A DNA stretch of 64,000 nucleotides, taken from assembly GCF_902459465.1 (NCBI RefSeq), contig NC_047073.1, positions 2,170,001 to 2,234,000 on the forward strand. Reading direction: 5' to 3'. The notes under the pieces were generated by a model. That model was not told where the DNA came from. It saw nothing but the letters and a program-made list of their open reading frames with translations, and did no database searches. This document shows, in pieces, positions 1 to 64,000 of the stretch; the stretch's first letter is position 1, and each line of letters opens with the position of its first letter. Position numbers and translations under genes: made by a program. Origin of the DNA: Asterias rubens. Lineage: Eukaryota.

Positions 1-639
1 ATTATGCAGCAGCATCCGGGCGATCCCGATTGCATGCATACGATTATTGGAGGGGGGGGGGGGGGGGGGTACAGCCCTAAGGGGCAGAAAAGAGCTGATA
101 GTACTGTCGTTTCTACAAATTTAAATTTTGGAAAACCATCTGTGGACTTTAACACTGGGAATATTTCCGCCATGACTGATAAACAATACGGTGTTTCTCA
201 GCAGTACGACCCAGATGTGTCGCATCCGTGACCTTGTGGACACGGTAAACGTAATCCCACGTGAAGTTCTTGGAAGTTGGCACACCCCCTTCCCGGTTCA
301 GGGACGGGGTGGGGGTGGGGGGGGGGCGGTATTTGGCGGTAACTAATTCTATTTGGTTATTTTGTGAATGTTTATGGGTTTTTTCTTCTTAATATCAAAC
401 TAGTGATTAATCTAGCTTAGAACAAGAGCACGAACAAAAACAACAACAACGCCAGCAAGAACAAACAACAACAACAACCGTACTTTGACCCTGTTTCTGT
501 TTACCCCCATGGGTACAGCCGCGTTCTTAGTAAGCGACCTTGATCCCTGATTAATGTACCCTCAAGGGCCTACGTGCAGAATGATATGTAACCATGTTAT
601 ACCAATGTGCTGGTTTTCAGGGGACTTCCCAGCTAACCA

Positions 640-1160
640 AAAAACGTTGCGAGAACGTTGTTACAACGTTACTTTTTTGTTGTGGCAACGTTGATGTGTA
701 ATGTTGTGGCAACGAATTTGTGTGGACTCTCCTTGATGTTGTGACAACGTTGTCTCTAACGTTGTGAGCCAACGTCCATACCACATCCAAAATTAACTTT
801 CTGACAACGTCACAATATGTTGTTAACTAACGTTCCTACAACGTCTCAATGTTGTAAGTTAACGTTCCAGCAACGTCTTAAAAAAACGTTGCGAGAACGT
901 TGTTGCATCTGTACATTTTCTGTTGTTGCAACGTTGATGTGTAACGTTGTGGTAACGAATTTGTGTGGACTCTTCTTGATGTTGTGACAACGTTGTCTCT
1001 AACGTTGTAAGCCAACGTCCATACCACATCCAAAATTAACCTTCTGACAACCTCCCAATTATGTTGTTAACTTACGTTGCTACAACGTCTCAATGTTATA
1101 AATAAACGTTCCAGCATCGTCCCAATATGTGCAAAATTAACGTTCCTGCAACCTCCCAAA
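640..1160. repeat. AACGTT-rich tandem repeat, two ~243-bp copies (left arm)
   Basis: AAAAACGTTGCGAGAACGTTGTT at ~641 and ~883, each followed by near-identical downstream sequence. Confidence 0.85.
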
Positions 1161-3239
1161 ATGTTCGAAATGTTCAATGCAGTCTTTACTGCAGTAAAAC
1201 TACACTGTTACTGTAGTTTCAGCATTATTTTACCTCAAAATAACCCGTTGCTACCACATAATTACTAGTTTTATTGCAGTTTCAATGCAGTCTTTACAAA
1301 TTTGTGCAGTTGACGGTTGTACGATTATAATTAGTACAAAATATAATGAGAGAGAAAGCAGTGTAAATAAATACATGCAGCACCTTTTTTTGCAATACCA
1401 CAGGACAGGATTAATCTCTTTTTGAAATAATTATCTTGAGCAAGACGTAGCCCTAACACCGCGCCATGCTTCATTGCCAGCCTTCTGTTGATGGTGATGT
1501 TGATTGAGTTGTCTTTATCAGAGAAGCACAAGATCTATAAAAGAAAAAAATTGGAAAATATGTGTCAGAAATAATGAAACATTTGTAGAAAATTTCAATG
1601 GTTTAAGTTTGCACAGCTCTCCAGTCCGTAAAGTCAAGATGAGGCAAAAAGGTTTTGAATATCCATTATTACTCTCCTCTCCTCTAAGTACTTCATACTG
1701 TCATGATTAATATGAACATGACAATTAATGTTGAATTTTTTGTTATATATAATTTGGGTTTAAATGTCGGACCCAAGGCAAGTCAAACCCATTGTCGTTT
1801 TCTTTTTCTACATAAGAAAACAAGTAAAGCAGGGCCAACAAAAATAACTAAGGATAAAATTTATAAACACAAACAAAATTGAAACATACCATAGAGTTTT
1901 TTTTAAAACAAAATTAAATAAAAGTTAGTTAACCTCACTGCAGTGCTTTCTGAATTATAATGTACGGGGTAGACCCAGACAGAGTATCAAGTATGTATGA
2001 ATCTTTAACCATGGAGGTTAACCTTTCCCTCATCATAGATTTCCATTCCAAGTCCAACCAAACCAAAGCAAGTAAAGTAGACTATTTACAAAAAAATTAT
2101 ATCTATACAACCATTAGGCTAGAAAAAAACAGTTCTCCTGACTTCCTTGCCAAGTTCCCCAGCGGAAGTTTCAGTAAAAAATAAGCTATTTATTTACAAT
2201 TTACAAGGAAGTGGATTGAAGAAGAACATTCTAAAAGAAAATCTTTAAGTTTCAAACACGTACGTACGTTACTTACCAAACAAAAATGATCACCCACATC
2301 ATCACGGCGACGGTACCTGACGGACGTCGACTCTCTCTTGCTCTTAATTTTCACTGTAAAATTCACATCTAATCAGCCCCACACGGTCAGCCTTTATTCA
2401 CTGGAAATACCTCCAAAATGTACAATAATCATACGCCAAAACATACAACAATGAACATCATCATCACAGAAATTAGAATCCGTTGGTCCGCCGGCCGTTA
2501 GAAACGGTTTGAAACTGGCTCTGAGTGATAGATAGACGGAGCTCCACATGTTGTGCATAACATAGCTGTTCAGTTTACATGCGCGAAGTCTGGGTGCCGA
2601 CCGTTTTACACACAACTATCATATAGCGCCCTCTATTGATGGAAAAATGTCCAGTCATTATTTTTCGAAGCTACCAAAGAATTGGGAACTAGCTCCTGGG
2701 GGGGGGGGGGGGGGGCAGGGGTTGTGGATGGGAAGTATTAAATGTGGGATTCTACTTTTGAAAAGTTTTAATTTTTTTAAATGTTCACAATAGAAACTAA
2801 GTTCCATAGAATATAGACAACCTGAAACAGACCCATAATAGAAAGCTTATTTTTTTTTTTAGAATTCTATAAAATGGAGAAGTTGGGATTCTTCTTTTGA
2901 ACAGTTTTGTTGTTTGTTTATGGATATATTTATAAAAGAAACTAAGTCTAAGTTCTATAGAATATTAGACAACCTGAAATGGGACTCTTTTGAAAATAAA
3001 AGTTTTTATACTAGAATTTAGATCCATAGAAAACTAGAATTCTACAGGCGGCGAAGGAAACTGATTTCTATAGACAATAACCTTAAACATTCTATAGAAA
3101 AGTGGGGACGCCAATTTTTAAATAAACTTTTCTACATGACTACAATATGTACTGACAACATCCATCTTCTGAAAACATTCTAAGTGCGACAATGATACTT
3201 TCGTATTACCATAGCTTATAGTTTCATGCACAAAAAACA

Positions 3240-3990
3240 ATTGTTTTACTACAAGGATACTGCAGAATTGCTGCTGTTATCATTGCAGTAAAGTTAAAGT
3301 GAATCTACAGTAAACCATGGTTAGAAATACTACAGTATTACTTCTATAATACTGCAGATTCACTATAGTTTGACTAGGGTTTTGATGCAGTTTTTACTGC
3401 AGTAAATTTAAAGTATTATCAAACAAACTACTATTGTTTACTACAAGGATACTGCGGTATTACTGCAATTTCTATTGCAGTAAAGTTAAAGTGAATCTAC
3501 AGTAAAATAAGAGTAGAAATGCTTTAGTATTACTTCTAAAACACTGCAGATTCACTTTAGTTTGACTTGGGGTTTGATGCAGTTTTTACTGCAGTAAATT
3601 TAAAGTATTATCAAACAAACTACCATTGTTTTACTACAAGGATACTGCAGTATTACTGCAGTTTTTATTGCAGTAAAGTTAAAGTGAATCTAAAGTAAAC
3701 TAAGAGTAGAGACACTATAGTATTACTTCTAAAATACTGCAGATTCACTATAGTTTGACTTGGGTTTGGATGCAGTTTTTACTGCAGTAAATTTGTAGTA
3801 TTATCAAAAAAATTACCATTGTTTCACTACAAGGATACTGCAGTATTACTGTAGTTTTTATTGCAGTAAAATTAAAGTGAATTTACAGTAAACTAAGAGT
3901 AGAAATACTACAGTATTACTTCTTAAATACTGCAGATTCACTATAGTTTGACTTGGGTTTGAATGCAGTTTTTACTGCAGTAAATTTGTT
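3240..3990. repeat. ACTGCAGT-rich tandem repeat, ~4 copies of ~190 bp
   Basis: ACTACAAGGATACTGC recurs at ~3249, ~3439, ~3630 and ~3827; a related motif block lies at ~1180-1310. Confidence 0.85.
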
Positions 3991-4239
3991 GAATTTTAGC
4001 ATCTTGTCACTGTGCTCTCAAAACCCAGTGAGTATGTATAGCTTTTTGCTTGTAAAATGTTAATGCAACATGGGATTTGCACAAAATTTAGTTTGAGATG
4101 TCCCATCAGCTACCTAAACTTAGGGTTAAAAGCATTTTTCAATCCAAAAAACAAGAACAAAATTACCCGCCAAAACGTTGAATTTTAGCATCTTGTCACT
4201 GTGCTCTCAAAACTCAGTAAGTATGTATAACTTTTGGCT

Positions 4240-6045
4240 TGACGAAACATCAACCTCAGGCAACGTTTCTATTAGAAAAACGTCTGGACGATGTTATAAA
4301 CAGGGAACAAAATATTGTATCATTGTTGCAACGTGTATAAGTTACAATCTAACATGAAATTGAAACTGCAACTTCAGGCAATGTTGCAACAAAACCGTGG
4401 CAGCAACGTTCCAAAACAACGTCCAACTGATACGTTGTTGCAACGTTGTATATACGTCAGTATGTAACATGATGAAAGTGCAACCTTTAGGCAACCTTGA
4501 GGCAAAACCTTCTCGCAATGTTGCGATACAACGTCACCATTAAACGTTGTTGCAACATTTTATATAGGTTACTCAGTAACGTGACGACAATGCAACCTTC
4601 ACGCAACGTTTCTAAAACAACGTCTGGGTGATGTTATTGGAACAGAAAATTGTAGCATTGTTGCAACGTTGCAATGTTGCGACAAATCGTGGAAGCAACG
4701 TTCGTAAACAATGTCCAATATTGATACATTGTTGCAATGTTGTATTTACGTAAGCGCAACCTTCAGGCAATGTTTCTATGAGAAACGTGCGGCGATGTTT
4801 AGGGAACAGACAAAACGCGACAAAACGTGGAAGCAACGTTCCACAGCAATGTCCGAATAAAACGATGTTGCAACGTTGTATATACGTCAGCATGTAACAT
4901 GACGAAAGCGCAACCTTCTAGCAACATTGCGGCCAAACCTTCTGGCAATGTTTCGACACAACGTCACCATTTAACGTTGTCACAACATTGTATGAACGTT
5001 TCTAGTAACATGACGAAACCACAACCTTCAGGCAACGTTTCTAAGAAACGTCCAGGCGATGTTTAGGGAACAGACAATTGTGACATTGCTGCAACGTTTG
5101 GTATAAGTGAGAATGTAACATGACGAAACTGCAACCTTCATGCAATGTTAAACATGGAAGCAACGTTCCAAGCAATGTCCGAATAAAACGCTGTTGCAAC
5201 GTTGTATATACGTCAGCATGTAACATGACAAAAGCGCAACCTTCTAGCAACATTGCGGCCAAACCTTCTGGCAATGTTTTGACACAACGTCACCATTTAA
5301 CGTTGTCACAACAATGTATGAACGTTTCTAGTAACATGATGAAACCACAACCTTCAGGCAACGTTTCTAAGAAACGTGCGGGCGATGTTTAGGGAACAGA
5401 CAATATTGTAACATTGTTGCAACGTTTGGTATAGGTGAGAATGTAACATGACGAAACTGCAACCTTCATGCAACGTTGCGACAATACGTGGAAGCAACGT
5501 TCCAAAGCAATGTCCGAATAAAACGCTGTTGCAACGTTGTATATACGTCAGCATGTAACATGACGAAAGCGCAACCTTCTAGCAACATTGCGGCCAAACC
5601 TTCTGGCAATGTTTCGACACAACGTCACCATTTAACGTTTTCACAACAATGTATGAACGTTTCTAGTAACATGACGAAACCACAACCTTCAGGCAACGTT
5701 TCGAAGAAACGTGCGGGAGATGTTTAGGGAACAGACAATTGTAACGTTGTTGCAACGTTTGGTATAAGTTATAATGTAACATGACGAAACTGCAACCTTC
5801 ATGCAACGTTGCGACAAAACGTGGAAGCAATGTTCCAAAGCAATGTACAACTAAAACGTTGTTGCAACGTTGTATATACGTCAGCATGTAACATGACGAA
5901 AGCGCAACCTTCCAGCAACATTGCGGCAGAACTTTCTAGCAATGTTGCGATACAACGTCACCATTTAACGTTGTTGCAACATTGTGTGAACGTTACTAGG
6001 TAACATGACGAAACCGCAACCTGCAGGCAACGCTGCAGTAAGGTC
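4240..6045. repeat. AACGTT-rich tandem repeat, ~5 copies of ~330 bp (right arm)
   Basis: AACGTCACCATTTAACGTT recurs with a ~330-bp period; near-identical short ORFs at 4827, 5120, 5476 and 5809 reflect the repeat unit. Confidence 0.9.
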
Positions 6046-9000
6046 GTGTGTTAGCTGGGTTGTAAGTCCGGGAGCCCAGCAGGGTTTAATGAAATATCTA
6101 GTGCAAAGGTTTGAGATGTGGGATATTATGCAGGATCTCTATGGACCAACCCATCAGGCGACCGGTATAGAAGAGAAAGTGTAGATGTAGAATGTACGAA
6201 AGGCGAGTACATTAGTCACGAATCTACACTTTATACGCCCCCCCCCCCCCCCCCCAAACGTGGATAGCCAATGGAGAGACACGTGACAGGATGTGATTTC
6301 TGTGTTTTTGAACACTCTGGGGAGAGTTTTGTATCCCCCATGGATGGACATAATGGGTAATGGGGGCACTATAACAGCTCTTAATGATCAAGACTACCTC
6401 ATTTTGAGATTTTATGAGCATTACGAGCTGCACCTGCCAAAAAAAAGTTATTAAGACACACAATTTTAGTTTCAAGCCTTTGTTACAGTTTATTGTATCT
6501 TTTTTTGTTAACTTTTTTAAAGTATTTTTTTCTTAAATTTTTCTTTTGGTACAGCTGGATTATTTTAGTACTTAATTATTTAGGGTTTAGTTTTGAGATT
6601 TTGGTTAATTTTCCCTCATCAATATTTTCCTTTGTTTATAATAGATTAATGGTTTGTTCTTAGTGTGTCCTGATCAAGGGGCGCGGCCTTCAACTATTGA
6701 AACCTTTTTCTGATCCTTGCAAATTTACTGGATATTTTTTGAGATTCTATACTTTTGAGTAAAGTGTTAAATAAACATTTATAGGCACTGGACACTATCA
6801 TGTAATTGCTCAAAACAATGGAGAGCTGTTGATAGTAAAACAACATTGTGAGGAACCAATTACAGCTCCCTCTCTGGACGTAGTTTTTAAGGAAGTAATT
6901 TCTCAATAAAATATTTGAATTGAAATTTTAGATCTCAGCTGAGGTCTCAAAAGTCAAGACAGAATCTAAGAAAATTTCAGGCCGTTATCTTTTCTCGTGA
7001 GTCTGAAGGCTCACAAATTCGTGCGACAATTGGTACTTGTATTTTCTTCCATTATTCTCTCGCAACTTCGATGACTTTTAAGTTCAATGTTGATATACAC
7101 CAAACGCCGGGGAGAATGGCGTTTGACAGTTACCAAAGGTGTACGTGTCTGTAAATGTGATCCCAGTGCTTGTTTCAATATTGTAGATAGTATACCATAA
7201 AACAAACCTGTCCAAATTGCAGTTAAAAAGGTAGTATCTCTCTAAATGTAAAGGAGTGAAAAACCACTCTTTAAAAGCCATGGGGGACAGCTCTTTTTTC
7301 GAGTGGTCTTCCACTCTTTTAGATTGAAGTTTCCATCTTTTTGAGTGATTTTGCACTGTGTCCTGGAGTGAAACCCCTGTAAAAGAATGGAATAAGTTAA
7401 ATAACTACCACTCTTTTTAGAGAACCATTTGAGGAGGGACAGCACGAACTGTAAAGAGTGGTGTTTACATGGAGAATATGGTAGTAGCCTATTTGCCGAA
7501 AATCTGGAGCTGGTTATTTTCTTCCATGCGTTGTCCACGCAGGAAGAATAATTTAATTGTCATTTTCCATCCGTCTTGAAAGTTGAACCCGGATGTACAT
7601 GTACGTCTTCAAGGACCTATACGAGTTTCCGAGAAATCGTCCGTTCATCCGGGAGACCCCAGGTCACTTGCTGCGGGTCAAACAGCTGTTTGGTAATCAC
7701 TCACTGTTAAAATAACCTAGCGGGATGCCGCGCGCTAGATGAGGAGGATTCTAGTAAACAAATGTTGTAAAAGGTAATGTGGGGGCAAGGGAGGTATTCT
7801 TACAGGTAATAATCATTTCGTAGGATTGGATTAGAAATTGTATTTATAATCGGTGTGGAAATTTGTCATTAATGTTGTATTTTGATAAAAAATAACTGTT
7901 GAGCGTGCACAACTTAGTTGTGAAACGTCGCGACGCGTCGCCTCTCCTCCTCACCTTCTCTCTTGCGTTCTCCAACTAAAGGAATTGGTGTTTGTTTCTG
8001 GAATTGAGCTTTAATATTGGGGATGGGTATACTTGGCAATGATGGTACTTGGCATGATTGTTTCGTTATATTTTAGTGTTGATCGAGCGGGCCAACGCAT
8101 TATCCGTAATGTGGATTATGTTTCGCCTCTTTTACGCATAGTTTTAATTCAATCGGCTTTTGTCATTGTGTCAATTTTATCCACTGCACTGAGTATTTCC
8201 CAGCTATGACTGTAAGGGTTATAATGCTTAGTCGACCAAAAATATAGCACGTACACTGCTCCAATGACACACTTATTTTATTGTGTTGAGCACATTTGGT
8301 ATAATTCAGTTAAACTTGGCAAAATGTACATCCTGAGTCCCGCCCAAACTGCTTTCATTATTATTACGAACTTTGTGAAACATTTGCCTTGTTATTTTGA
8401 GGGTCTGTACGTCCAGTTTGGTTAATTTATATGGAGATGGGCCAATCGGACAATGTATAACACGCTGAATGTGGAATCAGCAGTGGTATTTGGTTCCCTT
8501 AGCAACAAATCCATAGTCACCGATAGCCACGGATTTGAGTGGTCTAAGTCTGGTCTCCCCCTCAACAATTATCACCGCTGCTAATAAATAGCAAAGGAGA
8601 AATCCGACTAAAAAGGCTTGTATGAAAGACACAACCGTGTTGGATTCCACAAGGATGCCATGCCACTGGACCTTCTAATTGTCAATCCAAGATGGCGCGG
8701 GTTACGCTTTTAATAGTATAGATGTCAATAAAACTTTAGGTATGAACTATTAAACCTACATCAGCTTTAGCATTTTGAGAGACATTTCAGTTTCGAGGTA
8801 ATGTAATTATGTAAAATGATATAAGTTTTAAAGCCCGAAGTTTTAATCTTAGGGAAGCGTTACTGTAAGTAACCCTTCTCAGATTGTATTCCAGTTAAGA
8901 ATTATCTGCGTGGACTCATTCATTCATTGTCAGCGATACCTCAATATAACGCAAGCACCTTTTATGTAATTTTATCACGTGGGTTAAGTGTATCTATGTC

Positions 9001-10456
9001 ATGGAAAATAAAAAGGTTTCAAAAATCAAGTTGCATTTAAAGGCTCTTGACACCTTTGGTAATTTGTCAAAGACCAATATTCTCACTTGGTGTATCCCAA
9101 CTATGCATACAAAAACAAACCTGTGAAAATTTGGGATCAATTGGTCATCGAAGTTGCAAGAGAATATAAAGTGAAAGAAAAAAAACACAATGCATTTCTA
9201 ATAAAACACTTATGAAAACACAGCTGATATTTGTGTGAGGCGGACCTTTTTCTCAAAAACTACTTCAGAGGGAGCCGCTCTTACAATGTTTTATACAGCT
9301 CAACAGCTCCCCATTTGCTTGTTACCTAGTAAGTTTTTTATGCTACCAATTACTTTGAGAATGTCGAGTGTCCATGGATTTCATATATCGAGTTTCTCCA
9401 TGAGTAGCCTTATTTTTTTTTAAATATCTTCTAGGACCATGCAGGTAGAATAAGTAGAAATCGACCTCGAACCGTGACGTCACCCAGATGGCGTGAGAAT
9501 AAATGAGCGTGGACCTACTTATCAGGACAGCAAATTAACATGAACACTTGTTGAGTTACAAGGTCACGTTTGACAATACAACCATATTTGAGAATCTTGG
9601 ATTTTAAGTGGTGTTGTTAAATACTTCAGCAAGCCAATCGACCCCAGGTGTTTATGAGGCACTTACGCTGCCGTTTCACTCATTGAATAAAAAACACAAA
9701 GTAAAAGAATAGTTAGACCATAGAGGAAGGACAGAGCAAGGACCTGGTTAGACCATAGAGCAAGGAAGAGATGGTTAGACATTTAATAAGTTGCAAATGT
9801 TTGCCTGGATTGTGATCTGGTTGGTCAATTATTATATTATACTCTGTTGAGCTGTATAAAACATTGTAAGAATGGCTCCCTCTGAAGTAATTTTTGAGAA
9901 AAAGGTCATTTCGCACACAAATATCGGCTCGGCTGCAGCCTGAATTGTTTTATTAGAGATGCATTGTGTTTTTTTCTTTCACTACTCTCTCGCAACTTCG
10001 ATGACCAGGAGTTGAAACCAACGGTTCTTTTCAGAACCACCCCAACTCATTAGAGATAGTCATTACATAGTCAAACCTTTCTATTATATGTATACTCGTA
10101 ACTAGTTGCTAAGTTCACACTGTGGTGTGAAAACTACTAGGCAGAACTGCTGATGAGTAGGAGGGTAATACAGATTTTCATTCTGAAAATTGATCAATAA
10201 TAAAGGCCATCTGTTTTGTTTGTTTGTACTTCGGATTTTGGATTACAAAAACATCTATATACTTCTAGATGCTTCTAGGAAAGTACGTGTGGGTATTCTA
10301 AGACCATTGTCCCATTACAGTGCGCCATTTGTTATTCTAGGTCACCAATGTGCGATAAGAGACCCCAAGGTTTGGGTGGGTCAGTGTTGACAGTACGTGT
10401 GGCCTTGCACGAGGGGCTTCTGCTTGAGCAGCCTTGACCCGCGGCGTATCCTGGTT

Positions 10457-10518
10457 TGACGTCACTACTCGTTTAGCCAATCAGATTGCAGAATGAATTT
10501 GGCTTGAAGGTATTTAAG
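10457..10518 (+). promoter_or_regulatory. Candidate core promoter of the WxxW gene: CRE, CCAAT box, TATA-like box
   Basis: TGACGTCA at 10457-10464, AGCCAATCAG at 10475-10484 and TATTTAAG at 10511-10518, upstream of a non-coding exon ending at the donor CAG|GTAAAC (10601/10602). Confidence 0.55.
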
Positions 10519-11059
10519 TCGTCGCCGAAGCTGAGGAAACCAACTTCCACATCAGAGAGAGAAACAGAGACCACCTGGTTACCGAAGAACATCTCCAACA
10601 GGTAAACTTTCTTCACTTTTAGACTTTTGTTTCGTATCTCACTGTTTAATTCTTTTTAAGGTTTGATTTTCGTTTAGAATTTGTCTTATAAAATTATGCA
10701 GCGCAAAGTTTGTTATTGAAATTGAAACTTATAACACACTGTCACTGTGATTAAATGTTTTGTTTGCCTCCCCTAGCTGGGTATATTACGAATAGCTATA
10801 GTTTAAATTCAGAAAACTTTGGTTAAATTTGACTACCAATATTATTCCTCCATGTTTACACGAATACATTCTCCTTCATCGAGAATAATTAACATATTAA
10901 TTCAGTTTATTGGGTTGGCTGGTTGTGTGTTTAGTTAGTGTTAAAATATTGTTGTTGTAATTGTTGTTGTTGTTAGTGCTGTTGTTGGTGTAGTTGTTGT
11001 TGTTGTTGTTACTGTTCACCAGTTTGCTTGTCATTTCTATTTTCTTTGTAGAACTGAAG

Positions 11060-14000
11060 ATGAAGGCTGCATTATTTGTGATTTGCTGTATGCTGGCTGT
11101 GGAATCAATTCGAGGTCAGTTCAATTAAGACCCCACTTATTTTATCTTATTATCACTGATTCAATGTTCATTGTTTCCAGTATGTGTCCCACGTACACTT
11201 TATCTTCACCCGGCTCTAACATGACCTCAAATATCACTGCATCTGAACGCACACTTCAGTTCAATTCAATTCATTTCACATTTCTTTCCACAAAACTTTT
11301 CCACAATATTCCAGAACTACATTGTAATGCATGTATATATAAAAAAGACAGAACAAAAAGAACAAACTGGAAGCGCGTGGAGGCAAGGCCCAAAATAAGC
11401 CAGGTAGCTTGTAGCTTGTATAGCGGCTTGCCTTACATAACAAAAGACATACACTAAAGGTATGATGCTTAGGACAATCATGGGACAATGCAAAGACGAA
11501 ACAAACAAACAAACAAACAAACAAACAAACAAACAAACAAACTATTGCTATGTGAGTTGCTTTATCAGGATGTCCTATACCTCAACGCACTATGACGCGA
11601 AATTCTAGCCGTAGCGTAGCTGTACCCGCTTATTGTTTGGTAAATATGGGTTGGAGTTGAAGAGCGAGCCGACAAAAAACACGCATGGAAGTTTAATATA
11701 AAGTGTAAACATGTCATAATGAAATGGTTAACATTAATTTGTTGTTACTACTAATACAGGTCACTATTGGTCAGCTTGGTATGATCGCGATAATCCTTCG
11801 GGTTCCGGAGACTGGGAGACCCTGCGTGATCAAAAGGTAATTGTTTCTATAAATAGCCATAATTGTTATGACATCACATTTTCAAACTGCGCCCTCTCTG
11901 AGGCAAAAAGGACTAGGCAGCTCATTGGACGATGTTATTGATGCGTAAAAGTATGCGTATACCAGATGTTTTAGCCAAATCAACATTCTCTGCAAACTTT
12001 TCTATTAAATAGAATACCTCCCATGATTAGTTGTTTTGTTTTCAGCCAAATTAACACAGTGTTTAAATGTTTTTGATTTGCATTTATGGCTTTCCATAGT
12101 TTTCCAACCTGGGTTAGCAAAAACTCGGGCAAAAGGTCTATACTTCTCATCAATTCGATACTGGGTGAAGGCACACCCTTACAGACACTGGACACTATTG
12201 GTAAATGTCAAAGAACAGTCTTCTCACTTGGTGTATCTCAACATATGCATACAATAACAAACCAGTGAAAATTTGAGCTCAATTGGTCGTCGAAGTTGCG
12301 AGATAATAATGAAAGAAAAAACACCCTTGTCACATGAAGTTGTGTGCTTTCAGATGCTTGATTTCGAGACCTCAAACTCTAAACTTGAGGTTTCGAAATC
12401 AAATTCGTGTAAAATAACTTCTTTCTCGAAAACTACATTTCTTCAGAGGGAGCCGTTTATCACAATGTTTGATACTATCGACCTCTCCCCATTACTCGTT
12501 ACCAAGTAAGTTTTTTATGCTAATAATTATTTTGAGTAATTACCAATAGTGCCCACTGCCTTTAAAGTAACAGTGAACAGGTTCATAATTCATATCTGTG
12601 TTGTTCATACAGTGATATAAGATCATGTTCAAGTTGAGTTTCTAAAATTCCTTGCTCGTTTTTCTTTCTAGAAAATAGGCTATGTCTGTGGTGGTTGTAA
12701 ACCAATCGGCGCACAATGTAGGGTGAAGGGGACATCGAGCGTGTTTACGCGTTGGACTGGATCGGCACCTGACACCCTCTCCGTTAAGTGCTTACCGACG
12801 GTGGGCCTGGTATGCAAAAACGCTGACCAACCATCAGGCGGCTACTGTAGTGACTACGAGATCAGATATCAGTGTCCATCTACAGGTAAATGTTTATTAT
12901 TAATGTTACACAATGTACAACATCGCCTATTTAGGCAAGCTCAGCGTTACTACCTTTGCCAATGCTAATTGCCATAACATGCGCTCTTAGTATGTACCGT
13001 GTATGTACACAATATATATCATGTACGACACAGTAAGTCCCAAGGTATCGATAATTATTGTTTACGTACACGATTATTGTGTACAAACATGATAATTATC
13101 GTGTACATAATTATTGTGTACGTACATGATAATTACATGTGTACGTTATTGTGTACGTACATAATAATTATCTTATACGTACACAATAAGAGCGGGATTT
13201 TGTTTATTCATGTGTCGGCAGTACGCAGCGGCACTACGCATCGGTACTAGGGGGGTTTTATGTGTAGATTTTTAACTATGCAAGATTAGACCAGCCCGAA
13301 CCTGTCAGACTGTGCAAGTGTGTGTAAAACGCATACCCAGATGAGCCAAATAAGTTGAACTAAGTGAGGGTAATAATTTCGATTATATTTGTGTCCCCTC
13401 TTGATTTTAGCCTCTACCTGGACGGCATTTAAAGACAGAGATAATCCTTCTGCATCCGGAGACTGGGAAAACGTAGGGGCGTTTAGGGTGAGCATTATGC
13501 ACTAATTAGCTGCACAAAGTCAGACAGTAACTCGGCTAATGTCCACAACGACAAGTTCATTATAAATGACCTCCATGAATTTGTTTGTTTGTTTATTTGT
13601 GTGTTTGTGTGTTTGTGTGTCTGTTTGTATGATCTTCCCGTCAAGGGAACTCGGCAAATTCCCACAGGGGAATATAAACAACAAGCTGGTAACAACCAAT
13701 CTCTCTCATACCAGGGAATCAATGTGTGGTCAAGAGGTTTTCAACTAGTGATTGGTTTAAACCCACCGAGGCATGGTTCTTGATAATTTACCTCGACGAG
13801 TAAAAGGTTCAAACACCCCACGTGACGCGCTCTCCAACAATAGGAATAGCGAAACTGTCTTAGGTATCTATGAATATTGGTTTAACGTATATATAAATTG
13901 TACAAATCAAGAACCTGTGATTCCGTTACTAGACGACTACGCTTATTCTAGTCAATGTGAAATCAGCGGCCAGCCTGGTGATTCGAACCCCATATATTGT

Positions 14001-16190
14001 GATTACAAGTGCGGTCTGACCACTTGACTACGGTTTTTAATTTGTTTTTGCAGAATCGAGATGGCGACAATATTTGCAATGGTAATCGCCCAATGTGTAC
14101 CCAGTGTCGTGACGTGTCAAACCAAAACAACTATTACACAACTGGGGACGCTTTCAATGCTGGTTACGATTGCAACTGGGAGAACGGTCTAGTTTGTACC
14201 ACAGAGGTCAACAACAAAGTATGCAAGGATTACGACGTCAGGTTCAAATGCCCAAACATAGGTAAGTGCAAGTTTACCATTCAGTTTATAAATAATCTGA
14301 AACCCCTCAAAAGTAAATACTTAAATGCACTGGTCCACTATTGGTAATTGCTCAAAATAATTGTTAGCATAAAACCTTACTTGGTAACGAGAAACGGAGA
14401 GCTGTTGATAGTATAAAACATTGTGAGAAACAGCTCCCTCTGAAGTCACGAAGTTGTTGAGAAAGAAGTAATTTCTCACCAAAATATTTGAATTGAATTC
14501 GAGAGCTCAGCTGAGGGTCCGAATTCAAGCATCTGAAAGCACACAACTTCTGCGACAAGGGTGTTTTTTCTTTATTCTCTCGCAACTTCGACGACCAATT
14601 GAGCTCAAATTTTCACAGGTTTGTTATATATGCATATGTTGAGATACACCAAGTGACAAGAATGGTCTGTGGAAATTACCAAAGGTGTCCATTGCCTCTT
14701 CTAGCTTATTTTTGTACAAAGTATACAATAATAACCCGTTTCCTCACAATCATGACGTGCATTTTAAGGCATTTTATACCTTTGTTTTTGTAACCGTTCG
14801 ATTGTTATAATCCCATATAAATGTAGTTATAACATAACATAACTTCATTTCAAAAGGTGCATGGTTGCGAATTTTTTTTTTTTTTTGGGGGGGGGGATAA
14901 ATATTTTTTTCATAACCGCAGTCCTTCGAGGTGAAAGTTTTTTTGTTTTCAAAATGCATTATACTATCCAATGCTGCTGTACTTATTACCACGCAAGTTT
15001 GTATTGCTATTAATTTTCAGAGTCATTACCAAACATATACATACCCTTCAACTCATTTTGTTTCACCATCTATCACATTACTAGGTGACTGTCGCGGATG
15101 CGCACGATGGACTTCCTGGCTTAACCGAGACTATCCGTCTGGCAGTGGTGACTGGGAGCATGTTGCAACCACTGGACACAACCCTGTAAGTATCAAGGAG
15201 TAAGGTTTTTTGAAGGTAGATATCAACTTGCTTAAAGGAAGACGTTGCCTTGGATCGGACGAGTTGGTTTATTAAAAAGCGTTTGTAACCATTTTTTATA
15301 AAATGCATATGGTTGGAAAGATGTTTTAAAAGTATAATACAATGATCCACACAAGTTTGCTTCGAAATTGCGTGGTTTTCCTTTTACTGTGCGAACTAAC
15401 ACGGTCGGCCATTTATGGCAGTCAAAAATTTGACTCCCAAAAATGGCCGACCGTGTTAGTCGACGGGGTAAAAGGAAAACCGTGCAATTTCGAGGCATGT
15501 TTGTGTGGATCATTGTATTCTACTTTCACAACATCTTTCTACCCATATGCATTTTATAAAAAACGGTTTCAAACGCTTTTTAAAGACCAACTTGACCGAT
15601 CCAAGGCAACGTGTTCCTTTAAAGACACTTAAAGGCATTGGACACCTTTGGTAATATTGTCAAAGACCAGTCTTCTCACTTGGTGTATCCCATATGCATA
15701 AAATAACAAACCTGCGAAAAGTTGAACTCAATTGGTCGTCAAAGTTGCGAGAGAATAATGGAAGAAAAGTTTTATTAATAAAAAAAAAATGATTCACTCC
15801 CAGCCGGGTCATTTATCTCTGTATTGTAGTGTCACTTTCTGGCAATTATTGTAGTTTAGTTCAATGTTCACCTTCAGTTTTTGTTTGCTTTGATCAACTT
15901 GCAATATGACTAAAGAAATTTCGCGACAGTTTGACTTTGCTCTTCTAGAGATAATCGGTCCTGTCATGGTCTCTTACTTTGTCGAATTATTTGATTCTTC
16001 CCCACAGTGTTCCAGTAAAGAGCCAATTGACGTCCAATGCCGCGTCCGCGGAACCAATCAGAATTGGAGTGATGCCGGACAAGAGATCAAAACCAAATGT
16101 ACCCCATCCGAAGGATTCGTCTGCTTAAATGCTGACCAACCTAGAGGGTCATCATGCTTGAACTACGAGCTTCGCTTCCTGTGTCCTTAG
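11060..16190 (+). CDS. Secreted protein with three Mucin2_WxxW (CysD/CILP-type) domains, 304 aa, 7 coding exons
   Basis: Exons 11060-11114 (MKAALFVICCMLAVESIR, signal peptide), 11760-11836 (HYWSAWYDRDNPSGSGDWE), 12672-12885, 13411-13487 (WTAFKDRDNPSASGDWE), 14054-14261, 15085-15185 (WTSWLNRDYPSGSGDWE), 16008-16190 (CLNYELRFLCP*). All introns are GT-AG with consistent phases, 915 nt total. Each repeat ends C..DY[ED]IR[YF].CP-like. Confidence 0.9.
11499..11540. repeat. (AAAC)n microsatellite
   Basis: About ten tandem AAAC units. Confidence 0.95.
15236..15618. mobile_element. Fold-back (near-perfect hairpin) TTAA-flanked MITE; related copies at 41107-41397 and ~54557-55167
   Basis: TTAA|AGGAAGACGTTGCCTTGGATCGG ... 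CCGATCCAAGGCAACGTGTTCCT|TTAA, with long inverted arms over most of its length. Confidence 0.85.
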
Positions 16191-16289
16191 TGTGCTTCTG
16201 AGCCGTTAGTTCGACCCCATGGTTTACACACTGACCAAAGAGAAGGCACTTGCAAATGTGTGGGGGTTAGGTCAGTTGGTAAAGGTACT

Positions 16290-16440
16290 GGGTCGATTTC
16301 ACAAAGAGTTAGGACTAGTCCTAACGTAGGACTAGTCCTAGGAGATATACAAATCGCATGGATAGTCCTAAGTTAGGACGAGTAACTAGTCCTAACTCGG
16401 GATAAGACTAGTCCTATATATCTCTTTGTGAAATCCACCC
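16290..16440. mobile_element. Small palindromic MITE (Harbinger-like, 3-bp CWG-type target); copies at ~36683-36816 and ~53390-53919
   Basis: Termini GGGTCGATTTCACAAAGAG ... CTCTTTGTGAAATCCACCC with internal AGGACTAGTCCT repeats; flanks are CTG/CTG or CAA/CAA. Confidence 0.75.
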
Positions 16441-17899
16441 CTGGACACGTGTGGTAACAAAACTCAGAATACAGCATAACAAACTTTCTTGGTAACGAGT
16501 CACGGAAAGCTGTTGATAGTAAACATTGTGAGAAACAACACCCTCTGAAGTAATGTAGTTTTTTGAGAAAGAGGTGATTTCTCACCCCAATATTTAAATC
16601 TGAGAAAGACTTCAGGCTGAAGTCTTTCTCAGGCATCAAAAAACAAGGGTGTTTTTCTTTCTTTTCTTGCGACTTCGTTGACCAGTTGAGCCCAACTTTT
16701 CAAAGATTTGTTATTTTATGCATATGTTGGGATACACCAAGTGAGAATACTGGCCTTTGACAATTACCAAAGGTGTCCAGTGCCTTTAAAGGTGTGTTAT
16801 AGGGGTGGACATTTCTGCTACAGCTGGGCATGATAACGCTTGCACTTATTTAGGCTAAATTATAATAATTAAAGGCTTTTGATGTTTATGCTAATTTTGT
16901 TCAGTCATCCTCTCATTCAATTAGAGCTAGTGGCGTTAAAAAAGGCGGGCAGTTTTGTTTTATATTATTAAGTTTTGTCTATGGGAGTTCTGGGACTTTC
17001 GGGACCAAAATGCATTACAAAGGACCTTTCAAGACGATAAATGTTGTTGTTTATATAAATTTACTAATCAGAGATAAATTACAAGAAGGCCTGTTCACAT
17101 TCAATTTTACAACGAGCGTTTATAGACGATGTGACCTCTGACGTCACACGAAAACCATAACATGATTCGCGCGCATACGGCCGGGCAAAACCTTTGTGTG
17201 TTGGCAGCCCGCTATAGAAAGTGTACGCAATCTAATACCATGACTACGTGTCTTTTTGCCCGGCGGAGCATGGCGTATACAGTGTTTTTTCAACAGAGGG
17301 CGGTTTGAATGTAAACATATGTCACATCGTCTATTAGCTGCGCAATATTGCTTCATAGTACATGTACTGCGTAGGTTAATTGAATAGATAAGCCACAGGA
17401 TACTTACTCTACTGAAAAATAAACAAACAAGGCTCCGTTTCCATGCTATAATTGGGTATTTTCTTCTTTTTTTACTAACTCTATGTTCACTATATGGATC
17501 GAAATAAAACGCATCCTAACATTAATACGTTTGTATGTGTGATTTTGTTGTACCATGTCATGTTGTAGCCTGTGCAGGGTGAGTCAAAGAGAAGATGACG
17601 ATTGGTGATTTTTTTTCTCAAACAAATGAAACTCAAACTTCATTAACACAGAACAAACACTCTTTCCTGCTTATTAGAAAACAAGAATGAAAGTTGATCA
17701 TTCATACGAGGAGTTATGTCTATTTTTATCAATGTACTCAAAAAAGGGCGCTATCAGACGAAGTTTGTACACATTTTGCCATAATGGAGAGGGAAATAAT
17801 ATCCTGCCACACCGGTATAGAGAAATCTGTCCCCCGGAGATTCTCTGAAGGAGGAGGCTTCAAAAGAGGGCGCTATCGTAAAAGTTTTACACAGTTCGA

Positions 17900-18070
17900 C
17901 ACGGCTGGGCGCTTTGTCCATGGTAGCGAGGCTGGGCCTAATGCCCATGGTATCCAGGCTATGCCACTTGCCCATGGTAGCTAGGCTGGCGGGCTGCCCA
18001 TGGTAGCGAGGTTGAGACCACTGCCCGAGGTAGCAAGGCTGGACGTGCTGCCAAGGATAGCGAGGCTGAT
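17900..18070. repeat. GC-rich minisatellite (~27-30-bp unit, core CCCATGGTAGCGAGG)
   Basis: Repeated CCATGGTAGC(G/T)AGGCTG motifs; the core is the reverse complement of the 37260-37460 minisatellite core. Confidence 0.7.
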
Positions 18071-18777
18071 CTTTGTCCTCGTTGCTAAACAATCAATCCT
18101 TGTCGCAGTCGCACATGGTCAAGCACGTCCGAGGACAGTTTGTGAATAAAAAATTAGAACATAGCGTTTAAGTAAAATCATGGCTTACCAATCTTTCAGT
18201 TAAAATCAGCCATATTGAGCGTCATTAACAAAATCAATAACACCCTTCCTGAAAAGCAAACAACGGCGTCCTTGGAAGGGTCTATGCCGTTTTGTATCCT
18301 CTTTTAGGTCACGAGAATCTAAACCCCCGCACACGCATGGTCCTAAATACAGAAGGTTTTAACAATCAATCTTAACTTGAACAAAATAAGTCTTTTCTCG
18401 GACAAAGGCTCGATCAATAATCTAATGAAAATATTTTAATAAACGGCGCGTGCCTGGATACTAGACACAGTCGCTGATGTCGACAACGATGCTGGCACGC
18501 AGGCTAGGGCACCAGACCTTTACTATTCTATTTGGTCATCATCATCTGAGCCGGGGCCAATTTCTTTTTGATGAATATTTGTATGACCATACCTTGGATG
18601 ACAAAGAGCTCCGTCTGTGATAGGTCGAAACCTGTTGAAGGTGTGTACACGTGAGTCAATTGCTAAACGTCGCCCGACGGCGGCACTCATCTTGCAGCGA
18701 CAACGGATACGTTCCACACTGGTTTTGATGAGCGCCTCGAGAACACAACTTACTAGAAGATTCCTTATCTCTAAATC

Positions 18778-19767
18778 ATGGAGAAAATAACGAACGTTCT
18801 CATTTATCTTGAAAGATTGAAATTTAGAATCTGTCTTTCTTTACTTCTTGGACTGGTTTCACTGAACGGCTCCCAAGCCCATCTCGACCGTACATTTTTC
18901 GCAGCTAACCATCGGTCTCTCGAGAATGTCGATTTCTCAGTGAAGAATTTCAGCTCAGCTGTGCTCTGTGTGAGTTACTGTCACTCTGAACATGATTGCA
19001 ACTCAGTGAACTACCATCTGAAAGATCAACGATGTGAGCTGAATAATGCCACCAAAGACCAGTATCCTGATAACTTTGTCGTCGAGTATGGCAAGGTGTA
19101 CTATGACGATGATGTGAACACCCCTCACTCCTCCATGTTCGGTTGTAACGAGCTCCTTGAGACAGGTTTTGAGAGCGGTATCTACACTATCTTTCCCAGT
19201 GGGTTCCCGGAGGGTCTCAGGGTCTACTGTGACATGACAACCACTGGAGGAGGATGGATCGTCATCCAAAGGCGCCTGGATGGGAGCGTTGGCTTCTACC
19301 GGGACTGGGCGGACTACCGGGCAGGTTTTGGCAACTTGGCGGGTGAGTTTTGGCTTGGAAACGATAACTTACGCGCCTTGACCGAGTCGGAAGGGACATG
19401 GCAGTTCCGCGCCGAAATTGAAGATTGGAATGGCGCAAAACTTTGGTCAGAGTCTGGTGTTTTTCGAGTCCACGGTGAGAACTTTACGGTCCATAGCGAT
19501 ACAGAAACCGGTAGCCGTATTTTTTCTGTGCAGGATGGTATGTTATTCAGCACAAGGGACAGGGACAATGACGTCAATTCCAATGGACACTGCGCCCAAC
19601 TGCAAAAAGGAGGCTGGTGGTATAGCAATTGCTATAATGCTAACTTAAACGGCGTGTATTATAATGGAGCAAGGCAAGCTGCAGATGGAATAACACTGCA
19701 CTTGGGGAACCGTGTTAATTCAGACACAATGAAAACATGTAGCATGAAAATTCGCCGTGTAGCGTAA
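18778..19767 (+). CDS. Intronless fibrinogen-related protein (FReD) with N-terminal PAN/Apple domain, 329 aa
   Basis: Hydrophobic leader ICLSLLLGLVSLNGSQA; PAN-like CVSYCHSEHDCNSVNY..RCELNN; fibrinogen-C hallmarks YCDMTTTGGGWIVIQRRLDGSVGFYRDW, GFGNLAGEFWLGND, FSTRDRDND and GGWWYSNCYNANLNG. Confidence 0.93.
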   Translation: MEKITNVLIYLERLKFRICLSLLLGLVSLNGSQAHLDRTFFAANHRSLENVDFSVKNFSSAVLCVSYCHSEHDCNSVNYHLKDQRCELNNATKDQYPDNFVVEYGKVYYDDDVNTPHSSMFGCNELLETGFESGIYTIFPSGFPEGLRVYCDMTTTGGGWIVIQRRLDGSVGFYRDWADYRAGFGNLAGEFWLGNDNLRALTESEGTWQFRAEIEDWNGAKLWSESGVFRVHGENFTVHSDTETGSRIFSVQDGMLFSTRDRDNDVNSNGHCAQLQKGGWWYSNCYNANLNGVYYNGARQAADGITLHLGNRVNSDTMKTCSMKIRRVA

Positions 19768-20716
19768 AATAATTGCCAAGTATTTTATTGCAAACAAACG
19801 AGGGTACACAATATTATGAAAAGCCAAACGCGGCCTTGATTGGTTGGTTTGTAACTTTTGATTATCATAAAGATGTACCCAGGACTCCAGCTAACATCCA
19901 AACGTTGGGCCAACGTCGGTGGAAGTCGGCAAAGTCGGCATCAACAAAACAAACGTTACATAGAGGTTGTGGAGGTCGGAGTCATTGTTTAAACGTTGTA
20001 CGAACATTGGTGAAGAGTATGAAATACAATAATTAGTTACAACATTTTCACAACGTAGTTATGATAGGGGCAACTTAACTTGGATTAAGGTTTCCCGACG
20101 TTGCAGAAAACAAGTTTATTTCCAACGTTGGCTCAATGTGGTAAAACTACGGCACCCCCAACGTTGGCATCCTAGGTTGTGCCATCACAATGAAAAGACA
20201 GTATAGTCAGTTGAAAGTTGTACAAAATTGTTGCTATTGTAGTCTGATAATTGAAGCAAGTTCAATTTGACAAATAAAAAAACGAACACAAACTTAATGT
20301 GGTTATTGGATATGTTCAAGTTCTTCTCGAAGTTTGTTCCGAACAGGCGTTTATGATTCACTCAAAAAAAGCAATAACCTATCTTTGTGAATATTTTTAT
20401 GTACTCGGCGCCTCGAGTCTCTTGTTTGGTAGATACGTGCGCTACATATAAGACTTCGATATGATTAAATACATTGGAGACTGTGGAACCTAAACAAACA
20501 AAACAAAAACATCTCAAAACAATATGAATACAATTCAACTATTAAATGTGTCATAATCTGCGCTTCATCCACGGTCCAGAAAAACACGATGTCATGGTTA
20601 AAAATTGGTCGTGACGTCATAGTTACAGGAATGCGAATGTCGACGGCGGGAAAAACACTGGTTCAAACAATTTCAATAAATTACATGGATGGAAACTGTA
20701 AAGTTAGTATAAAATT

Positions 20717-21002
20717 ATAGAGCCAAGGTCTAGAACAATTCGTTACGGAGACCGTGCTTTCGCCAAAGCTGCTCCAGCCCTATGGAATAAGCTCCCAGTC
20801 TCACTTCGCCAAACAACATCTCTCAACGACTTCAAGAAGGAACTTAAAACACACTTGTTCACTTAGACTTTCATTGGGTTTCATTATGTTTTGTTTATTC
20901 TTCATTTTCTATTGTATAATGTTTTCATTTTGTGTAGGCGCCTTGATCGGTTTTCTTGAAAAGTGCGCATTATAAATCCATATTATTATTATTATTATTA
21001 TA
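20717..21002 (+). mobile_element. 5'-truncated L2-clade LINE 3' end
   Basis: Translates as RYGDRAFAKAAPALWNKLPVSLRQTTSLNDFKKELKTHLFT* (stop ends 20866), the typical L2 ORF2 C-terminus, followed by a 3' UTR and an (ATT)n tail. Confidence 0.8.
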
Positions 21003-21335
21003 ACTAGCCTAAATAAAGTAGAAAAACGAGGAGAAACTATATATTAAATAACATTAAAACAAATCAAGAGCATCAATATCTAAGGTTACCCTTTGAAATT
21101 ATGTAAAATGCGTTTAATTTATTAATTAATCTTAACTGGAGTAGCTTTGCTGCTTTTTCTGTAGGTTATTATATCTTTTCCAATAAATGGTGTGATTTTG
21201 ATGGTGTGTAGGAGATTCTGTTCCCCGATATGGCAAACTGTGTACAAACTTCTTCTGATAGCGCCCTCTTTTGAATCCTCCTCCCCCAATGGAACAGAAT
21301 TCCATGTGACACCGGCATTTTGTAATATTATTCTA

Positions 21336-21487
21336 TAGACCTTTTCGCAAATACCGGGGCGCGCGCGTAAAGCTTGGAATTAGGTGCATTGTGGTCTAGC
21401 TGGTATCCAAATTTGATCCATATATATCCCACAATGCACCCCATTCAACAGTCTGCGCTTGCGCATTGGTATTTGCGATAAGGTCTA
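21336..21487. mobile_element. 152-bp MITE with TAGACC termini
   Basis: TAGACCTTTTCGCAAATACC ... GGTATTTGCGATAAGGTCTA terminal inverted repeats. Confidence 0.7.
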
Positions 21488-23242
21488 TGGCTCTTTACTG
21501 GAATCGTGCACGGCGCCACCAACGAACGGCAAGAAAAAAACAATTTGTAAAAATTCGAAGGTGGCCTGGTTTTCCCAATCAAATTTCATCAAATTACATC
21601 GAGGAAAACTTAACAGTTATGAAACAAAAAAAGAGTAGTTAGCCTAAACGCACATCAAACAATGATAATAGTTCAACTAGCTGGATAGATTTTGTTGAGT
21701 TGTTGAGCTTTGACAAAAGACAATTGTTGGTCTGAATGGTACACAAATCAAACAGTTTGGCGTCAGTAGCTAAAACAGCGCCCCCACTAGCTGCTGGTTC
21801 AGCCCTATCCTGAACATCTGACGCCACATTTCGAGGCTCATGAAACGCCAGAGACCGGCCTCAATACCGGCAGTGTACATTCACCTTTGACCTACATTGA
21901 TTGCACATAGAGATACGCACAAATTCTCCACCAACATCTATATTATACGTTCATCCACATGCATGTACTGTATACATAATACCACAGACGTGAAACACAC
22001 ACAGACGCATCTGTATTTTGATTGGTCGTTCGAGGTTACCTCAGACCAATTTATGTTCAACATTATTTAATACCAATTTGTTATAAATCAGCAAGGAAAA
22101 TGTCAATGCAGTTTGTGATGTGCTCGTTTCACAGTAGATGAGTCCGCGCCGCACGTGAGTGACTTTTTTTCACACAGCTCGGGAAAGTACGAGTATACAG
22201 TGCTAACACACATCGGTGTATATGGGTAAAACAACAAATTAATACTGATGTAATAGCTTATTATGGAATACATAAGTAAGAGCAGAGGGGATAATAGAAA
22301 TCAGACTTAACATGAGACTTGAGGTGCAGGGAGCTTGGGCTGGACACGAACCAGATGTCAACTCAAACACGGGAAGAAAAAAGGGCTTCACCTCGTAGAT
22401 GAAATTGTGACCACCGGTTCTTTTCTCTGCACTGATGGGTTGTGCCACGTTACGCTTTCCAGAAATGGGTCTGTGGGTAAAGGAATACAAAGCTAGCAAC
22501 CAACAAAAGAACCATGTATGTGCTTCCAGATGCTTAGAGCCTTTTAATAATTTGAGTAAGAAATTGCCTCTTTCTTGTCGAGAGAATAATTTAAGAAATT
22601 TAATTTAAGAAATTGTCGCACAAGTTGTGTGCTTTCAGATGCTTGAATTCGAAACCTCAGCTGAGCTCTCGAATTCAATTCAAATATTTTGTGAGAAATT
22701 ACTTCTATCTCAAAAACTACCTCGTTGCAGCGGGAGCCGCTTCTCACAATATTTTATACTACCAAAAGCTCCCCGTTACTATTAACCAAAAAAGTTACTA
22801 TGCTAACAATTAGTTTGAGTAATTACCAATAGTGTCCAGTGCCTTTAACACAAGAAAATCAGTGATTATTAGATATGTCAGTGATAAACCCAACATTCTT
22901 GAAAAATATATAGGTTACCAAGTTCACGTTTACGTTATCAAATAACGAGGATGGTTGCAAAGTGACGCTATCAAGGTTCTGTGTAAACTTGTTCATCGAT
23001 AAGGGCAGATTTGGTTCCCCGAATGCAAAGTCCAAAATCCACGCCATGCAAAATACCAACACATCGTAATAATAGATATGTACATAAATATATGCTGATA
23101 TAGTTATACCACTACTTGCTTTATATGAACTAGTAAGGTATAGTCAACCGTCTGTGATTGCTTTAGAGCATGATTTTAGGATACTTTTGTATTTTGGTTT
23201 AGCCTACTGTCGTCTTTGATTTATCTTTCCTCAATTAAACCA

Positions 23243-26200
23243 ATGTATTTGTTTGTGGCCCGCGTCTTAACATGCATGTTGGTATTCTGCAATGGATTTT
23301 CGGCTGTAGACACCTCGGGTAAGAAACAAGTTTCTACTCTTTTGAATTCATAACTGGTTTATATTTATTTATAGTGTGGATTAGTTGGACTAACTACTGT
23401 TTAAGTATTGTTTTATGAATGCCTTTGTAGAACACATAATGATTCTTGTATCAAATTCTGTCTAGACGCACCCTTCTTTTTAATGAAGGTTTTCCTGGTG
23501 GACTTTAGAGTATTACCTCGATTTATTAAAGGCACTGGATTTCTTTGGTAGTTGTCAAATTCCAGTATTGTCTCGGCGGTAGTGCAGTTCATAACGACCC
23601 TATAAGCTAAAGTAGTAGTCCCAACCCGTTTCTATACATTACGCCCATGTAGTAAAAAAGCAGGACTTTTCTTTTCAGAACTGAGAAGTCTCCTGAACAA
23701 TCCGATAAATCTACTCCGCGGTAGTAGAATATTATTAAAGCAAGACAGTTCTCTAAGAACAGACTCTACCTGGCACACATGGTGTTACCGAAAACCAAAA
23801 ATATATTGATACCACACATGCAAAGTAGATACATACGTGGTGTTACCGCAAACCAAATATATATTGATTCCTCACCATGCAAAGCCTCAAATCATTTTTA
23901 ACAATTACTGATTATGTATTGTTTTTAACCTAAATTAACCACAATTTTACCCCCTCTCTTTGGTAATACAAATGTGACTCAATTTATAGATGTTTGCTCT
24001 GAGGGATACGAAATGGGCTACGATGGGGGATGTTATTTATTCGAGACAAATGCAGTAGCATGGAGCATCGCTAGGAATAACTGCACCGATACACCGGACT
24101 CTGATCTGCTCGTTATTAACAACAGTGACGAACTGGAGTACATTAAGAACCGTATCACAAGTGGGATATGGTGGATAGGTAAGTTTGGTACTAAGGACCT
24201 TTGCGAAACCAGGGCTTCGGCTTTGGATTCGGCTTCAGGCTCCATTCTTTCATCTGAAGCCCAGACTAAGCACGTACGCCAAGCATCTGCAATTGTCAAA
24301 ACAACCGCGGGGCCAAGCAAGCCCGAGCCGAATCTGGAGCCGAAGCCGTGGTTTCGAAAGGGGCCTATGCCTGCTTGTCAAGTTGTCACAAAGTAGACTG
24401 GTCCTTGAAAGACAGGTATTGGGTTTACAGACCCAGTGATTTAATTGGATTCAATGATTTCATTGGACAAACGTTCTGTGTTTTGATTGGTCCGAGGTGG
24501 TGTTTGGCAGCTGCACTTTCGTTTAATAAGTTAAGTCTGCATAATGCAGCCTGCATAATATATGTATCAAATGTGATTATGGACGGGTAGCAGACGTAGC
24601 CTACAAGCTGAAGGCCTTTATGTTGTCAGTTTGTTTCAGACCATTTGGTAATTGTCAAAGACCAGTCTTCTCACTTGGTGTATCTCAACATATGCATTAA
24701 ATAACAAACCTGTGAACATTTGAACTCAATTGGTCGTCGAAGTTGCGAGAGAATAATGGAAGAAAACAAAGCACTTGTCACACAAGTGGTGTGCTTTCAG
24801 ATGCTTGAATTCGATACCGCAGCAAAACCAAAAACAGTGAGAAATTACATCTTTCTCAAAAACTTAATTACTTTAGAGGGAGCTGTTTCTCACAACGTTT
24901 TATACTATCAACAGCTCTCCATTGCTCGTTACCGAGCAAGTTTTTATGCTAACAATAGTTCAGTGCCTTATAGTGTGCTGATCCGTGATCGAGACAGTGT
25001 TTTCTAAAGACAGTGGACACTATTGGTAATTGTCAAAGACTAGTCTTCTCACTTGCTGTGTCTAAACATATCCATAAGATAGCTCAATTGGTCGTCGAAG
25101 TTGTGAGATATGAATGAAATAAAAAACACCCTAGTCACACGAAGGTGTATGCTTTCAGATGCTTGATTTCGAGACCTCAAATTCTAAACTTGAGGTCTCG
25201 AAATCAAATTCGTGGAAAATTACTTCTTTCTCGAAAACTACGTCACTTCAGAGGGAGCCGTATCTCACAATAATGTGTACCATCAACCTCTCCCCATTAC
25301 TCGTTACCAAGTGAGGTTTTATGCTCATAATTATTTTGAGTAATTACCAATGGTGTCCACTGGCTTGAACATTCTTTACCAAAGCCTCTATGAAATCTGA
25401 AAAACTTTCATGTGCTTGTTGCATGATGTGGCAAGATTGCTCGTAATGTAAATGATTATATATTTAGTTATAGGTATAAAACAAAACTGCATTCAGACCG
25501 AAATACTCATATATATGAATGCTTAGATAAAAGGGCCACATCAGTGCAATAAAAACTGCAATAAAAACACTGAAGGGTACTTCACCAGCCAATATGATGC
25601 CTTGCTGATAATAGAAGTAAACATGATTTAAAGACAGTGGACACTATTGGTAACTACTCAAAATAATTATCAGCATAAAACCTTACTTGGTAACGAGCAA
25701 TTGGGAGCTGTTGATAGTATAAAACATTGTGAGAAACGGCTCCCTCTGAAGTGACGTAGTTTTCGAGAAAGAAGTAATTTTCCACGAATTTGATTTCGAG
25801 ACCTCAAGTTTAGAATGTGAGGTCTCGAAATCAAGCATCGGAAAGCACATAACTTTTTTTCATTCTAATTTTTTTGATATCTCGCAACTTCGACAACCAA
25901 TTGAGCTCAAATTGTCACAGGTTTGTTATTTTAGGCATATGTTGAGACACACCAAGTGAGAAAGACTGGTCTTTGACAATTACCAAAAGTGTCGACTGCC
26001 TTTAATGAAGTATATGATTTAAGTATATACATGCTGTGAACTGCTTGCCAAAAATCAATCAATTATTTGTCGAAACTGAGATCTGTGACTATTTGCTCAT
26101 CAAATATCGCGCATATCCGCCACTTGGTGAAGCTCCTGCTGTCGTTTTCACCAAACTCTTCCTAACTTGACTAAGGACGAGTTCAGTTCCGTAAAGAAAT

Positions 26201-29200
26201 GCCTACTGTATCTTTGTCTTGAGGCTTCAAAACATTCCTCTTACGATTGTGTTTTGTTGTAATAGGATTTACAGACCTGTCCGTCGAGGGAACGTGGGAG
26301 TGGATCGACTGCACCGGTCTCTTCAACCAATCTCTGTGGGCTCCAAACCAGCCCAACAACGGCATTGAAGATTGCGGTGCGTACCAAGCGGTCCCGCAGA
26401 AACTGGCGGACTATCAGTGCAGCCGAGAATATAAATTCATATGCAAAATATCTGCCAAAGGTAAAAAGGCAAACCTAATGGTTATTATAGAGTATAATAA
26501 TAGTGACTTATTATATATAGCGCTCATATCCGTCACTTAGTGACGCTCAAGCGCTTCAACATTCCGTATTTTCCTGCAAGGTAGGCAAATAACAATTTCT
26601 TTGATTTCGGCTTATGTGGTTTTACGTTTGACTTGTGGGATCAACTCCTTACTAAATAGCACCAAGTATTATGGTTTGCAATGTGCTATGCTGTGGCGCA
26701 ATATGCAGCCAATAAAACCAGGGACACCAAGGCGAACCTCTCCTCTTTACGATAATTGCACTTGGTTATTTTAATTGCTTCACATACATAACACACGGGA
26801 CCAATGGCTTCGAAGGACGAAGCATCATGGTTTAGTCTCTTGCTTAAGGACATTAGTGTCACGACTGGGACTCGAACCCACACTCTGCTGATCAGACACG
26901 CCAGAGCTTGAGTCCTGTGCTCTTAAGCTAGGCCATGACATGCAAGCCAATTTAAACTGTGGCTACATCAGCTCCATAGTGTATCGTGTAGAATTGGAAC
27001 AAGTAAAATACCATAGGCCTAGCCCTTTGGCAGCGTCACAGCTATAGCTAAAAAATAATGCTTTAAACATGTCTTGCTTAGCCAAAAAATGGGCAGGCCA
27101 AAAATCACATATAGTGCACACGACATAGTATTTGGGCTGGTAACCATATTCTGTGAAGAATTATGTTGTGCTTAATAGCTACTTTGTGTGCTTAAGAAGA
27201 TCTATGAAATTGGTCGCAAAGCTCAAAACACAAACAGTTTCTTTTGTCAAGGTTGCAAAACATCTCCTTTGGTAAGTCTACTGCCATCTACCGCCACAAA
27301 AAGCCTCAACACTGACTTTTTACCGATCTTTGCAGGATTTTCAGATGATGATACCAACGCAAGAAATGTCGCCGCAACGAAAGTGAATGACACCATAGCT
27401 CACGTGACGTGGGACGTTTCGCAGTACAACTGTGACGTCATTGGTTACAGAGTTTACTATGAACATTATGGCAACTCACAAACAAATGGTGAGATTTGTT
27501 TCAAAGCGTTCACAAATCCTTCGAAGGTGCATGTATAAGTATTAATATTTAATAAACAATGGACTTTAAGAGATAATGTATGAAAGACAATGTGAACCAT
27601 GGCATCACCGTTTGCTTGTTTGTTTAGGTAATGTTCCCGTCACAACTCTGCAAACTCCCACAATGGGATACGAATGCCAAACTGGCAACAACAGCCAATC
27701 TCTCTAACGTTTAACGTCTATCATTATGAATTGCACAAATCGAGAAATAAATACTTGTAATGTATGTTTGGCTATATTTGAAGTATGATACATACGTCCT
27801 TAACAAAGCACTTGTAAAACTACCAGTTTACAAGATTCTGTTGCGCAGTGTGCAGCCGATCAGACCAGGAACACCGGGTGATCCCTTTCTCTTTCCGATA
27901 AGTGCACTGTGTTCTTTAACGTGCGTTACACAACAGACGGGACCAACGGCTTTACGTCCCATCCGGAGAACGAAATGTGGAGGTTTTGTGTCAGGCACTT
28001 CTAGCTTCTTCTAGACAGGTAAACCCTCGCACGTTGTCAATCCCACTGAGAGTAGTGCACGGGGTTATTTTACGTGCGTTTTAACACACGGGACCAACGG
28101 CTTTATGTCCCACCGAAAGATTAAACGTTGAGGTTCTGTTAGGTACTGATCTAGTTTCTACCTCCGCACACATTGTCAATCCCACTGAGATTGTGTTTTC
28201 TTCTGTCCTCTATACTGATCAGGCTCCGTTCAGATAGACGGTGGAAACGCAACGGAGGTGTATCTACATCTCACGCCGGACATGTGGTGGCAGATATACG
28301 TAGCTGCAATGAAGACTGATCATCAGGAGTTAGACCTGGTAGGGCCATCATCAGTATGGTTAGGTAAGATCATTTTGGTTATTTTCCATGAAGTATAAAC
28401 AGGTATTAACTTTTTGTAGAAACGTAGGTGAATGACCAAATATTATCCAATATCGATGTACAAGGTAGACATTCACTGTACAAACCTATGGGAATGTCCA
28501 ATATACAATGTTGATGTACAAGGTAGACATTCACTGTACAAACATTTTTATGTAAATGTCCAATATCCATATCGATGTACAAGGTATAGTCATTCACTGT
28601 ACAAACGTACAGGAATGTCCAACATCCAATATCTAAAAAGCAACATCGTTATTCGCTGTACAAACATAATGTGATTGTCCAATACCCATTATAGATGTAC
28701 AGGGTAGACCCCATAAAAGATTCACTGTACTGCCATACATTTTGGTGGAGTTTTACTGAGCTTTGTAAAAGTTGTATGTGCTATATCTTTAAAGGTTCGT
28801 GCCCGGGTTGGCATGTGCCTGGACTTAACGGGTCGTGCTATTGGTTCCAGTCCGAAGAACGAGACATGTGGTATAGCCATCGGAACTGGTGCAAGAGCTA
28901 CGGCAGTGACTTGTTGATCATTGATAGCCCAGACGAGTTAGAGTACATCTTGAACCGGACAGAGTCAATCGCACCTAATGAGACTTGGTGGATTGGTAAG
29001 TGAACATTCAAAGGTAGCCCTAACTCATACACAGTCCCGGGGGATGATGCAGCAAGCGAGATTTCAGGCTCAACAACATTCCAAAAACCCAATTCACCTC
29101 GTTAAACCAGTCTAATCGTTTCAAACCAAGTTACTTTACGTGCAAGGTATTATTATAGCAGTTAGCTATGCTGTCCTAAACCAGGCTATTCTCCATGCAT

Positions 29201-32200
29201 CCGTTAAAGGTTACGCCACAAGTAAATGGTATACATGTAAACCCGGTTTTATAACCGGCTTGTCCTTTCAAACCAGTACTATAACCAGCTTATCGATTCA
29301 ACCCAGGTTACACCGATGCATCTGTCGAGGGTTCATGGAAGTGGGTAGATTGCGGCGACACCAACGACTGGCAAAGTACTCTCTGGGCACCAGGGGAACC
29401 AGCGGAACTCGATGATTGCGCAACGCTGCAAGGAAACACGGGTCATCTCAGAGGTCAAATCTGCGACCAGAGACTTCTGTTCATATGCAAAGTGTCTCCT
29501 AAAGGTAATTTCTTCACTAGATAAAACGGAACCATTTTAAAATAGAATTTAGAAGTTTTTTTTCTTGTAACGCAAACTTAACAAGTCTGTTTTCGTCCCA
29601 TTGTAAGATTTCACCAAGGAAGATACCAAGCCGAGTAACTTGACCGCCATTGCTGTGACGTCATTCAGTGTTGAAGTAACGTGGGATGTCTCTATGTTTG
29701 CCTGTGACGTCATTGGTTACAGGGTGTACTACAACTCAACGTCTGACCAGGACAACCTAGGTAGGATTTTTCTTGCTGAAACATTTTTGTCGGGTTGAGG
29801 TATGGGTTGCTTTTGTCGCCCAGAAGTCGATAGTGTGAGACACATGAAGAGATTTGATATGATTTGAAGAAATATTTGACTAAAATCTTCGTAACAAGTT
29901 ATTTTCTTATGAGTTGGTTTTTTCTTTCAACATATAACTAAAACTTCCTTCCTTGTCTTCTCTCCATTGGTTTCTTGTCTAGCACAGTGACTGAGTTCGC
30001 TTTTCTTGAAGTCCTTGGCGTTACAACCAGAATGAATACAACAAAGAGTTCTCAATATCCTCTTTGGTTTTATTTTTCTTTCAACAGACTGGGTGTTTAT
30101 TAACGGTGGAGATGTAAGCTCAGTGATCCTGTCAGGGTTAGCTAAAGAGACTGACTACTCCATTGGGGTCGCTGCTCTTACGACTGTGGAGGAACTCGAA
30201 CAAATCGGGCCCGTGGCCGTCACTACTCCATGGGGTAACTAAACCAAACCAAGAGATCAAAATGTCTTCATTTTAAAAAATCATTCACTTCAAAAGATAC
30301 GTCGACAAGACCAGTTACATAAAAACCATTTCTGATGACGGTTTCTGTAAGTACATTTAAAAATGGGGAATCGAACGAGACTTCGAGACTGTAAAAAAAA
30401 CTATAACTATTCCCTGTGTCCATTTGCTCATTTCTGATCTTGTCCCCAGGTTGCCCATCAGGTTTCGAGGAGGGCCCTGGCAATCGTTCTTGCTACTGGT
30501 TCCAGTCCGAAGAACGAGACATGTGGTATAGCCATCGGAACTGGTGCAAGAGCTACGGCAGTGATTTGTTGATCATTGATAGCCCAGACGAGTTAGAGTA
30601 CATCTTGAACCGGACAGAGTCAATCGCACCTAATGAGACTTGGTGGATTGGTAAGTGAACATTAAAGGGTAATCCTAACTCAGACACAGTCCCGGGGATG
30701 ATGCAAGCGAGATTTCAGGCTTAACAAAATTCCACAAACCCAATTCACCTCGTTCAACCAGTCTAATCGTTTCAAAACAAGTTACTTTACGCGCAAGGTA
30801 TTCTTATAGGAGTTAGCTATAGTCCTAAACCAGGCTATTCTCCATGCATCCGTTAAGGGTTACGCCACAAGTAAACGGTAACCTGGTAAACCAGGTTTTA
30901 TAACCGGCTTGTCCTTTCAAACCAGTACTATAACCGGCTTATCGTTTTAACCCAGGTTACACCGATGCATCTGTCGAGGGTTCATGGAAGTGGGTAGATT
31001 GTGATGACACCAATGACTGGCAAAGTACTCTCTGGGCACCAGGGGAACCAGCGGAACCCGATGATTGCGCAACGCTGCAAGGAAACACGGGTCATCTCAA
31101 AGGTCAAATCTGCGACCAGAGATTTCTGTTCATCTGCGAAGTGTCTCCCAAAGGTAATTCTTCACGAGATAAAACGGAAACACTTAAAATAGAATTCAGA
31201 AGCTTTTTTTGTTTTTTGTAACGCAAACTTAACAAGTCTATTTTTCGTCCCAATTTAAGATTTCACCAAGGAAGACACCAAGCCGAGTAACTTGACCGCC
31301 ATTGCTGTGACGTCATTCAGTGTTGAAGTAATGTGGGATGTCTCCATGTTTTCCTGTGACGTCATTGGCTACAGGGTGAACTACAACTCAACGTCTGACA
31401 AGGACAACCTAGGTAGGATTTTCCTTTCTGAAATATTTTTGTCGAGTTGAGGTCTGGGTTGCTTTTCCGTATTACAGAAGTCGATTGTCTGAGACACATG
31501 GAGAGACTTGATATTATTTGAAGAAATGTATAACTTAAATCTTTGTTACAAGTTATTTTCTTTCAAGAGACTGAGTGGTTTTGTTCTTCATATAACTAAA
31601 ACTTCCTTCCTTGTCTTATCTCCATTGGTTTCTTGGCTAGCACAGTGACTGAGTTCGCTTTTCTTGTAGTCCTTGGCGTTACAACCAGAATAAATACAAC
31701 AAAGAATTCTCAATATCCTCTTTGGTTTTATTTTTCTTTCAACAGACTGGGTGTTTATTAACGGTGGAGATGTAAGCTCAGTGGTCCTATCAGGGTTAGC
31801 TAAAGAGACTGACTACACCATCGGGGTCGCTGCTCTTACCACTGTGGAGGAACTCGAACAAATCGGACCCGTGGATATCACTACTCCATGGGGTAAACTA
31901 ACCAAACCACGAGATCAAAATGTCTTCATTTTAAAAAATCATTCACTTCAAAAGGTGCTTGTTGACATCTTACTTTACTTTAATTAGATACAATGTAAGG
32001 TCTTCATATTTGCTGGAGCAGGGTAGTCGAAACGTCGACAAGACCAATGTACTTAAGAACCAATTCTGATGACGGTTTGTGTTACTAAATTTGTTACCTT
32101 TAAAAATTGTTCAATCGAACGAAACGTTGAGACTGTATAACTATAACTATTCCCTGTGTCCATATTTGCTAATTCCTGTCCTTGTTCCCAGGTTGCCCAT

Positions 32201-35200
32201 CAGGTTTCGAGGAGGGCCCCGGTGATCACTCTTGCTACTTTTTTTATAATGGTACCGACACGTGGGCCTCAGCAAGGGGACGATGCCGTGGGATCGAGGA
32301 TGGAGATATTGTCATCGTCGACGACGAGGATGAGTTGAAGTACCTGGTTAGGAGGATGGAAGAGGTCAATCGAGGTCAAATGTGGTGGATAGGTAGGTCG
32401 AGTGTGTATTTTTGCAGTGTCTGATAGCTACGGCGATAATCAAAACAGGTTTCCTCCACTGCCGGTTATTACGGTGTGTCGGTAGAGGGCGTCTGGAGTT
32501 GGGTGGATTGCCAACCGACAGCTGATTGGCAGAGGCCCCTCTGGCCAGATGACGAGCACATGACCAAACTGTGGTTATTTGCAATGTCCGATAGCTTTGA
32601 CGATAACAAGAGTTGTTTCCATTGCAGGTTATTACGATGTGTCGGTAGAGGGCGTCTGGAGATGGTTGGATTGCCAACCGACAGCTGATTGGCAGAAACC
32701 CCTCTGGCCAGGTGAAGAGCCCATGGTGGGTACCGGGGACTGTGGGTACCTCGTCGGTGTACAAGGGGACGGCGAGGCGGAGATCAGACCAGCGGTTTGT
32801 GACGACAGGAAGTATTTCATCTGTGAAGTCGTCGACAATAGTAAGAGAAATACGCAAAAATTGAATTGAACCGTAGACTGGTCCCCTGTCTTTACGGTGT
32901 TGGTTTTATAATTATGTAAACACATGTACGTCAGATTGAACTGCGTATCTCCAGAACCATGAGAGCCATGTATTTACGAGGTCAAAGGTGATTTTGGACT
33001 TTGGCTCGAGGCAGATCTCTAACGCAATTCACGAGCCTCGACGAGCCTTACAGTCGGAGTAAAAAAAAATATACATATTTTTAAAGAAAAACAACAAGAG
33101 GGTAAAATAATCTTAAAATTTGTTTGAAGTTACAAGCATAACGCATTTGTTTATAATTATGCAAAGTTAGATCAGTTTATGGAGAACCTTTATGCCAATC
33201 CTATTTCAACGCATCTGTATACACATCATATACACTGTAACATATCCAGATTGGAAAATATTAATACACAATCCTCACACATTCCTTGCATCATGGGATT
33301 TATACAATTAATTTCGGTTTTTACCCTTACACCGATGTGTGTAAGCACTGTGTACTCAGTACTTACCCGAGCTCTGTGAAAACAAAAACTAAAGGCTATT
33401 ATTACTGCGGTGTGACTCGAACCCACTATCTTTGTAATTCTAGAGCAGTGCACTGCTCTATTTGAACACTGCAGTGTCTTACCAACTAGACAATGTTATA
33501 CAATAGTTGTTAAGATTATTCGCCATCGTTTGAAATGAAGCACCAAAACTAACAAACAACGTTATATATTTCAGGAGTTTTCCCAACTGATGCAAACGCT
33601 CGAAATGTCGCAGCCATTGAACTGACACCGGATAGCTTTCTGGTCACGTGGGACACTTCTCCTGACAACTGTGACGTCATTGGTTACACCGTGTATTACC
33701 AAAAGGAGTCGCCATCAGCAATGGAGGGTAAACAACAGATCAAGGCTCAGATAATGTTTGAACTATCATTAGTCAGAAAACAACCGATAGACCTTCTCAC
33801 TTGGTGTATCTCAACATATGCACAAAACAACAAACCTGTGAAAGTTTGAGCTCAATTGGTCGTCGAAGTTGCGAGAAAATAATGAAAGAAAAAACTTGTC
33901 ACACGAAGTTGTGTGCGTTTAGATGGTTGATTTCGAGACCTCAAATTATAAATCTGAGGTCTCGAAATCAAATTCGTGGGAAATTACTTCTTTCTCGACA
34001 ACTATGTCACTTCAGAGGGAGCCGTTTCTCACAATGTGTTATACCAACAACCTCTCCCCATTACTCATCACCAAGTAAGGTTTTATGCTAATAATTATTT
34101 TGAGTAATTACCAATAGTGTCCACTGCCTTTAAACTTACACGGTTTGAAGATTATGATGGTAGAAAGCTTCCCTTCAAATATTAAATGATGAGGTGCTGT
34201 GGTTTTTGAGACCTAGACCCTTATCTCATTTTAAAGATAGTATTTCCAACAATGTCAGTACTACCCTCTTACGATGCCTACACGACGTTAAAGAACTACT
34301 TCAACTTTTCAGGTGCGTTTGTGGACACAATCAAACTCTCATAAACACAGGATGAAGACATAGCTTTTTCGTTTTAACTTTTAAAAAGGAATTTCGCATT
34401 CGACAAACGGTGGTTTGGAGTATTTTGCCATTGTATGTTTTGAAATCGTCTTCTAAGCTTCATTTAATTTTGCAAGAACAACATTTGTTAAGGTTCCAAT
34501 TTAGTTTCTTTCATTGATTAATTTTAATGAGCATAATACTCGTTCACTACAACTACGCGTTTGACACACTGACATTTCTTTTACATTTTGTTTCTAGAAT
34601 TTATCACGGTAAATGGCGGCAATATCAGTAGAGTTGAAGTTGCGGTTCCGATGGTACTCGTTCACTACAACTACGCGTTTGACACACTGACATTTCTTTT
34701 ACATTTTGTTTCTAGAATTTCTCATGGTAAATGGCGGCAATATCAGTAGAGTTGAGGTAACAGTTCCGATGGTACAGCAGGAGAGCACTGCTTACTCAGT
34801 CACCGTAGCTGCACTGAACACCGTGACGGTCTTAGAGCGCGTTGGCCCGGCCAGTGTCACCCTGAATCCCGGTAAGGCACCTCCCATTGATCATGTTATA
34901 GGCACTGGACACCTTTGGTAATTGTCAAAGACCAGTATTCTCACTTGGTGTATCCCAACATATGCATACAAAACAAGCCTCTGAAATTTGTGACTTTATT
35001 GGTCATCGAAGTTGCAAGAGAATAAAGAAAGAAAAAACACCCTTGTTGCACAAATTTAGATGCCTGTAAAAAGGCCCTTTCGTATCCCCTCTGCTCATCA
35101 GTAAGTGAAGTGTTCAATAAAGCCATAATAAATATTTCGGAAAAAGGGATTACTTGTATTAAGTCACGTTGTTGGTAACATTAATAACTTGTCATATATT

Positions 35201-38200
35201 GTTCTCATCATTTATTGCAGTATTGTTTCTCATAGTACAAGTGTGCAATACACAAATTTGAATTGCATTCGAGACTTCAGCTGAGGTCTCGAATTCAGGC
35301 ATCTGAAAGCACACAACTTGTGCGACAAGGGTGCTTTTTTTCCATTTTATGCATATGTTGAGATACACCAAGTGAGAAGACTGGTCTTTGGCAATAGGAG
35401 ACTTTCCAACGCTAGGTGGCAGCAGACATACCGGGTAAGTTTCCATTGTTTACGTAGTTCTGAACATGCGCATAATTCTGAGAACAATGGATTTACCCGG
35501 TAAGTCTGCTGCCCTCTATCGTCCCAGAAAGTCTCCCATTACCAAAGGTGTCCATGCCTTTAAAGAGCAACGAACGTGCTGACACGCGTGTTTATTCCGA
35601 AAGAGATAATCTCAAAGTTCTCCACATCTTCCAAACTTCGACAGTACTAGTACTTCATAAGTTTTTATGACGATAGCTTGCAATCTTGTCTTTTTTTTGT
35701 ATTACACAGGAGAGCCCGTCAGTACTCCAGCTTATAGCTCCACCGATGCTGTACTCTTTATTGTCTTCGATCAGACAGTTGGATGGGTGAGTGATTGTTG
35801 TGCTTGTCTCGGTTTGTTTTAACAATAATACAAATAATATCGAAGTCTTATACAGTGCACGTATCTACCAAACAAGGTACTCAAGGCGCAATAGCGAAGT
35901 CTTATAGCGCACGTATCAACCAAACAAGGTACTCAAGGCGCCTAGTATATACAAACTTTCACAAAGATAGGTTATTGCAGTGATGGATTCTGAGACCCAA
36001 TTATTTAGCACCTTTACGAGGGTTTACAAGGTGCTACGGAGCATTCAACAACCACAGTCAGGAACACCGGGGCGAACCTCTTCTCTTTTCGATATAAAGT
36101 GCACTGGGTTTTTTACATGGTTGCACAACACACAGGACCAACAGTTTTACGTCCCATCCGAATGGCGAAGCAATATCTAAATATCTTGCTTAAGGACACA
36201 AGTGTCACGACTTGGGGATTCGAACCCTAACTCTGCTGATCAGAAACACCAGAGTTTGAATTCAGTCAGTGCTCTTTACTGCTCGGCTACGACACTTCAA
36301 ATACACATGTTTTGTATGGCACCGTGTATAAGATCATCCTGGTATAACTTATAATACTGATCACAATACGGGTTACAGGGCTTGAGATCCGCCAGGGTTG
36401 TTGTTTCTAAAATAAATATTGTTTTATTTTGCAGTTTACATCAATGATGCAAGTCCAGTTAGCAACAGGCATTGCGAATGTACTCAATCGATATACACCA
36501 AATCAACAAAGAGATACGTTTGCAGAGTTTGGGTAAATATCAACAGCGCCCTCACTGGGACCAAAGGAAGTCCAATCACTTTCTGGTAATGGTCAATGGC
36601 GTTTCGTACAGGCGTTTACATTTATATCCTCAGTGGCTAATGGGACAGATTTCATGACGACGTCACGATTTATCAGCTCCAAGGGTGGATTTCCTAAAGA
36701 ATTAAGACTAATCTTATCTCGAGTTAGGACGAGTTAATACTCGTCCTAACTTAAGACTAGCCATACGTTTTTACTATCTCTAGGACAAGTCCTAAGTTTG
36801 TTTGTGAAATCGACCCCAAGTCTCACTTTGATAACAGTGCTTTTTGTGATAAAGTAAACCACACTAACAAGCTTTTGTTGTTTAAACTTCCCGTGACTTT
36901 CAGACCCTCTGACGTCATCTTCATATCTATCTTCAATACCGGGAGTGATCTTCACATTGTGACGTGGGTACGAGATGTCACATCCTCTAAACCAGGGGTA
37001 CCCCTCGACCCCAACAAGGTCCTCAGCGCACTCTCGGCGGAGCAGACCTACTTTGAAGACTTCATGGGACCGACGTTTCAATACGCAGTGAGCCTCGTGC
37101 CAAGTCCTACGCCTACTACAACAGCGGCACCTACCGGCGGCGGCATGGACGAATGGCTGATCGCGGTGATTGCCGTGGGGGCGCTTCTTGTAGTGATAGT
37201 GCTAGGTTTGATTGTATTCAAATGGTGAGCAACAACAAATCGTGGTTTCAAGACCTTCGCAAGCAGCGCTCCGTATTGACCGCTACTTTGGGCAAGTCTA
37301 TTCTCGCTACCATTGGCAGCGCGTCGTATCGCCCGCTAGCTTTGGGCAAGTCTATTCTCGCTACCATGGGCAGCGCCTCGTATCGCCCGCTAGCTTTTGA
37401 CAAGTTTATTCTCGCTACCACGGGCAGCGCGCCGTATCGCCCGCTAGCTTTGGGCAAGTCTATTCCTTTTTCGATATCAAACAGAAAGTCTTCAAGCGAA
37501 ATCAAATTAAGAAGAAAAACGCCCCCTCTGTCGGGTTATCACGAGTATGAAATAGTGACATCTCGGACCAAGACTACAACTAATCAGGCGTGTTGAGCAA
37601 TTAGGAATAGTATGGTGCCATACAAATATAAAAACTATTTTATCATCAAAACTTTCTCAAAATTAGTCAATGCTTTCTCTAAAATTGTGACAAATAACAC
37701 AACATATGTTATTCAATCGGCAGAACAGGTTTAGTGGTAATAAAGACATCTACTCTACCAATACAAAGGTCGTGGGTTCGGATCCCACTCAAGTGATATG
37801 ACTGTGGATTTTTATCACTACTCGGGAAAGTACTGTGTATACAATGCTTCTTACACATCGGTGTAGGGTAAAAACAAATAATATTCATAGATCACGTTTG
37901 GTTTGCGGTAACACCATGTGTGTATCTGCTTGCCAGGTAGAGTTTGTTCTTAGAGAATTGCTTGCTACTACCGCGGAGTAGATTGTTCGGGTGTTTGGGA
38001 AACTTCTCAGTTCTGAAAAGAACTGTCCTGCTTATTTTAACTATTACCCGAGCGGATGGTATAGAAATAGGCTGGGACTACTACTTTAGCTTATTGGATC
38101 GTAATTAACTGTACTCACGCGGAGTCAGTTCTTGAATTTGTCTCAATGAAGCTAGTTCATTATATTCGTTGAAACGGCACGGTGCATATTACTACAAAAT

Positions 38201-39119
38201 AGTAGCCAACCCGCATGCTGCATACAGGTCTACAAACAAACTGATATAGGCCCAATTTAATTAAGCAGAAAAAACTGCTTGTGAAGTTTCTATGCTATAA
38301 GCAAACAACGGGTGGGGCACCAGTCACAAACAATATAAACTTAATAGACCTTTGGCAGGTATGCAGTTTCTGCTGAGCGATATTAGTTCCTTAATTACTA
38401 TTCTTTCATTCCATTTCAGTGGTTCAAAGCACAAAAAGACAGACAGACGGATAGATCTACACAGTAAGTGAACAATTAATGTTATGTAATAAACCTGGCG
38501 ATTTCCTAGGGCGCCCTCTGTTAAAAGATAATTTAAACTAAGCGATGTTGATTTGTCTTTTCTTTTTAGATGAATATGCTGGTGGCAGCGTCTATGAGAG
38601 ATTTACACCAACATCTTTCTCTTCCGATGGAACGTGGTAAGCGACAGTTATTGTTATTTTACAGGGTCTTGGTAATGACTCGGCAAGTTAATGGCAATAA
38701 AAACTTTCGTGGTAAGAAGTACATTGGATAGTATAATCCATCTTTGGAAACATTACACTTCGAAGCACTACATCAATGGGAAATATTCAAATATATACCG
38801 GGAGTAGTATAGACTGGTTTCAAGCCATTTCTAAGTAAGTTATGGTTTACCTTCATAACGGTGAAATAATGCGGATAAATGCAATTGACTACGTATTAGT
38901 CAATTACCGTACGTAGGTGCCCTTATTCGTCTTGAGCAAAGGCTATAGATCTGCAATCAATAACACACAGGTAGTGGGTATACCGGAGTAATATAGACTG
39001 GTTTCAAGCCGTTGACATGAAAATTGAGTTAATATGTGCTTCTTTTCTTTGCTTACAGGAATCCTGCATTCCAGCCCATGCAAGAAGTTGAAAGGGACAA
39101 CTCAATAACGTCCTTATAA
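23243..39119 (+). CDS. Type-I membrane receptor: signal-(C-type lectin-FN3)x4-SEA-like-TM-cytoplasmic tail, 1180 aa, 23 coding exons
   Basis: Exons 23243-23318 (signal MYLFVARVLTCMLVFCNGFSA), 23990-24178, 26266-26460, 27336-27488, 28223-28363, 28795-28995, 29307-29504, 29608-29760, 30088-30234, 30450-30650, 30956-31153, 31260-31412, 31746-31892, 32192-32392, 32628-32840, 33575-33727, 34716-34871, 35710-35786, 36435-36532, 36904-37224 (TM WLIAVIAVGALLVVIVLGLIVF), 38420-38463, 38570-38636, 39059-39119. Total 3543 nt in one open frame, all GT-AG. CTLD motifs CY..C..WWIG..W.DC..C; FN3 motifs VTWD..CDVIGY.VYY..V.VAA. The SEA-like call is tentative. Confidence 0.88.
26700..26938 (-). mobile_element. 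tRNA-derived SINE (family A); related copies at ~27850-28110 and ~36050-36292
   Basis: The reverse strand shows an A-box-like GTCATGGCCTAGCTTAAG and a B-box GGGTTCGAGTCCC, followed by a non-tRNA body shared between copies. Confidence 0.7.
28420..28720. repeat. Intronic minisatellite, ~5 copies of a ~60-bp unit
   Basis: GATGTACAAGGTAGACATTCACTGTACAAAC recurs in tandem. Confidence 0.8.
28836..32232 (+). repeat. Recent intragenic tandem duplication (unit A 28836-30490, unit B 30491-32232)
   Basis: Four exons and their introns are near-identical between the units, at an offset of 1655 bp at the start and 1742 bp at the end. Confidence 0.92.
35393..35543. mobile_element. ~150-bp palindromic MITE; second copy in opposite orientation at ~52105-52252
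   Basis: ATAGGAGACTTT..GGTGGCAGCAGAC..CCGGGTAA ... TTACCCGGTAAGTCTGCTGCC..AAAGTCTCCCAT inverted arms. Confidence 0.75.
37260..37462. repeat. 54-bp minisatellite (~3.5 copies) just inside the intron after the TM exon
   Basis: Unit GCTAGCTTTGGGCAAGTCTATTCTCGCTACCATGGGCAGCGCCTCGTATCGCCC. Confidence 0.9.
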
Positions 39120-40689
39120 AACGATTGTAAAGTGAGCAGCTTTAAAGTGGAAGTAAATTATTTTGGCGGTAGTTTAGTTTATTAGGCCGAGAAAAAAACA
39201 AATGCTTCAGCAGACTTACTGTCGAACAAAAGCCATGTTATTATTGCACATAGTATATTTTAATATTGTTAAAGTGGGCTGACTGCTTTTTAGCAGTGTT
39301 GTTATTGCAAAGAGTTTATTTCAATATAGCTGTCAAAATTAATAAACATTTTGTAAACTTCAAAAAAATAAATGCGAAAACGTATATCACGAAAAGACGA
39401 AAAAAAGAAAACACGACGGAGATACTATGTTTTCGCCGTGAAGGTCTACGTATTAGACTAAATTAACTGTATTTATTAAGATTAAAATTATTTAGTTCTC
39501 AATGGACCTTTGTATGCACATGACGTCATTTGGGTTGGGCACCCTCGAAAGTCAGTTGCTCATTGGCTGATTTCTTTGGAAACGCGATACTGGTAAGACT
39601 GGTCCCCTGTCTCCATCCGCAATGATACAGATATACTGGTCTTACAGAACCAGTGATTTAATTGGATGCATTGATTTCATTGGATAAACGTGTAGTGACG
39701 TAAGCTTTCTATATCTGTACTTGTTTTGATTGGTCCGAGGTTACGATTTATAGCAGCGGCACTCTCGGTCGTCTGCATTCAGCAGCGCGCATGTTTTATA
39801 AACAATGTACATAGGCTTTTACTGCGTGTATCCATGCCATGTATAGACTTGATTCAAGTCCCATTCTCGTATGAGAGGTCCCTAAGCATATACCCCCAAC
39901 TTACTGTAAAACAACACGTAGACAGTACAGTGTGCGCTCGCCGTCAAAATGTGGTCCCGAGAATGCGGAACAGGTTTGAAATGCAGAGCATCACAAAACA
40001 GTAGTTTCCTGGGGTTGGCACGGGATTGGGACTTGAGTCAAGTCTAGTCTCTATGTGAAATGAATGTAGGTGAGAGGTGATTATGGAGGTAGGGGGATTG
40101 GTGTATGGCTCAACGGCAGATCTTTGGCGTAATTCACGCTAGGTATTGGTCATAGCCTGAACATCTGACGTCACACGAACCACTCATTTGGGTTGTGTAA
40201 TGTCGCCACAGAGTGTTTCAATACCCGGACTTGTGTGGACCGTTGTATGTTCTCAAAAATCAGTCACCACATCGCGTAACAAACACACACAAAACATAAG
40301 CAACAAACATTAACAGTATCTTCTTACTGACGAGTCAATAGACGATGTGACCTGTGACATCACATGTTTACAAAAGAGCCACCAAGCCTGGACTTCCTGC
40401 AGGCACGACTTGTCACAGCCCAATGGAAGGACACATAAAATCTTATATTTAATGGAGATTGCACTTTCCAATTCTTATCAACTTTTGACATGATGAAAGG
40501 GGGCACATCTCAAAACTTGTCCAGCTTTTACTTTCATAACTCTTGGATTTATGTGGAAATTATGAGACAAAATGTCAACCTTCCAATATGACCAGTGCAG
40601 TATCTTGCCTGCCAGCTAAAGAATGTACAAGGTCACACTTAGTGAAACAAAGTTCACATGGTCTATATATTGGCGACGTGTGGCTTCAA

Positions 40690-41005
40690 AGCCAGCTAGT
40701 CTAAGAGAGAAGGCGTATGAAGTAAGATTGAGGGACAACTCGACCTCTTTCCCCAGGAAGTAATAAGAGTGTTAGGTGACCTAATCGAAACATTCAAGAT
40801 TCTCCCTAAAGGGGCTTGTGGACATAGATACCAGAAGTCTTTTCACATTCTCACAAAAGTAGTACCATAGGACAAGAAAAGGCCAATCAAAGGGCTCAAC
40901 CTCAGAAAACACCAATTCTTCACACACAGCGAGTAAGTGGTCAATGCTAGGACAACCAATCAATTCAAAAACAGCTTTGACAAACACTTGAATGAAAATG
41001 GATAT
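40690..41005 (+). mobile_element. Degenerate CR1-like LINE ORF2 3' fragment
   Basis: GGT GAC CTA ATC GAA ACA TTC AAG ATT CTC = GDLIETFKIL, and VVNARTTNQFKNSFDKHL, both typical of the CR1 RT C-terminus; frameshifted. Confidence 0.7.
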
Positions 41006-44000
41006 GTGGTGTTAATTAAAAGGCAAAAGCCTACAATACTAAAACTCCCATCAAAGTGCAGTGACAACTTTGAGAACACAACATGGCCATTCTTCACCTA
41101 TATTAAAGGAACACGTTGCCCTGGATCGGTCGAGTTGGTCTATGAAAAGCGTTAAGAATCGTTTGTTAAGAAATACAAATGGTTAGATAGATAATTTAAA
41201 AGTAGAATATAATGATCCACAGTCCACACAAGTATCACTCGAAATTGCATGGTTTTCCTTTTACGTCACGAAGAAAAACGGCCGCGTGTTACTTCGCGAC
41301 GTACAAGCAAAACCCGTGCAATTTCGAGTGATACTTGTGTGGATCATTATATTCTACTTATAAAACCAACTCGTCCGATCAAAGGCAACGTGTTCCTTTA
41401 ACTCCGACTTGTCCCTTTCTAAAATAAAGTTCAAATCGTTTCGAAGTTTAAACAAATCGCCAATCTCCTCAAAATACTATGTTACAGAAATACTCTCCCC
41501 ACTCTACAAATTTTAGTTATTGTACACAGTGCTCAAACAAGTTCTAAACACACGCGTGGGTTAAAGGAAACAACACTATTAACCGGTCTGCTGATCCCAA
41601 ACCGTTACAATACCGGGCTCAGGCGTCAACAATAACCGTTAAAAACTGATGGGGAAATCCCCGATTCTTTCCCTTGATATAGTGTTGATTTCATCTTGGA
41701 AAACTCATGCAATGTTTGGTTTGGATTGGTTTCGTTTTACAGTTAATTGTGTGTGTAATGTTTCCTTGGATCACTCAACGCAGCTGAGAATTGCAATTCG
41801 ACTTTCAATAAACTTTTAATGAAATGAGTTCGTGTATGTTGGCCTTAAAGTGACATCGTTAATAAGTTCTATGTGTATATTAATCCACAGTACCAATAAA
41901 CGGTGCGATTGACTTGCCCCTGAGAGGGTTTGGTTGCCCAGATTTGAAAAATTCATTGTAATAAATGTAACTGCCCATGTATAACCCTCGGAGCTGCCGA
42001 GGGTTGGGCGTAAGGAACAACTTTATACTTAAACATTAATAATTACAAAATGCGTTGATGAATTCTGCTAGTGATTTATTTTTGGAAAGGAACATTACAG
42101 AATTGGTTTTGCTAGCAAAAACGCTGCTGGCAGTGTAAGCACTTTATGTAATCCACCCTATACGTTAACCGACAAACCTGTAGAAGTTTGAGATCGATCG
42201 GCCCTCTGGGTTTAGTGAAAAACCGATTACAAATTTTGCATTTCACCGATGCCAGAACAAAAATGAATAAAACGCTCACTGAGCGATAAACTCCAAGCGC
42301 GAAATTAGGTTATTTATTTCTCATCAAATATGAAATTTCAGACAGAAATATTTCAAGGGATGTTTTCTACTATCATCTAGACCGTGTAAGTTTTATGTAA
42401 ATCTGTGATCTTCACGATTTTTCGTTTCTTACAAATTCTTTAACGCTCTTTAAACATCACTCTTTCATGATTTATTGGTTGGTAAACTCAGAGGTGGTAG
42501 ACATAGTGTGGGGTGGTAGATTAGTATAATTATGGATCCATTATAATGTGCACAAACAAATCGGATTTTTTATTTTTTATTTTTTTAATTTTTTATAAAT
42601 AAGTAATGAACCAACGTTTAAATTTTCAGAATGCTTCAATCTTTATTGTGAGGATCCATGGAATACCTAATCGTCTTTTCAGACCGCCATTAGAACAAGA
42701 TTTTTGCCCCAAAACACATTTACCTGTAATACAATCTGCCTTCCTGATCGCGCCAAGTGTGGGTACAGCGTGTATTTTGTCCCCACGGCTGCTTAAAGGT
42801 TTTTAGCCGTCACAGCCATTTGGATGGTCAAATGAAGATATTTATTTGCATACTCAAGAAGTTAATACATTTTTAAACTTCGGGAGAAAAGAAAAAGAAT
42901 TAGGGATGATAAATAAAGTAGGTTGCAATTTTTTAGTAGTCAACTGTCGGTCCAAAAAGAAATTCGTATTCTGTATTATAAAATCCAAACCGAACAATGT
43001 TTTTAAACGGTTTAGGTTCTTTTTGTACGACACAAAACGCACGCATTACACACAAATTTACTTTAAACTTACCCGGATTAGAAGATAGTGATGATAGAAA
43101 GCTTCCCTTAGAATATTACTTGCTGTGGAGGTGCTGTAGAGAAATGAGTAAAACAAAGTGAAATAAGTTATTTCCGTCTAAGGAGGAACATTATTTAAAG
43201 CACTTGACACTATTGGTAATTACTCAAAATAGTTATTAGCATAAAACCTTACTTGGTACTGGGTAATGGGGAGCTGTTGATAGTATAAAATGGGTGAGAA
43301 ACGGCTCCCTCTGACGAAACGTATTTTTTCAGAAAGAAGTAATTTTCCACGATTTTGACTTCGATACCTCAGAATTAGATTTTGAGGTCTCGCAATCAAG
43401 CATCTGAAAGCACACAACTTCGTGTGACAAGGGTGTTTTTCTTTCATTATTATCTCGCAACTTCGACAACCAATTGAGCTCAAATTTTCACTGGTATGTT
43501 ATTAATTTATGCATATGTTGAGATACAACAAGTGAGAAGGCTGGTCTTTGACAATTACTAAAAGTATCCAATGTATTTTAGCATGTACAACGTATTTACG
43601 TGACTCTCCTGAAAACATTGCTCTGTGATTTTCACATTTCTTTCTGCAAAACTTGATGGCTAATGAAGCTGAAACTTGTACAGGTAAATTGTATTGCATA
43701 CATCTTTATTCACAGTGAGTATAGGAATTCAATCCCCCATGTCATGGCAAAAAAAAATCTATCCAAAAAGGTAATTAACCCTTTAATATGTAAGGCCAAG
43801 GCCGACGTACGTGTGAACTAGCAATACTTCCCTTCATTTCATACAACATCCTTTTCCTGTTGGTTAAAGCCAACACCAACGTAAATTTATCCACTCCTAC
43901 TCCCATAAAATGAATGATTTAGTAGTTTATATCCTTTTCGACCGTATGAATGTTACCAAATAATACCAAAACATACAAGGTAAACAGACTGTGTTGTTCT

Positions 44001-45609
44001 GTGAATTTGTCTTTGGTGTAAGCCATTCCTTTCTGTGTATATATGATAGTGGTATTTGAGGCATTGCAATGTGAGGTATCAATATGGTAGTTTGCGGTAA
44101 CCTATTTTGTCAGGTAGATTTTGTTCTTTATAGCACTTTCAATAAAACTTTAATTGTTTATAACATAAGGCCTACTTTGTATTTGCCAGTGGCTGTGAAG
44201 GGTGGGGGTTGTTTACCCAGTTTCCCTACTAATGATTTTCCTTTTCGCTTTGTTTGAAAAACAGTTTTTTTAAGGGAAATAATTTATTTCATTTCTACTT
44301 ATACTTGAATACAGACACTTTCCTATGGCCTTCTATATTGCTCCTGAAGCCATTGTTTTATCACCAAGTTGTTCCCATCAACATTGAGCGTGTGCGCGAT
44401 TTTGTTTTTCAAATAATTATTGACGGACCGATTTTGTACACAAAAGATGCTGGCAGTGTTTTGTCCTGCCCTTTCTGACCCAAATACTATCCTACGTTGC
44501 CTGACACCCCTCTTAGACGTGTGGCATATAAGCTGACCAATGTGTACGATGTGTTGAGACAGTTGAAATATCAATATCCATCATGTGTCGGCGACCTACC
44601 TCGTTTGAGGGTTTTAATGGGTATACAATTATTTAACATTGTTAGGAAAGTAAACCTTAGCAATGAAATATAAATAAGATTTGATATCATAAAAGATTAC
44701 ATTGCCCGTTAAACTTGTTTTCTCGTTTGCGAAACACGCGAGATGTGCTTGTCTGTCACTATGTGCCCTCCCCCCCACCTGACCACCCTGGATCCGCCCA
44801 TATTCTGTACGACAGTGTCACACGTCAGTTATAAATAGCATTTCATTTCAATGACTTTGAATGAGCTGCAATAATTATTCATGATGCCTTTTGCACAGCC
44901 AATAGGCATCACAAACTATGTACAAAGTATGACGACGATTGAATGCCAAATTAGAGACCTCATCCTGGGTTTTCAAAATATCCACAAAGAGCTGACGCTG
45001 TAAAGTATTTCAGGTCGTGTCTGAGCGGCTTCGGCTACGTCGCGCCGGATCTCCACACCATCGCGCATTGAAGCATAGGATGTCCTTAGCAACAACTGTA
45101 ATATTAGCCGTAGCCATATACATCCATTCGGATACGGCTTTCAGTGTCTATGGAACAGTTCAAGGTAAAATTGTGGCACATTGGAAAGCCACATCACACA
45201 GTACGCTTTAAAACACCTACATCATTTTTTTTTTAAAGAATAATATGTCATGACAGCCTACGCAATTGAACCGTTCAACAACAAGTCGCTGACCGGCCGA
45301 TTAAGTTCATATATAGGTAGCCTAATCCAGCAGTTATTCAGCACTAAACATTGCAAGTGAGACTGTCTCCAGGTGAGCAAAAATAGTTGAAGTATTAAGC
45401 TAGACAGACTGAAGGCTTCAAAAAAGGGAGAGGTGTCTATTTGTTACCAAAGCAAGCATAACAGATCATAGCATTTCAAGGCATTTCTTTCCCGTTTGTG
45501 TAGTGGTGTACACTGTGAAGGTAAGTGTTTGTATGTTTGAAACTTTGCATGGTGTGACGGATAGGAATAAACTATAAACAATAGACTTGCAGGTACGACC
45601 ATGTACTAA

Positions 45610-45675
45610 TTCCCTTTAAGGGAGTGTACTAACTCCCTTTAAGGGAGTGTACTAACTCCCTTTAAGGGAGTGTTA
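45610..45675. repeat. 23-bp tandem repeat x3 with palindromic core CTCCCTTTAAGGGAG
   Basis: (A)ACTCCCTTTAAGGGAGTGTACT is directly repeated three times. Confidence 0.85.
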
Positions 45676-46460
45676 AGTTGGATTTGAAACTTTGCATGGT
45701 GGAAATAATATATGAAAAGGTTTAAGGTAACACCATGTATTGACTATCTTTAAATGAGTTGGAGTGGTTCTGAAAAGAACCGTTGGTTTCAACTTGACGT
45801 TTCAATCAGTATGCTCTGACTGCCTTCTGGAGAAAGCAGAAGTGAGGGAGTGTTGGCTCTGAGAAGAGCCGGTGTGGTATTGACGTTTCGAACAGTATAC
45901 TCTGTTCGTCTTCAAGAGAAAGACTGTTATTAACTGGACGTTGGGTTGAACTTGTATTGAAAGCGCCAGCCCAATTAAAGGCCCTTAACACTATTGTGAG
46001 TTACTTCAAAATAACTGTTACAGCATGAAAACCTTTCTTTGGAGGGTTTAAGGGTGGGGGGGGGGGGCTTACTACTGTTCAAGAGGAAATGAGTGTGTTA
46101 AATATGGGAACATACCCTATGGGTATGGTATAGATGGATCGTAACATGACGTCATTGACCATCATCTTTTGATGTCAACAAAAGTGGAGAAGTGCACAAG
46201 TGTACGCGCTACGCCCGACTCTCAGCCAATAAATAGCTGGGATACATATATTATTAACCTGCTAAAAAGTAAACCCGTACACAAAGTGTTTGTTATTACA
46301 AACACTATAAATACATAACACTATAAATAATTATACCTGTCAGTATTGTCACAAAGCTCAGGACAGCAATGAGTATACAATAGTAACACAAATCGGTGTA
46401 CATGGGTAAAAACACAAAAATAATACTCTTTATTCCCGATGCAAATTTCACTGTATTAAA

Positions 46461-46837
46461 GGCAGTGGACACTATTGGTAATTGTCAAAGACTAGCCTTC
46501 ACAGTTGGTGTATCTCAACATATCCATAAAATAACAAACCTGTGAAAATTTGAGCTCAATCGGTCATCGAACTTGCGAGATAACAATGAAAGAAAAAACA
46601 CCCTTGTCACACGAAGTTGTATGCGTTTAGATGGTTGATTTCGAGACCTCAAGTTCTAAACCTGAGGTCTCGAAATCAAATTCGTGGAAAATTACTTCTT
46701 TTTCGAAAACTATGGCACTTCAGAGGGAGCCGTTTCTCACAATGTTTTATACCATCAACCTCTCCCCATTACTCGTCACCAAGAAAGGTTTTATGCTAAT
46801 AAATATTTTGAGTAATTACCAATAGTGTCCACTGCCT
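46461..46837. mobile_element. TTAA-flanked (Kolobok-like) ~380-bp MITE, representative full copy of a family with ~20 copies/fragments in the window
   Basis: TIR (T)TAAAGGCAGTGGACACTATTGGTAATT ... AATTACCAATAGTGTCCACTGCCTT(T)AA with an internal hairpin TTTCGAGACCTCA..TGAGGTCTCGAAA. Other copies approx. 6782-7140, 9040-9420, 9700-10010, 12183-12566, 14322-14700, 15633-15780, 16444-16790, 22545-22848, 24640-24960, 25006-25366, 25628-26005, 33790-34133, 34900-35090, 35260-35390, 43196-43570, 53410-53794, 53985-54335, 55935-56330, 60459-60834, 61305-61630. Confidence 0.85.
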
Positions 46838-46892
46838 TAAATCGTTGCGGTACCAGCTGCTAAAATATAGGATTCGCACTACTCTAGCTACC

Positions 46893-47100
46893 GGGCAATC
46901 TCGGTGGTCTAGTTGGTAAGACACTGCTCTATCTAGAATTGCAAGGGTCATGGGTTCGAATTCCACTCGAATAATGTGCCGGTGATTTTGTTTTTCACAG
47001 AGCTCGCGGAAAGTACTGAGTGTACAGTCCTAACTCACCGGTTAATATGGGTAAAACCAAAATTAATATTCTTTAAACCCCGAGGCAAATTTCCATCTCC
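46893..47100 (+). mobile_element. tRNA-derived SINE (family B); related pieces at ~22160-22240, ~33290-33470 (-), ~37720-37880, ~46340-46440
   Basis: A-box TCGGTGGTCTAGTTGG (46901) and B-box GGGTTCGAATTCC (46952), followed by a shared body GGAAAGTACTGAGTRTACAGT..CGGTGTAYATGGGTAAAAC. Confidence 0.72.
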
Positions 47101-47186
47101 TATAAATCTAGTTGCTATAGTGCATTTCTGAAATAAATAAACTTTACACGTCTGCTGATTATGTTTCTATTGTCAGGTTATCAATC

Positions 47187-50100
47187 ATGGAGACCTCTCG
47201 AAACGTCGACAAATTCAGCAAGATGGAGCGGTTCTTATCGGGGCTGTCGGACTTCGGCAAAAGGAGTCTCAACTTGAGCGTACTTGTGAACGATGAGCCT
47301 CTACAAAAGGCCTACTCTACCGCAATGGCTGATGGAGAGCTTCCAACCAACCGGGCAAGAGTCTTGATTCTAGGCGAGCCACGTGCTGGAAAGACCAGCT
47401 TGCTTAACCGTCTACTCGGGAGAGAGTTTGACCGCAACGAGCAGCCGACACACGGCATTGAGACGCGTATGTGTCACGTCACCAATGTGGACAAGCAATG
47501 GAACGAGGCAGGTAGTGCTAAGGTAGATGATATCCAAGAATGTGCCGCAGCTATTGCTGTGCTTGAGGAAGCTTCATCGGAGGAACCCCACCAAAAACAA
47601 GACGCCACAAAGAGTTTCTTCAAGGCATCTCCATCGTCAGTTGATAACTTCTTCTCATCAGCATCCGTCGAGACTGGATTACTCAACATTTGCAAACAGC
47701 TTTCAATTTTTTTCGAGATCTCTGTGGTGATGCTGGTTTCTCTCTTTTTTGGCCTGAGTCAACTTGGTTACGCGACATTTACGTTGGGCTGCATAGGTTT
47801 AATGACTCTGGTGCTTGACTACAACGTCGCATTCAGGTGTGCCACTTGTGTCTCAGTGTCGTTCGCCCTCTTCGAAGCCATGGCGAGAGGAAATGAACAT
47901 CAGAAAGAGCTTTCTTGTACAGGGAACGACGATTACGTTGCACTGGACTGGTTTATCTTACAGAATATCGTATTGAATGTGTTTAACACGGCCATGTTTG
48001 GCACGGCGTGCGGTCTTGGATTTCGGACAGGTGTAGCTGTCGCCTTCTCAGCGAGTGTGCCGCCGTGGGAGGATAGCTCCGGAAACACGGCATGGCAAAG
48101 TGTCTCTTTTTGGAACGCTGCGTCCATCTGCCTGGTGCTGCTTGCTGGTAGCTTATCGGGAGGGGTAACCTACAAGTATTGCACTGTGAACGACCGGTTG
48201 CACAGAAGACGAACCATTGCCTCGTGTTTTTTTATGACTCTTTTGTTCACAGTCTACGTTAACGTTGAGTGTGGTAGCAGACTACTTCTATATATCTTCA
48301 TGAATGCGTTTGTGATGACAGTAGGGATGGCTTGGGGGTTTATGTTCGGACACAGAGCTGTGATGAAGTATGGTTTTGAGGCTCGATATATCACTAAGAA
48401 AACAATTGGCCTAATTTTCGGCTTTTACCTTGTGCGCATGTGTGGATGGACCCTTAGACTACCGGGTACCTCTTTAAAATCGCTAGCCTTTTATACTTTC
48501 TCAGTAATCGTATTCCCATTGTTTGACCTCTACACAGCCTTCAGGATATGGAACACAAAATCTACTTTCCCTGTGAAGACGATTCGTAACCAAATGAAGG
48601 CTTTGATCCAGAGACAACCTCTTCTCGAGACCAAACTGAGTCTGTGGGACTTCGCAGGTGATACTTTGTACCACAATACCCACCATGTGTTTATGCCAGA
48701 CAGAGCCATGTACGTCATTGTCTTTAACCTAGAGGCAGCTGTATCTGACGAAGAGGTACAACTTCAGAAACTTCTCTTCTGGCTTCACTCTGTCTGTGCT
48801 CACGCCCGGCACCCAGACGCTGTAGTCATGATTGTCGGTACCCACAAAACTAGCGTTCCAGAGGCAGAAAGAAAATGCTTCACTGATAATCTTCACAATC
48901 TAATCACGGCCAAATTCTGCGACCGGCTTGTTCTCAACCCGGCCGACGATAAACCTTTATTTCTGGTGGAGAATTCGGATGCCTTTGATCAAGACTTTCG
49001 ACAGCTGAGAGCAGAGATATTTCGGCGTGTCGAGACTGCAGAGTACGCCCAGGAGAAATATCCCATCAAGTATTTGCATTTTTACCGTGAGATCCAAAAC
49101 CGTCGGAAGCTTGCCCAGGGGCCGGATTGTGACAAGAACGTAGCCAGCCTACAACAGATCCAAGACCTGGCAAATCTCACATGCAACATAGAGGGCGAGG
49201 AGCAGCTGCAAAAAATGTTGAGATACTTCAATGAGGCAGGAGAGATCATCTACAGAGCGGAAGACGTAATACTAAGGTAGCATGTTGTACTTGATCCTCA
49301 GTTTCTGGTAGACGTCATGAAGAAGCTAGTTGACATCCCAAGAGCCTATCATCGCTCACATCGCTACGCCATTGAATGGAGAAACTACGAGAATACCGGA
49401 ATTATTTCCGAGGAGTTGCTGCACCACATCTACTCCGATATGCCTCATCTTATTCCATTGCTAATCAATCTTCTTCAAGCATTTGATCTCATTGGCTCAT
49501 TGGAACCCACTCAAGGCCCAAGCTGCTCACATCCTTCATTTTTGGTGCCTGCCATGTTGCCTCCTTTTGAGTGTGAAGGGTCGAAGTTTTGGGAATCACA
49601 GGACAAGGAGGAGGTCTTCTACTTTGACTTTGGCTTCTTCGATCCCACAACTATCTACTACCGTCTATTGACAAGATGCTTAGCACACGCCAACAGAGAC
49701 AACGACGAGCCTCACTCCAAACCGCTCATCTTTGCAGATCGTTCTCGGTTCTACATTGGAACTAGTTTAATCTTCAAGCTCCAGTTGGAGAAGAGATCCT
49801 CCCAACAACAGCTTCTTTCCGTCGCCATTTTAACTTTTGACTCTGAGAACTCCAGGCAAGAATTATTAGGGTTTTTTGTAGAGGCTGTGAGGAACATCAC
49901 TGCTCGGGATTATTTACATCTTAACTTTACATTTGGACCCCGGTGTCCTTTCTGTGAAACACCTCGTCCATCGAATGAACTGACGGACGTCAAGGAACAC
50001 GACGAGGCAATCCATGTCTTGATAATGGCGGGAAACGATAAGTCATTTCCCACAAGGTCATCGACCGTAATGTTCTGTGGAGTAAGGCGACACAGAATGA

Positions 50101-50330
50101 AACTGAGCAAATCAAGGGTAAGTGCAAACTTTAAAATTAACCTAAGAAGAGCTCACTCCGCGGTAGTTTATCAACGCTCTCTTTTAAGCTAAAGTAGTAG
50201 TCCCGGTTAAAGTTCTACCTTACCGCTCAGATAGTTAAAAAGCATGCGGCTCTTTCCAGAACTAAGAAGTCTCCCAGATTCCGAAAATCTACTCCGTGGT
50301 AGAAGAATATAAAGCAGACAGTACTACCTG

Positions 50331-50361
<31 letters not shown>

Positions 50362-51331
50362 CATGGTGTTACCGCAAACATCAACATGCAATGCCTCAAA
50401 TCTTATTTAAATTTAAAACATTGAGACCTATACCACTGATAGAACCTATTACTTTTCAAACTGACAGGGGTAAGTTTTATGATTCACCACTTTAGGAGAA
50501 CCTTCCAAGTACCTCCCATCCACCACAGAGGGTAGTCTTTGGCCCGGAGACGCTCATCACCAAGATACCACCAGACCTGTTTGACAAGGTGTGCTGTTTC
50601 CTGAACACTAGGGGGCAGAGGAGCTGGAAGACACTGGCAGGTGAGGACACAGTCGTGGCTTGTGTAAAATTTCTCGTGGAAACATTCAAATGAAAATCGT
50701 TGGTTTTAAGAACAATTCATTTTCCCCCCGATCATCACATCCCCTGGCCGAGCCGTCTAGTTCACATGACCCGAACTCTTGTACTGTCGGTGTGGACTCG
50801 ATTCCCGGACACCTGTGAAGGAAGTCCGTTTTGCTCTACCAACTAGGCAATTGATAGAGGATAAAAACCCATTCCTACATCCTTACGGACTGTGAATGGG
50901 GTATCACCCTGTTCCAGGCCCAGGGGTAGGTGGCAACGCGCCCCTGGTGACAGCTGATTTGGGTTGACGTCTAAAACAGGTTAAAAGTGAAGCCCTTGTT
51001 TTGAAGTCGTCCGGCCTAGTAAGGTTGGGCGATATCTCATAGAAAATAAATCACAACAAATCACTGTCCTGATTCTAAACAGAGACTCTGCATGAACACA
51101 GAGAGTCTCCTTGATAGTATCCATATTTCTGTTTCCTCAGGTGAATTGGGTAAAGATGTGGATTTCGTAGCTGCTTTAGACAGTGAAGGGGTGACCAACC
51201 CCAGTGAGCATCTCCTCAAGGAATGGTCGATGGAAGGAGGCGTCACAGTGGCTGATCTACTTGAGGTTCTAGAAAGACCTGGTCTGGAGAGGAAGGACAT
51301 CATCCAAGAAGTCAAAGCTCAAATGTCTTGA
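47187..51331 (+). CDS. ROCO-family protein: Roc GTPase with inserted multi-pass TM block, COR domain, C-terminal death domain (~1088 codons; one in-frame TAG at 49278-49280)
   Basis: Exon from 47177 (ATG 47187) to 50117, then 50496-50640 and 51141-51331, GT-AG with consistent phases. P-loop LILGEPRAGKTSLL, switch I PTHGIET, G3 LSLWDFAGD, YVIVFNL, WLHSV, G4 VMIVGTHK; COR motifs LRYFNEAGEIIY and VVLDPQFLVDVMKKL; death domain LFDKVCCFLN..SWKTLAGELG..PSEHLLKEW..TVADLLEVLER..RKDII. Coding status is uncertain because of the TAG. Confidence 0.82.
50742..51060 (+). mobile_element. Probable tRNA-derived SINE in the death-domain intron
   Basis: A-box-like TGGCCGAGCCGTCTAG and B-box-like GACTCGATTCC, then a ~250-bp body ending in an A-rich tail. 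Confidence 0.5.
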
Positions 51332-51680
51332 TGACTTCGTAGCTGCTTTAGACAGTGAACGGGTGCCCAACCCCAGTGAGAATCTCCTCAAGGAATGGTC
51401 GATGGAAGGAGGCGTCACAGTGGCTGATCTACTTGAGGTTCTACAAAAACCTTGTCTATAGAGAGGAAGGACATCATCCAAGAAGTCAAAGCTCAAATGT
51501 CTTGATGACTTCGTAGCTGCTTCAGACAGTGAAGGGTGACCAACCCCAGTGAGAATCTCCTCAAGGAATGGTCGATGGAAGAAGATGTCACAGAGTGGCT
51601 GATCTACTTGAGGTTCTAGACAGACCTGGTCTGGAGAGGAAGGACATCATCCAAGAAGTCAAAGCTCAAATGTCTTGATG
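51162..51680 (+). repeat. Triplication (~173-bp unit) of the 3' part of the death-domain exon
   Basis: Units start at 51162, 51334 and 51508; the first is coding, and copies 2-3 lie after the stop and carry indels or stops. Confidence 0.92.
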
Positions 51681-54600
51681 ATTTGTTTCTTCCTTTCTTG
51701 AGAAAAGACTACGTTTATTTGACGCCGTTATGCTCGAGGATTATTTCAAAAATGGAAAGAAAGCCTGAGTTCAATATATCATTAGAACGCCGTTATGAAC
51801 ACCTGCCCCTTTTGAGGATTAATTCAATAAGCATTGCAGCGTAGTCTCCTATACTCAAGACAGGAACTGCAGCGCACAAAACCCCGCACTGTGTAAAAAG
51901 CAAAATGCTTCCCGGATCAAGAGACTAAAAAACGACCTTTCGGAAAAGTACGGACTTATCCGGATTTGGTGTGTTTGACATCTCCGTTCAGAACATTGTA
52001 CCTTTCAACAACAACATTTATTTCCATTTCACATAATAATGTGTGTCGGTATCATACAAAATGACGATTTACATTACAACAATCCCCGGTGAGCGTTTGC
52101 TTGAATATGAGACTTTCTGGGACGATAGGTGGCAGCAGACTTACCGGGTAAAGTCATTGTTCTCATAATTATGCGCATGTTTAGAACTACGTAAACAATG
52201 GAAGTTTACCAGCTAAGTCTGCTGCCACCTAGCGTTGGAAAATCTCCCATTGGAATACCATACAGGACAAGACAGACAAAAACATTTACAGATATACGGA
52301 CAGACAGACAAAAGGGGTAAAAAACACTGTCAGAAATAATTGCAAGAATTTACACTCTTAAAACATGAGATGCCCCATCCCTGTTTTAACACGGGTGCCA
52401 GGGGTTACCGCAGCGTGCAGTACAATGTGATAACGTGAACACTTGATTTAGATTGTTGAAGTCATCTTTTTTCTTAGCTAATTAATAATCTTACGAGAGG
52501 CTGTAGTTTGACCAAAAGAAGATTAAACAAATTACGTTTAAACTTTTGCCGTTTAATTATGAAGATATTATACTGTGAAAGATATTTTTTGGGGGTACAC
52601 AATCATAATGTTGAAAGTGTTTTCTAATTGGATATTTCGAGTCCATGAGTCGTACTTCCAGGGGGGGGGGGGGGGGCGGGATGCATGTCAAACGGGTTTT
52701 GCATGAAGATAGAACTTAAAGGGTTTCACTTGTTTTTATGGCAAACTAACTTAATTACCCCTTTGTCCCTGCACAGCCCGAGTTTGCTGAAAAGACATTC
52801 TTTGGCTTTTCAATATTCTTGCAGTGACTATAATTATAGTTCAAATTTCAAAACAGCCAAGGCTTATCATTAACGTGCAATTGTAATATTTGTCCTTTTC
52901 AATATAAGCGTTCAGAAGTCATGAGTCCCCAGGGTACATTAAGTGCCTCTCGTTAACGGCTGACGGGAATTCGTTTATGATTATTAATTTTATAATGCTA
53001 AAATGAATACATCAATAGCTTTTCAAAGCTTTTTATCTGGAGCAATGCTCTTACTGTTAATTGCAACGGATTCAAGGAATTAGTTTTCGGCAGTTTCATC
53101 ATGATGAAAGACAATTTCAATTTTTGGTTTGTTACAAAATGAGCATTTTGTGCTAAAGAGCTAAATTATTTCATCATCATTAGTGTCTACATGTTACAAG
53201 TCAACTGTGAAGGGGGAATTAATAATGATCTGCAAACGATTGCTAGACTCTGCCTTTACTTTTACTTTAGTTTTATTTTGATGTTACTTTGTTTTCTCCA
53301 AACACAAGCTACATGTATACAGTGAGGTTTTCTTATCCCGCATAGAGCATCGCTTTAGGCGGCTGGGCATTCCAGTGATTAAAGGGTCTGGGTGGATTTC
53401 ACAAAGAGTTAGAGGCAGTGGACACTTTTTGGTATTTACTCAAAATAATTATTAGCATAAAACCTAACTTGGTGACGAGTAATGGGGAGAGATTGATGGT
53501 ATAAAACATTGTGAGAAACGGCTCCCTCTGAAGTGCCATAGTTTTCGAGAGAGAAGTAATGTTCCACGGATTTGATTTCGAGACCTCAGATTTAGAATTT
53601 CAGGTCTCGAAATCAAGCATCTAAATGCACACAACTTCGTGTGGCAAGGTTGTTTTTTCTTTCATTGTTATCTCGCAACTTAGACGACCGATTGAGCTCA
53701 AATTTTCACAGGTTTGTTATTTAATGCATTTGTCGAGATACAGCAAGTGTGAAGACTAGTCTTTAACAATTACCAATAGTGTCCACTGTCTTTAAGACTA
53801 GTCTTATCTCGAGTTAGGACGAGTTATTCGTCTTAACTTAGGACTAGCCATACGTTTCGTATAACTGTTAGGACTAATCCTAAGTCAGGACTTGTCCTAA
53901 CTCCTTGTGAAATCGACCCCTGGACACTTTTGTATAGGACACAAAACACAGTGTCCAAAAGATTTACATTAAACTGGACTGGCACTGGACACTATTGGTA
54001 ATTGTCAAAGACTATTCACTTGGTGTATCTCAAAATTATACACAACATAACAAATCTGTGAAAATTTAGACTGGTCATCGAGGTTGTAAGAGAATAATGA
54101 ATGAAAAAACCTTTGGTGCCCAAATTTGTGTGCTTTCAAATGCCTAAAAAAAGGTTTCAGGCACGAAGTCATGTATTACTCGAGTGCGAAATTACCCCTT
54201 TCTCAAGTTAATGGTTACTTCAGAGGGAGCCGTTTTTTACACTGTTTTATACGATCAACAGCTCTCCATTGATCGTAATACCAAGTACGTTTTTATGCTA
54301 ACAATTATTTTTACCAATAGTGCCCAGTGCCTTTAAAGGAACTCATTAAAAACCTTTCGTCATACAAATACGTCGCGCCACTGCTTTGGTGATGGTGGGC
54401 CATGAAGTGCAACATTGCCATTTCTGGGAATTTATTGAGAATAAAAGTCTACTTAAAATGCTAATATAATTCAGACGCCATTTATTGCATCCTTTTTTAT
54501 TGATTTGCTTTTGACGGAGACACACAGACAACGACATTGCTCATGTTGCACTTTAAAGGGACACGCTGCCTTGGATTGGACAAGTTGGTCTATGAATAGT

Positions 54601-57600
54601 GTTTGTAACCGATTGTTATAAAATGCAAATGGTTAGAAATATGTTTTAAAAGTACAATATAATGATCCACACACTTATGATTCGAAATTGGATTGTTTTC
54701 CTTATACGTCGTGAAATACATAACACTGCACGCCAATTATTAAACTTCGTGGAGTCAATGGACCCTTCCCATGAAATATGCTAATAACATTTACGCATGC
54801 GCACAGACCCTATTGGTTGGCAAACGCCAAAGAGTTGTGCACTGAGCAGACGCGCAATCGCGTCTGCGTCACGCAGCCATTAGCCATGTACAAAACAGCG
54901 CGATTTTCCCTCATTTTGCCAATCAAAATGTTAGTGCGCACGCGCTGTGTGCAATTTACATATTTCATGGGAAGGGTCTATTGTTTGACTCCACAAAATG
55001 GCAGTTTCAAGTCGCAAAGTAATGGGAAAACCCCGACATTTCGAGGCTTATTTGTGTGGATCACCAATTCTACAGTTTAAAACATTATTTCTAACCGTCT
55101 GCGTTTTATAACAAACGGTTAAAAACGCTTTTTATAGACCAGCTCGCCTGATCCAAGACAACGTCCTATTTAACGCAGTGGACACTATTGGTATACTGTT
55201 AACTCAATGACAGGTGCTTTGTTTTTTTTAGAACCAGTGATTTCATCGGATACAATTATGTCATCGAGATGCATTTCTGTGACGTTGCTTTACATATCTG
55301 TATTTTGATTGGTCTGGGGTGATGTGAGCGCACCTTGTGACAAACTGATGTTTGGACCAATCAAAACACAGCATATTGGGTTTTGTTGAAAACAAAATAA
55401 CTGATTATAAGGATATTCTATTTAGTTGAGAGCTTGCAGAAAATGTTGAACTTGGTTAAAACATCTGTTGATACGATTGAGTGTTTAACTAGCATTCGGC
55501 CGACCATGCCAACCAAGGCGGTTTGTTTATCAGAAATACGTATCCCTTTGGCGTATCCTAACAGAGCAGCGCCCGACTGAGAATGGGTTGACACGGCACT
55601 AGCGAAACATTCACACGGCGTGCAGCTACCGAGCGCAACATGCAGAGGCTCCCGTGCTATACGGCAGTCTTATTTGAGGTCGGCACGGCAAAAGTGCGAC
55701 GTTTAGCGCAGGCTTGTTGCAAGAAAATTGTAATAACATGTAATAAATAATGTTATTGAACACAGAAAGATCTGAGCAAGCATTTTTTTGTACTTTTATT
55801 TGTTTCCTTCATAAACTTTCATCACAGATGGACGCTGTCGTGCTATTAAAACTTGCTCATTTTTTAAAGAAAAGAAAGTTAAAATTACGTCTGAAAATCA
55901 TGGTTTGCTTGCATGTTGGAATTCCTTTCCCTCTAAAGGCACTGGACACCTTTAGGTGATTATTAAAGACCTGCCAGTATTCTCACTTAATGTATCCCAA
56001 GCATAAAATAACAAACCTGTGAAAATGTTGGATTCAATTGGTCATCGAATTTGCATGAGCATAATATATAAAATAAAAAACACCCTTGTTGCATTACTTT
56101 GTGTGCTTTCTCAGATGCATAATAAAAGGCTTCGGCTGACGTCTTTTAATATTAATGATTTGAGTAAGAATTTACATATTCCTAAAAAATCTACGTTACT
56201 TCAGATGGAGCCGTTTCTCACAATGTGCTATAGGCATACTATAATCAGCTCTCCATTACTCGTTATCAAGTACGTTTTCATGCCAATAACAATTATTTAA
56301 GGAATTTACCAATAGAGTCCAGTGCCTTTAAAGTACGTTGTTTTTTGTACAAACTTCTTCAGTTACATCGGCAGTCAATAGTTTTCTTTCTGGCTCAAGC
56401 CAGGGGCTGTCACTTCTTCATTTTTAAGTGCTACCCTTTGTCTGCCGATTGGTCGACTGACAGTCGCAAAAAAAACCAAGATGAATAACAATGTTTTTTA
56501 AAGTTTTGTTTAAATGCAAATGACTGTAAAAGAGAGTCGCCAACTGCTTGGTAATCAATTTTCAGGAACGCCCTACAAAAATTTGTATCACTAAATTAGA
56601 AAAGAGTAAAACAAATCTTATTAAAGAGCCAATGAAGGATGATCTCAATATGTCAATTATTACCTTTTAATGGCCAAATAGACATCGCAGATACCGGTTA
56701 ATAACCATTTTACTCTCAAAATCTATTATAATGACCCTGGACGCCAGTGACGAATTTCCCCTATTGGTTTTGAACCCAGTTCTCCAGCTTTGGCATTTCC
56801 ACACCAAATAGCCGCCACTGACGTCACGATTCCTTTGTTTCTTTGTTTGACCCCACGTTTTTCAGAAATTTGGCTTGGGGCGTTCTGGAGAAAACCCCAT
56901 CTTTACCATGTTTTAACATGAGGTAAGAGACTCGCTATATTTTTTATGTTTCCTGGATGGACTGCAGGTGTTAGAAAACTGTAATATCTATATATTTGAA
57001 ATCATCCTTTATTGGCTTTTTAAAGAGTAAAATAAGTCGACTTTGTTTTTCCAATCAATATATCTAAGATTCTATGCATTGTTTTACAGGCAAGGTAAAC
57101 ATTTGGATTCTGGAACCGTTCACATTGTTTTAATCTCATATAAATGTATCTATATTGTATAGAATAAAAGCAACATGTGAAAATTTCATTTCAAAAGGTG
57201 TCGCGTTTTATCGCCGAAGAAACGGTTACGACCACCAAGAATAAAGAACAATCCGTAATTGGAAAACCCCATCTGAGCTGACAGTGAACATTTCTCAGTT
57301 TTTCAAATTTGTGTGGATTAAAACTTATATATTTTTTTCCCAAAACCGCATTTTTTTTTGTTCTTGAAGTGAAATTATTCTGAAAATATTTCAGCTGAAA
57401 ACTGCTGTATTATTTTTCCCGAAATAGTTTGTACTTGCAACCGAGTTTTAAAGTGATTACCAAACGTAAACCTTCCCTTTAAAAATTGCTAGAGACAACA
57501 AAGTTGCAATTTAAAACACAATTTTATGTCGTTGGTACGGTGCGTGTTGGCTTTAAATCGCCTAATATGTTAGTGTCAATCACATTATCGTCGACATTAC

Positions 57601-57723
57601 TATTTATAATTAGTAGTTATTTACAATTCGATGTCGAATATTGGATTTGCTCAATTTATGAACCGTAATCTCGCCGACACATGAACTGTCCAGGTTTTAT
57701 TGTCCGCAATCTGATACAAATGA

Positions 57724-58445
57724 TTATATTTCGTAGTAGATACAGCCTTCCCTTCCTTGGTAGTTTTTCCCCCCGTCCACATCAAACCGAGTTGCGTTAT
57801 TAAGTTCACATAAGTCTCCACCAGCCACGTTAAACGAACGGCATCCAGGTGTTTCGTTACACGCCATGCAGCAATGCAACGGTCGCTCTACGATCATGAC
57901 GTCAAGGGTGTGGTTCACGAGGCAACGCCCGTGAAATACAGAGTAGCAGCTGTTGGCCGAGTTGGAGCAAAGGGGAGGGACCGGACGCTCACATATGACA
58001 TACCTGAGTTCATTGCAATTCAAATCGTTAAACTTGTAGATGGCGCTGACCACTGCGCAATCTTCATGTTCATGACGATGTCCATCATACCAGTCAGTGC
58101 GGTACGGCGAATCACCATCCCCGGTGCAAACCCACACCCCTTCCACCGCCTTGTCGGTGCAGTCAATCCAGAATCCTTGATCCGGTTTATCGGGGAACGA
58201 ACCCTGGAACTGGTCCCAGACGAAATCATGTTCCGGTTTGGAGTTGATAGAGGGAATGTTCCCGCCATAATCCCGGCAAATCTCCTTGGCCTCGTACACA
58301 TTGTATTTCGTCCCCAATTGGTTCATGTAGCACGAGTCGCCCCACTCACGCCAGCCGCCAGGACATCGTCCGTACGCGGGGCGCTGCTCTCTGCTCCCAT
58401 CAAGTACGGAATGGTCATCAGTAAGGAAATGAGAAAACCGAACAT
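57724..58445 (-). CDS. Intronless secreted C-type lectin + C-terminal PAN/Apple domain (~240 aa) with a 1-nt frameshift (pseudogene allele or assembly indel)
   Basis: Signal MFGFLISLLMTIPYLMGAES from ATG 58445 is out of frame with RCPGGWREWGDSCYMNQ..C..FWIDCTD..EGVWVC..EDC..FNDLNC..YVICERP (CTLD) and CLVNH..CCMACNETPGCRSFN..LCELNNAT (PAN). Adding one base to the G4 run at 58378-58381 restores a single ORF. Confidence 0.85.
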
Positions 58446-60834
58446 TGTTTTAAGATTCAAAGACGCGGTGAAACAAAGGCACATGTCTAAATAATCTCCG
58501 TCTGACAAACTTTTGTTCTAATGTCTAAACACTCTGACCCGTATAACCTTCGTCTGTGTGAATCAGTAATAACACTCACTCAATTCCACTTCTTCCCAGC
58601 AACAAGCGCTTCACCAAATTAACGTGTAAAACAAATAAATTCAAAACGTATAATCAATGTTATACTTTACATTCGCGTATAACTATTTAGCCACTGAACC
58701 ACCCAACCGCCTATAAAGCGCCACACTGTAGAATGCGGTAGCAGGAAACCTTGTTTGTTGAAGAAAAAAACATCAAACATTGGTGAATCCATCTAATTGT
58801 GTAATAGATCATTATTAATTCCTCATTTACAGTTGACTTGTAAACTGTCGACGCTAATGATGACGAGATAATTAAGCTCTTACTTCCCCACCCCCACCCC
58901 CTCCCCCCAAAAAAAATAATAATAATAAATATTCAATAAAAATTAATAACTATAAGCATTGATCCAGATCAAAGCCTTGAGAAGCTATTGTGTTCATTTT
59001 CACCTTATAAAATAACAGTCGCCATAAAAAAATACCGGTAGCCGTTAACGAGAGGTATTCATTGTTCCCTACGGACTCATTACTCCGGAACAAATATTAC
59101 CCCAAAGTACACACATTGTACATGAATAATAAGCCTTGGCTTATCTTTTGAAAATTAAACCACGTTTCTAGGAAGTTACATTTGCCGTTCCGTGGGGGTG
59201 GGGGGGGGGCGTGGGGGTGCATGCCCCTTTTCCTTTGGAGGCGGGGGTGGAGAGAGACAGACGGAGGAAAAGGGGGACATGGGGCAGAGACTACCCCTGA
59301 TATAGTAACTAAAAAATATATAAAATAAAAAACACAAATAAAACCTACCATAGAGCAATGCACGTACCATGTGCACATGCTCCGTTTCTTTTTGTGGACC
59401 ACTATTATTTCACTGACAGACATTGTTTCACGAGGAATATCACGTGAAATTGTGTGTGTATAGCAGCGTGTTTCCCACACCGAACATAAATGCGAGAGAA
59501 AACATGGCTACAGGTTCATGGATCAGCTTTCAACCGAATTCTGCGCTAACTATCACGATTCCAGTAGCGCACGCCATCGAAAGCCTTTCCCTAGAGTGCG
59601 ATTAATGGTACACCTAAAACAAAACCTTCAGTAGTTCATTAATTAAGTTTACAAATTGTCTTTGTTATCTCCGAGATCGAAGTATTTTAATACCACAATG
59701 ACCTGGGGGGGGGGGGGGGGTGGGCATCACATTCACGTCACGTTCTTACAGTTGTTCCACTCAATTTGGTGCTTTATTAAAACACCACACACACACACAT
59801 TGATTGGTCAACTCATAAAGGTCCAAAATCAATGTGTTGACATTTTGTCGCCAAAGCGAGAAGAAAAAATGTCCGGGAAAAAAATTGGCCGGCGATCTGT
59901 TTTTAAGGAGAGTTTGGAGATACATGATTACTTGATGTGCAACTCATATCACGGCTGTTACATAATTCTAACATGTTGATGGCATTGATCAGTGCACTTA
60001 ATGTAAAGGTTTCCACGGCCAATTTCAGCAAACAAAAATCATTCAATTTCATTAACATGCATTCAAAGTCATGCATTTTCCCCTGATCCTCTCAAACTAG
60101 GGTTTCTTTTGAGCTCTTAATGCATTCAATCTCATTTAAGGGCATTCAAGACTAAACTTTTACCATTCTTAAGTTTAATTGCTACTACCAATTTACAGTT
60201 GACGCATTCAAATAAAGACTCACCGAAGCGAACATGATTTTGCTGCTAGTTTGCGTTTTCTTTTTCATTTATGTGCAACGAATTTCAACTTCTTTGCATT
60301 CAAATTAAAGATGCTTTATGGCTTTATGAACAAATTGAAATTACAGCTCCTTTACGAGCATATTATAAGTTGTCTTTTATGGTAAGGGGCGTTTCTCCCC
60401 TCCGTGCATTGAGGAATCCCTCATGCCTGCTCTGACAGTGATGGAGCTCTGTACTTAAAGGCAGTGCACACTATTGGTAATTACTCAAAATAGTTATTAG
60501 TACAAAACCTTTCTTGGTGGTGAGTAATGGGGAGAGGTTGATGGTATAAAACATTGTGAGAAACGGCTCCCTCTGAAGTGACATAGTTTTTGAGAAAGAA
60601 GTCATTTTCCACGAATTTGATTTCGAGACCTCAGATTTAGAACTTGAAGTCTCGAAATCAACCATCTAAACGCACACAACTTCGTGTGACAAGGGTGTTT
60701 TTTTATATTAATATCTCGCAACTCTGATGACTGATTGGGCTCAAATTTTCACAGGTTAGTTATTTTATGCATATGTTGAGATACACCAACTGTGAAGGCT
60801 AGTCTTTGACCATTACCAATAGTGTCCACTGCCT

Positions 60835-61173
60835 TTAATCTATTTTAGGATCGCCTGTTTGTTGGGTTGCCGGTTGCATAATATGAATCTGAGTTTGGTC
60901 TTGGCGAAGGGCTGTTGTGGGCGTATTATTCGACGACGCAAACTGCATAACGGGAATTCCGAATTGTGCAACGGGACCATCAGGCTTTGTGTTACATTGA
61001 ATTGGATCAGTTAGGTGGCTTTCTGACACCTGTGACTGATTCGTTAGGTCTTCAATGACATTTGTTATTACATTAATTGTATTTCCCATCATCATTTTGC
61101 CCAATTCACCCATTTGCTCAGCAAGAAGTGTTATGTGGGGGTCAGCAGTTTCTTTGTGTTTTTCACGTCCCCC
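60835..61173 (-). CDS. Possible terminal coding exon of an unidentified minus-strand gene
   Basis: An open frame of ~112 codons (GREKHKETADPHITLLAEQMGELGKMMMG..QQTGDPKID*) follows an AG at ~61174 and has non-repetitive, coding-like composition; no family recognised. Confidence 0.3.
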   Translation of the reverse strand, partial: GGREKHKETADPHITLLAEQMGELGKMMMGNTINVITNVIEDLTNQSQVSESHLTDPIQCNTKPDGPVAQFGIPVMQFASSNNTPTTALRQDQTQIHIMQPATQQTGDPKID

Positions 61174-61899
61174 TGTTTAGAACCGTTTGGCCGGCCGTGT
61201 ACAATGAAATTACCCCCTTTTCATGTAATTAATTGAGTTTGGTTTAGTGGGGATTGGGGACTCATGGAAAACAATGGAACTGAGTGTTCCCTTCTTAAAG
61301 GGAATAGTTAATATTGACTTAAAAACTGACTTGGTAATGATCATTGGAGAGCTGTTGTTAGTATAAAACATTGTAAGAAACGGCCCAATCTGAAGTACCA
61401 TAAATTTTGAGAAACGGGTAATTTCTCACTAAAATAATAACAGACTTCCAGCCGGAAGTCTTTTATTCCTCTGAAAGCACCCAAATTCGTCAAACAAAGG
61501 TGTTTTTTTTCTCTCATCATTTTCTCGCAACTTCAATGACCAATTCAGCTCAAATGTTCACAGGCTTGTTATTTTATGCTTATGTTGGGATACACCAAGT
61601 GAGAATACTGGTCTTTGACAATTACCAAAAAAGTACCTTCCCTAACTCAAAACTTTCTTTTAAGAAAGCCTTCGGTAATGTGTAGTGAGTTTTATGTATC
61701 ATTAGTTTTTAGTTTTATGGTCTATATTTGAGTGTTACTTTCTTGTATCAAAAGTTGCATTTTTACAGCCTTTTTGTTTTAGGGTGTTAATGCACTTTTT
61801 TTGCTTGTAAATTTGTATACTTTGCTTATATTTTTACGGGTGTACTTTTCTTTAAACTGTCCACTTAATGTATGTCATTTTCTTAATCTGTTGTAATTT

Positions 61900-61959
61900 T
61901 TACTGTCATGCGCCCTCGAACAGGCTGGTCCTGGCGAGAGCGCAATATAAGATCAATAA

Positions 61960-61993
<34 letters not shown>
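61900..61993 (+). mobile_element. L2-type LINE/SINE 3' tail with (ATT)n microsatellite
   Basis: TGCGCCCTCGAACAG..GAGCGCAATATAAGATCAATAAA(TTA)n, similar in layout to the tail at 20930-21002. Confidence 0.5.
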
Positions 61994-61994
<1 letters not shown>

Positions 61995-63138
61995 ACTATA
62001 AAGTCTGCAAAGTAGTCAGCTGTTTTAACGTAGCATTAATACAAATGGCCATTGTCTCAAAATAATAATAATACTACTTGACAAATTGGTTTGAAATCTG
62101 CTATAATATAGAATGGTTAAATACCGTATCACTCGCTTGTTACTGCTAGCGCTACTGTTGGGAGTGATGCTCAACAGCTTGGCCTGACTAGCAGTACAAC
62201 AATATTTCAAGTAGAAAGTATCACGCCTTTTTCATGAAAATGTATTTCTTTTTTCTTTTAAGAACGCATGGTTACAGCAGACTTCTGTCAGATTTATACA
62301 ATACAATATTAACTTCCTATTAAATCTAACGAACAGAATTGAAACTATGAGTGACAACCATGTAATACAACAAATTCAGCAAACCGCCTGACTAGCGGCT
62401 GATTTTTGTTTTAATATGGTCTAAAATTAAAATGGAACGTATAAGTAGTCCGTCGTACAAAATTCGGGGAGCACACAAGGTAGAATTCCGTGTTGGTATT
62501 AAAGGCTCTCGACTATAATCCGAGAACATTTATTAGTAGTCCCCCCCCCCGAGTTTTGTTAAAGTAATTTTTGCCATCAAATTTGTCTATGAAACTACAC
62601 GGAACAATTTATCCTCGTCCCTAATGTTGTATCTAGGTATATTTACCTTGAAGTCCTCGGCTGGAAGGGGTGAGTCGCTCAGGCTGCTGTACCAAGCGGG
62701 GGTAGAACAATAGCTCCATGGTAGAACCATTTTATATTCCTCCATGGGTAGAACACACTCAACTCAACGAGGAGACGCACACACACCGGTTGTAGTCAGG
62801 AACACGACTGTCTCGTGGCTTGGTAGAGCCCGAGAGCAATGGCCGAGCCACTGTCATGCATGGCTGGTTCATTACATAACCACAGCTCACTACATTCCTC
62901 CCAGTGTTATTTTTAAAGAATGCAAAACTGTCAAAACACAAGGTTTGCGTACTAAGACTTGCTGTTGGGGCCATCCTAATAGTCAATGTTAGCCATTTCG
63001 ATTTGTTGTTTTCAAAATTGTTTAGACCCGCCAAACCCACCCAAATTTCGATTTTCAAAAATACTCTATACACTAAAGAGCAAAGTAATGCCTCAAATGA
63101 TGCAGATTTACAGGTCACAGGACTCCAACAACGAGCAG

Positions 63139-63567
63139 GGGTGCGTTCCACTCGCGCAAACGACTCGCAACTGTTCGCGCAAACGTTTTTTTATCGTTTG
63201 AACGATTGGTGCGTATACGCGATGTCAATATGGCGGCGCCCTGAAATGAAGATGGCGCGCACCATACGTAGGTTTTTTTTAAACTTCGTTTTTGCTGCAA
63301 TAGTCCTCTTTTTGACATCATTACATCAACTAATTAACTTTGTTATTCCAAATCTGCATTATCATCCACCGAAAATACAATGTAATTATGTTTGTGACAA
63401 AGAAATAATACCGTATGCTTGTCCGCCATTTTAAAAATCACTCGCCAACACCTCCGAAGTATGTTCGCCTAAAGTTGCCAACGGTGGCGGCGAACAACTC
63501 GTTCCACTTGAAATTGTTGGCGAACGTGCGCAACTGTTGGCAACGTTTGCGCGAGTGGAACGCACCC
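63139..63567. mobile_element. 429-bp Harbinger/PIF-like MITE with CAG target-site duplication
   Basis: CAG|GGGTGCGTTCCACTCGCGCAAACG ... CGTTTGCGCGAGTGGAACGCACCC|CAG, a perfect 24-bp TIR. Confidence 0.85.
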
Positions 63568-64000
63568 CAGACAGAGCAGCTGTAATATTGTCCATGATCG
63601 CAGCCATTTTATATCAAAACATCAAATGCGTGGGGTGTGTGTTTGTAGCACGTGTGTGAAAAAAGCCCGGCGTCACTGATGCACCGGATCGTGCTGTACT
63701 GCAGTGTAGGCCTGTACGCGTTATATCGGAAAGGAACCCGACTATTATCACAGCCTTGTTTACACTGATAGTCAACCTCGTCCTCGTAACAAAGCTCCGA
63801 GGATCGACCTCGCTATCTCATTACGCGCGGAGGTTGAGGTAAATCGACACAAGGTAGACTTTTATGACTCAATGGTATCATATCAATGCATAGAAGGTGG
63901 TTCATCGAGGTGGACGGACACCGACAACAAGTTCATGGCTCTGCTTACCGTAAGCACAGAATCGGCGCTAACGGAAGTAGGGAATTATGTGCTTTAGGCC

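Follow-up and report, generated by a model that had tools for sequence, protein, structure and literature searches.

ROCO GTPases such as LRRK2 and DAPK1 are heavily studied, and both the control of their Roc switch and its coupling to membranes are unsettled. Human DAPK1, linked to cell-death signalling, contains a Roc G domain followed by COR, with a death domain at its C terminus; it is a soluble, cytoskeleton-associated protein that additionally carries ankyrin repeats, a calmodulin-binding segment and a kinase domain. LRRK1, LRRK2 and the Chlorobium tepidum Roco protein have a short β2–β3 hairpin, N-terminal leucine-rich repeats (LRRs) and a kinase or other effector, and reach membranes solely via partners such as Rabs. 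The first-pass annotation of the locus described here took ROCO proteins to be characteristically soluble, which holds for DAPK1 but is not absolute, as C-terminal domains resembling transmembrane proteins are mentioned for Ectocarpus ROCOs (PMC4104024). Invertebrate Roc-COR proteins with death or CARD domains include the Trichoplax ROCOs (PMC4104024). Outside the ROCO proteins, the bacterial Fe2+ transporter FeoB also joins a small G domain to a polytopic membrane domain within a single polypeptide, and illustrates that nucleotide state can couple to a membrane domain. The domains of FeoB, however, simply follow one another, the membrane part starting after an undivided G domain, and the protein lacks COR and death domains; Pfam FeoB_N gave only weak sub-threshold matches to the protein described below, all to the P-loop.

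The gene compared here with these systems lies on the forward strand of a 64,000-nucleotide stretch of the Asterias rubens genome (contig NC_047073.1; hereafter the window). Unlike DAPK1, its protein has no kinase or ankyrin domain, and a membrane domain interrupts its Roc fold. The gene has three exons. Exon 1 (47187..50117, +; 2931 nt, 977 codons, GT donor at 50118) encodes the N-terminal region, the N-terminal half of Roc, a linker, the membrane domain, the C-terminal half of Roc, COR-A and COR-B, and is 95% identical, without gaps, to residues 1–977 of the Asterias amurensis ortholog P0001 (tblastn). Exon 2 (50496..50640, +; AG acceptor 50494–50495, GT donor 50641) is 100% identical to residues 979–1028 of P0001 (tblastn) and contains the start of the death domain at ~50586. 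Exon 3 (51141..51331, +; AG acceptor 51139–51140), located by tblastn, completes the death domain and ends in the TGA stop (51329–51331). At the junction of exons 1 and 2 the A. amurensis model (Thr978) differs from the window by one residue; the donor sequences are identical in both, and the discrepancy is probably a detail of the A. amurensis gene model. The earlier description of Roc, membrane domain and COR as one 2.9-kb exon stands as regards length and the canonical splice sites, but the frame is interrupted by a TAG (49278–49280) that the description passed over: the open reading frame 47187..49280 resumes in the same frame beyond it and runs to 50192. A Mytilus family member has the same single large exon, which is therefore ancestral to the family and uninformative on the origin of the membrane domain.

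The N-terminal half of Roc (47337..47501, +; aa 51–105) comprises β1, the G1 P-loop (GEPRAGKTS, aa 63–71, nt 47373–47399), α1, switch I with the G2 threonine (Thr88) and β2; the strands span 56–63 and 97–101 in the structural model. The linker that follows (47502..47681, +; aa 106–165) consists of a conserved acidic helix, AKxDDIxECA (~aa 113–130), in which D114 and D115 are invariant in family alignments, and a tether. The AlphaFold pLDDT is < 50 at aa 133–168, and the tether is probably disordered, judging from the model. Beyond the membrane domain, a basic helix (48552..48620, +; aa 456–478, model helix 463–475) leads from the last span into β3, with a family mean of 6.0 Lys plus Arg within aa 452–480. 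The C-terminal half (48621..49046, +; aa 479–620) carries β3, G3 (WDFAGD; DFAG at nt 48648–48659), G4 (T-H-K-T, nt 48840–48851; GTHK, aa 551–554) and G5 (VENS). Some 370 residues separate the G1/switch I half (aa 54–103) from the G3–G5 half. Pfam Roc (PF08477; 73.7 bits, cut-off 27) matches in two stretches, aa 54–103 (also matched as Arf) and aa 457–553, in agreement with the original reading of a Roc domain divided between G1 at nt 47373 and G3 at nt 48648 with G4 GTHK.

The G1 (GxxxxGKT), G2 (Thr), G3 (DFAG) and G5 (ENS) motifs are all conserved in the membrane-ROCO family. Most sea-star copies lack the guanine-reading Asp of G4, with Thr in its place in the A. rubens copy and Ala or Glu in Patiria, whereas the motif reads T-H-R/K/L-D in hemichordates, amphioxus and the brittle star. 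Ancestral-looking members share the T-H-x-D type of G4 with LRRK1, LRRK2 and C. tepidum Roco. Because this Asp is replaced, nucleotide specificity or binding may be altered in the sea-star members.

The structural model was built with AlphaFold on the 95%-identical ortholog. In it the two Roc halves rejoin as one complete G domain. Whole Rab, Arl, Rag and LRRK2-ROC chains align over the model range 53..620 (164–186 residues, rmsd 2.4–2.8 Å). The best structural matches are LRRK1, LRRK2 and C. tepidum Roco [Z ~22–25, 360–490 residues over Roc, COR-A and COR-B]; the LRRK1/2 Roc-COR aligns at Z ~24 over the model range 49..975 (Foldseek E 2e-15). The membrane domain is inserted in the β2–β3 (interswitch) hairpin of Roc, between switch I and switch II, and the canonical G domain that the Roc halves are predicted to make up would face the cytosol. 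The two connections differ: a short, structured helix links the membrane domain to β3, and a low-confidence tether links β2 to its first helix.

COR and a death domain follow, as annotated from the start. COR-A (49047..49571, +; aa 621–795) is matched by Pfam [44.9 bits (cut-off 35.3) at aa 641–791 of the ortholog; 20.2 bits for the window sequence downstream of the TAG] and aligns with LRRK1/2 and C. tepidum Roco. The COR-B-like region (49572..50117, +; aa 796–977) is delimited by the structural alignment to LRRK1/LRRK2 Roc-COR, which extends to model residue ~975; Pfam COR-B matched in two of 28 family members. Pfam Death (PF00531) scores 26.5 bits (cut-off 22.6) on aa 960–1089 of the ortholog and 19.5 bits on window exon 3 alone, and the profile matches 13 of the 28 members at E < 0.01; the region (aa 1004–1088) forms six helices in the AlphaFold model. 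Kinase, ankyrin and LRR domains had been noted as missing, and Pfam indeed gave no matches to any of them in the window pieces, the ortholog or the 28 family members. Matches to DUF6142, DUF4231 and FtsX on single members, all below threshold, were dismissed as noise.

The membrane domain (47682..48551, +; aa 166–455) was delimited from hydropathy, loop charges, the model and the alignment as a polytopic domain of ~10 hydrophobic helices. The eight to ten hydrophobic segments originally counted become nine to ten (aa 168–452), in the window sequence as well as in the family mean. The 19-residue Kyte–Doolittle peaks reach 1.4–2.5 across ~10 conserved segments. Loop charges on the predicted sides follow the positive-inside rule (cytosolic, K+R 9.5 and D+E 2.4; outer, K+R 5.8 and D+E 7.5), a pattern that fits an even span count and a cytosolic position for each half of Roc. 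Could the region instead be a soluble or peripheral all-helical domain, inserted in the G domain much as the helical domain is in G-alpha? Several helices are only moderately hydrophobic (best 19-residue values 0.9–1.2 for four of them), in keeping with such a domain, but six segments reach 1.5–2.5 and are still hydrophobic in the family mean despite 19% identity, the loop charges obey the positive-inside rule, and the weak structural neighbours of the insert are all polytopic membrane proteins; we regard a soluble domain as very improbable.

R217 is invariant from bivalves to sea stars, and G278 and G384 are invariant among deuterostome members. R280, R389 and glycine-zipper-like motifs are conserved across phyla at the predicted cytosolic face; there are three such motifs (GxxxGxGxRTG, GxxxGxxxGR and KKxxGxxxG..GW). 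The membrane domain is at the same time the fastest-evolving part of the protein, with 49% identity among sea-star paralogues against 84–90% for Roc. An AlphaFold model of the insert alone has a pLDDT of 78.7 and a pTM of 0.77. With this model Foldseek found no significant fold match in the PDB (best E 0.18), in AFDB clusters (best E 0.09, TM ≤ 0.26) or among Swiss-Prot models (best E 0.14), nor was there one among ESM Atlas folds (TM ≤ 0.37); an ESM Atlas feature search with the insert gave an uninformative top score of 0.53. Pfam matched none of 25 inserts, and PDB sequences gave no match at E ≤ 10. A wide VIA-align search peaked at Z 9.5, a match to one third of the domain. Among the membrane-protein matches there, ALMT/QUAC anion channels took the first three places (7w6k, 8hiw and 7voj; Z 9.5, 8.6 and 7.4); they cover 87–123 of 329 residues, fall below the noise bar that the tool itself sets for helical bundles (Z below 13) and have no Foldseek, HMM or Pfam support, so that an ALMT-like fold is a weak lead only. 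An internal duplication was not detectable (hhalign of the two halves, probability 0.5%). As the domain has no detectable relatives, it may represent a new fold.

The architecture occurs in sea stars, crinoids (including Antedon), one brittle star, acorn worms, amphioxus (including B. floridae) and bivalves. More than 30 homologues in four phyla keep the insert in frame; it is also colinear, its motifs are conserved across phyla, and we therefore rejected a gene-prediction artefact (an intron or transposon taken as coding). The bivalve insert is homologous to that of deuterostomes (hhalign probability 94.6%, E 7e-8). In a tree built from the C-terminal half of Roc plus COR only, all 33 of 33 membrane-bearing rows fall in one clade (SH-aLRT 97), every member of which is named 'uncharacterized'. 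On the tree, the Trichoplax ROCOs and four clam and amphioxus proteins (P0052, P0057, P0059 and P0064) fall within the same ROCO subfamily, many of them with a death domain; in the clam and amphioxus proteins the β2–β3 site also holds an insert, but one of 100–140 residues that is acidic and not hydrophobic. The ten-helix domain is confined to the membrane-ROCO clade. A profile of the insert alone retrieved 18 proteins, most of ~950–1130 residues with the insert at aa 100–470; the remaining six are shorter, among them truncated models, fragments and shorter isoforms. One entry, P0027, is a fragment or a frameshifted model.

An exhaustive profile search of 1.84 billion representatives for a stand-alone membrane module returned only Roc-bearing proteins, and a search limited to stand-alone sizes gave two fragments (contigs of 1.6 kb and 0.95 kb), both with a Roc P-loop. 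The membrane domain arose once and, on the sequence evidence, occurs in the Roc-COR-death context only. The suggestion in the first-pass annotation that a ready-made membrane module had been inserted is therefore not upheld: no stand-alone homologue was found in the profile searches, the large exon is ancestral, and in the nearest relatives the insert at this site is not a membrane domain. The claim that no described protein has this architecture fared better. Full-text literature searches, including searches by locus names, found no description of it, and the combination of split Roc, membrane domain, COR and death domain is an undescribed animal family, bilaterian-wide in distribution. Many paralogues lie on one Patiria scaffold and on one Ptychodera scaffold, which suggests a clustered expansion. 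Genes adjoining the sea-star locus encode lectin and fibrinogen domains; these neighbours, the clustered paralogues and a dN/dS of 0.42–0.51 against A. amurensis point to immune-like evolution.

We consider it likely that the intact protein is a membrane-integral ROCO switch, representative of an uncharacterised bilaterian-wide clade, which signals through its death domain, with the window copy itself a null allele or pseudogene. It would sit in the membrane as a COR-mediated dimer, the membrane domain held to β3 and switch II by the short structured helix and to β2 by the floppy tether only. Because of this asymmetry, we propose that a membrane-borne state (lipid, ion, ligand or damage) could be coupled to the nucleotide state, in either direction. 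The death domain would then recruit death-fold adaptors and so feed into innate-immune or cell-death signalling, and a role in immunity or cell death is probable. A more specific proposal, that the ten helices form a new fold acting through the interswitch hairpin on switch II, or that nucleotide state gates the membrane domain, which would make this a new class of membrane-integral GTPase switch, is put forward tentatively. If it is true, a membrane signal would be passed to death-domain assembly within one polypeptide, a kind of receptor or effector new to animal innate immunity.

The membrane domain could also be an anchor that does no more than place a Roc-COR-death adaptor, with no sensing, transport or allosteric link to the switches. 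The acidic, probably disordered inserts of the non-membrane relatives indicate that the hairpin tolerates passive inserts, and the low-confidence tether from β2, the poor conservation of the membrane domain and the failure to match any transporter or channel fold are all compatible with an anchor. Ten helices, however, far exceed what an anchor needs, and the invariant R217, G278 and G384, the conserved glycine-zipper-like motifs with R280 and R389 at the predicted cytosolic face and the short, structured link to β3 all count against a passive role, which we judge possible though doubtful. Conversely, the membrane domain might be the output: by analogy with membrane-disrupting immune effectors, the death domain would receive the signal, Roc-COR would switch and the helices would open or assemble as a pore or channel, killing or depolarising the cell. 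The three glycine-zipper-like motifs, the ALMT channels as leading membrane-protein matches, the lack of obvious sensor repeats and the immune-like expansion of the family speak for such an effector; the sub-noise level of those matches, the empty Foldseek searches of PDB, AFDB and Atlas and the lack of sequence similarity to any channel make it unlikely. The idea of a channel- or transporter-like sensor, raised when the locus was first read, was speculation, and no significant fold or sequence match has borne it out. For the preferred membrane-integral switch, the clade from bivalves to amphioxus provides a natural system for the direct coupling of a membrane domain to a Ras-like switch, in which a polytopic domain lies inside the G domain beside both switch regions, and brings to invertebrate immunity a candidate death-domain signalling protein of the multi-pass type.

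The A. rubens copy in the window carries a single CAG-to-TAG nonsense change in COR-A. The TAG (49278..49280, +) is codon 698 of about 1088 (AEDVILR*HVVLDPQ), and the intact A. amurensis ortholog has CAG (Gln) at this position. There are no frameshifts across the 2931 nt, and the TAG is the only defect of the gene. The stop appears recent, because dN/dS is similar before and after it, no frameshift has followed and the branch of the window copy is not lengthened (0.021, against 0.029 for the ortholog). As 840 nt separate the TAG from the last-but-one exon junction downstream of it, the transcript is a likely target of nonsense-mediated decay, and the copy would then be a young pseudogene or a null allele; judged from its sequence, it is probably a null allele and probably not functional. 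A functional copy is the less probable alternative; the TAG would then be a mistake of sequencing or assembly, a heterozygous variant or a codon that is read through. Such a copy would account for the TAG being the sole defect in 3.3 kb of coding sequence with splice sites, start codon and death domain intact, for a dN/dS below 1 downstream of the stop (0.46–0.68) and for the lack of branch acceleration. The base is, however, unambiguous in the window, no protein from this locus came up in the protein search, where those encoded by the window normally appear, and a dN/dS of 0.4–0.5 is already relaxed. Being probably a null allele, the window copy is itself of less importance than the family.

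At the 3′ end of the gene, Tandem Repeats Finder reports a 172-bp tandem repeat (51164..51681, +; 3.0 copies, 93% matches), also visible as echoes in tblastn. Its first copy is the coding end of the death-domain exon; the other two, both degenerate, fall within the 3′ UTR.

The gene on the + strand at 47187-51331 begins with an open reading frame of 697 amino acids (47187..49280) that ends at a TAG, past which the frame stays open to 50192. Exon junctions were read after placing the intact ortholog from Asterias amurensis (P0001, 1089 aa, 95% identical) on the window by tblastn. The gene accordingly has three exons, all with canonical splice sites: 47187-50117 (exon 1; 977 codons; GT donor at 50118), 50496-50640 (exon 2) and 51141-51331 (exon 3, with TGA at its end). 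The TAG (49278-49280, codon 698), which interrupts COR-A midway ('AEDVILR*HVVLDPQFLVD'), is the sole defect of the gene; the matching A. amurensis codon is CAG. The arrangement of Roc, membrane, COR and death domains reported by the first-pass annotation is real, but the in-frame stop had been missed.

Pfam Roc scores 73.7 bits over two stretches, aa 54-103 and aa 457-553, and in the ortholog both COR-A (44.9 bits) and Death (26.5 bits) exceed the curated Pfam cut-offs. The G1, G3 and G4 positions noted at first pass were exact, and no LRR, ankyrin or kinase domain was found in the window protein, as first stated, or in any of 28 relatives. The full-length AlphaFold model of the ortholog (28-sequence alignment, pLDDT 76.4, pTM 0.63) matches LRRK1 in Foldseek (E = 2e-15), as well as LRRK2 and C. 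tepidum Roco. In VIA-align, LRRK1/2 Roc-COR matches model residues 49..975 (Z ~24) and entire small-GTPase chains match across 53..about 620; Rab33 aligns over 170 of 173 residues and the LRRK2 ROC domain over 186 of 194, both with an r.m.s.d. of 2.7 Å. Since these chains align across both halves of Roc, the halves, whose joint folding had been in question, are predicted to re-form a single canonical G domain. G1 and G3 are invariant in the family alignment (A4). The guanine-specificity Asp of G4 is present in hemichordates, amphioxus and brittle star (T-H-R/K/L-D) and most paralogues of sea stars have Thr, Ala or Glu in its place (Thr in the window copy, 48840-48851); from sequence, the sea-star clade may have a changed nucleotide specificity.

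About 370 residues separate β2 (IETRMCHV) from β3 (KLSLWDFAG). They comprise an acidic helix that is conserved (about aa 113-130), a tether modelled at low confidence, some ten hydrophobic segments (aa 168-452) and a basic helix that runs into β3. The segments are seen in the window sequence and persist in the family-mean hydropathy despite only about 19% identity between phyla. Assuming ten segments with both ends cytosolic, family-mean charges are 9.5 K+R and 2.4 D+E for the predicted inner loops, and 5.8 K+R and 7.5 D+E for the outer; this pattern follows the positive-inside rule, with both Roc halves predicted to lie on one side of the membrane. The insert alone, modelled from the window's own sequence with 25 aligned sequences, forms a confident bundle of eleven helices (pLDDT 78.7, pTM 0.77). 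In the models a short helix links it to β3/switch II and a floppy tether to β2. Across the range from bivalves to sea stars R217 is invariant; within the deuterostome members, so are G278 and G384. R280 and R389, at the predicted cytosolic face, are near-invariant, and three glycine-zipper-like motifs are conserved.

The membrane domain has no known relative in the PDB, AFDB clusters, Swiss-Prot models, ESM Atlas or Pfam. Foldseek with the insert model gave no significant match in the PDB (best E = 0.18), and reached at best E = 0.09 with TM ≤ 0.26 in AFDB clusters and E = 0.14 in Swiss-Prot models; TM was ≤ 0.37 in the ESM Atlas. The family profile had no match at E ≤ 10 among PDB sequences, none of the 25 inserts matched Pfam and no internal repeat was detectable in the domain. 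A wide VIA-align search placed three ALMT anion channels within the top five rows (Z = 9.5, 8.6 and 7.4), matches that cover one third of the domain and fall under the program's stated helical-bundle noise level; this model-based likeness is a lead only. The suggestion of a sensor or channel so far lacks supporting evidence.

The homologue search recovered the architecture in echinoderms, acorn worms, amphioxus and bivalves. An exhaustive search of 1.84 billion representative proteins with an insert-only profile found 18, mostly of about 950-1130 aa and with an insert that occupies about aa 100-470; among the six shorter ones are truncated models, fragments and shorter isoforms. Nameable members come from sea stars (Asterias, Acanthaster and Patiria, the last with at least seven copies, six on one scaffold), crinoids (Anneissia), brittle star (Amphiura), acorn worms (Glandiceps, and Ptychodera with many copies on one scaffold) and amphioxus. 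A search with Roc-C (the second Roc half) and COR added Mytilus species, Pinctada, Mactra, Antedon and Branchiostoma floridae, which share the G1-to-G3 spacing and the hydrophobic segments. All named members are labelled 'uncharacterized' or 'death domain-containing'. Bivalve and deuterostome inserts are homologous (hhalign probability 94.6%, E = 7e-8, colinear over 131 columns). The matches included no protein from a sea urchin, sea cucumber or vertebrate, but the profile search missed the bivalves, so this absence is unproven.

In a quick IQ-TREE search on Roc-C and COR with the insert left out (44 rows, omitting truncated models such as P0007 and P0010), all 33 membrane-bearing proteins fall in one clade (SH-aLRT 97). 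The outgroups nearest to it, from clams, amphioxus and metagenomes, have an acidic, non-hydrophobic insert of 100-140 aa at the same β2-β3 site. In a canonical LRR-Roc protein the hairpin is short, as is usual. The β2-β3 hairpin of this ROCO subfamily is a hot spot for insertions. The acidic-insert sister group consists of Roc-COR proteins (P0052, P0057, P0059, P0064, P0016 and P0053), several with a death domain, and its insert is low-complexity. Insertion of a ready-made module, proposed at first pass, is so far unsupported: neither an exhaustive profile search nor one restricted to stand-alone sizes found a stand-alone membrane domain, and Roc-TM-COR likewise occupies a single large exon in Mytilus, so the 2.9-kb exon dates back to the ancestor of the family and is no evidence of such an event.

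According to reviews, Trichoplax has ROCOs with death or CARD domains, and Ectocarpus has ROCOs with a C-terminal part resembling transmembrane proteins (PMC4104024); 'AP-GTPase' systems have been discussed by Aravind's group (PMC8195603). A membrane domain within Roc is described in none of the papers found, in line with the initial remark that no described protein of this architecture was known, and this conserved architecture represents an undescribed variant of the ROCO family. The alignments and models show a Ras-like switch with a polytopic domain grafted into its interswitch hairpin. By analogy with known Roco structures it would dimerise through COR; the state of the membrane domain would be coupled to nucleotide state, and the death domain would carry the output, or the input. 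A role in immunity or cell death is probable, given the paralogue expansions on single scaffolds, relaxed selection and a lectin/fibrinogen gene neighbourhood.

Exon 1 differs from that of A. amurensis by 83 nucleotides and 48 amino acids with no indel (dN/dS 0.42 by NG86 to 0.51 by ML; dS about 0.05). Because indels are absent, dN/dS is alike upstream and downstream of the TAG, and the window branch is not lengthened in the Roc-C and COR tree (0.021 against 0.029 for the ortholog), the stop is recent and marks either a young pseudogene or a segregating null allele, or else is an error. No product of this locus came up in the protein search, and the window copy is probably non-functional.

Around the gene, a single-exon ORF of 329 aa at 18778-19767 (+) encodes a PAN domain together with a fibrinogen C-terminal domain (Pfam 190.7 bits) and is fibrinogen-related, lectin-like and of immune type. 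In a 200-aa ORF at 57724-58326 (-), a PAN-like domain comes after a C-type lectin domain (64.5 bits). Upstream, at about 23243-39119, lies a large gene in which C-type lectin and FN3 domains recur, and whose synteny is kept at the A. amurensis locus (L001 1-1430) by a called gene with Lectin_C and fn3 repeats. Intron 1 (50118-50495) is 378 bp long with an (AC)16 microsatellite at 50331-50363; its A. amurensis counterpart (L001 12935-17005) is about 4 kb, implying a 3.7-kb insertion there or a deletion in the window. A 172-bp unit is tandemly repeated three times at 51164-51681 (93% matches), an array that takes in the end of the death-domain exon; the first copy is coding, the other two are echoes with frameshifts inside the 3' UTR, and at least one echo also occurs in A. 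amurensis (L001 17848-17991).
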